DNA of 64,000 nucleotides, from assembly GCA_038087875.1 (NCBI GenBank), contig CM075996.1, positions 2,916,001 to 2,980,000 on the forward strand, written 5' to 3'. A model generated the notes under the pieces. That model had not been told where the DNA came from. It did no database searches and saw only the letters and a program-made list of their open reading frames with translations. Of the stretch, positions 1-64,000 are shown one piece after another (position 1 is the stretch's first letter; each line of letters begins with the position of its first letter). This DNA is from Malacoraja senta (taxonomy: Eukaryota). Position numbers and translations under genes: made by a program.

Positions 1-383
1 CTTCTCTCCAGAGATGCTGCCTGACCCGCTGAGTTACTCCAGCATTTTGTGTCTATCTTGGTATAAACCAGCATTTGCAGTTCTTTCCTACAAACTTTGA
101 TCAACACTTTTTCTGGCTTTGACGAAACATGTTGGCAACATCTGAGAATTTCATTATGTTTTGCAAGCTGCAAAACCAGTTCCAACAAACGTGCCTGATC
201 ACTGCAAAGGAATGTCAAGCTTACAAGCAAGCTCCCCAATAGAGACGGATCTGGCTAAAATATACCCCGGTAAACAAATGGAAAGCTATAAACTAGCATT
301 GTACAAGACCTCATGTTGTTCTGCATCCCTAGCCCGAGCTGTACCGAATTCTTAATGTTTGACTGCATTACCATCACCATTAA

Positions 384-669
384 AGGGGCTGTCCCACTGT
401 ACCAGCTAATTCAAGAGTTCTCCCGAGTTTCCCCCGATTCGAACTCGGAGAATTACGGTAATGGCCGCTCGTTGGAACTCGGGGCTCTCGTGGACATTTT
501 TCAACATGTTGAAAAATCTTCACGCGTTTCCCGAGTACCTGCCGTTAGCGTTACGAGCCGCTAAGAGACGTCCCGAGCTCTGACGTACATTCTACCTGCT
601 TACCACGCGTTTGATTTTTTTAAAACTCGGGAGAGCTCTTGAATTACCATGTACAGTGGGACAGGCCCT
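384..669. mobile_element. Non-autonomous DNA transposon (MITE), PIF/Harbinger-like, 286 bp
   Basis: ~47-bp imperfect TIRs (AGGGGCTGTCCCACTGTAC...GTACAGTGGGACAGGCCCT) flanked by TAA at 381-383 and 670-672; a TWA TSD is typical of Harbinger. Confidence 0.8.
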
Positions 670-680
670 TAACAGAATCA

Positions 681-890
681 GAGACAGACACAGATAGCTA
701 GAGAAACTCAGCAGCTCAGGCAGCATCTCTGGAGAAAAAAGGATGGGTGACGTTTCGGGTCAGGACCCTTCGTGAGACCCAAAACATCACCCATTCCTTC
801 TTTCCAGAGATGTTGCCTGACCCGCTGAGTTACTCCAGCACTTTGTGTCTATCTTTGGTATAAACTAGCATCTGCAGTTCCTTGTTTATC
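681..890. mobile_element. Penelope-derived inverted terminal-repeat pair (representative; similar pairs near 1820-2010, 2055-2500, 8625-8845, 20835-21040, 30845-31045, 32632-32835, 41822-42050)
   Basis: GACACAAAATGCTGGAGTAACTCAGCGGG..GGCAGCATCTCTGGAGA..GGGTGACGTTTCGGGTCGAGACCC followed by its reverse complement; the same unit lies directly 3' of a GIY-YIG-like coding fragment at 35022-35168. Confidence 0.7.
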
Positions 891-3039
891 TCAACATAAT
901 CAGGTTTTGTGGTTGAAAGACACCACTGTCGAGAACTTGGGAGGGAGGTCGACTTAATTACTCATTAACTCATAGAAAAGAATTGTTTTTTTTAGTTCAG
1001 AGATACAGCACAGAAACAGGGCCTTCGGCCCACCCAGTCTGCATCGACCAGCGATCCCCGCACATTAACACTATCCTACAAACACACAAAGGACAACTTA
1101 CATTTATACCAAGCGAATTAACCTACAACGTCTTTGGAAGGTGGGAAGAAGCCAGAGCCCCTGGAGGAAACCCACACGGTCCCAGACAGTACCCATAGGT
1201 AAAGAATACCAAATCTTACCCTTTTGTCAGGATCAAACCAGGGTCTCTGGCGCTGTATGGCAGCAACTCTACCACTGCGCTACTGTGTAGGAAGGAACTG
1301 CAGATGCTGGTTTATCCCAAAGATAGACACAAAATGCTGGAGTAACTCAGCAGGACAGGCAGCATCTCTGAAGGGAAGGAATGGGTGACGTTTTGGGTGG
1401 AGACCCTTCTTCAGACTACACCACTGTGCCGTCCCCTTCTTGACACAAACACTCATCTATGCCACCAAAGGTAGACCACGGCTGTTGTACACATCATCTA
1501 TAAAGTGCACTGCGGTGACCTGTCTGGGATTCACGAAACAAACACACTGTACAAAATCAAGTCAGCATCTCGTGCAGTTCAAATGCCAAAACCTCAGGCT
1601 GCTAAATCACATTGAAGGACCAGCAGACTTCAGATGAACTTTGAAGTAAACTGATAGCAGTGGCAAGCAGAAGCGAAAGCAAATTAAGCTTACGCAAGAT
1701 TTGGCAAAAGTCAATCATGTGGAAAAACATCCAACAGGTTGCAAGGTCTGCCAGTTCCGCATCAAAGTGCAGAGTGTGCAAGATCAATAGGGTTTTACTG
1801 CAAGATACACACACAATTCTAGAGTAACTCAGCGGGTCAGGCAGCATCTCTGGAGAAAAGGAATAGGTGATGTTTCAGGTTGAGACCCTTCTTCAGACAA
1901 AGTTTGTGACATGAAACAGCCCCCATTCCTCCTCTCCAGAGATGCTGCCTGACCCGCTGAGTTACTCCAGTATTTGTGTATATTTTCCGTGTAAACTAGC
2001 ATCTGCAGCTTTCAGATTTTGCTTGGGCAGTTTACAACCCAGTGGTATGAATATTGAAGGTAGACACAATATGCTGGAGTAACTCAGCGGCTGAGGCAGC
2101 ATCTGTGGAGAGAAGGAATGGGCAACGTTTCGGGTCGAGACCCTTCTTCCTCACACACTGCATGAATATTGATTTCTCCAACTCCAAGTAACCCCTGCAT
2201 CCCCTTTATCTCCGTCCCTCTCCCACCCAAGACACACCAGGTACCCGTTCTCATCTGGAAAATGGCTGACAATGGCCTCTTTCTTTCATCATTACTTTTT
2301 TTGCTCATCTTTCATCTTTCATACATCAGCGTCTATATCTCTCGTTTCTCTCCCCCCCCCCCCCCCCCGGACTATGTCTGAAGGGTCTCGACCCGAAACA
2401 TTACCCATTCCTCTCCAGAGATGCTGCCTGTCCTGCTGTTACTCCAGAATTTTGTGTCCATCTTCGGTTTAAACTAGCATCTGCCGTTCCTTCCGACACA
2501 TTTCATCCGGGCAGTTCCTTCTTACACACAGGGTTTTACTGTATTTTAACATGGCAACACATTCCACAGCCATATCAAAATAAGCTCCCGCGCTGCTGGA
2601 TCTGCTGAGTAACTCAATTTTCCACACACCACCCTGATCTAGACAGCAAGATTTGTTTAAAATTCAGCAGCACTGACATAATATTTCTTAAGTGTATGTA
2701 CTGCTGAAACCAACTCATCACATGCTCAATGCTTGATCCCAAAGGAACATAAAAAAGAACACTTAGCTTTTAACGGCACTCACTTGAGGCAGAAAGACTT
2801 CTTCCCTCACTTCCCACCACAACTCCGATGCCTGCTCTGAAGCCAGAATTATGCATGTCATAAGATCATAAGTGATAGGAGTAGAATTTGGCCATTCTGC
2901 TGTGCCTGATCTGCTGTGTTCTTCCAACATTTTCATAAAGTCATAAGAGATAGGAGTAGAATTAGGTCATCCGGCCCACCAAGTCTACCCCGCCATTCAA
3001 TCACGGCTGATCTATCTATCCCTCCTAACGACATTCTCA

Positions 3040-3460
3040 ATAGACAATAGGTGCAGGAGTAGGCCATTCGGCCCTTCAAGCCAGCACCACCATTCAATAT
3101 GATCATGGCTGATCATCCCCAATCAGTACCCCGTTCCTGCCTTCTCCCCATATCCTCTGACTCCGCTATTTTTAAGAGCCCTATCTAGCTCTCTCTTGAA
3201 AGCATCCAGAGAACCTGCCTCCACCGCCCTCCGAGGCAGAGAATTCCACAGACTCCTACCTTCTCCCCATAACCCGACACCCGTATTAATCAAGAAACTA
3301 TCTATCTCTGCCTTAAAAATATCCACTGACTTGGCCTCCACAGCCTTCTGTGGCAAAGAATTCCATAGATTCACCACCCTCTGACCAAAGAAATTCCTCC
3401 TCATCTCCTTCCTAAAGGAATGTCCTTTAATTCTAAGGCTGTGACCTTTAGTCCTCACAT
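3040..3460 (-). mobile_element. CR1 (HER1-like) LINE 3' fragments, nested
   Basis: ORF2 C-terminus RTRGHSL..FFxQRVVNLWNSLP..FKxELD plus the conserved 3' stem-loop TGGGCCGAATGGCCT. Confidence 0.9.
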
Positions 3461-4849
3461 TACTCTTTCCCAAATGACAGTGCCACAGCCCTTTCCAAAG
3501 GACCTACCCTGACCCACATTACAACCCATCCTCTACTCATTAAAATCACTATGCTTTACCCTCCTCCCTGCCAAAATCCACCACTCCCCCCTCTCTCTCA
3601 GCATTCGGGGAGGCACAGCGGCACAGCTGTAGAATTGCTGCCCTCGCAACACCAGAAACCTGGGTTTAATTCTGACCTCTGGTGCTGTCTGTGTGGAGTT
3701 TGCACATTCTCCCCATGACCGCATGGGTTCCTCCCCTCGTCCCAAAGATGCGCGGGTCTGTCAGTATCTTACCTGCCGAGCGGTTGACATTATAACCATA
3801 TAACAATTACAGCACGGAAACAGGCCATCTCGGCCCTTCTAGTCCGTGCCGAACACTTACTCTCACCTAGTCCCATCTACCTGCACTCAGACCATAACCC
3901 TCCATTCCTTTCCCGTCCATATACCTATCCAATTTATTTTTAAATGATAAAATCGAACCTGCCTCCACCACTTCCACCGGAAGCTCATTCCACACAGCTA
4001 CCACTCTCTGAGTAAAGTTCTCCCTCATGTTGCCCCTAAACTTTTGTCCCTTAATTCTCAAATCATGTCCTCGTTTGAATCTTCCCCACTCTCAATGGAA
4101 AAAGCTTATCCACGTCAACTCTGTCTATTCCTCTCATAATTTAAAAAACCTCTATCAAGTCCCCCCTTAACCTTCTATCTACCCTTCTACTAGAAAACTC
4201 AACTATCCAACATTTGATGCCTTGATTATCTCAAAACCGCTGCTGTGTTCCATCCCATTCGCCGGACGAGGAGAGGGACGAAGGAATCGCTCCAGTACAT
4301 CGAGCGCGCGGACCGACCGGGCTTTGGATAATGGCGCCAAAACACGGCAGCACCCGCATGTGTAATATATGCAAAAAGAATTCCAACACGCATTTAGTTG
4401 CATGTGTGACAAATAAAACACTATAGACCAATCAACCTCCATCCTTCGTCTCCATGGCCCTTGAGACTCCAAACATTTGACAATTTCCACTACAGTTCCC
4501 CACCCCACATTGCAATGTTGACCTCTTCACCCTTTCAACCCGGGAGTCTTGAATCCCCTCTCCAAATTCGTCTTTAGATCTGAAAGGTGACCCAATTCCT
4601 GCTCTCACAAATCCATAAACCTGCTTACCATTTGACATTCCTCCTTGATCCTCGTGTATAGACACTGCAAGACTCTTTAATAGTATAATCCTTTACAAGC
4701 TGTAACATGGATCTCATCTCCCTCAATAAGAGAATACAGTTGCCCCAAGAAGCTGCAAAACTCTTAACAGCATAAAATCTCCTGCAGCATATCTTGACAT
4801 TATTGATACAATTAATCTTTCCCTGTGCTGGCACCATATGCACTGACTG

Positions 4850-5200
4850 GGCTTGGATAGAGTGGATGTGGAGAGGATGTTTCCACTAGTGGGAGAGTCT
4901 AGGACTAGAGGTCATAGCCTGAAAATTAAAGGACGTTCTTTTCGGAAGGAGACGATGAGGAATTTATTTAGTCAAAGGGTGGTGAATCTGTGGAATTCTT
5001 TGCCACAGAAGGTTGTGGAGGCCAAGTCAATGGATATATTCACAGCAGACATAGATAAATTCATGATCAGTACAGGTGTCGGAGGTTATGGGGAGAAGGC
5101 AGGAGAATGGGATTAGGAGGGAGATAGATCAGCTATGATTGAATGGCGGAGTAGACTTGAAGGGCTGGATGGCCTAATTCTACTCCTATCACTTATGACC
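4850..5200 (+). mobile_element. CR1 LINE 3' fragment
   Basis: DRVDVERMFPLVGESRTRGHSL...QRVVNLWNSLP. Confidence 0.9.
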
Positions 5201-6504
5201 TAATCACAAAACTAATCAATTACAAAATGAGAGAGGTTATGTTTCAGCTACGCAAGGCATTGACGAACCACAGCTGGAGCACTACTCCAATCACTTATGA
5301 AATGTTGGAAGAACTCAGCAGGTCAGGCAGCATCTGTGGTGGGAATGGACAGACACCATTTTGGGCCAGGACCTTTCTTCATTCCCACCATAGATGCTGC
5401 CTGACCTGCTGAGTTCCTCCAGCACTTTGTGGCTTGCTCATGGATTCCAGCACCTGCAGTTGCTGATGCTTCATCTCAAATCTTAGTGTGCCACCATTTG
5501 CAGGTTTGTGGTTCCAAACACAAAGCATTCCCCCCCCCCTCCCCCTGAACAACAGCTGCTCACATTGTAAGTCGTGCCTTCGTTGGGGAAACAAAATGGA
5601 AAATAGTCTACTTCCAAGTGGGAGCGCATTCAAAGAGCGACAATAGTCAATAAAGACAACCTCAACCAAAGGCAGCGAGAGGAGAACCACAGTGGCACAA
5701 CTGGCAGAGCCGCCGCCTCCCAGCACCAGACGCAGGTTCGATCCCGACCTAGGATGTCGTCTCTGTGGAGTTTGCATGTTCACCGTGACCACGTGGGTTA
5801 GCTCCAGTTTTGTCTCACATCCCAAAGATGTGCAGGTCTGCAGGTTACGTGACCTCTAAAAAATGCCCCTGGTGTGTTAGTAATGGAGGGGAAAGGGGGA
5901 TAACATAGAACTAGTGTGAACAGGTCAGTGGGTCAAAGGGCCGGCTTCCATGCTGTATCTTTCAATCAAATGTTGACCAGAAAACACCATTATGCAGATT
6001 GTAGGGTGCAGTATTTTGACAGCCAAGGGCAAAGGAGTGGCTCCAAAATGTTACAGTATCACACAGTGGTTGAAAATAAATTAAAAGTTGTTGGACTTGT
6101 AAAACTGGCATAGCAATTGTCTGAACTCCACACTCCCTAATCAAACAACCGCACACCAGTTGCAGCCAGAGTAAAGAAAGCCAGGCAGGATTAGAAAGAG
6201 ATACAGCATGGAAACAGGCCCTCCAACCCAATTTGCCCTCAGCAGCCAACATACCCCATCTACACTAGTCCCACCTGCCTGCGTTTGATCCATATCCTTC
6301 TAAACCCGTCCCATCCATGTACCGGTCTAAATGTTTCTTAAACGTTGCCATAGTCCCCCTTGCCTCAACTACCTCCTCTGGCAGCTCGCTCCAAACACCC
6401 ATCACCCTTTGTGCGAAAAAGTTACCCCTCAGATCCCTATTTAACACAACAAAACAAAAAATCCTGGAAAACCATCTGCAGATCAGACAGCAACCTGCCA
6501 CTGT

Positions 6505-6790
6505 GGGTGGCATGGTGACGCAGCAGTAGAGTTGCTGCCTTTCAGCGCCGGAGACCCGGGTTCGATACGGACTACGTGCGTTGTCTGCACGGAATTTGTA
6601 CATTCTCCCCGTGGGTTTTCTCCGAGATCTTCGGTTTCCTCCCACACTCCAAAGACGTACAGGTTTATAGGTTAATTGGCTTGGTATAAATTGTCCCTGG
6701 TGTGTAGGATAGTGTTAATGTGCACGGTTTGCTGGTCAGCACGGACTCGGTGGGCCGAAGGGCCTGTTTCCGCGCTGTATCTTAGCTAAA
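6505..6790 (+). mobile_element. tRNA-derived V-SINE (HE1-like); further copies at about 14073-14360, 17635-17950, 41033-41305, 51900-52170 (+) and 985-1285, 16465-16775, 33125-33375, 36840-37140, 52513-52800, 53400-53675, 62045-62405 (-)
   Basis: tRNA-like head with A-box (GGTG.CGCAGC.GTAGA) and B-box (GGTTCGAT), V-domain (TCTCCCCGTG..GGTTTCCTCCCACACTCCAAAGAC), and a CR1-derived tail TGGGCCGAAGGGCCTGTTTCC..(CTAAA)n. Confidence 0.85.
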
Positions 6791-8004
6791 AAAAAAAAAC
6801 ATTAGAAGGGTCTAACAAGGACGTTGCCAACCCAAAAACATCTACTTTGTTCGTTCTCAATAACACCGCCACCATTTTGTTTTACTTCCGATTTTCAGCA
6901 TCTAGTTTTTTTTGCTGAAGTTTTTGATCCCAACCCTCCACTGTACAATGTGGTAAAGACTTAAAAAGGATTCTTGCCATAAATCGAAACGGAAAAGCTG
7001 TTTCATTGTTGAAGATAAAATGAACCACTTTAACACACGGGCTCAACTGGTACCACCAACAACATGTGCCAAACGTCGAGAGTAAAGACAATATCAGACG
7101 ACAGGATGTACACCTTTTCCCACACACTGCTAAACGAGATCAAACGTCACGGAAATGATTAATGGAATGAAAACATCAGGAAGAACTAGATTTTCTTTGG
7201 GAGCATTTACAGGCACATTTCCTCCAACTTTCTTAGTCGAAAAACAAAAGACCTCATGAGACAGACAGAGCTGCCCGGTGGCCAAATCATTTTGGCAATG
7301 TCGACAAGCAGGAGAAGAACTCCAGCTCCACAAACACAGGGCACGACCAATTCAAGGAAGCCTGCGCCTTTTCTCCAAGAAAAGTAAGTGCAGCAGGTTA
7401 GCCTAGCAACTAATCAGGAAGATAAACAGCTCATTGGCCTTTACTGCAAAAGGGGAGCGTGTCTAATAGAACATTCCTGCTACATTCGCACAGGGCAATG
7501 GTGAGACCACACCTACAGCAACACACAGCTTGAAACGTTTGTATTGGAGGCAGTTCAGAAGGGACTTGCTGGGTTAATTTTTGGAATTAAGGTGTTGCTT
7601 GACAAGGTAGGATTTTGCCAACACTGACTGAAGGTTGGAAGAGGGGCAATTTTCTTTAAAACTTAAGATTCCAGGAAAGCTTGACAAAGCAACGTCGAGA
7701 TGTTTTTAAAATCGCGAAACAGAGGACATGGTTCCGGAATAAGTCACAAATTTAAGGCAGATGAGAACTTCTCTCCAGAGGGGCTTGGATCTTTGGAATA
7801 CTCCAATACACCAGTCATCTGTTGAGGCCGAATCAGTGAATATTTTCAGGGCTGAGCTAAACAAATGTTTAGTTTACAGGGAGTTATAGGTTGTAGAGAA
7901 AAAGCAGGAAAGCAGAGAGGAGACCAAGATCAGATCAGATATGATTTTACTCCAGGGTGGTGTCAGTTCAAGGGACAATTTGGCCAACTCCTGTTCCTTT
8001 TGAG

Positions 8005-8447
8005 GAATATGAGGAAAGATTGAAAAGACTAGGCTTGTATTCACTGGAGTTTAGAAGGATGAGGGGGGATCTTATAGAAACATATACAATTATAAAAGGA
8101 CTGGACAAGCTAGATGCAGGATAAATGTTCCCAATGTGGGGCGAGTCCAGAACCAGGGGCTACAGTCTTAGAATAAATGGGCCATTTACGACTGAGGTGA
8201 GAAAAAACGTTTTCACCCAGAGAGTTGTGAATTTATGGAATTCCCTGCCACAGAAGGCAGTGGAGGCCAAATCACTGGATGGCTTTAAGAGAGTTAGATA
8301 GAGCTCTAGGGGCTAGTGGAGTCAAGGGATATGGGGAGAAGGCAGGCACGGGTTATTGATAGGGGACGATCAGCCACGATCACAATGAATGGCGGTGCTG
8401 GCTCGAAGGGCCGAATGGCCTCCTCCTGCACCTATTTTCTATGTTTT
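8005..8447 (+). mobile_element. CR1 LINE 3' fragment
   Basis: [26 protein letters not shown]... plus the 3' UTR stem-loop. Confidence 0.9.
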
Positions 8448-10671
8448 CAAAAAAGTAAGACGCTAAGTTCCCCCAGCGTCTTCCAGGTCAGGCAGCATCT
8501 GCGGAAGGAATGGACAGATGGCATTTCAAGTTGGGACCTTCTTCGGTGTCTTAAGGGTCTCAACCCAAAACATCAGGACCTCGGTCCTGACCCAAAGCTT
8601 CAGCTGTCCATTCCCTATATAGATGTGTGGGAAGGAAGTGCAGATGCTGGTTTAAACCAAAGATAGACATAAAAAGCTGGAGTAACTCAGCGGGACAGGC
8701 AGCATCTCGGGAGCAAAGGAATGGATGACGTTTGGGTCGAGTATGAAGAATGGTCTTGATTCGAAACGTCACCCACTCCTTCCCTCCCAGAGATGCTGCC
8801 TGTCCCGCTGAGTTACTCCAGGTTTTTGCATCTATCTTCCCTACATAGATGTTGCACAACTCACTTACACGTACAACATGTCCAATGACATAAAGCAGGA
8901 TGGAGGGAGAAAGTGGTGGATGCTGGGCAAAGGGGCAGTAAGAAGGACCAAAGGGGTCTTATCTTCCACGCTCTCACAGTTGTGGGCCCCACCCCACCCG
9001 GGAAACAAGGGCCGAAGAGGGCCGTGCAAGGAGAGGGACGATGGTTCGCAGGACGACCAGAATGGAGGGGAAGGCTGGAATGGGCCTGTGTGGCCAGCTC
9101 TAAAATGGTGCCAAAATGGCACCTCTTGCACATGGACTCAGTGGGCTGTTCTGTACATTCTCTACTAACCAGAGTTATGTACAAGTGATAGTCTTGCTAA
9201 GCTGTGTGCAAAAAATGTATTTCACTGTACCTTGGTACACATGATAATAAATAAACCATTAGACCATTAGTTCCTCCAGCACTTAAAAACAATTGTTTTT
9301 AAAACTCCCTCAAGATACCAACATCTGCAGTTTCTTGTAGAAACAGGGAACTGCAAATGTTCTTTGACCGAAGAGACACACAAAACGCTGGAGTAACTAG
9401 GGGTATCAGGCCGCATCTCTGGAGAGAAGGAATGGGTAACGTCTTAGGTCGAGAGCGTTTGGTCCGAAGAAGAGTCCCGACCCAAAACGTCACCCGCTCC
9501 TTCTCGCCAGGGATGCGGCCTGTCCCGTTGAGTTACTCCAGCATTTTGTGTCTATCTACTGGCATAGCGTTTTGGGAACCGCTCTGCCCAACAGCGCCAG
9601 AAATTGTAGAGAGTTGTGGATGCAGCCCAGCCTATCACACAGACCATCTCTGGAGAAAAGGAACAGATGATATTTCGGGTAGACACCCATCTTCAGATTC
9701 AGAGTCAGAGTTTGGGTCTCGATCCAAACCGTCACCTGTTCCTTTTCTCCAGAGATGCTGCCTGACCCACTGTGTTACTCTGGCAATTTGCCATCAATCC
9801 CCTTTCTTAAAACTTCCAGGAAGAAAAAGTCAGCCCAGCCAACACGCACCATTGTCTGGAATCATTCTTTCCAATCACCACCCACCCCTCTCATTCTGCA
9901 GCCCCACACATTTAAGTGGGTGCAAGAAATTTTAAACACTGGGCAGTCTTTAGAGGATGAAACAGGGGGGGGGGGGGGCAAAACCTCCCCCCCCCCCCCC
10001 ACCGCCAAAAACTAAAAAATAAACCTGGCTTCTCTTAATCCAATGCCCGTCATTACAGACAGCAACAACCATTGACAGCTCCAGTAACTACAACAGCTGC
10101 TGGCTACTTCCTCTAAAAGGAAGCAGACCCAGGCGAGAAAAATAGATGCAAAACAAAACATTAATTTAAAATAAAAAAAACTCAAAGAAAAATTATACAA
10201 AATCACCCCAAACAAAAATAAAATCAACCCCCAAATTCTTCCTTTCCAACTTCAATTTAAATACTTAGAGGGCAGAGTTTTTTCCCCCCCCCACCAAGAT
10301 TTAGGTATTATTTTAAATGCAAAATTCAAAGTTTTGGAAGGAGATATTTGGGGTTGATTTTTGGTTTGTTTGGGGGATTTGTACAATTTTTCCATGAGGA
10401 TATTTTTTTTAACATAATAACAACGATAATAATCTGTAGCATTGCCATAATACAATTTTTGCAGCATTTGTTACGAGATTTGTGGAATTTATTGCATGGC
10501 AATAATGCAGTCTTTGCAGCATTCTCGGAGGTTGGTACACATTGCCCGGTGATACATTTTCGCAGCAACGCATGATATTTGGAGCATTGTACCATGGTGT
10601 TTTTTTTTTTTTTGTGTGTGTGTGTTTTTTTTTTTTAATACGGATTATTTATTTACCATGTTAAAACTTAC

Positions 10672-10747
10672 CCAGGTAAATGTCCCCAAAAGAGCCGCTG
10701 CCAATCTTCCTGCCCAGCCTGTATTTGTTTCCAACTCTCAGCTCCAT
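10672..10747 (-). CDS. CSNK1E: Casein kinase I epsilon, first coding exon (76 nt; exon spans 10759-10672 including 12 nt of 5' UTR). Downstream exons were not found in 1-10671 and probably lie outside the window
   Basis: Translates [25 protein letters not shown](G) with the kinase glycine-rich loop; NKY matches CK1-epsilon (delta has NRY). Acceptor TTTTCTTTTTCCAG at 10760-10773; donor G|GTAAGT at 10671, phase 1. Confidence 0.93.
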
Positions 10748-10879
10748 CTTTATTTTGCTCTGGAAAAAGAAAATTAAAGAGGGGTGGGTTGGGGGAGAGG
10801 GAAGAGAAAGAGCCTTCAGTTTGGTGTTGTCTCTGCCTCTTGTGACTGAGGGAAAGAGGGTGGGTGAATGGATGAAGGG

Positions 10880-11315
10880 GAGGGAGAGGAGGGAGGGAGG
10901 CACTTTCCCCGCCGATTTAACCGTCAAAACGTCGAGGCCGACTCCCAATATCGCCGCCACCGCCTCGGCAAGAGGACGGGGGACGTGATCCGGCGGTTGT
11001 CGCGGCTCTCCGGCCGCGGGGGAGGGAGGATGGCCAAGGATTGCCCCGCTCTCGCTTACCTTCCTCCTCCTGCTGTCGCCGCCGCCGCCGCCGCGCTCCT
11101 CACGACCTCGCCATTATTTACAACGGAGGCCCGGTGACGTCACCACCGCCCCTCCCCCCCCATCCCTCCCCTCCCACCCCCCCTCACCACCTCCCCCCCC
11201 CCCCCCCCCCCCCGAGCGCTCCGCTCCGGGACCCGGATGCACGTCCACGTCAGAGAGGGCGGGGCCAGGCGAGGCGATTGGCGGTGCGCACCCACAAACT
11301 CCCAAATCATTGGTT
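10880..11315 (-). promoter_or_regulatory. CSNK1E: CpG-island promoter of CSNK1E
   Basis: GC- and CpG-rich; palindromic CRE GGTGACGTCACC 11133-11144; half-CRE ~11248-11252; GC box GGGCGGGG 11257-11264; CCAAT boxes (ATTGG) at 11277-11281 and 11309-11313; YY1-type AATGGCG at 11109-11115. Confidence 0.85.
11060..11130 (-). other. CSNK1E: Non-coding exon 1 of CSNK1E (5' end approximate)
   Basis: Strong donor AAG|GTAAGC at 11059 inside the CpG island, 300 nt upstream of the coding-exon acceptor; contains a (GGC)n run. Confidence 0.7.
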
Positions 11316-11326
11316 CTTGACTCTTT

Positions 11327-11887
11327 TGAGTTGAGGTTGTTGAGGTTGTTGAGGTTTTTTGAGGTTTTGGGATTTGGAGATTTGGTAGATTTGGTAGATT
11401 TGAGAGATTTGGAGATTTGGGAGATTTGAGAGATTTGGAGATTTGGGAGATTTGAGAGATTTTGAGATTTTGGAAATTTGAGAGGTTTGCAGATTTGGAA
11501 ATTTGAGAGGTTTGCAGATTTGGAAATTTGCAGATTTGCAGATTTGGAAATTTGAGAGGTTTGCAGATTTGGAAATTTGAGAGGTTTGCAGATTTGGAAA
11601 TTTGAGAGGTTTGGAGATTTGGGAGATTTGAGAGGTTTGCAGATTTGGAAATTTGCAGGTTTGCAGATTTGGAAATTTGCAGGTTTGCAGATTTGGAAAT
11701 GTGGAGGTTTGCAGATTTGGAAATTTGAGAGGTTTGCAGATTTGGAAATGTGGAGATTTGGAAATTTGAGAGATTTGAGAGATTTGAGAGATTTGGAAAT
11801 TTGCAGGTTTGCAGATTTGGAAATTTGGAGATTTGAAGATTTGAGATTTTGGAGATTTGGAGATTTGAGAATTTGGGGATTTGAGGT
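11327..11887. repeat. Minisatellite of ~9-bp units (GAGATTTGG / GAAATTTGA / CAGATTTGG variants)
   Basis: Directly visible tandem array with a ~27-bp higher-order period. Confidence 0.95.
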
Positions 11888-14589
11888 AGTTTTCAAAGGT
11901 TCAAAGGTCTGTTTATTGTGAATGCAGACGTGGAATTCTCTGCCTCAGAGGGCGGTGGAGGCGGGTTCTCTGGATGCTTTCAAGAGAGAGCTAGATAGGG
12001 CTCTTAAAGATAGCGGAGTCAGGGGATATGGGAAGAAGGCAGGAACGGGGTACTGATTGGGGATGGTCAGCCATGATCACATTGAATGGCGGTGCTGGCT
12101 CGAAGGGCCAAATGCCCTACTCCTGCACCTATTGTCTATTGTCTATAAAATGCTGGAGCATCTCTGGAGAGAAGGAATGGGTAGACACAAAATGCTGGAG
12201 TAACTCAGCGGGACAGGCAGTCCCAACCTACTCAGCCTCTCCCTATAGCTCAGACCCTCCAGTCTTGGCAACACCCTTGTAAATCTTCTCTGTCCCCTTT
12301 CCATCTTGATAACACCTTCCCTATAATATGTCAAGGGTGTCAAGGGTTATGAGGAGAAGGCAGGAGAGTGGGGTTAGGAGGGAGAGATTGATCAGCCATG
12401 ATTGAGTGGAGGAGTAGACTTGATGGGTCGAATGGCCAAATTTTACTGCTGTCATTTATGACCTTACGATAACAAGGTGCCCAGAACTGAACGCAATATG
12501 TACACAATAAGAGAAATCATGAGAGGAATAGATCAGGTAGATGCAGAGTAAGTGAATCGAGGACCAGGACATAGGTTTAAGGTGAAGGGGAAAAGATTTA
12601 ATAGGAATCTGAGGGTTAACATTTTCACACAAAGGGTGGTGGGGTGTACGGAACAAGCTGCCAGGGGAGATAGCTGAGGCTGGGACTATCCCAACGTTTA
12701 AGAAATAGTTAGGCGTGGGAGATTGCAACCTTCACGTGGTCCGCCCTGTTTCGACGAATACAATCAAATAAGATCAAATAGAACAAGTTGTCCTACAACT
12801 TTAGGCTGTGCACGCCATACGCAAGAAGAAGAAGAAACAGTTAGACAGGTGCATGGATAGGACAAGTTTGGAGGGATATGGGGTAAACGCGGGCAGGTGG
12901 GACTAATGTAGCTGGGACATGTTGGCCGGTGTGAGCAAGTTGGGCCGAAGGGCCTGTTTCCACACTGCATCACGCGATGACCCCATGACTCTGATAAAGT
13001 ATAGGTATAAGTATAGGTTTTCCCCTCCATGTGGATATAAACAGTAGGAAAAAAAAAGAAAATCCACTTGAGAAAACAGAGGGCCTCGGTTCAATGTATC
13101 ATCCCTATAAATGGCACCTGTAGTAAGTGCCTCCTTTGATGTGATTAGAATGTCAGTCTGAATTTGTATGCTCATTTCTCTGGGGTGAAACTAGAACAAA
13201 CAATGTAATGAGTCAGAGATAGGGATGCTGCAAAATACACTGCGGTTACTGCCAATTACAGATTTATCCAAGCTTTTAAACAAGGGCACGGCACCTCTTG
13301 GATACTCTCGTGTGCAGGAAGGAACTGCAGATGCTGCTTTACACCAAAGATAGACACAAAATGCAAGAGAAACTCAGCGGGACAGGCAGCATCTCTGGAG
13401 AGAAGGAATGGGTGACGTTTCGGGTCGAGGCCCTTCTTCCTGAAGGTGTTAAGGGTTATGGGGAGAAGGAAGGAGAATGGGGTTAGGAGGGATAGACACA
13501 AACATAGAAACATAGAAAATAGGTGCAGGAGTAGGCCATTCGGCCCTTCGAGCCTGCACCGCCATTCAATATGATCATGGCTGATCATCCAACTCAGTAT
13601 CCTGTACCTGCCTTCTCTCCATACCCCCTGATCCCTTTAGCCACAAGGGCCATATCTAACTCCCTCTTAAATATAGCCAATGAACTGGCCTCAACTACCT
13701 TCTGTGGCAGAGAGTTCCAGAAAACCCATGCGGTCACGGGAATAACGTACAAACTCCGTACAGACAGTACGCGTATTCTGTATTGAACCCGGGTCTCTGG
13801 CACTGTGAGGCAGCAACTCTACCGCTGCACCACGGTGCAGTCTTTTTCTCCCTGCCCCCTCAGCAGGACCCGCAGCATCTCTGGATAGAAGGACGTTTCG
13901 GGTGGCTGTATCTGTCTGAAGAAGGGTCTCGACCCGTAACATCACCCATTCCTTCTCTCCAGAGATGCTGCCTGTCCCGCTGAGTTACTCCAGCATTTTG
14001 AGTCCATCTTAGATACGCTCACAGGGAGGCGACTAGGGGGCAGGGAGAAAAAGACTGCATTTAAAGACTGCACCGTGGTGTAGCGGTAGAGTTGCTGCCT
14101 CACAGTGCCAGAGACCCGGGTTCCCTACAGAATACGCGTACTGTCTGTACGGAGTTTGTACGTTATCCCCGTGACCTGCGTGGGTTTTCCTGGATGCTCC
14201 GTTTCCTCCCACACTCCAAAGATGTGCAGGTTTGTAGGCTATTTGGCTTCTGTAAATTGTCCCTAATGTGTGGGATTGAACTAGCGTACAGGTGATCGCT
14301 GGTCAACGCGAACCTGGTGGGCCGAAGGGCCTGTTTCCACGCTGTATCTCTAAACTAAAACAAAAAAAAATCTCTCACTTTGCATAATGTTCCATATCCA
14401 TATTATCTTCAGAAAAGCTTTTGTTGCGTGCTATCCAGTCAGCAGAAAGACAATACATGATTACAATCGAGCTGCTTACAGTGTACAGATACATGATGAG
14501 GGAATAACGTTTAGTGCAAGGTAAAGCTAGCAAAGTCTGATCAAGGATAGTCCGAGGGACACCAATGAGGTAGATAGTAGTTCAGCACT

Positions 14590-14885
14590 GCTCTCTGGTG
14601 AGGTAGGATGATTCAGTTGCCTGATAACAGCTGGGATGAAACTGTCCCTGAATCTGGAGGTGTGCGTTTTCACACTTCTGTACCTTTTGACCGATGGGAG
14701 AGGGAGAAGAGGGAGTGACTGGTCCTTGATTGTGCTGCTGGCCTTGCCGAGGCAGTGTGAAGTGTAAATGGTCCATAGAAGAGAGGTTGGTTTGTGTGAT
14801 GGTCAGTGTGATGTGTCTACAATTTGCTGCATTTTCTTGTGGTCTCGGTGGGAGCTGTTCCCAAACCGTGATGCATCCCGATAAA
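14590..14885 (-). mobile_element. Rex1/Babar LINE 3' fragment
   Basis: Reverse complement of the Rex1-type 3' coding end also seen at 27215-27620. Confidence 0.7.
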
Positions 14886-15984
14886 ATGCTTCAGGTACAA
14901 AGTGTCCAATCCCAATTTATCCCAATAAACTGAGCCTCTACTCGCTGGAGTTTAGAAGGTTGAGGGAAGGACCTCATTGAAACTTGCAGAATAATGAAAG
15001 GCATAGATAGAGTGGATGTGGAGAGTCTAGGACCAGAGGTCACAGCCTCAGAAATAAAGGACGTTCTTTTAGAAAGGAGTTGAGGAAAAACTTATTTCGT
15101 CAGAGGGTGGTGAATCTGTGGAACTCATTGCCACTGAGGGCTGTGGAGGCCAAGTCAGTGGATATTTTCTAAGACAGTGATAGACAAATTCTTAAGAAGG
15201 AACTGCAGATGCTGGACAATCGAAGGTAGACAAAAGTGCTGGAGAAACTCAGCGGGTGCAGCAGCATCTATGGAGCGAAGGAAATAGGCCATGTTTTGGG
15301 CCGAAACCCTTCTTCAGGCTGAAGAAGGGTTTTGATTAGAACGAGTGACAAGGGTTATGGGGAGAAGGCAGGAAAATAGGATTAAGAGGCATAGATCAGC
15401 CATGAATGAACGGCGGAGCTGACTCGATGGGCCGAATGCCCTAATCTACTCCTTTAACTTGTGAACTTGCGCAAGTGATCGGCCTCAAGGCGAAGATGTT
15501 TATTATAAGCAGCAGCGAAACATAATTATGACACAATTTGTAGAAGCATTATACGATACAATACAAAGTCAGTCTGTAGTCATTGGAGGAGCTGGGGCGC
15601 ATCCCCTTTGGCACAGGGACCAGGCAAGGATGTCTTCCACATCACAGGAACCCCTCTGCAGACAGGCTCAGGCTGAAGATATGCTGGAGTACTTAGTGTC
15701 GTAGTTAGTGGCCGCCCCGTATTTCTCCCGTGTGCCTAACTCTGCCGCTGTCCACGCAGTTTAACACGTAAGACGTAATTGTACAAGGCCTCGTGAGGGA
15801 AGTGATGAGTTGCAAGCGCTGGAGACAGGAATGGAGGATTAACTCATGGACCAGGGAATTCACACCTGAGCATGACATAATTTAGGTCACATTTGTTTTG
15901 CTCAGTTGCCACTGCCGAGGATGAGGAAGTGAAAAAAAATCTATGAACCAAGCACACTACTGTAATGAGTAGTTTAGTTTCGTT

Positions 15985-16462
15985 TATAGACAATAGACAA
16001 TAGGTGCAGGAGCAGGCCATTTGGCCCTTCGAGCTAGCACCGCCAATCAATGTGATCATGGCTGATCATCCCCAATCAGTACCCCGTTCCTTCATTCTCC
16101 CCATATCCCCTGACTCCGCTATTTTTAAGAGCCCTATCTAGCTCTCTCTTGAAAGCATCCAGAGAACCTGCCTCCACCGCCCTCTGAGGCAGAGAATTCC
16201 ACAGACTCACCACTCTCTGTGAGAAAAAGTGTTTCCTCGTCTCCGTTTTAAATGGCTTACTCCTTATTCTTAAACTGTGGCCCCTGGTTCTGGACTCCCC
16301 CAACATCGGGAACATGTTTCCTGCCTCTAGCGTGTCCAAACCCTTAACAATCTTATATGTTTCAATGAGATATCCTCTCATCCTTCTAAACTCCAGAGTG
16401 TACAAGCCCAGCTGCTTCATTCTCTCACCATATGACAGTCCCGCCATCCCGGGAATTAACCT
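15985..16462 (-). mobile_element. CR1 LINE 3' fragment
   Basis: [35 protein letters not shown]; (TATTGTC)n tail. Confidence 0.9.
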
Positions 16463-17044
16463 TTTAATTTAATTTAGAGATATCGCGCGGAAACAGGCAC
16501 TTCAGACCTCCGATTCCACACCGACCAGTGAACCCCGCACGGCAGCACTATCCTACACACACACTAGGGACGATTTACATATACACAAAGCCAATTAACC
16601 TACAAACCCGTACATCTCTGGAGTGTGGGAGGGAACTGGAGATCCTGGAAACAAACCCACGCAGGTCACGGGGAAGAAAGTGCAAACTCCGTACAGGCAG
16701 CACCTGTAGTCAGGATCGAACCCGGGTCTCTGGGGCTGTGAGGCAGCAACTCCACCGCTGCACCACCGTGCCGCCCCGAGGAGGAAGGAACTGCAGATGC
16801 CGGTTTACACCAAAGACACAAAATGCTGGAGTAACTCAGCGGGTTAGGCAGCATCTCTGGGGAAGAGGTCATCAGAAAGGTAGGGTCTCGACCCGAAACA
16901 TCACCTATTCCTTTTCTCCAGAGTTGCTGCCTGACCTGCTGAGTTACTCCAGCATTTTGTGTCTATCTACACTGCAGTAATGATACAGATTTAAATATAT
17001 CTAACAAAGATGCACAAGAAAGCTTGCATTTGTTGCTCCCCCAT

Positions 17045-17515
17045 CAGTCACAGAGACTCATAGAGTGATACAGCGTGGAAACAGGCCCTTCGGCCCAACT
17101 TGCCCACACTGTCCAACATGTCCCAGCTACACTAGTCCCACCTGCCTGCATTTGGGCTGTATCCCTCCAAACCTGTCCTATCCATGTACCTGTCTAACTG
17201 TTTCTTAAACGTTGGGATAGCCCCAGCCTCAACTACCTCCTCTGGCAGCTCGTTCCATACACCCACCACCCTTTGTGTGAAAAAAGCACCCCTCAGATTC
17301 CTATTAAATCTTTTCACCTTCACCTTGAACCCGTGTCCTCCAGTCCTTGATTCCCCTACTCTGGGCAAGAGACTCTGTGCGTCCACCCGATCTATTCCTC
17401 TCATGATTTTATACACCTCAATAAGATCACCCCTCATCCTCCTGCGCTCCAAGGAATAGAGACCCAGCCTACTCAACCTCTCCCTGCAGCCCTGGCAACA
17501 TCCTCGTAAAGGTCC
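17045..17515 (-). mobile_element. CR1 LINE 3' fragment (second subfamily; tail resembles the V-SINE tail)
   Basis: [55 protein letters not shown] tail. Confidence 0.9.
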
Positions 17516-19548
17516 TCGCTTCATGATACTGATCGAGGAACAGTGTGGTGGTGGACAATGCCTGGCCCATCACAGGTACTGACCTCCCCACCATCGAAGG
17601 GATCAACAGGAGGTGTTGCCTCTAAAAGGGCAGTCACGGTGGCGCAGCGGTAGAGTTGCTGCCTTGCAGCGAATGCAGCGCCGGAGACCCGGGTTCGATC
17701 CCGACTACGGGTGCTGTCTGAACGGAGTTTGTACCTTCTCCCCGTGACCTGCGTGGGTTTCCTCCAACATCTTCTGTTTCCTCCCAAACTCCAGAGACGT
17801 ACGGGCTTGTAGGTTAATTGGGTCGGTAAATGTAAAAATTGTCCCTAGTGGGTGTAGGATAGTGTTAGTGCGCGGGGATCACTGGTCGGCGCGTTCCCGG
17901 TGGGGCCGAAGGGCCTGTTTCTGCGCTGTATCTCTAAACTAAACTGAACTAAAAAGGCAGCCAGCTTCATCAGAGACCCGCACCACCCTGGCCACACATT
18001 CATCTCACTTCTGCCATCGGGTGACAAAGGTATAGATTTTTAGTTTAGAGATACAGCATGGAAACAAGCCCTTCGGCCCATCGAGTACACACTGAGCATC
18101 GATCATGTATTGTCTTTCCGCTGACTGGTTAGCACGCAACAAAAGCTTTTCACTGTACCTCGGTACACGTGACAATAAACTGAACCCAAAGCCGTTCACA
18201 CTAGTTCTATGGTACCCCTCCTTTCTCGCCCATTCCCTGCACCGCGAGGGTCAATTTTAGAGGCGGGCCAATTAACAGCCAAACCCGCGTGCCTTCGGGA
18301 CGTGGGAAGAAACCGGAGCACCCGGAGGAAACCCACGGGGGTCACAGGGAGAACGTGCAAACTCCACGTAGACAGCGCCCGAGGTGAGATTCGAACTTGG
18401 GTCGCCGGTGCTGTGAGGCAGAGGCTCTACCCGAGGTAACAGCGCCTGAGAAGCAAGATCATCAGCTTTAAGAACAGATTCTTCCCACTTTTGAACACTG
18501 CCCATCACCAGGCTCAGCAAGTATAATCTTCCATGCACCGTGTCTTCAGTTGCACTATGAACTTCGGTCTCTGAACTATAGTTACCTTGTTTTACTGTTA
18601 CTAATCGATTGTGTTATTGATTATTATATATTTATCTGCAGGTTATCATGTTAATGGGCCTTTAAAGCTGCAGCAAGTGTGAATGTCATTGTTTGATTGC
18701 CAACACATACGACAAACATTCTTGACTCTCTCGAGCTCCCCTCTGACCTCAGCCAAGCATTTTCATTGCGATCTTGGGCAATGCCAGCTAGGACCAGAGG
18801 TCATAGCCTCAGAATAAAAAGACGTTCCTTAAGGAAGGAGATGAGGAGGAATTTATTCAGTCAGAGAGTGGTGAATCTGTGGAATTCTTTGCCACAGAAG
18901 GCTACGTCAATGGATATTTCTAAGGCAGAGATAGATAGATTCTTGATTAGTACGGGTGTCAGGGGTTATGGGGAGAAGGCAGGAGAATGGGGTTAGGAGG
19001 GAGAGATAAATCAGCCTTGACTGAATGGCGGAGTGGACTTGATGGGCCGAATGGCCTGATTCTGCTCCTATCACATGACCTTATGAAAAGGGTGTTTAAA
19101 TATGTGTAAGAAGGAACTGCAGATGCCGGTTTAAACCGAAGATAGACACAAAAGCTGGAGTAACTCAGCGGGACAGGCAGAGAAGGAATGCATGACGTTT
19201 CAGGACGAGACCCTTCTTGAGACCCGAAACGTCACCCATTCCTTCTCTCCAGAGATGCTGCCTGTCCCGCTGAGTTACTGCAGATTGTTATGTCCATCGT
19301 CGGTGTTTAAATGTGCACCATTGTGTAAAAACGTGCATGGGTTCAGCAGGATGCCGCCTGGATTAGAGGGTGAAGGCTACAAAGAGAGGTTGGCTATACT
19401 TGGACTGTCTGCTCAAGAATATCAGAGGTTGAGGGGTGACCTGATAGAGGGTATATAAAGATATGAGGGAGAGATAGAATGGATAGTCAAGATCGATTGT
19501 AATCAGTCACGTACAGCCTTTCCGCTGACTGGATAGCACGCAACAGAA

Positions 19549-19748
19549 NNNNNNNNNNNNNNNNNNNNNNNNNNNNNNNNNNNNNNNNNNNNNNNNNNNN
19601 NNNNNNNNNNNNNNNNNNNNNNNNNNNNNNNNNNNNNNNNNNNNNNNNNNNNNNNNNNNNNNNNNNNNNNNNNNNNNNNNNNNNNNNNNNNNNNNNNNNN
19701 NNNNNNNNNNNNNNNNNNNNNNNNNNNNNNNNNNNNNNNNNNNNNNNN
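19549..19748. other. Assembly gap (200 N)
   Basis: N run. Confidence 1.
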
Positions 19749-19877
19749 ATGAGAAGGAACAAACTCCGTACAGACAAGCACCCATAGTCGGGATCGAACC
19801 GGGATCTCTGCGCTTTGAGGCAGCAACTCTACAGCTGCGCTTCCCTGCCCCCCCCCCCCCCCAAGAGTTCTGGATCA

Positions 19878-20400
19878 AACCTAATTTGAGGAAGGACATT
19901 CTTGCTATTGAGGGAGTGCAGCGTAGGTTTACAAGGTTAATTCCCGGGATGGCGGGACTGTCATATGCTGAGAGAATGGAGCAGCTGGGCTTGTACACTC
20001 TGGAGTTTAGAAGGATGAGAGGGTATCTCATTGAAACATATAAGATTGTTCAGGGTTTGGACACGCTAGAGGCAGGAAACATGTTCCCAATGTTGGGGGA
20101 GTCCAGAACCAGGGGCCACAGTTTAGGAATAAGGTGTAAGCCATTTAGAACGGAGACAAGGAAACACTTTTTCTCACAGAGAATGGTGAGTCTATGGAAT
20201 TCTCTGCCTCAGAGGGCGGTGGAGGCAGGTTCTCTGGATGCTTTCAAGATAGGGCTCTTAAAAATAGCGGAGTCAGGGGATATGGGGAGAAGGCAAGAAC
20301 GGGGTACTGATTGGGGATGATCAGCCATGATCACATTGAATGGCGGTGCTGGCTCGAAGGGCCAAATGGCCTACTCCTGCACCTATTGTCTGTTGTCTAT
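19878..20400 (+). mobile_element. CR1 LINE 3' fragment
   Basis: LRKDILAIEGVQRRFTRLIPGMAGLSY... Confidence 0.9.
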
Positions 20401-20904
20401 TGAACCCGGGTCTCCAGCACTGTGAGACAGCAGTTCCACTGCCTCCCTCTACTGTAAATAAGCTGGCGAGTGTCTCATCTCTGTGTGAGGTGATGTGCTG
20501 TCCCTACCCTCTCAGTGTCATCTCCAGACAATAGCAGAGTCACAACATTTCTGCCAGCACATCACACAACATACACCCTCATTTCAAGATGGCAAACCAC
20601 ATTCAACGTGGCACCTTGGAGACAATGGACCAGACTTCTCCGTCTACAACTGCAATGACTGTCCTGTGAATGTTCTGACTATAAAGATCTATAACGTCAG
20701 TATCTCCACCAATGTAAAGCACTTTGGCCAACGAGAGTTGTTTTTTAAATGTGCTATAGAAATAAAAGTGACTTGACTTGACTTGACTTAAAGTCTTGCC
20801 TAAAAAGTAACTGTTTAGGCAGAACTTTACTGTTTGTAGATAGACACAAAATACTGGAGTAACTCAAGTGGGCACAGGCAGCATCTCTGGATAGAAGGAA
20901 TGGG

Positions 20905-20933
20905 TGACGTTTCGGGTCGAGACCCTTCTTCAG
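20905..20933 (-). ncRNA. Minimal hammerhead ribozyme motif in a Penelope-derived repeat
   Basis: Reverse strand reads CUGAAGA-A-GGGU(CUCG)ACCC-GAAA-C-GUC-A. Confidence 0.6.
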
Positions 20934-21279
20934 ACTGTCACCCATTCCTTCTCTCCAGAGATGCTGCCCGTCCTGCTGGGTTCCTCCAGCATTCTGTGTC
21001 TATCTTCGGTGTAAACCGGCACCTGCAGTTCCTTCCTACACTATTTAGTATTTATGTGTAGGAAGGAACTGCAGGTGCTGGTTTAGACCGAAGATAGACA
21101 CAGAATGCTGGAGTAACTCAGCGGGGGCGGGCAGCGTCTCTGGAGAGAGGGAATGGGTAACACTTCTTCAGATGGGTCTCGACCTGAAACGTCACTCATG
21201 TCATGTTTACTATTTACCGAGCAATGTATCGTATGAGGTAAGCTACGGATTTATTTCAAGAACAGTCAGAATTGCCTTC

Positions 21280-21900
21280 TCAATAGACAATAGACAATAG
21301 GTGCAGGAGTAGGCCATTTGGCCCTTCGAACCAGCACCGCATTCAATGTGATCATGGCTGATCATCCCCAATCAGTACCCCGTTCCTGCCTTCTCCCCAT
21401 ATCCCCTGACTCCACTATCTTTACATAGAAACATAGAAACATAGACAATAGGTGCAGGAGTAGGCCATTCGGCCCTTCGAGCCTGCACCGCCATTCAATA
21501 TGATCATGGCTGATCATCCAACTCAGTATCCTGTACCTGCCTTCTCTCCATACCCCCTGATCCCTTTAGCCACAAGGGCCACATCTAACTCCCTCTTAAA
21601 TATAGCCAATGAACTGGCCTCAACTACATTCTGTGGCAGAGAATTCCAGAGATTCACCACTCTCTGTGTAAAAAATGTTTTTCTCATCTCAGTCCTAAAA
21701 GATTTCCCCTTTATCCTTAAACTGTGACCCCTTGTTCTGGACTTCCCCAACATCGGGAACAATCTTCCTGCATCTAGCCTGTCCTTTAAGAGCCCTATCT
21801 AGCTCTCTGTTGAAAGCATCCAGAGAACTTGCCTCTGAGGCAGAGAATTCCACAGATTCACCACTCTCTGTGAGAAAAAGTGTTTCCTCGTCTCCGTTCT
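21280..21900 (-). mobile_element. CR1 3' fragment with a second CR1 (about 21424-21783) nested inside
   Basis: The outer copy is interrupted at ..CTATCTTT and resumes TTTAAGAGCCC; the inner copy has a (CTATGTTT)n tail. Confidence 0.8.
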
Positions 21901-22407
21901 AACCGAGGAGAAGGTTAAGACCGATGAGACTGGTCGGGCCGAATGGCCTAAATCTGCTAACGTAGAGTCTAGAGCCCTCAGCTCAGTTTAGTATAGAGAC
22001 ACAGCGTGGAAGTAGGCCTTTCGGCCCACCGAGTCCGCATCGACCAATGATCATCGGTACATAGTTCCATCCTACACACTGGGCACAATTTACAGAGGGT
22101 TAATTAACCTGCAAACCCGCACGTCTTCGGGATGTGGGACGAAACTGGAGCACCTCGAGGAAACCCACGTGGTCACAGGGGGGACGTGCAAACTCCACGC
22201 TCAGACAGCACCCGAGGTCAGGATTAATGAAAGTCCTAATGGGAGTTTTGATCATTGTCTAACCCAAAGATCCTACCCCTCGTTTATTATTTAAACACTG
22301 CCCGATGATCGAAGTCCCACTGATAACTTCTCCCTTCAACATTTGAATTGAAATTATTTTCTTAAACCAAGGCATGATTCTAACTCACGGGTTTGAACAC
22401 TACATGT

Positions 22408-22436
22408 CTGAAGAAGGGTCTCGACCCGAAACGTCA
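22408..22436 (+). ncRNA. Minimal hammerhead ribozyme motif in a Penelope-derived repeat
   Basis: CTGAAGA A GGGT CTCG ACCC GAAA C GTC A: intact catalytic core, 4-bp stem II, palindromic ACGU stem III, GUC cleavage triplet. Confidence 0.6.
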
Positions 22437-22499
22437 CCTATTCCTTTTCTCCAGAGATGCTGCCTGACCTGTTGAGTTACTCCAGCTTTTTTCATAGAT

Positions 22500-23772
22500 T
22501 CATAGAATCACAGAGTGATACAGTGTGGAAACAGGCCCTTCGGCCCAACTAGCCCACACCGGCCAACATGTCCCATCAACACTAGTCCCACCTGCCCGCA
22601 TTTGGCCCGTATACCTCCAAACCTGTCCTATCCATGTACCTGTCTAACTGTTTCTTAAATGGGATACACCCAGCCTCAACTACCTCCTCTGGCAGCTCGT
22701 TCCATACACCCACCACCCTTTGTGTGAAAAAGTTACCCCTCAGATTCCTATTAAATCTTTTCCCCTTCACCTTAAACCCATGGCCTCTGGTCCTCGATTC
22801 GCCTACTCTGGGCAAGAGACTCTGTGCATCTACCCGATCTATTCCATTTATGATTTTGTACAGTTCTATAAGACCACCCCTCATCCTCCTGCGCTTCCAG
22901 CCTGCTCAACCTCTCCCTAATTCAGACTCTCTCATCCTGGCAACATCCTGGTAAATCTTCTCTGAACCCTTTCCAGCTTGACAACGTTTTTCCTATAAAA
23001 TTTCCTATGAGGCAGGAAACATGTTCCCGATGTTGGGGGGAGTCCAGAACCAGGGGCCACACACAGTTTAAGAATAAGGAGTAAGCCATTTAGAAGTCTA
23101 AAATAGATGGTTTTTTAGCTGCCAAGGGGATAAGGGGCTACGGGGAGAGGGCAGGGATATGGACCTAGGTATGGTTAGTATAGTAAGACCTGAGTGATCT
23201 CCTGGACAAGTGTCGATCGCCTGGATTGGGGTCGGAGAGGAATTTCCCGGATTTTTTTCCCGAATTGGACCTGGGTTTTTATCCGGTTTTTTGCCTCCCC
23301 CAGGAGATCACGCGGTTCTTGGGGTGGAGAGGGGTGATAGCGATATAAAGGGGAGGGTAGTGTCTTTTTGTTCTGTGTCTTGTGTCTACTGTTTGTGGGT
23401 AAGGGTGTCTGTTTAGTGTTCAGCCATGAGCGAATGGCGGTGCGGGCTCGATGGGCCTGGTGGTCTGCTCTCGCACCTACTTTCTATGTTCCTATGTTTC
23501 TATGTTTCTAGAACGGAGACGAGGAAACACTTTTTTCACACAGAGAGTGGTGAGTCTGTGGAATTCTCTGCCTCAGAGGGCGGTGGAGGCAGGTTCTCTG
23601 GATGCTTTCAAGAGAGAGCTAGATAGGGCTCTTAAAGATAACGGAGTCAGGGGATATGGGGAGAAGGCAGGAACGGGGTACTGATTGGGGATGATCAGCC
23701 ATGATCACATTGAATGGCGGTGCTGGCTCGAAGGGCCAAATGGCCTGCTCCTGCACCTATTGTCTATTGTCT
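22500..23772. mobile_element. Cluster of CR1 3' fragments (22500-23000 minus; 23008-23772 plus, with a nested insert at about 23097-23510)
   Basis: ORF2 C-terminal peptides and CR1 tails. Confidence 0.85.
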
Positions 23773-26772
23773 GTAAGATGGACCTCCCGACGTCTATACT
23801 CAATACTGTGACTGATGACACTTTGTGTCTATCCCCCGGTTTAAACAAGCTTCTGCAGTTGCTTCCTGCACTGTACAATGATGCTGGTTTCGCGAGTGGG
23901 GTGGAACACATATCTCTAACAAGGAACATTGATCAGTCCGGGTGTCAGGGGTTACGGGGCGAAGGCAGGAGAATGGGACTGAGAGGGAGAGATAGATCAG
24001 CCACGATTGAATGGTGCGGAGTAGACTGGATGGGCCGAATGGCCTAAATCTGCTCCTATAACTGATGGGCGTGAAGCCAGGAGAGTAAAATTGGTGTTTT
24101 ATTAAGGCTGAAACCGCTCAGCGGAGAGTCAAGGGAAATGAAAAGCGCTTACCTCTCGGTTTCAAGCCCTAGTTCCTCTATAAGGCGACATTGAGACTGT
24201 AGACTGTGGGCTGCTTGCTTCCTTCTGACTCCTCCCAATGCCGGCCTCTTCATTGAAGGCAAATGGACACAGGCTCCCCGCGACACACTGGAAAAGTTTC
24301 ACCTCATTTCCCAGATATCTCCAGCAGGGCATGTGTGAAGTATCCTGGTTTTTTTTTTTTTCCCGTTGTCTAACGAAAATCGTAACGTGCCTAGTCTGCG
24401 AGGAGTAGGCGTCAAGGGTTAGGAGGGTAAACAGCGGCTCCCCCCACCCTCCTTCTCGCCGACACTTGGGCCGGGACTTTCGGGACTGGGGAGTTCCGAG
24501 GACAGAGAAACAGCGTCATACGAGGCCGGGAAGGGTGGACTCGAGGGAACAGCTGGGGCTTTTTGGTGCTTCTGTTAAATATGTATGTGAAAGCCTCGGT
24601 CATTTCTTTTTCCGAGTTTGGTCAAAGCTATGGAGAACAGCAAGATAGACAGCAGCCACACGAAGCTGGCCACAGGACCGGCCACTTGTGGCTGAAGGAC
24701 GACACTTAGTCATGGGAAATGTGGCTTTTTAGATTTTAAATTTTTTTTAAAATTTAATTCTTTATTTCGAACAGAATAAAAGAATAAAAAGCAAGTGTGA
24801 AACAGCATACAAAAAACAAAACAAGAATATTTATAAAGTGTCATAAGCAATATCTATAAATAAATTAAATCGGATGTGTCCGAAAAGAAGCAGGAAGAAG
24901 CCAAAGCTTATTAATTCCCACCCCTTATTCAACTGCTTATAATTATCTGATACAAATTTAGCAGCTATATGATAGATAGATAGATAGATTACTTTATTAT
25001 CATTCAGACCTTTCGTCCACCATATGTACACCAGCAGCTATATGTACACCAAATTATTTACATTTATACACAAATCAAATATTTACAAAGCCAAAACCCC
25101 CCCCAAAAAACAAGTTTATTTACTAAGTGTTTAAGAAGGAACTGCAGATGCGGTAAAATCGAAGGTAGACAAAAATGCTGGAGAAACTCAGCGGGTGCAG
25201 CAGCATCTATGGAGCGAAGGAAATAGGCAACGTTTCGGGCCGAATCCCTCCTTCGGACTGATAGGGGGTGGGCGGGGAGAAGAAAGGACTGTCTCCGGAG
25301 AGAGGAGGAGAACTTCTTCAAAGTGGGCATACCTTGAGGGGATTTCGCAGTGGAGTGGACAAAGTGTTTAGGAAGGAACTGCAGATGCTGGAAAATCGAA
25401 GGTAGACAAAAATGCTGGAGAAACTCAGCGGGTGCAGCAGCATCTATGGAGCGAAGGAAATAGGCAGTTTAGTTTAGTTTAGTTTGATATAGTTTAGTTT
25501 AGTACAGGAAAGTTTGTTTTAGTTGAGTTTAGTTGAGTTTAGTTTAGCTTAGTTTAGGTTTAATCTTGCAAGGTGCAGCGGTAGAATTGCCAACTTCAGT
25601 AACCCAGTTCGTGCTTTCTCCCCAAATCCCTTGAATCCATTAGCCCTAGGAGCTAAATCTACCTCTCTCTTGAGTGAGAGGTGCTTGCAAAGGAGTTTCC
25701 AAGGGAGACTTGCTCTCGGAGTGGGGATTTCAGAGAGTGAAATATTCTGAAGAGGGCAAACTCCAAGGGGGGCAAGGTAGTGAACAGTGAAAGGCCTGGA
25801 TGGATTGGATGTGGAGAGGATGTTACCACTTAAAAACCAAAAAAACCCCCAAATTGTAATCAATTATTTACAAAAATGATATGTACCATACACAACAATA
25901 CAAACCAACCAACCACCATAATAGAAAGTAAAACAGATATTCTTAAATTCTGAATATTAAATAACAATTTCCCCATCCTTATTTAAGAAACATTCCACCC
26001 CCCACCCCCCGCGGTGCCCAGCGGTCCCGGAAATCCCCCAGGGTGGGTGCAAAACCACCCGGGCGAGGATGTTTCCACTCGTGGGAGAGTCCGGGATTAG
26101 AGGGCAAAGCGACGACGAAGGAGGGGTCAATTTGCCGCGAACAAGTGACCAAGAAGCACAACAATGACGAGCAAAACAATTCCACGCTCGACAAACCCGG
26201 AATAGCACCACGCTGGCTGGCAGCGGTATCAGGGGTTATGGGGTGAAGGTAGGAGAATGGAGGTTAGGAGGGAGAGAGAGATCAGCCGTGATGGAATGGG
26301 AAAGCAATCTTGATGGGCCTAATTCTTAGTCCTATCACTTCTGACCTTACGGCTGTACATGTACAGCAGCATAGGTAGGCACTGTGATGTAATTAAAGTA
26401 AAAGGGGAGATGTGATGTAACTAAAGTGAAGGGGGAGATGTGATGTATATGTAATGTAATATGTAATGTAAATGCCAGTGCCCCTTGAGGCCAAAAGCAG
26501 AAGCTGGCAAATGTACCTGCGCCTCGTGACTGAGGTCCAAGTGACCTTCTGGAAGTTTCAGTTGATTGCAGATTAAACCTTTCCTACAAGATGTCGAACG
26601 TGTATTCATTGTGCTAGTCAAGACGTGGTCTTACGGAAGACATTACAGGCACCACTGAGGGAGAAAGGGAAAGAGTTAATGGAGCAAATGATGAATTTTA
26701 ACCAGATGCTTCTGGTTTCGAAGCGTTTAAACTGTTACAAATGATTTGGTGGGCCCCGGAACGGCCTTACTG

Positions 26773-27135
26773 AATAGTGAAAGGCCTGGGTAGAGTGGAT
26801 GTGGAGAGGATGTTTCCACTAGTGGGAGAGTCTAGGACCAGAGGCCACAGCCTCAGAATAAAAGGACATTCCTTTAGGAAGGAGATGAGGAGGAATTTCT
26901 TCAGTCAGAGGGTGGTGAATCTGTGGAATTCATTGCCACAGAAGGCTGTGGAAGCCAAGTCAGTGGGTATTTCTAAGGCGGAGATTGACAGATTTTTGAT
27001 TAGGTACGGTGTCAGGGGTTATGGGAAGAAGGCAGGAGAATGGGGTTGAGAGGGAAAGATAGATCAGCCATGAATGAATGGCGGAGTAGACTTGATGGGC
27101 CGAGTGGCTTTATTCAGCTCCTGGAACTTATGAAA
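26773..27135 (+). mobile_element. CR1 LINE 3' fragment
   Basis: RVDVERMFPLVGESRTRGHSL.. Confidence 0.9.
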
Positions 27136-27214
27136 AGCCAGAAGCACTGAGGGAAGCAGTGACATTGTAGCTTTTCACTGTACCTCGGTACACGTGACAA
27201 TAAACTAAACTCAT

Positions 27215-27620
27215 ACTTCCTTAGAAGGCTTGGGAAGCTCGGCATGTCCCCAACAACCCTCATCAACTTCTACAGATGCAGTGTGGAAGGAAGGCATCGT
27301 ATCGGGGGGGCATCACAGCCTGGTTTGGGAACAGCTCCACCCAAGACAGCAAGGATCTGCAGAGAGTGGTGGACGCAGACCAGACCATCGCACAAATCAA
27401 CCTCCCTCCCATTGACTCCATCCACACTTCACATTGCCTCGGCAAGGCCAGCAGCAGCATCGAGGACCAGTCTCACCTCTTCTCCCCTCTCCCATCAGGC
27501 AAGAGGTAGAGAAGTGTGAAAACACACATCTCTAGATTCAGGGACAGTTTCTTCCCAGCTGTTGTCAGGCAACTGAACCATCCTCTCACCAACTAGAATG
27601 CAGTCCTGACCTCCCACCTA
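27215..27620 (+). mobile_element. Rex1/Babar LINE 3' fragment
   Basis: LINFYRC..ITAWFGNS..LQRVV..LPPIDSI..LFSPLPSGKR, typical of the Rex1 RT C-terminus. Confidence 0.8.
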
Positions 27621-27671
27621 CTTCTTTGAAGACCTTGAATCGAACTTTATCGAAGTTATATCTCTGTACTA

Positions 27672-28262
27672 AATAGACAACAGACAATAGACAATAGGTG
27701 CAGAAGTAGGCTATTCGGCCCTTCGAGCCAGCACCGCCATTCAATGTGATCATGGCTGATTATCCCCAATCAGTACCCCGTTCCTGCCTTCTCCCCATAT
27801 CCCCTGACTCCGCTATCTTTAAGAGCCCTATCTAGCTCTCTCTTGAAAGTATCCAGAGAACCTGCCTCCACCGCCCTCTGAGACAGAGAATTCCACACTC
27901 ACCACTCTCTGTGTGAAAAAGTGTTTCCTCATCTCCATTCTAAATGGCTTACCCCTTATTCTTAAACTGTGGCCCCTGGTTCTGGACTCCCCCAACATCG
28001 GGAACATGTTTCCTGCCTCTAGTGTGTCCAAACCCTTAATAATCTTATATGTTTCAATAAGAATCCCTCTCATCCTTCTAAACTCCAGAGTGTACAAGCC
28101 CAGCCGCTCCATTCCCTCAGCATCCGACAGTCCCGCCATCCCGGGAATTAACCTGGTGAACCTACGCTGCGCTCCCTCAATAGCAAGAATGTCCTTCCTC
28201 AAATTAGGGGACCAAAACTGCACACAATACTCCTAGTGAGGCGTGGTCTCACTAGGGCCCTA
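27672..28262 (-). mobile_element. CR1 LINE 3' fragment
   Basis: VQFWSPNLRKDILAIEG..RRFTRLIPG.. Confidence 0.9.
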
Positions 28263-28427
28263 AATGTTGTGCCTTTTATCTTTTGTGCACTTTGAATGGC
28301 TTGATTGTAATCCCGCATAGTCTTTTGCTTTTAAGAAGGAACTGCAGATGTTTGAAAATCGAAGGTACACAAAAATGCTGGAGAAACTCAGCGGGTGCAG
28401 CAGCATCTATGGAGGGAAGGAGATAGG

Positions 28428-28456
28428 TAACGTTTCGGGCCGAAACCCTTCTTCAG
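28428..28456 (-). ncRNA. Minimal hammerhead motif, second Penelope subfamily
   Basis: Reverse strand reads CUGAAGA-A-GGGU(UUCG)GCCC-GAAA-C-GUU; stem II is kept through a U-G pair. Confidence 0.55.
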
Positions 28457-28811
28457 ACTGATAGGGGGTGGGGGGAGGCGGGGAGAAGAAAGGAAGGAGA
28501 AAGGAGGAGGAGGAGCCCGAGGACTGAGGTGGGAAGGGGAGGAGACAGCAAGGGTTAACAGAATTGTGAGAATTCTGAAGAAGGGTTTCGGCCCAAAACG
28601 TTGCCTATTTCCTTCGCTCCATAGATGCTGCTTGCACCCGCTGAGTTTCTCCAGCATTTTTGTCTACCTGTGAGAATTCAATGTTCATGCCACATAGTCC
28701 CGCATAGTCTTTTGTTTTGCTGGTTTAACATGCAAACAAAAGCTTTTCACTGCAGCTCGGTACACGTGACAATAAACGAAACTGTCGACCTCTTAAACTG
28801 TAGAAACTCAG

Positions 28812-29153
28812 CTGTACGGGCGCAATGGGCTAAGTGTTCGGCTGGCAACCGGAAGGTAGCCGGTTTGAATCCCGCTTGGAGTGCATACTGTCGTTGTGTC
28901 CTTGGGCAAGACACTTCACCCACCTTTGCCTGCGTGTGAATGTGTGTGAATGTGTGTGAGTGATTGGTGGTGGGCGGAGGGGCCGTAGGCGCAGATTAGC
29001 AGCCACGCTTCCGTCAGTCTGCCCCAGGGCAGCTGTGGCTACAGAAGTAGCTCACCACCACCGAGTGTGACTGAGGAGTGAATGAATAATGCGATGTAAA
29101 GCGCCTTGAGTATTAGAAAGGCGCTATATAAATCCCATCCATTATTATTATTA
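28812..29153 (+). mobile_element. tRNA-derived CORE-type SINE with an L2-derived tail
   Basis: tRNA-like head (GGTTTGAATCC B-box), CORE-like GTTGTGTCCTTGGGCAAGACACTT, tail TGTAAAGCGCCTTGAG..AAAGGCGCTATATAAAT..(ATT)n. Confidence 0.8.
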
Positions 29154-30929
29154 TAAGCATATATGGCAGTAGTAAACAAAACTAAGCTAAACTAAGAAGA
29201 GGAGAGACCAGCACTCCAGGGGTTAATGTTATCAGCTGTCCAGTAAAACAAGAAGTTATCGGAAAAACTGTCCACATTCTACTTTGTTGATGACTCAGCC
29301 GGAAGGTGTGACAAGCAGCAATGTTTGGCTGAGACTGGTGTTACTGGTTTGGCAAAGCTGTGTTAATGGAAGCTGTGCACTGAGCTATAGTTCAGTTTAG
29401 AAACAATGGGTGGTTACAGGCCCTTCGGCCCACCGAGCCCGCACCGACCAGCGACCCCCTGCACATATTATCACTACCCTGCAAACACTAGGGACAATTT
29501 TACACTCATACATTCATTGTCAGGCAACTGAACCATCCTCTCACCAACTAGAGTGTGGTCCTGAAGCCAATTAACCCTCAAACCTGGACGTCTTCGGAGT
29601 GGATATTTTTCAATGGATATTTTTAAGGCGGAGATAGATAGATTCTTGATTAGTACGGGTGTCAGGGGTTATGGGGAGAAGGCAGGCGAATGGGGTTAGG
29701 AGGGAGAGATAGATCAGCGATTGAATGGCAGAGTAGACTCGATGGGCCGAATGGCCTAATTCTGCTTCTATCACATGACCGTATGAAACTGTCTTGGATA
29801 CACCTCATACATTCTGCCCTTTCTAAGTTTAAATGTGACCCATTCCTTCCCTCCAGAGACGCTGCCTGTCCCGCTGAGTTACTCTGGCATTTTGTGTCTA
29901 TCTTCGGTGTAAACCAGCATCTGCAGTTCCTTTCTCCACCTGTCCATCTCCGCTTTAAATATACCCAAAAACTTGGCCTCCTCAACCGTCTGTGGCAATG
30001 AATTCCACAGATTCACCACCCTCTGACTAAAGTCAAGTCAAGTCAAGAGAGTTGTATTGTCATGTGTCCCAGATAGGACAATGAAATTCTTGCTTTGCTT
30101 CAGCGCAACAGAATATTGTCGGCATAAATACAGAACAGTTCAGTTCAATATACACATAAATAAGCAGATAAAGTGCAATAGGCTCTTACTGTTCAGAGTC
30201 TGTTTGTTGGCGAGTTTAATAGCCTGATGGCTGTGGGGAAGTAGCTGTTCCTGAACCTGGATGTAACAGATTTCAGGCTCCTGTACCTTCTGCCCAATGG
30301 TGGCAGGGAGATGAGTGCGTGGCCAGGACGGTGTGGGTCCTTGATGATGTTATCTCCTTCGAGCGGTGCAGGCTCGTAGGGCCAAATGGCAATAGCCAAT
30401 AGACAATAGACAATAGGTGCAGGTGGAAGCCATTTGGCCCTTTGAGCCAGCACTGCCATTCAATATGATCATGGCTGATCATCCCCAATCTGTACCCCGT
30501 TCCTGGCCTCCTCCTGCACCTATTTTCTATGTTTCTAAAGGTACGTCCTTTAATTCTGAGCCTGCGCACTCTTGTCCTCGACGCTCCCACTAGTGAAAAC
30601 ATCCTCTCCACATCCACCTTATGCAGGGAGGTGGAATACTGTACATAAATACAATCAGACCCAACTCAAGTACAATGGGTAGAGAGAAGGGGAAGATACA
30701 GACCCTTCTTCAGACTGAGTCAGTGAGACACGTAGATAAGGAAGTGTGAGGTGTGAAAATAGGACAAAGGGGATGGAGTTCAAGAAAATGTAGAGATCAA
30801 TGGAAATTGTTAGCTCAGCAAAGGTATGTATCTCCCTCTCCCCTGCTGGAGTAACTCAGCGGGACAGGCAGCATCTCTGGAAAGAAGGGAGGGGTGACAT
30901 TTTGGGTCGAGTCGAGACCCTCCTTCAGT

Positions 30930-30958
30930 CTGAAGAAGGGTCTCGACCCGAAACGTCA
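30930..30958 (+). ncRNA. Minimal hammerhead ribozyme motif in a Penelope-derived repeat
   Basis: Perfect CTGAAGAAGGGTCTCGACCCGAAACGTCA. Confidence 0.6.
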
Positions 30959-31934
30959 CCCATTCCTTCTCTCCGGAGACGCTGCCTGTCCCGCTGAGTT
31001 ACTCCAGCACTTTGTGTCTATCTTCAGTTTAAGCCAGCTTCCTACACATTGTAGCCCAACAGTTCCATAGACAAAGTCCAATGTCTCCAAGGGGGGTAGA
31101 GGTGAACCGGGCAGCACCCTAGATTGCGGAAGGAACGTTCAGAAGCCAGATAACAAAAAAAGACGAACTTGTGGGGATGTGGCAAGTTTCAGTCGAGAAA
31201 CCTCCACTTCCTTTTATTTATTTAGACTTGTCAATGTTCTACCCTCTCTTTTCCTTCCTCTTTTTTTTTCTTAATAGTAAACAAAAGGGACGGAAAAAAT
31301 TGTGCATCAACATAAAGATCTTGCTTCTTGGAATTATTAACCAAGAGGACCATACTGAACTCATCTTTCTGCCTTGTCAAGTCAAGTCAAGTTTATTCGT
31401 CACATACGCATACGAGATGCGCGGTGAAATGAAAAAGTGGCGATGCTCGCGGATTTGTGCAAAAAAAAACAAAACAAACCAGACTACAAACAGAATGGAA
31501 CAGAATCACATATTCTTTTACATATTACATATTGTGGGAGGGAGGAAAAAGGAGAAAAAACCCAGCAATTTAAATAAAACAGTAGAATGGTTCAGTAAAG
31601 TTAGTCCCTGGTGAGATAGGAGTTTACAGTCCGAATGGCCTCTGGGATGAAACTCCTTCTCATCCTCTCCGTTCTCACAGCATGGCAACGGAGGCGTCTT
31701 CTTATTTCTCCCGCTGGTGTGAAGTAAATTTGCGCTCACTGCCAATGTCTCTCGTGTCCCTCTCCCCAGACTAGTCTGAAGATGGGTCTCGACCCGCAAC
31801 GTCACCCATTCCTTCTCTCCAGAGATGCTGCCTGTCCCGTTGAGTTACTCCAGCTTTTTGCGGCTATCTTTGGTTTAAACAAACATCTGCAGTTCCTTCC
31901 TGCACAGTGAAAAGCTTTGTTGTTGTGTGCTATC

Positions 31935-32440
31935 CTTCTTGCTATTGACGGAGTGCAGCGTAGGTTTACAAGGTTAATTCCCGGGATGGCGGGACTGTCA
32001 GATGCTGAGAGAATGGAGCAGCTGGGCTTGTACACTCTGGAGTTCAGAAGGATGAGGGGGATCTCATTGTAACATATAAGATTGTTAAGGGTTTGGACAC
32101 GCTAGAGGCAGGAAACATGTTCCCGATGTTGGGGGAGTCCAGAACCAGGGGCCACAGTTTAAGAATAAGGAGTAAGCCATTTAGAACGGAGACGAGGAAA
32201 CACTTTTTCTCACAGAGAGTGGTGAGTCTGTGGAATTCTCTGCCTCAGAGGGCGGGGGAGGCAGGTTCTCTGGATGCTTTCAAGAGAGAGCTAGATAGGG
32301 CTCTTAAAAATAGCGGAGTCAGGGGATATGGGGAGAAGGCAGGAATGGCGTACTGATTGGGGATGATCAGCCATGATCACATTGAATGGCGGTGCTGGCT
32401 CGAAGGGCCAAATGCACCTATTGTCTATTGTCTATTGTCT
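31935..32440 (+). mobile_element. CR1 LINE 3' fragment
   Basis: ORF2 C-terminus plus tail. Confidence 0.9.
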
Positions 32441-34099
32441 ATCCAGTCAGCAGAAAGAGAATACATGATTATAGCCTCTCCTCTCCCCCCCCCCCCCCCT
32501 TTCTTCCTCTCCCTGCATCATCTCTCTTTTTCCTCACACTTTCACACTCCCTCTCTCCCTCCCTTTAACTTTAGGCTTTTGACTTCAAAGGTACACCGCA
32601 GAAACAGGTCAGACAAATGGAGTAACTCAACTAAGATAGACACAAAACGCTGGAGTAACTCAGTGGGACAGGCAGCATCTCTGGAGAGAAGGAATGGGTG
32701 ACGTTTCGGGTCGAGACTCTTCTTCAGATGTCACCCATTCCTTCTCTCCAGAGATGCAGCCTGACCCGCTGAGTTACTCCAGCTTTTTGTGTCTATCTTC
32801 AGTTGAAACCAGCATCTGCAGTTCCTTCCTACACGTAGAAGTTGGGAGGTCATGTTGCAGTTGTATAAGACATTGGTGAGGCCACATTTAGAGTATAGAA
32901 CACTGCTAATATCTTATGACTAAATGTGTAGGAAGGAATTGCAGTTGCTGGTTTAAACCAAAGATAGACACAAAATGCTGGAGTAACTCAGCGGGTCAGG
33001 CAGCATCTCTGGAGGGAAGGAATAGGTCATGTTTCGGGTCTGAAGAAGGGTCCTGATCCCGAAACGTCACCCATTCCTTCTGGGTTACTCCTTGTGTCCA
33101 AACTCTAGCTTGTAAACAAACTAAAGTTTAGTTTAGAGATACAGCGTGGAAACAGGCCATTCGGCCCACCGAGTCCGTGCCGAGCAGTAATCCCCACTCA
33201 CTAACACTATCCTACACACACCAGGGACAATTTACAATTTTACCAAGTGTGGGAGCACCTGGAGAAAACCCACGCGGTCATGGTGAGAACGTAAAAACTC
33301 AGTGCTGACAGCATCCGAGGTGAGGATGGAACCGGGGTCTCTGGCGCTGTGAGGCAGCAACTCTACCGCAGCGCCTCAAAATGTTTTATTTGGTGTTGGA
33401 AGTGAAGAATTCCTCCCGCCCTCTCCTCCCTCCTCTCACACCACCCTTCCGCCTTTTACTCTGCCATGTGCCACCGATCCACTCGTGCTTGGACCCAGGG
33501 AGAACATTAAACCCGTCGCCAACGACTTTTGTTGATGCGTTTCAAGCCCAGAGAAAAATATTTCCCTTTGTTTGTGCTGCTACTTGTCCGGACCTGCGAG
33601 CAGTTTCAGTGTTAGTGGCGACAGGTTCAGAGTTCCAACTCGTCACGCCTGGGGTTGTTGCCGACACCTGGCTGTGTACGCTGATGGAAATGGGTTTTAG
33701 GAACTAGGGGTACTCTAAGGTCCGTGAGGCTGAGGTTGGGAAGGAAGGGGGGGGGGGTTCATGTGCGGTCATACCCATGTAAGAGTACAAGATTGCATAA
33801 CTTGTTTATTGTGTATTTATAATATAGTTTATTGTGTATAATAGACAATAGACAACAGGTGCAGGAGTAGGCCATTTGGCCCTTCGAGCCAGCACCGCCA
33901 TTCAATGTGATCATGGCTGATCATCCCCAATCAGTACCCCGTTCCTGCCTTCTCCCCATATCCCCTGACTCCACTATTTTTAAGAGCCCTATCTAGCTCT
34001 CTCTTGAAAGCATCCAGACAACCTGCCTCCATCGCCCTCTGAGGCAGAGAATTCCACACACTCACCACTCTCTGTGAGAAAAAGTGTTTCCCCGTTCTA

Positions 34100-34440
34100 A
34101 ATAATAATAATAATAATGGATTTTATTTACGGGCGCCTTATACCGAGGTCTCAAGGACACCATACAGAGATTTATAGAAAACATATAATCAGAATTTAAA
34201 AAAAAAAAAGGTTATAAAGACCAATACATAAATCAGGGACAGAATTCCTTCCAAAAACACAAAAAAAAGAAAATCAGAAGCACAATTTGAGGAGAGAGCA
34301 GCGGCAATTTAACGCCAGCGTCCACTCTCCCCTCCGACCGCCATCTTGAACACAGACTAACAAATACAATTACAAACAATTACATACAAAAATCATCCCT
34401 CCACAATGATTTCCACTGTGGGGGAAGGCACAATGTCCAG
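34100..34440 (-). mobile_element. Non-autonomous retroelement with an L2-type tail (related piece at about 40520-40715, +)
   Basis: Minus strand ends TGT..GGTGTCCTTGAG..AAGGCGCC..TAAATAAAAT..(ATT)n; shares CTCCTCAAATTGTG.TTCTGATTTT with the 40520 region. Confidence 0.6.
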
Positions 34441-35021
34441 GAGTAAATGGCTTACTCCTTATTCTTAAACTGTGGCCCCTGGTTCTGGACTCCCCCAACA
34501 TCGGGAACATGTTTCCTGCCTCTAGCGTGTCCAAGCCCTTAACAATCTTATATATTTCAATGAGATCTTCTCTCATCCTTCTAAACTCCAGAGTGTACAA
34601 GCCCAGCTGCTCCATTCTCTCAGCATATGACAGTCCCACCATCCCGGGAATTAACCTTGTAAACCTACGCTGCACTCCCTCAATAGCAAGTATTATATGT
34701 CATAGCTGCTTCTTGCATCTGTCTCTCTCAGACAGACGAAAGCAATGATCATAGAGTGGAATAGATGACATTTCGGGTCGAGACCCTTCTTCAGACTGAC
34801 AGTCAAGGGAAAGGGAAACAGGAGATATAGGCATATCTTCCATTCATTTGTCCTTAGTCCCGTCTATATCTCTTGTTCCTCTTTCCCCTGACTCAGTCTG
34901 AAGAAGGGTCTCGACCCGAAATGTCATCAATTCCACTCTATGATCGTTGCTTTTGTCCGTCTGTCCACTCGCCCTTGGATTAAGTAGCGCAGGATAAAGC
35001 TGTGAATTCACTCCATTCCTC

Positions 35022-35360
35022 TCCCATTCCCAATCTGACCTTTCTGTCCTGGGCCTCCTCCATTGTCAGAGCGAGGCCCAGCGCAAATTGGAGGAGCATC
35101 ACCTCATATTTCGCTTGGGCAGCTCACACCCCAGCGGCATGAACATTGACTTCTCTAACTTCAAGTAGCCCTTGCTTTCCCTCTCTCTCCATCCCCTCCC
35201 CCTTCCCAGTTCTCCCACCAGTCTTACAGTCTCCGACTCTATTCTATCTCTGTCCCACTCATCCCTGACATCAGTATGAAAAAGGGTCTCGACCCGAAAC
35301 GTCACCCATTCCTTCTCTCCAGAGATGCTGCTTGTTCCGTTGAGTTACTCCAGCATTTTA
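35022..35360 (+). mobile_element. Penelope-like element 3' end: GIY-YIG endonuclease C-terminus plus terminal repeat
   Basis: 35022-35168 translates SHSQSDLSVLGLLHCQSEAQRKLEEHHLIFRLGSSHPSGMNIDFSNFK*, followed by the abundant hammerhead-bearing repeat. Confidence 0.8.
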
Positions 35361-36545
35361 CATAGATACATAGAAAATAGGTGCAGGACTAGGCCATTCG
35401 GCCCTTCGAGCCATTCAATGTGATCATGGCTGATCATCCACAATCAGTACCCCATTCCTGCCTTCTCCCCATATCCCTTGATTCCACTAGCCCTAAGAGC
35501 TCTATCTAACTCTCTTTTGAATGCATCCAGTGAGTCGGCCTCCACTGCCTTCTGAGGCAGAAAACTCCACAAATTCACAACACTCTGGGTGAAACGTTTT
35601 TTCCTCATCTCAGTTCTAAATGGCCTACCCCTTATTCTTAAACTGTGGCCCCTGGTTCTGGACTCCTTCAACATCGGGAACATGTTTCCTGCTTCTAGCA
35701 TGACCAATCCCTTAATAATGTTATGTTTCTACAAGATCCCCTCTCACCCTTCTAAATTCCACTGGATACAAGCCCAGTCGTTCCATTCTTTCATCATATG
35801 ACATTTCTGCCAGCCCTAGAATTAACCTCGTGAAACTACGTTGCACTCCCTCAATAGCAAGAATGTCCTTCCTCAAATTAGGAGACCAAAACTGCACACA
35901 ATACTCCAGTTGTGGTCTCACCAGGGCCCTGTACAACTGCAGAAGGACCTCTTTGCTCCTATACTCAAATCCTATCATTATGAAGGCCAACATGCCATTC
36001 GTTTTCTTCACTGCCTGCTGTTTCTTGCATGCTTACTTGCAGTAACTGATGTACAAGCACACCCAGGTCTCGTTGCACTTCCCCTTTTCCTAATCTGACA
36101 CCATTACAGAAGAAGGGTCTCGACCCAAAACGTCACCCATTCCTTTGCTCCAGAGATGCTGCCTGACCTGCTGAGTTACTCCAGCATTTTGTGTCTACCT
36201 GCCATTCAGATGATAATCTACCTCTTGTTCTTGCCACTAAAGTGGATAACCTCACATTTATCCACATTATACTGCATCTGCCACGCATCTTCCCACTCAC
36301 CCAGCCTATCCAAGTCACCCTGCATCCTCATAGCATCCTCTTCACAGTTCACACTGCCACCCAGCTTTGTGTCATCGCCAAATTTGCTAATGTTACTTTT
36401 AATTCCTCCATCTAAATTATTAATATATATTGTGAATAGCTGCGGTCCCAGCACCGAGCCTTGAGGTACCCCACTAGTCACGGCCTGCCATTCTGAAAGG
36501 GAACCGTTAATTCCTACTCTTGGTTTCCTGTCTGCCAACCAATTT
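35360..36545 (-). mobile_element. CR1 LINE ORF2 fragment (RT C-terminal half), internally deleted and interrupted
   Basis: GVPQGSVLGPQLFTIYIN..KFGDDTKL..; LYRALVRPQLEYCVQFWSP. Confidence 0.9.
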
Positions 36546-37460
36546 TGAGAGAGGCAGGGAGGTACCAGCATACTTGCTGGTACCAACCGGAGAAAGTTGG
36601 GCAATTTCCAAACTCTTAAACGTACAGTTTACAAACTTTCCAAGAAATATCTTAACAACATTTTGTAGATTTTCTTTAGAAATGCTAAAATGAATAAATC
36701 AGCAAATGCTACGAACACTCAGCAAGGAGGGGAGGGTTGATGGAGAGAGATAATATTTCATGTTATCTAATGATAACATGTTACTTTTTTGTTCAAGTTT
36801 TGTCAAATTTAAAAATAGTTGGATTTTTGTGATGTAAAGTTTAGTTTAGTCTAGTTTAGAGATACAGCACAGAAACAGGCCCCATCGGCCCACCAAGTTC
36901 CGCCAACCAGCGATCCCCGCACACTAACACTTTCCTAAACACACTGGGGACAATTTACATTCGTACCAAGCCAATTAACCTACAAACCTGTACGTCTTTG
37001 GTGTGTGGGAGGAGACCGGAGCACCCGGAGGAAACCCACGCAGGCCACGGGGAGAACGTACAAACTCCGTACAGACAGCACCCGTGGTCGGGATCGAACT
37101 CTGGCGCAATGAGACAACAACTCCACCGCTGCGCCACCACACTGGGGCATATGACAATAAGCTTGAGTTCACCTGAGGGTTATGTGAAGATTCAAGAGTG
37201 TTTTATTGTCATGTGTCCCAGATAGAATGATTAACGTTGCCTATTTCCTTCGCTCCACAGATGCTGCTGCACCCGCTGAGTTTCTCCAGCATTTTTGTGT
37301 ACCTAGAACGATTAAATGCTTACTTGCACAACTGAATCCGTAAACATAGTACACTGTACGCAATATAATATAGGAGGAAAAAAAGTTCAGTGTGTGTGTG
37401 TGTATAAATGTAAGAAATGAGGCTTTTTTTTTCAATAAAGGCGGATCTGAAAATGAAACG

Positions 37461-39140
37461 CTAGTCCCACCTCTCTGCGTTTGGCCCATATCCCTCCAAA
37501 CCTGTACTATCCATGTACCTGTCTTATCCATGTACCTGTCTAACTATTTCTTAAACATTGCGATAGTCCCTGCCTCAACTACCTCCTCCGGAAGCTCGTT
37601 CCATACACCCACCACTCTTTCTGTGAAAAAGTACGAGATGAACAAACGCTTTGGCTGAGTTTCAAACAAAATCTAAGAATTTGTAAATCCCACAAGACAC
37701 TTTCTGGAATTAGATTTCAGCTTTCTTGAACGCAAAGAAGCTTCTAAAACATTTCTGGTCCGATTGGTCAAGAGTTGTGGGAAATTCCATCATTTTGCAA
37801 GTTAATTTCTTTGTGTTTTGACTTTCCAGGTAGACTTTCCAGTTAGAAATTACAAACTCATTTGTACCCGTTCCTTGAGTTTCTATGTAAGAATGTAAGA
37901 TATGAGGCTTATTTTTTTTCAATAAAGACGGAACTGAAAACAAAACCTGTCTGCTTTTGGCCCATATCCCTCCAAACCATCACTATCATCTTGGGGTTCG
38001 AATCTGCATGCAGGCACATTTCAACGTGCGCAGTCCCAGAGGAATATAGAGCCTTTTCCGAAAATGGAATAACCAAACTGTAAATAAGAAGTCATCTTTT
38101 CTGAACCAGCTGTCGGTGTGATGGAGCATGAAAGAAGCAAAGAGTTAAAAATAAAAGTAGAACTGTTTATGTTAAACCTGGGCATAATTTCAATTTGTGT
38201 ACTTCAACCATGCAAAACCTTTTAGAAACATAGAAAATAGGTGCAGGAGTAGGCCATTCGGCCCTTTGATCCAGCACCGCCATTCAATATGATCATGGCT
38301 GATCATCCAAAATCAGTACCCCGTTCTTGCTTTCTCCCCATATCCCTTGATTCCGTTAGCCCCAAGAACTGAATCTAACTCTCTCTAAATGGTATATGGA
38401 CTCACTGATCTGTTCTGTATTCATGCCTACTATATTCTGTTGCGCTGAAACAAAGCAAGAATTTCATTGTCCTATCTGGGACACATGACAATAAACTCTC
38501 TTGACTCTTGACTTGACTCTTGAAAACATCCAGTGAATTGGCCTCCACTGCCCTCTGTGACAGAGAGTTCCACAGGAAGGAACTGCAGATGCTGGCTTAC
38601 CCTGAAGAAAGGAACAAATTGCTGGAGTTACTCAGCGGGACAGGCAGCATCTCTGACCCACACTGGATCTAACGCTGACTCACACATCACCGACTTACAC
38701 TCCATTGCCTAACGCTGAGATGTATCATAGAAACTCAAGGAACAGGTACAAATGAGTTTGTAATTTCTAACTTCTGAGTCTTCCTGGAAAGTCAAAACAC
38801 AAAGAAATTAATTTGCAAAATGATGGAATACCCCACAACTCTTAACCAATTGACCAGAATTTTTTTAGAAGCTTCTTTGGGTTCAAGAAAGCTGAAATTT
38901 AATTCCAGAAAGTGTCTTGTGGGATTTACTAATTCTTAGATTTTGTTTGGAACTCAGCCAAAGTGTTTGTTCATCTCGAGCTAATACTTTTTCACAGAAA
39001 AAGTGGTGGGTGTACGGAACAAGTTGCCGGAAGAGGTAGATGAGGCTGGGACTATCGCAATGTTTAAGAAATAGTTAGACAGGTACATGGGTAGGACAGG
39101 TTTGGAGGGATGTGGACCAAACGCGGGCAAGTGGGACTAG
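37461..39140. repeat. Long imperfect inverted repeat (arms 37461-37887 and 38726-39140)
   Basis: The arms are reverse complements and include ~260 bp of sequence unlike any TE recognised here, plus a CR1 tail piece. Confidence 0.9.
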
Positions 39141-39258
39141 TATAGATGGACATGTTGGTGTGGGCAAGTTGGGCCGAAGGGCCTGTTTCCACACGATGAC
39201 ACTAATTAGTTTATTGCATTGCTGTTTAATACATTATTATCTATGTGTATTGTGCTTA

Positions 39259-39770
39259 CAGACCACATCACCCCGATTCTGGCCTCTCTCCACTGGCTCC
39301 CTGTGCGGTTCAGAATCAATTTCAAGCTCCTCCTTTATGCATACAAAGCCCTTAACGGGCTTGCCCCCACCTACATCAATAGTCTGCTAACCCACCACAC
39401 CACCTCCAGGTCCCTCAGATCAGCCGACTTGGGATTACTGACCACCCCACGGTCCAGGCATAAGCTCAGGGGCGACCGCGCTTTTGCGGTTGCTGCACCT
39501 AGACTGTGGAACAGCAGCATCCCTCTTCCCATCAGAACTACCCCCACCATCGACTCTTTTAAGTCTAGACTTAAAACTTATTTCTACTCACAAGCGTTTC
39601 TTGAGGTCCTCTGAGGGAGCGTTGTATGTATGTATCTATGTATGTATTGTTGATCTATGTACCACTGTGTAGCATGTTAGTACCTGCACTGATGTAAAGC
39701 ACTTTGGTCAACGAGAGTTGTTTTAAAATATGCTATAGAAATAAAATTGACTTGACTTGACTTGACTTGT
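39259..39770 (+). mobile_element. L2 LINE 3' end
   Basis: DHITPILASLHWLPVRFRINFKLLL..GDRAFAVAAPRLWNS..FKSRLKTYF; tail TGTAAAGCACTTTGG..(GACTT)n. Confidence 0.9.
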
Positions 39771-42079
39771 TATGCTGCTGTAGTTCAGAATTTCAATGTT
39801 CTGTTGCTGTTAATTATGGCATTTAATCTCTATTCTTGACTCTTGACTCAACGAACTTTGATCCCGTTTCTTAGAGTCCCACTAAAAAAATAGAGGATTG
39901 AGATTTCTATCGCATTATTCATAACATTGGCTCCGCCGACTTGCAATTCTTGGTTTTGATGTGGACCAGTGTTGGTTTAGTTTAGTTTAGAGATACAGCG
40001 CGGAAACAGGCCCTTCGCCCCCCCCCCCCCCCCCCCCCCCGACTCCGCACCGACCCCCGCACACTAACATCATCCTACACGCACTAGGGACAATTTTGCA
40101 TTCGTACCAAGCCAATGAACCTGCAAACCTGTAGGTCTTTGGAGAGCGGGAGGGAACCGAAGATCTCAGAGAAAACCCACGCAAGTCACGGTTTCAGTTT
40201 CCTCCCACACTCCAAAGACGTGCAGGTTGGTAGGTTGATTGCCTTGGTATAAATGTGGGATTAGATTTGCAATTAGATTAGTAACCTGGATTTCGACACT
40301 GGCCTTGTTGCAGAACATAGAAGCTACCGAAGCGGACACAATGACAACTTATAAAAGACGTTTGGACAGATCTGTGGACAGCAAGGGTTCAGAGGGCAAG
40401 GGGCCAAATGCAGGCAAATAGGACTAGCCCAGTATAGCAACTTGATCTTATAACAAATGTAAAGCACTTTGGCCAACGAGAGTTGTTTTTTAAATGTGCT
40501 ATATAAATATATGTGACTTGACTCTCCTCAAATTGTGTTTCTGATTTTCTTTTGTGCTTTTGGAGTGAATTCTGTCCTTGATTTGTGTATTGTGGTGTCT
40601 TTATAATTTATTTTATTCCGATTATGTGTTTCTTATGTGATTTTATGTCCTGTAAGGTGTCCTTGGGTGTCTAGAAAGGCGCCAGCAAATAAAATGAATT
40701 ATTATTATTATTATTGACTTGATGTGACTTGATCAGCATGGACCCAGTGGGCTGAAGGGCCTCTTTCCATGTTATATAGCTCTACAACAACACCATTATC
40801 TCTGGTCTCCATCTCTGGTAGCGCAGTTCAGCCAATGCTCCTTCGAGTATATAATCAGTTTTTAATACACGCTTGCTATCTCTTCCCGTTTGTCGCGAGG
40901 TAATCTGTGCTCGCGTTGCACAGACAGTGTGAATATTCCGACCTTCCCCTGCCTCTCATTCCAAGGATCCGAAGTCGGTTGCTAATATTTGCCAGGAATC
41001 TAATCCCACATTTTTCCACGTCCATGGCAGGGCGCGGTGGCGCAGCGGTAGAGTTGCTTCCTCACAGCGCCAGAGACCCGGGTTCGGTCCCGACCACGGG
41101 TGCCTGTCTGCACGGAGTTTGTTCGTTCTCCCCGTGACCCGCGTGGGTTTTCTCCGGGTGCTCCTGTTTCCTCCCACAAACTCCTAATAATAAAATTTGT
41201 CGCTGGTGCGCGCAGGGTAGCGCTAGTATGCGGGGATTGCTGGTTAGCGCGGACTCGGCGGGCCGATGGGCCTGGTTTCCACGCTGCATCTCTAAACTGA
41301 ACTAAAAATCGGGGCAGGTTAGTCATAGAATCGTACAGCACAGAAGCAGGCCATTTCAGCAGGATGGGCCGAATGGCCTAATTCTGCTCTGATGACTTGT
41401 CAACTTATGAAAAAGCCTTTCTCTGTACCTGAGTGCACGTGACAATAATAAACCAAACTAATCTGTTCGGAGGTACACAAAAATGCTGGAGAAACTCAGC
41501 GGGTGCAGCAGCATCTATGGAGCGAAGGAAATAGGTAACGTTTCGGGCCGAAACCCTGTCTGTTCGGACTGTGCAGACAGGAATTGAAGTTTCAATGATT
41601 CAATGATACTTGAGGTACAAGGCACGGTGAAATCCTTTGTTTTTTGCATTCAATATACGCAAAGAGTTGCCACGTAGCTGACACTAAAGTTACAAAAGTA
41701 CTTATTAGAGTCATAGGTACACAAAATTGCTGGAGAAACTCAGCGGGTGCAGCAGCATCTATGGAGCGAAGGAAATAGGTAATGTTTCGGGCCGAAACCC
41801 TTCTTCAGTCATGATGGTCCTTGTGTAGGAAGGAACTGCAGATGCTGGTTTAAACCGAAGATAGACACAAAAAGCTGGTGTAACTCAGCGGGACGGGCAG
41901 CACCTCTGGAGAGAAGGAATGGGCGATGTCTCGGGTCGAGACCCCTCTTCAGACTGAGGAAGGGTCTCGACCCGAATCGTCACCCATTCCTTCTCTCCAG
42001 AGATGCTGCCTGTCCCACTGAGTTACTCCAGCTTTTTGTGTCTATCTTGTTGTCGGTTGGCCCTGGGACAGATAGCAGT

Positions 42080-42108
42080 CTGAAGAAGGGTCCCGACCCG
42101 AAACGTCA
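42080..42108 (+). ncRNA. Minimal hammerhead ribozyme motif
   Basis: CTGAAGA A GGGT CCCG ACCC GAAA C GTC A; only the loop differs from consensus. Confidence 0.55.
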
Positions 42109-42949
42109 CCTGTCCATGTTCTCCAGAGATGCTGGCTGAGCCGCTGAGCTACTCCATGGAACAACTTGTGTCGTCTTCAGAAGAGACTTGGAGTTGCCTT
42201 GCCTTCCTCCATGGGAGGCAACTGGTCCAACGGTGACCTCTACAGGCACGTTGGGGTATTGACCAACATTGCAGCCATCAGCGTCATAGAACATGGAAAC
42301 AGGCCCTTCAGCCCAACATGTCCGCGCCCACCAAGATGCTACTATGATAATCCACTTTACACTTTCCTACACAGGCTAGGGACAAATCTTTTACATTTAC
42401 GCCAAGCCAATTAACCCACATAAAGCACAATTCACTTACCCAAATTTGGCCCAAATTCTTCTCAACCAAATGTCTTTAAATGTTGCTATTGCTGTTTGAA
42501 CATTGACTTCTCTAACTTCAAGTAACCCTTGCTTTCCCTCTCTCTCTCCATCCCTCCCCCATCCCAGTTCTCCGACCAGACTGAATGTCTCTGACTACAT
42601 TTCATCTCTCTTTGCTTTACCTTCTCCCAGCTAACAATGATCTATTCAACATTTTCTTTGATCTCCATTCCCTTTGGCCTGCTTTCACACTTTACACTTC
42701 CTTATCTATGTATCTCCCTCTCCCCTGACATCAGTCTGATTGAAGAAGGGTCTCGACCCGAGACGTCACCCATTCCTTCTCTCCAGAGATGCTGCCTGTC
42801 CCGCCGAGTTACTCCAGCATTTTGTGTCTATCTTTTGTTTTAGTTTAGATGTGTAGGAAGGAACTGCAGATGCTGGTTTTAATGTTGTTTAGTTTAGAGA
42901 TACAGAGCGAAAACAGGCCCTTCGGCCCACCGAGCCTGTACCGACCAGC

Positions 42950-43400
42950 GATCTAACATTGGGCCACACTGGGTCTAATACTGACCCACACTGGATCTAA
43001 CACTGGGCCACACTGGATCTAACACTGGGCCACACTGGATCTAACACTGACCCACACTGGGTCTAACACTGACCACTGGATCTAACACTGACCAACACTG
43101 GATCTATTACTGGGCCACACTGGATCTAACACTGGCCCACACTGGGTCTAACACTGACCCACACTGGATCTATTACTGGACCACACTGGATCTAACACCG
43201 ACCACTGGGTCTAACACTGACCCACACTGGATCTAACACTGGGCCACACTGGATCTAACACTGGGCCACTGGATCTAACACTGACCACTGGGTCTAACAC
43301 TGACCCACACTGGATCTAATACTGGGCCACACTGGATCTAACACTGACCCACACTGGGTCTCACACAGACCACTGGGTCTCACACAGACCACTGTGTCTC
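42950..43400. repeat. Minisatellite of ~20-23-bp units (CACACTGGATCTAACACTGGGC / ..GACC)
   Basis: About 20 visible tandem copies. Confidence 0.95.
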
Positions 43401-44169
43401 ACACATCACCGACTTACACTCCATTCATCTAACGGTATCATAGAAACTCAAGGAACAGGGACAAATGAGTTTGTAATTTCTCACTTCTGAGTCTTCCTGG
43501 AAAGTCAAAACACAAAAATAAACTCACTTGCAATATGATGGAATTCCCCTCAACTCTGGGCACTTCTGAGCCTGAAACTAAATGTGACTCATCTTGCACA
43601 TTAGTAACCATCCATCAAGCATTAAATTCATGTGGAAAGGAACTGCAGATGCTGGTTTACACCGAAGATAGACACAAAGCGCTGGAGTAACCCAGCGGGA
43701 CAGGCAGCATCTCTGGAGGGAAGGAACGGGTGACGTTTCGGGTCGAGACCCTGATGTCAGGGGAGAGGGAGGCTAATGAACCACTGTTGTATAACGTTAG
43801 TATCTCCACCAATGTATAATTAATATTTTTTTATTGGAGATGCGTACACAACCTAGTTACATCATTACAGTCTTACAGTCTTACATTTTTAAATTGATAA
43901 TATTGTTAAATATTATTACAATGTCTCCAATACTTTTTGCTTTTTTTTTTTAAACTAAATAGAACTAAAGAGAAAGATGAAGTAAAGAAAGAAAAGAAAG
44001 AGAAGAGAAAAAAAAAATAATAATAAAACAAAAAAAACCCAAAAAAACAAAAAAATTGAGAAAAGATAGTTAAAGGAGAATGGAAAAATTTATTAAAATA
44101 GAAAACTTCATTCGAGATATATTCGTACATTTCTAGATATAGCATTTCATCCATTCTTTAGCCCGGGTG

Positions 44170-47100
44170 TTAGTCAGGTTCCTGTGCTGAACTGTTCTGA
44201 CCCTTTAGGTAATCAATAAAAGGAGACCATGTTCCAATGAATAATTCCTGTTTGTCCAACAGGGAGAGTCTGATTCTTTCCACGTTTAAGGTCTCCGTCA
44301 TTTCTATAATCCACATTTTGATTGTGGGGGTCGTAGGGCCTTTCCAAAATTTTAGAATTAATTTTTTTCCTGTTATTAAACTATAATCAATAAAGTTTCT
44401 TTGTGTTGTTCTAAATGTTTGATTTAATTCTAATATTCCAAGTATTATTAATTTTGGGTCTGGGTCCAATTGTGTGCTGGTTACTTTAGATATTATACTG
44501 AAAATATTTACCCAGAATTGTTTAATTTTTATACAGTTTGCAAACATATGAGATAAGGTAGCTTCTAAATGTTGACATTTATCACATATAGGTGAGATAT
44601 GTTGAAAAATTTTATGTAGTTTTGTTTTAGAATAATGTAACCTATGTATTACTTTAAATTGTATTAGAGAATGTCTGGCGTTTAATGAACATTGATGTAT
44701 GTGTTGCAAACTTTCTTCCCAAGTATCTTTCGTTATTATTTGATTTAATTCTTTTTCCCATGTTTGTCTGTGTAAGTCCGTCGATGGAATGTCACTGTCT
44801 AATAAGATATTATATATATATGATATTAATTTTTCTGTATTAGGATGTTTGTTCCAACATTCATCAAGAATTTCTGAATTTCTAATTCTAAAATTTTGAG
44901 TATTTGATTTTACGTAATCTCTAAGTTGAAGATATCTGAAGTAATCATTTCCTCGAAGTCCGTAAGTCTGTTGCAACTCCTGAAATGTCAGAAAAGTGCC
45001 TTCCTTGTAAAGTTGTCCCATATTTTTAATTCCATAATTCTTCCATTGTGTAAAACCCCCGTCCAACCATGAAGGCTTAAACAAAGGGTTATTCACAATT
45101 GGAAGAAAAAGTGATAAATTATCTAATTTGAATGTCTTTTTTAATTGTTTCCAAATTCGTATAGCACTAAATATTATAGGGTTTTCCCTATAAATTTTTT
45201 TGTTTAATTTAGACGTAGCAAATAAAATCGAACCGATATCAAAAGGTAAACAATCTTCCTTTTCCATTTTTAACCAGTCTGGTTGATGATCTATTTCTTC
45301 CAACCAGAAATTCATATTTTTAATATTAACTGCCCAGAAATAAAACAAAAAGTTGGGTAAAACCAAGCCTCCATTTATTTTTGATTTACACAAATGTCTT
45401 TTGTTTATCCTATGATTCTTATAATCCCAGATAAAATCATTAACAATAGAGTCCAGTTTTTTAAAAAAGGTTTTTGCCAGATATATCGGTAATGTCTGAA
45501 ACAGGTATAATATTTGCGGTAAAAAAATCATTTTTATGGCATTAATTTTGCCTACCATTGAGATAGGAAGTGTTTTCCAGTATTGAATATTCTTATGTAG
45601 TTTATTTAGTAATGGTGGAAAATTTGCTTTAAATAATGATGTATATTTCTTAGTTATATAAATACCTAGATATTTAAATTTTTCCTTTACTATTTTAAAT
45701 GGATATTGTTGTATTATCTGTTTGTTATGTTCCCTTATTGGCATAATTTCACTTTTATTCCAATTTATTCTGTATCCTGAAAGTGAACCAAATTGGGTTA
45801 TTAGCTTTAATAAGTTTGGAATACTAATTTCTGGTTTTGTAATATAAATTAATACATCATCTGCATATAGAGAAATCTTATTCACTGTGTCCTTTGTGTT
45901 ATATCCGTGTATTTCCGGATGCCCCCTGACTCTTTCTGCAAGTGGCTCAATAGCGAGCGCAAATAATAATGGAGATAACGGGCATCCTTGTCTACAACCT
46001 CTAGATAGACTAAATTTAGATGACAACCTTTGGTTTGTAAATATTCTAGCCGTGGGATTTGTATATAACAGTTTTATCCATGTACAGAATTTCTCCCCTA
46101 ACTGCATATTTTCCATCACCGAAAATAAATAAGACCATTCGACCTGATCAAATGCTTTTTCAGCGTCAAGTGAGATTATTGCTAGATCTTCATTAATATT
46201 TCTCTTGGAATATATAATATTAAATAATCTTCTTAGGTTATAATATGAGTACCGTTTCTGAATAAAGCCTGTTTGATCAGGGTGTATTAATTTATTCATC
46301 ATTGTACTTAATCTATTCGCTAGTATTTTAGTTAATATTTTCTGATCTGTATTTAAAAGTGCGATTGCTCTATATGATCCCGGGTCTTCCAGATCTTTAT
46401 CAGCTTTAGGAATAAGTGTTATTATAGATTCATTTAAGGTGTCTGGAAGTTTCTGTTGAGTATAGATATACTCGTACAACCTTTGTAAACGTGGACAAAG
46501 CAAGTCATGAAATTTTTTATAAAATTCGGAGCCTAAACCATCTGGTCCTACTGCTTTCCCATTTTTTAAAGAGCCGATTGACTCCTCAATATCTTTTATG
46601 GTAATCTCCCTTTCTAATAATTCTCTATCGTTTGAATCTAAACCTTTTAAATTACATTTTAGTAAAAAATCTGCTATTCCTTCTGATTGTCCTACGGTTT
46701 TAGTTGAATAAAGGTTATGATAGTATTGGAGAAATCTATCATTTATGTCCTTGGGCATTTTTAATAATTCTCCTGTCTCTGTTCTAATTTTATGAATTAT
46801 TTTTTCCCCTTCCATTTTTCGTAACTGACGTGCTAATAGTTTTTGTGGTTTGTCTCCAAATTCAAAATGTAATTGTTTGGTTTTTTGATAAAGTTTTATT
46901 ACTTGTTCTGAATACATTTTATTTAATTTATATTTCAATACAGCAATTTTATTATGTTTTAAAATAGATGGCGTTCTCGCATTTTCTATATCTAGTTGCT
47001 TGATTTCCCTTTCCAATGTTTGTTGTTTAATCCTGTTCTCTTTATTATAAAATGCTTGAGCGGAAATCAATGTACCACGAACAAACGCTTTAAACGTTTC

Positions 47101-47985
47101 CCACATAAGAGAAGTAGGTGTGTCAGGGTTGTCATTTACCTCAAAAAATATTTGAATCTGTTTAATAATATATTCCTGGCATGATCTTTCGTTCAAAATT
47201 TGTGGGTTAAATCTCCAATATGTTTGTTTCTCGGACATTCCATTTAATTTAATCATGAATGTTACAGGTGCGTGATCTGAGATTATAATGTTATGGTATT
47301 TTGAATTATAAATAAATGGGATAAACCTAGAGTCAACCAAAAAATAATCTATTCTTGAGTATGTTTTATGTACTGGTGAGTAAAATGAGTATTCCCGTCC
47401 AGTTGGGTTTTCTATTCTCCAGACATCTTTAATATTAGTGGTATTAATAAATGAATTTAAAAATACACTTGATTGAGATTTTACTTTTTTTTGCCTTGAA
47501 GATCTATCTAAGTATGAATCTAATGTACAGTTAAAGTCTCCTCCAATTATTAATTTATATTGTGTAAATTCAGGAATTTTGTTAAATGTTTTATTAAAAA
47601 ACATGGGGTTATCAAAGTTAGGCCCATATACATTAAGAAGAATCACTTTTTCTCCATTTAACTCTCCTACTAATATAATATATCTACCATCTATATCCAC
47701 TATTGTTGAAGAGTTCGTAAAATGTATTCCTTTACGAATTAGTATTGCAACTCCTCTGGATTTATGGGAAAAAGAGGAATGATATGATTCAGCGATCCAC
47801 TTTGCTTTAAGTCTATGTTGGGATTCCTTTTTAAGGTGCGTTTCTTGGAGGAATATTATATCTGTTTTGATTAGGTTTAGATGTGCCAAAACTTTACCTC
47901 TCTTAATTGGTTCATTGATTCCCTTGACATTCCAGCTACAAAATGTTATTCCCTGGCCCCCTCTTGTCATATTAACATCTTGCAT
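44170..47985 (-). CDS. L1 ORF2p (APE endonuclease, reverse transcriptase, C-terminal CCHC), 1271 aa
   Basis: Endonuclease motifs SWNVKG, LQETH, GGDFN, SRIDY, SDH; RT motifs GPDG, DAEKAFD, RQGCPLSP, YADD, KYLG; zinc motif CDKC..H..C. Confidence 0.97.
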   Translation of the reverse strand: MQDVNMTRGGQGITFCSWNVKGINEPIKRGKVLAHLNLIKTDIIFLQETHLKKESQHRLKAKWIAESYHSSFSHKSRGVAILIRKGIHFTNSSTIVDIDGRYIILVGELNGEKVILLNVYGPNFDNPMFFNKTFNKIPEFTQYKLIIGGDFNCTLDSYLDRSSRQKKVKSQSSVFLNSFINTTNIKDVWRIENPTGREYSFYSPVHKTYSRIDYFLVDSRFIPFIYNSKYHNIIISDHAPVTFMIKLNGMSEKQTYWRFNPQILNERSCQEYIIKQIQIFFEVNDNPDTPTSLMWETFKAFVRGTLISAQAFYNKENRIKQQTLEREIKQLDIENARTPSILKHNKIAVLKYKLNKMYSEQVIKLYQKTKQLHFEFGDKPQKLLARQLRKMEGEKIIHKIRTETGELLKMPKDINDRFLQYYHNLYSTKTVGQSEGIADFLLKCNLKGLDSNDRELLEREITIKDIEESIGSLKNGKAVGPDGLGSEFYKKFHDLLCPRLQRLYEYIYTQQKLPDTLNESIITLIPKADKDLEDPGSYRAIALLNTDQKILTKILANRLSTMMNKLIHPDQTGFIQKRYSYYNLRRLFNIIYSKRNINEDLAIISLDAEKAFDQVEWSYLFSVMENMQLGEKFCTWIKLLYTNPTARIFTNQRLSSKFSLSRGCRQGCPLSPLLFALAIEPLAERVRGHPEIHGYNTKDTVNKISLYADDVLIYITKPEISIPNLLKLITQFGSLSGYRINWNKSEIMPIREHNKQIIQQYPFKIVKEKFKYLGIYITKKYTSLFKANFPPLLNKLHKNIQYWKTLPISMVGKINAIKMIFLPQILYLFQTLPIYLAKTFFKKLDSIVNDFIWDYKNHRINKRHLCKSKINGGLVLPNFLFYFWAVNIKNMNFWLEEIDHQPDWLKMEKEDCLPFDIGSILFATSKLNKKIYRENPIIFSAIRIWKQLKKTFKLDNLSLFLPIVNNPLFKPSWLDGGFTQWKNYGIKNMGQLYKEGTFLTFQELQQTYGLRGNDYFRYLQLRDYVKSNTQNFRIRNSEILDECWNKHPNTEKLISYIYNILLDSDIPSTDLHRQTWEKELNQIITKDTWEESLQHIHQCSLNARHSLIQFKVIHRLHYSKTKLHKIFQHISPICDKCQHLEATLSHMFANCIKIKQFWVNIFSIISKVTSTQLDPDPKLIILGILELNQTFRTTQRNFIDYSLITGKKLILKFWKGPTTPTIKMWIIEMTETLNVERIRLSLLDKQELFIGTWSPFIDYLKGQNSSAQEPD

Positions 47986-48983
47986 ATTGTTTCTAAGGTG
48001 GTCTATAGCCGAGCAGAGAGTACAACACGTAGAACCTGATCCTGCTACCGAGCTTCAGATAGATGAATATAAAATCATATACATCGCTCTTCCGAACACA
48101 TCTCCTTGTATTAGACTTGTTTTTCCATTCAAACGTTGAGTTATAAAAATATTTAAAGTGAAAGAAGTGATAGAGTTGATTAGTAAAGGGTGAAAGAAAA
48201 ATAACTACATCTACAATTAGTGTAGTTAGTGATAGCCACACTAACGTGGCTAGAATTCTAAAGACTTCCGTAGCCTTTGTAAAAAAAAAAATTCCCAGCT
48301 CCGTGCCCGAAGAAAAAAAAAAAGATTATTTCTAACATTCAAATAACTTCTTTGGGAGTAACAAACTTATATACATACCCATACCTACACACACACACCA
48401 TACATACATATAAATATGTATATATACCCATGTGCGTACATTTACAAGCACGTATCCCTGCAGACAAACTCAAGAACAGCAAAAATTCACAACGTTATTG
48501 TTCTCTACATGTTATATTATTTTCTTCGCTAAATCTATAAATTTAATTTTGATTTGAAAATCAAAGAGGAAAACCGTCAAGTTTTATTATGACCTAGGCA
48601 AATTTACCTCTTGCATATCCTCTTATATAATCTAAGTATGTAATTCATCTCTACCTTAATCAAAGACTATTAATTATTAATCATTGTTATCCATCAATAC
48701 AGTATTAAATTTTTATGAGAGAAGTTAATGTTAATAATTTTAGTAGTAATGTGGATATTAAATAAGTATTAGTTGTAGTTAGGTGTGAGTATACAGATTA
48801 TAACAATGACTAGTAAAATTAATAAAATAAAAAAATAAACAATACAAAGATCCCGATTTTCTCCAATGTTCTCCGTCCATTTCGGTTTTCGAATGGCCTT
48901 AAAGCTCTTAAAAGAACTTTAAAGGTCCTTTTAGATCTGGCGGTCCTGTTAGTCCTTGACTCCTAAGACGTAAAGTAAATTCT

Positions 48984-50021
48984 TCAGTCTACGGTCAAGT
49001 TCTCGGTTTCTTTGGCGTATTCCAGTGCTTTTTCGTGGTCTGTAAAAAATAGCTCCTTGGATTTGAAGGAGACTCTTAGTCTTGCGGGATAAAGCAGGCC
49101 GTATCTCAAACCCGGTATATTCTTCAGTATTCTTTTTGTCTCAGTGAACAGCGCTCTTTTCTTGAAGACTTCTGCCGGATAATCTCGGTAAATACTGAAT
49201 CTCACCCCTTTAAAAAGGAGCTGTCCGCCTTGAACAGTTTTCCTCATTATATCGTCAAATTCATGATCCAGTTGTACCTTTACGATGATTTGTCTTGGGT
49301 GGGCTTCATCTTGTGTACGACGTCGCTGCGCTCTATGAGCTCGACCGAGTGAAGGTTTGTAATCCAATTTTAAGGCTTTTTGTAATAGGTCTGCCACAAA
49401 ATCCCGAGTGCCCATATCCTTCTCACTTCCTTCTTTCACCCCTACAATTCTTAGGTTCGTACGTCTTTGACGTCCCTCCAAATCGGTACATTTATCACTT
49501 AATTTGATCACCATTTCGGAGAGGCGTTGGTTTTCATTAATGAGTCGACCTACAGTTTCCGCACTTGTCGCCGCCCATTTCTCAAGTTCAGTTATTGCTG
49601 TTCTATGTTGATCGAGTTCTTGATGAATGGGGTCCACCTCCATTTTAACGCTCGCTTCCACCGAAGCGATCCTTACTTCCAGCTCTTCCATCTGTTCCTT
49701 GTCCTCCTCCTCCCTTGACCTCTTCCAGACTTCCAGTATTTCTTGAACGGTAGAAAGCATTTCTGCTTTAAAATCTACCTTAAAAGAGTAAAGCTCTTCT
49801 TTAAAATTCTCTCCAAAGGTTTTCAATTCGGCAGTAAGAAAAGCTTTAAGATCATCCATTTCAGTCTTTTTCTGTTTTGTTTTCTTCGGGGGCTCTTCCT
49901 GGGCAGTCATTGTACCTGAGGCCGAGGCCTCAGTTGGGCCTTCCTCTTCCATCGGAGGGGGTTTCCCTTTACCGGGTTTTTTTTGTATCCCACGGGGAGG
50001 GGGAGAACGTTGTGTCGACAT
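48984..50021 (-). CDS. L1 ORF1p (coiled coil, RRM, CTD), ~345 aa from the first ATG
   Basis: DLEGRQRRTNLRIVGVKEG, RAHR, PRQIIVK, IYRDYP, YGLLYPARL; the ORF-track start at 50030 is TTG and the first ATG is at 50021. Confidence 0.93.
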   Translation of the reverse strand: MSTQRSPPPRGIQKKPGKGKPPPMEEEGPTEASASGTMTAQEEPPKKTKQKKTEMDDLKAFLTAELKTFGENFKEELYSFKVDFKAEMLSTVQEILEVWKRSREEEDKEQMEELEVRIASVEASVKMEVDPIHQELDQHRTAITELEKWAATSAETVGRLINENQRLSEMVIKLSDKCTDLEGRQRRTNLRIVGVKEGSEKDMGTRDFVADLLQKALKLDYKPSLGRAHRAQRRRTQDEAHPRQIIVKVQLDHEFDDIMRKTVQGGQLLFKGVRFSIYRDYPAEVFKKRALFTETKRILKNIPGLRYGLLYPARLRVSFKSKELFFTDHEKALEYAKETENLTVD

Positions 50022-50604
50022 ACCGTCCAAGTCGCACTCCTGATAACGTCACGCGGCAGGCAGCCTTTCAGATCGCGATCGCTGCAGGTAAGACCCGATT
50101 TTTCTCCCGTTTCAGTTTTCTTCGGCACGGAGCTAGTTGGCGCTGGACTCAAGCCTCCATAGCGCCACCGGAAGTGCCTATCTCCACCAATGTAAAGCAC
50201 TTTGGCTAAACGAGAGTTGTTTTTTAAATGTGCTATAGAAATAAAAGTGACTTGACTTGAAGTGACTTGACTAAAGATAGACTACAGAGAGCGATGAGGG
50301 AAGAAGGCGATTGAGAAGTTTAGTTTAGAGGTGCAGAGCAGAAACAGGCCATTCGGCCCACCGAGTCCACGCCAACCAGCACTCCCCCGCACACTAACAC
50401 TATCCTGCTCACACGAGGGACAATTCTTTTACATTCACGCCAAGCAAATTAGCCCACATACCTGTACGTCTTTGAAGTGTGGGAGGAAACCGAAGGTCTC
50501 GGAGAAAACCCACGGAGAACGTACAGACAAGCACTTGTGGTCGGGATCGAACCAGGGTCTAAGGCAGCAACTTTACAGAAGAGGAAAGATGGGGGAAGAG
50601 GGGT

Positions 50605-51166
50605 CATAGAAACATAGAAAATAGTTGCAGGAGGAGGCCATTTGGTCCTTTGAGCCAGCACCGCCATTCATGTTGATCATGGCTGATCGTCCCCTATCAA
50701 TAACCCGTGCCTGCCTTCTCCTCATATCAAGTTCAAGGGAGTTTATTGTCATGTGTCCCAGATAGGACAATGAAATTCTTGCTTTGCTTCAGCACAACAG
50801 AACATAGTAGGCATTGACTACAAAACAGATCAGTGTGTCCATATATCATTATATAAATATATACACGCATGAATAAATCCCTTGATTCCAACAGCCCCTA
50901 GAGCTCTATCTAACTCTCTCTTAAATCCATCCAGTGACCTGGCCTCCACTGCTCTCTGTGGCAGGGAATTCCACAAATTCACAACTCTCTGGGTGAAAAA
51001 GTTTTTTCTCACCTCAGTCTTAAATGACCTCCCCTTCATTCTAAGACTGTGGCCCCTGGTTCTGGACTCGCCCAACATTGGGAACATTTTTCCTGCATCT
51101 AACTTGTCCAGTCCTTTTATAATTTTATATGTTTCTATAAGATAACCCCCTCATCCTTCTAAACTC
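50605..51166 (-). mobile_element. CR1 LINE 3' fragment with a nested insert
   Basis: MFPMLGESRTRGHSL..LWNSLP.. Confidence 0.85.
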
Positions 51167-54100
51167 CTGACCCAGTGCGGGTCGGGAGAAAGGGGTGGAG
51201 GAAACGAGGGAAAGATGGTCCAGTGGGCAGGGAAGGCAGGCAGAGAACCACATAATAATGACATCTGCACGGTTCACTGCCAATTACTCCAGGAATGTGT
51301 TGACATTGACCTGAACCGAGAGATTCATTGATAGACCACTCCCTCAGACTAAGCAACTCATATTTAGCTGGGGCTGTGGTATGAATATTGAATAGTCTCG
51401 ACCCGAAACGTCACCCATTCCTTCCCTCCAGAGATGCTGCCTGTCCCGCTGAGTTACTCCAGCGTTTTGTGTCTATATTTGGTCTGAATGTTGATTTCTC
51501 TAACTTCACGTAACCCTTGCTTTGCCCTCTCTCTCCGTCACTCCCCCACCCTGGTTCTCCGACTAGTGTCACTGCCCTCCTGATGAATTTTTAACTGATT
51601 GCGTGTCTCCTTGTCACCTTCCCCAACAATTGATCCATTCTACATTTGCTTGATCACCGTCCCCTTTGATCTGTGTTTTCACACCTCGCCCTTCCACATC
51701 TCTATGTCTGCCCATCCCCTGACTCTCAGTCTGAAGAACGGTCTCGACCCGCAACGTCACCCATTCCTTCTCTCCACAGATGCTGCCTGTCCCGCTGCTG
51801 AGTTTCTCCAGCATTTCATGTCGAACCAACGTGCCTGATGCTGTTTACAATGGGGAACAACGACATGAAATGGGTGTGTGTTAGCTGTGAAATGAACCAC
51901 ACGGTGGCGCAGTGTTAGAGTTGCTGCCTCACAGCGCCAGAGACCCGGGTTCGATCCCGACTGCGGGCGCTGCCTGTACGGAGTTTGCACGTTCTCCCCC
52001 GTGGTGACCCGCGTGGGTTTTCTCCGAGATCTTCGGTTTTCTCCCACACTCCAAAGACGTGCAGGTTTGAGGGTTAACTGGCTTGGTATAAGTGTAAATT
52101 GTCCCTGGTGTGTGTGGTCGGTGGGGACTCGGTGGGACCTGAAGGGCCTGTTTCCGCGCTGTGTCTCCAAACAAATCTTGTCTAAAAAAAACGAACTCAT
52201 TGTGTCTGACCAGACCCAAGGCAACGATATTATTTACTTGTCCTGACGTCCTCTCTCACTTCCCCAGAACCCTGACTCAATCTCCAGTGAATTCGATGAC
52301 TCATGGTAGGATCAACCACAACGGGAGATATTTTTTAACCCTTCATACTCCAGAGATGTGGGAAATCTATTTAGCAGTCCCGACCTCTGGTAGGGGTGGA
52401 ACAGCGGCGCAGTGGGTGGAGTTACTGCCTTACAGCGCCGGAGACCCGGGTTCGATCCTGACTACGGGTTGCCTTTCCTATCCATGTACCTGTTCAAATG
52501 CCTCTTCGTTTTTTTTAGTTTAGAGATACAGCGCGGAAACAGGCCCTTCGGCCCACCGAGTCCGGGCCCACCAGCGATCCCCGCACATTAACACTATCCT
52601 ACACACACTAGGGACAAATTTACATTTATACCAAGCCAATTAACCTACAAACATGTACGTCTTCGGAGTGAGGGAGGAAACTGAAGATCTCGGAGAAAAC
52701 CCTCGCAGGTCACGGGGAGAACGTACAAACTCCGTACAGACTGCAACCGTAGTCGGGATCGAACCCGGGTCTCCGGCAAATGCTGGAAGGCAGCAACTGT
52801 GCCACTCACGCACCATAGTCTCAGCCTCAACTACCTCCTCTAGCAGCTTGTTCCATGCACCCACCACCCAGAAAAGTGACGCCTCAGGTTCCTATTAAAT
52901 CTCCACCCCCCCCCCCCTCCCTCCCCCCATCACCTTAAACCTGTGTCCTCTGGTTCTCGATATCCCTACTCTGGGCAAGAGACTCTGTGCGTCTACCCGC
53001 GATCTATTCCTCCCATGATTTTATACACCTCTATAAGATCACCCCTCATCTGCCTGTGCTCCAAGGAATAGTCCCAGCCGGTGACTTTTCGGCGACTGCC
53101 GGCACCCGGCACTAATTACCGTCCACAGGGCCCACGGCTGAAGCCTCCGAAGCCTTGCATGCACGCAAGAAGTTGTGCCCCCCCCCCCTGTCCCCCCCCA
53201 GGTTTTAATATTGATTTCCGTGATTGGGAGAGAGATTATTTTGTGTGAGCTACGGAATTGATTAGTGAACTCATAGGAAGCGATGCCTATCTAAGCTAAT
53301 AATAGTCACAGTCATACAGGGTGTGATTAAGCTGCAGAGGATGCAGAAATGATTCACAAGAATGTGGCTGACAACAGAGTTATAAGGGGAGATCAGTTCA
53401 GTTTAGTTCACAATGGGGAAACAGGCCCTTCGGCCCACCGAGTCTGCACCGACCAGCGAACACTCTCCGACACACACTAGGGATCACTTTATAACCAAGA
53501 CAATTAACCTACAAACCTGTACGTCTTTGGGGGGGAAACCGGAGCTCCCGGAGAAAATCCCACGCGGTCACGAGGAGAACGTACTGACTCCGTACAGACA
53601 GCACCCGTAGTCGGGATCGAACCCGGGTCTCTGGCGCTGTGAGGCAGCAATTCTACCGCTGCGCCACCGTGCCGCCCAGTTCGGCTGGGACTTTCTTCCC
53701 TTGAGAGATGTTAGCTTGAGGGCTGACCTTATGAGGATTTTTTTTTAAATCACGAGGCATAAATGGGGTAGTCACAGTCTTTTTCCCAGAATAGGGCGGC
53801 CAAAAACAAGTCAGTACACGCAAGTTCAAGGCGAAAGGGGCGAAATGTATAAATAAATAAACAGATTTAAGAAAAAATTTAAAAGATCAGAAGAGTAGAT
53901 ATTTCAGACAGAGGGAGGTGGGAAGATGCTGGTTTACACCAAAGATGGACACAAACTGCTGGAGGAACTCAGTGAGTCAGGCAGCATCTCTGGAGAAAGA
54001 GCAAGTGTGACATTTGGGGTCGGGACCCTTCTTCAGACTCTCTTTACAGTCCCTCTTTACAATGCTGAGCCTGGCGGTTGGCCAATCAATTAAACTAAGA

Positions 54101-54187
54101 ATGTACTCTGTTAGAGTTAGTTCACAACCTTAACTTAATCCCAGCCTGGAATTTATTCTGATCTCAGTCAATAATTCCGCTTTAAAC

Positions 54188-54788
54188 TGTGTGTCTGTGA
54201 GTGTGCGTGAGCGTGTGTGTGCGAATGTGTGTGTGACTGTGTGTGTGTGTGTGTGTACGTGTGAGCGTGTGTGCGCGAATGTGTGTGTGACTGTGTGTGT
54301 GTGTGTGTGTACGTGTGAGCGTGTGTGTGCGAATGTGTGTGTGACTGTGTGTGTGTGTGTGTGTACGTGTGAGCGTGTGTGCGCGAATGTGTGTGTGACT
54401 GTGTGTGTGCGTGTGTGTGTGTGAGCGTGTGTGCGCGAATGTGTGTGTGACTGTGTGTGTATGTGTGTACGTGTGAGCGTGTGTGTGCGAATGTGTGTGT
54501 GACTGTGTGTGTGTGTGTGTGTACGTGTGAGCGTGTGTGCGCGAATGTGTGTGTGACTGTGTGTGTGTGTGTGTGTACGTGTGAGCGTGTGTGCGCGAAT
54601 GTGTGTGTGACTGTGTGTGTATGTGTGTACGTGTGAGCGTGTGTGTGCGAATGTGTGTGACTGTGTGTGTGTAGTGTGTATATATATATATATATATATG
54701 TGCGTGTGTGTACGAATGTGTGTGTGTGACTGTGTGTGTGTAGTGTGTATATACAAATATGTGTATATATATATATATGTGTGTGTGT
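54188..54788. repeat. TG-rich compound minisatellite (~55-60-bp unit GTGAGCGTGTGTGCGCGAAT..GACTG..TACGT)
   Basis: Visible tandem array; source of the spurious HT/VC-rich ORFs. Confidence 0.95.
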
Positions 54789-57700
54789 CTTCCGTGGATT
54801 TTGAAGAAACAGCAGCAAAGAGAAGCAGGACAAAGCACTGATCGGCTCTAGCCCTAGTGGGAGGAGAGTTAGAAGCGAGTCAGAGGGGGGAAACAGTTTA
54901 AAAAGAGAGGCAAAACACAGACAGACTTAACTCAGAGCTTCCGTGGATTTTGATGAAACAGCAGCAAAAAGAAGCAGGAAAAAGCACTGATTGGCTCTAG
55001 CCCGAGTGGGAGGAGAGTTAAAAGTGAGTCAGAGGGGGAAAACAGTTTAAAACTGAGGAATTTCGTTTGTAAATTGGTAAAATGGTAAATTAGGCAATTT
55101 ATGAGTCAATATAAGCAAGACCGCTCTTAGGGTGCGGCCTTGTGAGGGAAGTGTGAGTCTTCGGCGAGGAGATTACACAAAACACTGGAGAGGGAGAGAC
55201 AAAAGAAGAAGATGTCAGGCAAGCTGATTCAGTGCGATGCTTGCAGTATGTGGGAGGTCAAGGACACCGCTGGTGCCTCTGGCTGCTACAAGTGTGAGAA
55301 GTGCATCCAGGTACAGCTCCTGAAGGACCGTGTTGGGGAACTGGAGAAGCAAGTGGATGACCTCAGGTTCGTCCGAGGGGCTGAGTCGTTCCTCGACGAG
55401 TCCTACAGCAAGATTGTTACACCGAAGGTACTGGAAGAGGGAAGGTGGGTGACAGTGAGAAAGGGAAGTAAACAAGGAATGCACAGGTCCCCGGGTGTTG
55501 TACCTCTTGTGAACAGGTCCACCCACATAAAAGCTGTCGGGCCAGAAGACTGAGCGGTGGACTGGCTTGCGAAGCAAAAAGTACTGTTGAGCCAAAACCA
55601 AGGAGGCCGACGTCAGGTAACGCAGTGGTGGTTGGAGACTCCATTGTGAGAGGTACGGACAGAGGTTTCTGCGGCAACAGACGGGATTCGAGGATGGCGT
55701 GCTGCCTCCCGGGTGCCAGGATCCAGGATGACACGGACAGAGTGCAGAAAATCCTCAAGGGCGAAGGTGAACAGCCGGAAGTTGTAGTGCATGTTGGCAC
55801 AAACGATGTCGGAAAGAAGGGGATGAATATTCTGCAGCGTGACTTTAGAGAGCTCGGAAAAATGCTGAAAAGCAGGACCTCCAGGGTGGTTATCTCCGTT
55901 TTGCTTCCAGTTCCTCGTGCTGGCGAGAGCAGGAACAGGGAGATACGGGACCTGAATGTGTGACTGAGGAACTGGTGCAGGGGGCAGGGATTTAAATTCT
56001 TAGACCACTGGGATCTGTTTTGGAGTAAGGGGGAACTGCACAAAAGGAACAGATTGCACCTTAACAGGTGGGGGACCGGCATTCTGGCAGGCAGGTTTGC
56101 CACTGCGACACAGGTGGTTTTAAACTAAATAAGGGGGGGGGGGTGTCAAATGGGATAGTCGAGGATGGAGTTAAAGGGAAAGGGAGTAAAGGGATGGTTA
56201 ATGACCCCAGAATTAACGGGAAAGATAGCTCACAAAGGGATAGGAGAGTATGGCCAAGTGTAGTAGGGATCGAAGTGAATGGTGAGATGCGTAAGGAATT
56301 AAAAGTACTGTATTTGAATGCGCGAAGTATAAGAAGTAAAGTAGATGAGCTTGAGGCTCAGATAGAGGATGGTAGATATGAAATTGTGGGGATTACTGAG
56401 ACGTGGCTGCAGGAGGATCGGGCCTGGGAACTTAATATTCAGGGTTATACATCCTATAGAAAGGACAGGCAGGTGAGCAGAGGAGGGGGGGTAGCTCTGC
56501 TGGTGAGGAATGGAATTCAGTCCCCTTGCGAGGGAAGACATAGGGACTGACGAGGTAGAGTCACTGTGGATTGAGTTGAGGAATTGCAAAGGCCATCTAC
56601 AGACCCCCAAATAGTAGCCCGGATGTAGGGTGTAAGTTGCAGCAGGAGTTAAAACTGGCATGTAACAAAGGTAATGCCACTGTGGTGATGGGGGATTTCA
56701 ATATGCAGGTAGACCGGAAAAATCAGGTTGGTTCAGGACCCCAAGAAAGAGAGTTTGTAGAGTGCCTCCGAGATGGATTCTTAGAGCAGCTTGTAATGGA
56801 GCCGACCAGAGAAAAGGCAATTCTGGATTTAGTGTTGTCCAATGAACCAAATTTGATAAGAGAACTCGAGGTAAAGGAACCGCTTGGAGGTAGTGATCAT
56901 AATATGATTTGTTTTAATCTGCAATTTGAGAAGGAGAAGGTTAAATCGGAAGTGGCAGTGATGCAGCTGAACAAAGGGGACTATGAAGGCATGAGAAGGG
57001 AGCTGGCCAAGGTAGACTGGAAAGGGGTCCTAGCAGGAATGACGGTGGAACAGCAATGGCAGGAATTTCTGGGCATAATCCGGAAGACGCAGGATCTTTT
57101 CATTCCAAAAAGGAATCTAAGGGGGTTGAAGAACTGAAAGAAATTTTCATTAGGCGAGAAATAGTATTGGGTAGGCTAATGGGACTGAAGGATGATAAAT
57201 CCCCGGGGCCTGATGGACTGCATCCCAGGGTCCTCAGGGAGGTGGCTCTAGAAATAGTGGATCATTTTCCAATGTTCAATAGATTCAGGATCAGTTCCTG
57301 TGGATTCGATGATAGCTAATGTTATCCCACCTTTCAAGAAAGGAGCGAGAGAGAAAACGGGGAATTACAGACCAGTTAGCCTGACTTCGGTGGTGGGAAA
57401 GATGCTGGGGTCAATTATTAAAGAGGTAATAATGGGGCATTTGGATAGCAGTAAAAGGATTAGTCCAAGTCAGCATGGATTTATGAAAGGGAAATCATGC
57501 TCGACTAATCTTCTGGAATTTGTTGAAGATGTGACAAGTAAAATGGATGAAGGGGAGCCAGTGGATGTAGTGTATCTAGACTTTCAGAAAGCCTTTGATA
57601 AGGTCCCGCACGGGAGACTGGTGACTAAAATTAGAGCACATGGTATTGGGGGTAGGCTGTTGATGTGGATAGAAAATTGGTTGGCAGACAGGAAGCAAAG

Positions 57701-58470
57701 AGTAGGAGTGAACGGGTCCTTTTCAGAATGGCAGGCAGTGGCGAGTGGAGTGCCGCAAGGCTCGGTGTTGGGGCCGCAACTGGTTACCATATATATTAAT
57801 GATTTGGAATAGGAGCAACAGCCTTCATAACAAGGGGATTCCAGTATAGGAGCAGAAAGGTTCTTCTGCAGTTGTATAGGGCTCTGGTAAGACCACATCT
57901 GGAGTATTGCATACAGTTTTGGTCTCCTAATTTGAGGTAGGACATCCTTGTGATTGAGGCAGTGCAGCGTAGGTTCACGAGATTGATCCCTGGGATGGCG
58001 GGACTGTCATATGAGGAAAGATTGAAAAGACTAGGCTTGTATTCACTGGAGTTTAGAAGGATGAGGGGGCATCTTATAGAAACATATAAAATTATAAAAG
58101 GACTGGACAAGCTAGATGCAGGAAATTTTTTCCCAATGTTGGGGGAGTCCAGAACCAGGGGCCACACAGTCTTAGAATAAAGGGGAGGCCATTTAAGACT
58201 GAGGTGAGAAGAAACTTTTTCACCCAGAGAGTTGCGAATTTGTGGAATTCCCTGCCACAGAGGGCAGTGGAGGCCAAATCACTGGATGGATTTAAGATAG
58301 AGCTAGATAGAGCTCTAGGGGCTAATGGAATCAAGGGATATGGGGAGAAGGCAGGCACGGGTTATTGATTGGGGACGATCAGCCATGATCACAATGAATG
58401 GCGGTGCTGGCTCGAAGGGCCGAATAGCCTCGTCCTGCACCTATTTTCTGTGTGTCTATGTTTCTATGTG
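54789..58470 (+). mobile_element. Near-full-length CR1 LINE, defective (frameshifts, stops, internal deletions)
   Basis: Tandemly duplicated 5' UTR; ORF1 zinc-finger/zipper (55212, CDAC..CEKC) and SGNH esterase (VVGDSIVRG, HVGTND); ORF2 APE (YLNARSI, ITETWL, MGDFN, SDH) and RT (GPDG, NYRPVSLTS, YLDFQKAFD, GVPQGSVLGP); CR1 tail. Confidence 0.92.
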
Positions 58471-58808
58471 TGTGTGTGTACCTTGCCCTGTGTCAGTGTC
58501 AGATCCTCTCTGGGGCGGGCAGAGGCAGGGCCAGGGTGTGTGTGTGTGTGTGTTCTTGTGTGTGCACCTTGCCCTGTGTCAGTGTCAGAGCCTTTCTGGG
58601 GCGGGCAGAGGCAGAGGCAGGGCCAGGTTGTGTGTGTGTGTGTGTGTGTGTTCTTGTGTGTGCACCTTGCCCTGTGTCAGTGTCAGAGCCTTTCTGGGGC
58701 GGGCAGAGGCAGGGCCAGGGAGTGTGTGTGTGTTCTGGTGTGACTGTGTGTGCACCTTGCCCTGTGTCAGTGAGCCAGCCTCTCTGGGCCAGGGGCAGGG
58801 AATGTGTG
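58470..58808. repeat. Tandem repeat, ~85-100-bp unit (CACCTTGCCCTGTGTCAGTGTCAGA..GGGGCGGGCAGAGGCAGGGCCAGG(GT)n), running into the gap
   Basis: Four visible copies. Confidence 0.9.
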
Positions 58809-59008
58809 NNNNNNNNNNNNNNNNNNNNNNNNNNNNNNNNNNNNNNNNNNNNNNNNNNNNNNNNNNNNNNNNNNNNNNNNNNNNNNNNNNNNNNNNNNNN
58901 NNNNNNNNNNNNNNNNNNNNNNNNNNNNNNNNNNNNNNNNNNNNNNNNNNNNNNNNNNNNNNNNNNNNNNNNNNNNNNNNNNNNNNNNNNNNNNNNNNNN
59001 NNNNNNNN
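58809..59008. other. Assembly gap (200 N)
   Basis: N run. Confidence 1.
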
Positions 59009-61530
59009 TAGTATTATATCCCTGAATATTCGGATGGAATTCTTATACTTTCAAGCCAAGGGCTCTATCATAAGGGCAAATAGCAGGGTGATAAAGCACA
59101 TCCCTGCCTATTGCCCCTCGATAATTGAAATTTTGGAGATAACATATTATTAGTTAATATTCTTGCTGTCAGTTTATCATATAATAATTTTACACATACA
59201 ATAAAATTCTCTCCCATATTAAATTTTTGCAGTACTTTATATAAATACTTCCACTTTATGTGAGTACATTATATTAAACAGGCGTCTCAAATTATTAAAT
59301 GAATGTCTTTTGGGTATAAACCCTGTTTGATCTGGATTTATCAATTTACTAATCTTCTTGCTAAAGTCTTTGCTAAAATTTTCTGATCTGTATTTAAAAG
59401 TGATATAGCTCTATATGAGCCCGGTTCTTCTAAATCTTTATATTTTTTTGGTATAAGCATAATAGTTGATTCAGCTAATGTTTCTGGTAATTTATTTTCT
59501 TTAAAGGCGTGAGTATATAAATTAAGTAAACGTGGAGCCGTTATCTTGTGAAATCTTATATAAAATTCGTTACTAAAACCATCTGGTCCAGGCGTCTTAC
59601 CATTTTTCAACGATTTTATTGTTTCCCCTATTTCTTCAAGTGTAATCTGAGCTCCTAATTCCTCTTGTTCCGAGAGATCAAGTTTTGGAAGATTACAGTT
59701 ATCTAAAAAATTTATAATTTTACTATCTTCTATTTTAGTTTTAGATGTATATAGATTTGATAAAATTGAGCAAATCTATTGTTAATATCCTTAGGTAATG
59801 TTAGTAATTCACCTTTCTCTGATTTAATTTTAGTGATAGTGTTTTCCTTTTCTTGTTTTTTCAATTGACGAGCTAAGAGTTTAGGTGGCTTGTCACCAAA
59901 TTCAAAATGTTCCTGTTTTGTAATTTGGAATAATCTTATTACTCTTGCCGATAAAATTCGATTAAGTTTAAATTTCAATAGTATTATTTTATTATGTTTA
60001 TCTGTAGTTGGATCTTTGGCATTATCTAACTCTAATTGTCTAATTTCTTGTTCTAACATCAGTTGTTCTGTCTTATTCTTTTTATTTTGAAAGATTTGAT
60101 ATGAGATTATAACTCCTCTGATAAATGCCTTGAAAGTTTCCCATAATAAAGAAGGTGAAATACCTGGTGTTTCATTGTTTCAAAAAAAAAATTTCATTTG
60201 TTGTTTTAAATATTTATAAACCTTGTGGGTTGTTTAGGATTTGTGTGTTAAACCTCCAGAAAGATTTTTTACCCGGCATTCCCTCAAATTTTAATAGAAA
60301 AGTCAACGGGGAATGATCGGAAATAATACTATTGTGGTATTTAGGATTGATTGTATATGGAATTAATTTTGTATCCACTAAAAAATAATCAATTCATGAA
60401 TACGTTTTATGTACCGATGAGTAAAACGAATATTCCCTTCCAGTTGGGTTAGCAGTTCTCCATAAATCTGTTATATTAGTATTTTTTATATATGTATTTA
60501 GAAGTTCACTAGTCTTAGATTTTAAATTACCCCTCCTTTGTTTTACTGATTTGTCTAAATATGGGTCTAAAACGCAAATGAAGTCCCCCCCTATTATTAC
60601 ATTTTGGTAATTAAACTCTGATATTATATCCATAATTTTATTTAAAATTGGGGGTTGTCAAAATTCGGAGCGTAAATATTTATCATAGTCAGTGGGGTGG
60701 AATACATTTCTCCCGAAACTATAATATACTTTCCCTCTTTATCTGATATAGTATTCTTTAATTTAAATGGTATACCTTTCCAAATAATAATAGCCGTACC
60801 TCTAGATTTAGAAGTAAATGAAGAATAATACGTTTGACCTATCCAGTTTGCCTTCAATCTCATCTGTGTTTGTTGTTTCATGTGTGTTTCCTGCAAAAAC
60901 GTTATGTCAGAATTTAATGATTTTAATTGGGCAAAAATCTTGCCCCTCTTAATTGGTTCATTGGCACCCCTTATATTCCAACTGCAGAATGTAATTCCTC
61001 CGTTCTTTATTTGTCTATCGTCTTGCATTATAGATCAGTTTAGTATTTTTGACTCGTATGGTGCAACCAAATAACCTCAGAACTCTGGGTGTTGGGTGGT
61101 CATCCCGAACTTTTAAATTTATGTTACATCTCCTTCCTCTATAGTACATTAATAAGAAAAAAAAGAAAGAAAGTGTTGTGAAATTAATTAAAAAAAATAA
61201 CAAATAAGAATCTTGATAGTGATTTAAAAAAAAAGTGACGTTAAGGTATCTAAGAGAAGATACCTTAAAAACGAGAAGCCACCTAAGGTGGGGAAAAATT
61301 TATGGACTTCCGTTGATGTTGTTGTACATTGAGCTCCGTCCCCTTAACAGAGTCTCGTGAAAGGCTATATATATATAAAAAATATATATATATAGCCTAT
61401 AATATATATTTTTTAAATTTATCCAACCAGAGCAAGTAAAAACAGAAAATACTTCAGAGAGGGAAAAAAAAAGAAAGAAAAACAAAAACATAACGTATGT
61501 TAAACGTACAAGGAACATATTGAATAAGAT
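59009..61530 (-). mobile_element. Decayed L1 (inter-ORF spacer plus 5' part of ORF2), related to but distinct from the 44-50 kb element
   Basis: Frameshifted fragments MQDD..ITFCSWNIRG, LQETH, GGDF, FEFGDKP, GPDG, YRAISLLNTDQK; cut off by the gap; no ORF1 seen. Confidence 0.9.
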
Positions 61531-61801
61531 GATCATCAAACTAGGGATTGACACAAAAAGCTGGAGTAGCTCAGCGGGTCCGGCAGCATCTCTGGAGAAA
61601 AAGGAATAGGTGATGATTCGGGTGGAGATGCTTCAGAGGTCTGATGCGAGGGTCTTGACCTGAAACGTCGCTTATTCCTTCTCTCCAGAGAAGCTGCCTG
61701 ACCCGCTGAGTTACTCCAGCTTGTTGTATCCATCTTGGGTAAACGTACACTTTAATTTGATACAAGGTTGGTTGTTGGAGAGCGTGACTGAAGTTATGTA
61801 C

Positions 61802-61991
61802 CTGGGTCAGTGTCAAAGTCGACAGACTGGCTCCATTCACTCCAGATTCCACAGTAGCTGTATTCGTCTTTGCATTTGCTAGGTTCCACCGTGGCCCGCA
61901 TCCTGACCCTGTACTGGCTGGAAGGATCCAGGGAATTTTCAGGCAGGTTGAATTTTTTGTTGCCGGATTGAATTGCCCACGTCTTGTTTTC
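61802..61991 (-). CDS. CSF2RB: CSF2RB-like cytokine receptor exon, FN3 domain 4 second half with WSXWS (extends to TAA at 61794 if unspliced)
   Basis: ENKTWAIQSGNKKFNLPENSLDPSSQYRVRMRATVEPSKCKDEYSYCGIWSEWSQSVDFDTDP; acceptor TTTCCTCCCGCTAG, phase 0 in, phase 1 out; resembles human beta-c LEPSTRY..YNGIWSEWS (recalled). Confidence 0.8.
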
Positions 61992-62129
61992 CTAGCGGGA
62001 GGAAATATAACAACGTTGATCTCACACTGTCCTTTAAGGTTAGTTTCAGCTTTAAAGAGGCAGGGCGGAAACACGGCCTTCGTACCCACCGAGTCCGCGC
62101 CCCGCCCAGCGATCCCCGCACACCAACGC

Positions 62130-62308
<179 letters not shown>

Positions 62309-62421
62309 GTACAAACTCCGTGCAGACAAATACCCGTGGTCAGGATCGAACCCGGGTCTCTGGCGCTTTAATCACTGTAAAGCAGCAACTCCACTGCTGC
62401 GTCACCCTATGTGTCACTTGC

Positions 62422-62570
62422 CTCCCAAGGATGATCAACTTTCTTGTACCTGACTTGATACTCCAAGTCATTATTATTATTATATCCACTTTTGATGGAT
62501 TCCCAGTGCAGTTGCAATCTTCCATCAGGTAACTTCTCCATGGTCAAGTTGGATGGAGGGTATGGTTTAA
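62422..62570 (-). CDS. CSF2RB: CSF2RB-like exon, FN3 domain 4 first half
   Basis: (I)KPYPPSNLTMEKLPDGRLQLHWESIKSGYNNNNDLEYQVRYKKVDHPWE; acceptor TTTGTTCGTTAG; 149 nt, phase 1 to 0; donor AG|GCAAGT. Confidence 0.8.
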
Positions 62571-63314
62571 CTAACGAACAAAAGAAAACAAAAATATATA
62601 AGCAGGAGGCACAAGAATGCACACTGATGCAGAATTAGTCATAGAGGCACAGTGGTGGTGAATCTGTGGAATTCATGGCCGCAGAAGGCTGTGGAGGCCA
62701 GTCAATGGGTATTGTTAAGGCAGAGACAGATAGATTCTTGATTATTACGGGTGTCAGGGGTTAAGGGGGAGAGGGCAGGAGAATGGGGTTAGGATGGAGA
62801 GATAAATCAGCCATGATTGAATGGCGGAGTAGACTTGATGAGCCGAATGGTCTAATTCTGCTCCTATCGCTTATGAACTCATGAGTCACACAGCATCGGA
62901 AACTGGGCCCCTGACCCGTCTTGCCCATGCTGACCAAGGTGCCAGGTGCTCAATTGTCCTAGTGTCAGATAGTGTTGATGTGCAGGTATCACTGGTCGGT
63001 GCGGACCCGGTGGGCTGAAGGGCCTGTGTCCGCGCTGTATCACTAAACTACACTAAACTCAACTAATCTCAAGGACGTGCGGGTTTGTAGGTTAATTGTT
63101 CCTCTGTAAAATTGCCCCGGGTAGTCGGGAGAAGATGAGAAAGTGGGACAACATAGAGCTAGGGTGAACGGGTGATCGATGGTCAGCTCGATGGGCCAAA
63201 GGGCCTGTTTCCAGGTTGTATCTCTAAACCAAACTAAAGGTTGGGAGTTAGCCATTCTTGATATCCCTGCTAATGACCAGAAGTATTATAGGAATATAAC
63301 ACTTGCAATAGTGT

Positions 63315-63570
63315 AATAGAAATCTGAGGGGTAACCTTTTCACACAGAGGGTGGTGGGTGTTTGGAACGAGCTGCCAGAGGAGGTAGTTGAGGCAGGGAC
63401 TATCCCAACATTTAAGAAACAGTTGGACAGGTACACGGATAGCACAGGTTTGGAGGGACACGGACCAAACGCAGGCAGGTGGGACTAGTGTAGATGGGAC
63501 ATGTTGGCCGGTGTGGGCAAGTTGGGCCGAAGGGCCTGTTTCCACGCTCTGTCACTCTATGACTCTGAGT
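63315..63570 (+). mobile_element. CR1 3' fragment (intronic)
   Basis: NLFTQRVVGVWNELPEEVV.. and tail. Confidence 0.85.
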
Positions 63571-63591
63571 GGATCGAAGAACAGAACTCAC

Positions 63592-63749
63592 TATTTCTGT
63601 AAGGGTGAAATGGCAGCGATGGTTTCACGAGTTGGAGGGACACCTCGTACTCCTCAAACTCCGCTCGGTCGCGGACATGTATGTTGCACCCATGAACCGT
63701 GAAGTTTGGGTATTCACGGGGTATCACGGTCGAATTGCACACCTGGGTC
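63592..63749 (-). CDS. CSF2RB: CSF2RB-like exon, FN3 domain 3 second half
   Basis: TQVCNSTVIPREYPNFTVHGCNIHVRDRAEFEEYEVSLQLVKPSLPFHPYRN; acceptor TTTCTCTTTACCAG, donor A|GTGAGT; 158 nt, phase 2 to 1; resembles beta-c [22 protein letters not shown] (recalled). Confidence 0.78.
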
Positions 63750-63819
63750 CTGGTAAAGAGAAAGGATTTCAAACATACGTTCAACTTTCATGCAAAGGTT
63801 CAAAAGGCACTAAACTAAA

Positions 63820-64000
63820 AAGATTGAAAAGACTAGGCTTGTATTCACCGGAGTTTGGAAGGATGAAGGGGTAACTTATAGAAACATATAAAATTATAAA
63901 AGGACTGGATAAGCTAGATGCAGGAAAAATGGTCCCAATGTTGGGCGAGTCCAGAACCAGGGGCCACAGTTTTAGAATAAAGGGGAGGCCATTTAGGACT
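63820..64000 (+). mobile_element. CR1 fragment running off the window edge
   Basis: [31 protein letters not shown]. Confidence 0.85.

Follow-up and report, generated by a model that had tools for sequence, protein, structure and literature searches.

Minimal hammerhead ribozymes of metazoan Penelope-like elements constitute an already published motif class (Cervera and de la Pena, 2014; PMC4209133); they occupy the pseudo-LTR (pLTR), downstream of the endonuclease, and are found mostly as solo copies, with dual copies on opposite strands. In this source, monomers of the minimal motifs are inactive and dimers weak, the alignment contains motifs with a helix I of 2 bp, namely from Culex, D. virilis and Oikopleura, and chondrichthyans are absent from Table S1 and Fig. 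S3. Biochemistry is available for PAc, a Poseidon element of Anolis carolinensis (Frangieh et al., 2024; PMC11167929), where uncleaved RNA is the dominant substrate, internal RT start was shown in vitro, the two tail ends correspond to two internal RT start sites, and the motif cleaved only in the presence of its protein. As regards the EN+ elements, Neptune or Nematis affiliation is indicated by a CxxC-type linker (Craig et al., 2021; PMC8557442), and the Penelope layout comprises inverted, 5'-truncated pLTRs arranged head-to-head, a tail at one end and palindromes at the junctions (PMC8557442; Arkhipova et al., 2013, PMC3846280), while what hammerheads do in Penelope elements with an endonuclease is described as unclear (PMC8557442). 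Finally, non-LTR retrozymes are pLTR-derived, non-coding units with a type I hammerhead (bioRxiv 10.64898/2026.07.22.740005).

The skate repeat considered here populates a 64-kb stretch of DNA, hereafter the window. As judged from its sequence, its motif fits the published consensus (PMC4209133), i.e., CUGANGA plus one extra base, a G10.1-C11.1 pair, GAAAN, a loopless palindromic 15.2-16.2 and an NUH site, and it too occurs in the pLTR downstream of the endonuclease, solo in most cases or as dual copies on opposite strands, but its 4-bp stem II and 2-bp helix I stand at the short end of the range, and its flanks lack U/AU richness and can form a hairpin that competes with it. With PAc (PMC11167929) the repeat shares two 3' ends past the hammerhead, delimiting a tail of 30-40 nt, apparently an uncleaved RNA as template, and an ATT-containing insertion site near its own ORF-pLTR junction; it differs by its clade (CxxC linker), by a hammerhead sitting in a non-coding 3' UTR, 110-250 nt past the stop, and by the nature of the evidence, a genomic record instead of biochemistry. 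With Neptune/Nematis elements (PMC8557442, PMC3846280) it shares a C-terminal GIY-YIG, the CxxC linker in relatives, inverted 5'-truncated pLTRs, a one-end tail, junction palindromes or microhomology and TSDs, whereas inserts are here usually pLTR arms alone, forming palindromes of ~200 bp, at a density of ~1 copy per kb. The retrozymes (bioRxiv 10.64898/2026.07.22.740005) are similar in being pLTR-derived, non-coding and equipped with a type I hammerhead, but the unit boundaries of the skate repeat are not at the cleavage site and the window holds no tandem array of intact units. The skate family is undescribed in the literature searched (subscription journals, Repbase and Dfam being outside the search); with its motif class published, the repeat is an added family member, which the supplements of bioRxiv 2026.07.22.740005 may already include. 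Taken as a whole, our reading, to which we assign a probability of about 0.7, is that the copies are relics of a Neptune-type pLTR with a minimal hammerhead, copied from uncleaved RNA by internal RT starts, with copying mostly ending near -31.

Repeat copies and the hammerhead motif

Positions within the repeat are numbered relative to the hammerhead, with core C3 at -28, the predicted scissile C17 at -1 and the following base at +1. Exact copies of the 28-nt motif occur at 22408-22435(+), 30930-30957(+) and 20906-20933(-), while the copy at 42080(+) differs solely by its stem II loop (CCCG). The original prediction had listed these four copies as intact, which is exact for 22408 and 30930, applies to 42080 with a changed loop and calls for a shift of the - strand copy from 20905 to 20906. 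Its description of the motif, namely a complete core with an extra A before stem II and a loopless palindromic ACGU restricting helix III to dimers, was accurate at the exact copies, which further exhibit a 4-bp stem II, GAAA and GUC. Allowing up to 3 mismatches, 22 motif matches were found in the window, against 0.00 expected and 0 in 100 shuffles.

Profile searches returned 62 rows, corresponding to 61 distinct copies after removal of one duplicate row. These copies of a repeat unit of ~100-135 nt (53 from subfamily A and 8 from subfamily B; 30 on the + and 31 on the - strand) amount to 6,011 bases, i.e., 9.4% of the window, with a median identity of 0.91, which bears out the very high copy number put forward initially. 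The whole motif is spanned by 34 of the 61 copies and, in keeping with the mostly decayed state also put forward, nine of these 34 pass the minimal-hammerhead descriptor. All nine display the CUGANGA core, an extra base H, a stem II with G10.1-C11.1, GAAAN and NUH, while the 15.2-16.2 palindrome reads ACGU in six, AUAU in one and is replaced by a non-palindromic U-G in two. Helix I, rightly suspected to be short, counts 2 bp in eight of the nine; in the ninth (33040), it reaches 4 bp only via the sequence of the inverted partner. The scan with the Rfam hammerhead models, suggested as a check, gave no match at E<=1 in the 64 kb, or at E<=10 in 22370-22480, which in our reading stems from models expecting helices I and III. 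Matches of the miRNA type in Rfam were rejected as miRNAs, corresponding as they do to inverted pairs folding back. At 5300-5464 and 8486-8544, an older and more diverged subfamily of the same repeat is present (72-80% identity), the sequence of which differs past the cleavage site.

Outside the window, contigs matching one 301-bp stretch numbered 128,869 of 27.2 million in one sequencing run (X1) and 152,460 of 46.2 million in another (X4), this stretch also containing a second repeat and contig counts not being equivalent to copy number. The family is present in 4/4 sequencing runs with four organism codes, which shows that it is very abundant and shared across the four runs.

Table 1. Positions of repeat copies and associated features in the window.
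Feature	Position	Strand	Description
Minimal type I hammerhead motif, subfamily A	22408..22435	+	C3 at 22408, predicted cleavage after 22435; short pLTR copy 22406-22491
Head-to-head inverted pair	30844..31041	both	Centred on small palindrome around C3; + arm intact (motif 30930-30957)
Inverted pair	20838..21041	both	- arm intact (motif 20906-20933), short 3' end (+66); + arm starting at -3, tail present (+102); 9-nt candidate TSD
Intact motif 42080, CCCG loop (A-like variant)	42076..42156	+	Broken same-strand copy at 41954, 126 nt upstream
5'-truncated Penelope-like copy	35022..35359	+	Last 48 GIY-YIG endonuclease codons (35022-35168), pyrimidine-rich 3' UTR, motif 35276-35303 with two core changes
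Subfamily B long copy	28331..28690	-	Reaches ORF end; intact motif 28429-28456, GUU site; stem II closed by U-G, loop UUCG
Short B copy nested at ORF end of the 28331..28690 copy	28574-28669	+	
Composite insertion in CK1 intron	1802..2530	both	Inverted pair 1802-2008, then ORF end, UTR and pLTR ~1993-2500; inverted copy nested at 2057-2149; outer ends each with an 11-nt direct repeat
Long copy from last endonuclease ORF codons	42497..42840	+	Motif broken
Long copy with nested short copy 51395-51483 at ORF-end site	51350..51822	+	Motifs broken or truncated
Descriptor-positive arm (motif from 33040)	33038..33081	+	Belongs to inverted pair 32925-33081
Inverted pair	34758..34934	both	Full core in both arms, U-G replacing C15.2-G16.2; both ending at +9
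Descriptor-positive copy in CK1 intron (the only one)	9645..9697	-	Sense to gene; AUAU palindrome; 2-bp helix I
Inverted pair with clearest TSD (16 nt, 1 mismatch)	8624..8838	both	Tail on one arm, other arm short; motifs broken
Casein kinase I (CK1) first coding exon, best match epsilon	10672..10759	-	Intron from 10671 to window start

Source element, decay and host gene

The open frame at 35022 (48 codons and a stop) ends 110 nt upstream of the motif at 35276, and its peptide shows 81% and 74% identity to the C-termini of two Leucoraja erinacea proteins (GIY-YIG), which suggests a skate or near relative as source; that the repeat directly follows such a C-terminus had been correctly noticed. 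For comparison of homologues, 4 of 62 representatives, those two proteins and two ORF pieces from metagenome loci were aligned. These relatives extend upstream into YIGET and a C-x4-C-x2-C linker, the latter being present in P0003, P0009, P0027 and P0030, and P0030 (62% over the peptide piece) exhibits by eye an RT-like region without a Pfam match. Pfam GIY-YIG matches are weak overall among relatives (E of 0.0009-0.008, below the cut-off), e.g., in P0002 and P0003, which run upstream into YIGET (E=0.008 and 0.0013, respectively, below the curated cut-off), and the 48-aa piece alone has no Pfam match. The ORF end is reached by five copies, namely those at 35022, ~1993, 28690, 42497 and 51350; the window contains neither the RT of the parent element nor a visible full-length element. 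From these sequence comparisons, the repeat would be the pLTR end of a Neptune-type Penelope-like element, Nematis sharing the linker. The assignment to a Penelope terminal repeat, already made in the original prediction, is upheld by the identity of the GIY-YIG C-terminus, by the two 3' ends defining a tail and by the head-to-head pairs with one tailed arm.

Predicted host proteins P0002, P0003, P0004 and P0007 end in a Penelope endonuclease C-terminus fused to unrelated genes, and these fusions are probably annotation chimeras with the repeat. In three longer copies, short copies (2057-2149, 28574-28669 and 51395-51483) are nested at nearly one site, within the last codons of the endonuclease ORF, each with a duplication of 10-13 nt, and a fourth long copy (42497) begins at this same site, a pattern suggestive of self-targeting or of a favoured cleavage site.

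Among the 53 A copies, non-CpG substitutions affect 20 of 314 positions in the core (6.4%) and 240 of 2811 in the flank (8.5%; p=0.23), or 181 of 2631 (6.9%; p=0.81) when diagnostic sites are left out of the flank, whereas CpG sites, which affect G12 and the ACGU palindrome, differ at 17-22%. As the core decays like the flank, inserted copies decay neutrally.

Part of the window belongs to a casein kinase gene. The 25 residues encoded by the CK1 exon at 10672-10759(-) are identical to CK1 epsilon and CK1 delta differs at 1 of them; the name CSNK1E, under which the original prediction had placed mostly decayed copies in an intron, thus rests on one residue, while the copies themselves are there. 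The CK1 intron (1-10671, - strand) houses 17 of the 61 copies, 9 sense and 8 antisense, of which one is descriptor-positive. Intact motifs account for 1/6 of the motif-spanning copies in this intron and 8/28 outside (p=1), so that the 17 intron copies reveal no depletion of sense or intact copies, as had been considered, and no strand bias; the host gene itself gave no sign of being affected. Copies inside the intron have diverged further than those situated 5' of the gene (0.86 vs. 0.92, p=0.005), as if recent insertions were missing from the intron.

On the - strand, a non-coding first exon is likely; its donor is at 11059, and an acceptor is found 12 nt ahead of the start codon of CK1 (10759). 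Just upstream of the CK1 CpG island, 11330-11944 is a low-complexity array of 8-9 nt units, open in several frames. Other retroelements include a two-ORF LINE, assigned by eye to the L1 type and apparently intact, in an AT-rich stretch at 44170-48054 and 48984-50048(-), with frames for a 1294-aa endonuclease-RT and a 354-aa ORF1-like protein and a decayed relative at ~59341-61034, as well as a frameshifted CR1-like LINE at 55146-58278(+), which comprises an ORF1 resembling an esterase and pieces of endonuclease-RT; short 3' fragments of the CR1-like kind are numerous across the window.

Insertion ends and the state of the template

The 5' ends of the 61 copies are distributed as 27 at -34..-26, 23 across -25..+25 and 11 farther upstream, and the cleavage site has 1 end at a distance of up to 2 nt and 4 at up to 4 nt; under four alternative scorings, the upstream peak gathered 23-27 ends and the site 1-6. 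Against a uniform spread over -34..+25, the peak gives p=2.5e-10, the ends being not fully independent, and, as ends of local alignments, these positions carry an uncertainty of a few bases, some long copies being scored short (2380). Of the 27 piled ends, 17 belong to arms of inverted pairs and 10 to solo copies, so that microhomology at junctions may inflate the peak; upstream flanks of the piled copies are, by eye, partner arms or unrelated DNA, not element UTR. With respect to two comparator families from metagenome loci, a pile-up 2-25 nt before the core is present in one (20/32, broader) and absent in the other (4/23). Among the loose 5' contig ends listed, those at 31773 (= -31) were the most frequent in 4/4 sequencing runs, with none listed at +1, and were discounted because the reference copy has a private 2-nt gap there and other loose ends fall on its private mismatches.

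Given an RT start downstream of the site, a cleaved template would yield copies beginning at +1; the few 5' ends at this position thus suggest that inserted copies derive from uncleaved RNA, or else from an antisense template, as proposed for Penelope elements (PMC3846280). RNAs cleaved but never inserted would leave no genomic trace. At the opposite extremity, 3' ends fall at +66/67 in 13/61 copies and at +98..103 in 20/61, which defines an optional tail of 36 nt. Divergent (head-to-head) pairs number 18 and gather 36 of the 61 copies, one pair being a nested insertion and one having a 64-nt spacer. Exactly one arm is tailed in 14/18 pairs and both arms in 0/18 (p=0.013), and the diagnostic base at +32 is common to both arms in 12 of 13 informative pairs (p=0.003). 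Candidate TSDs of 9-16 nt flank several pairs, other pairs having only chance-level direct repeats.

In the mechanism we propose, the RT-endonuclease would nick DNA and reverse transcription would begin internally, at +67 or +103, i.e., downstream of the hammerhead site, then proceed through the uncleaved hammerhead and mostly halt near -31, where the template would most likely begin, at an Inr-like start, or where the cDNA would fold back on a small palindrome. Two such cDNAs would be joined by microhomology into inverted pairs, and dispersed copies would be dead-on-arrival relics. Any ribozyme action would be slow, protein-assisted or dimer-dependent, and would take place in the RNA of the parent element, not in dispersed copies. 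The bases around -31 indeed comprise a small palindrome but are also similar to a 3' splice site; they match the Initiator (Inr) consensus, and an RNA start is proposed at this position. An Inr-like word has been noted in a pLTR (PMC3846280).

Were the pile-up at -34..-26 a 3' splice site or fold-back point, splicing could lengthen helix I and activate the ribozyme. In both subfamilies a pyrimidine tract ending in CAG is found one base before helix I, GT follows the last codon of the ORF in four of the five long copies, and the Penelope intron of D. virilis ends at helix I (PMC4209133, PMC2377424). However, a shared upstream exon is found in 0/10 solo copies, the GT is explicable as a G-ending codon followed by the stop and subfamily B has none there, no more than ~6 nt separate the branch-point-like word from the AG, and metagenome motifs mostly have no AG at this place, which makes this explanation highly improbable; a transcription start or fold-back at -31 is favoured over a splice site.

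The sharp unit ends, and the shortness of 50 of the 61 copies, are also what would be expected from a distinct non-autonomous family, i.e., a unit akin to a SINE or a retrozyme, extending from ~-31 to +103, that has master copies of its own, depends on the Penelope protein for mobilisation and cleaves as dimers. Head-to-tail joints from +103 to -31 do exist, rare as they are (1 contig in run X1 and 6 in run X4), and pLTR-derived tandem retrozymes occur in one chondrichthyan genome (bioRxiv 2026.07.22.740005). Nonetheless, the monomer of a retrozyme should begin at +1 and not at -31, subfamily sequences are common to short and long copies, the window is devoid of a tandem array, with no two intact same-strand copies in tandem, and dispersed arms on opposite strands (36/61 copies) cannot form a dimer in cis. 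Besides, published monomers are inactive and dimers weak (PMC4209133), and cleavage was absent in 8 of 9 Xenopus dimers (bioRxiv 2026.07.22.740005). A non-autonomous family of this type, as claimed in the original prediction, is thus quite improbable, short copies being equally well explained as 5'-truncated pLTR insertions of a parent element whose ORF end is reached by five copies.

Under the favoured reading, i.e., pLTR relics copied from uncleaved RNA, copy ends of a very abundant family provide a readout of template cleavage and RT start, which a genome-wide count would test. The result in the window agrees with the single in-vitro study, obtained in another clade, of an uncleaved template and two internal starts.

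Ribozyme potential of the motif

Between subfamilies A and B, 0/11 core bases and 13/68 flank columns changed (p=0.10). The four changes located in or next to the motif all keep the structure, namely C to U in the loop, U-A to U-G in stem II, C17 to U and U-A to U-G in helix I, a pattern that may point to selection, in the parent element, for a ribozyme that works. The covariation score of 0.220 was not significant, with 48 of 500 shuffles as high, the changes being mostly one-sided and 9 of the 11 rows having been picked as intact.

For comparison, a metagenome scan supplied 120 loci (L001-L120) with the same core, serving as comparators only, their core being conserved by construction; no blastn match to the window repeat over more than 45 nt was found among them, and a scan of viral contigs gave 0 motif matches. 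Helix I reaches at least 3 bp in 42 of 68 distinct metagenome motifs with this core (shuffled mean 5.2) compared with 2 bp in A and B. The predicted probability of stem II is 0.001-0.013 against a median of 0.80 in the 68 other motifs, since a competing hairpin occupies its 3' half. The energy of the dimer model exceeds that of the best cofold by 21-22 kcal/mol, which is worse than in 64-65 of the 68 comparators, ViennaRNA energies ignoring tertiary contacts of the core and help from proteins. A longer helix I involving the downstream CUGAGU, drawn by eye, was rejected as it did not restore the 1.1-2.1 helix and was absent from predicted folds. From these models, ribozyme activity appears doubtful. 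As for the dispersed copies, the original prediction that they seed self-cleaving motifs is not supported, in view of neutral decay, arrangement of 36/61 copies in divergent pairs, an unfavourable predicted fold and 5' ends avoiding the cleavage site.

The short helix I, the low probability of stem II and the poor rank of the dimer model would all be accounted for by a motif that is non-functional even in the parent, whether a degenerate relic or a signal for protein binding or dimerisation that only keeps the hammerhead shape. We regard this as rather unlikely, although less so than the other alternatives: a 2-bp helix I also exists in the Culex, D. virilis and Oikopleura motifs (PMC4209133), the anole motif needs its protein to cleave (PMC11167929), and the core is identical between subfamilies, while the calculations are blind to tertiary contacts in the core.

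A tentative reading, which we consider unlikely, combines several of these elements. The ~10^5+ insertions would probably record uncut templates, with RNA starting three bases before the core, so that helix I could not exceed 3 bp, and with two internal RT priming sites; helix III would pair two template RNAs on a dimeric RT, giving one-tailed inverted pairs, and the hammerhead would be a repurposed dimerisation and boundary signal, with recurrent self-targeting of the ORF end. If true, the family would constitute an in-vivo record that a Penelope hammerhead leaves the retrotransposition template uncut.

Also numerous in metagenome contigs are minimal hammerheads linked to Penelope that share this core and have a helix I of 3-5 bp, several of which (L008, L033, L034, L047, L064 and L072) are situated directly 3' of RT-endonuclease ORFs.
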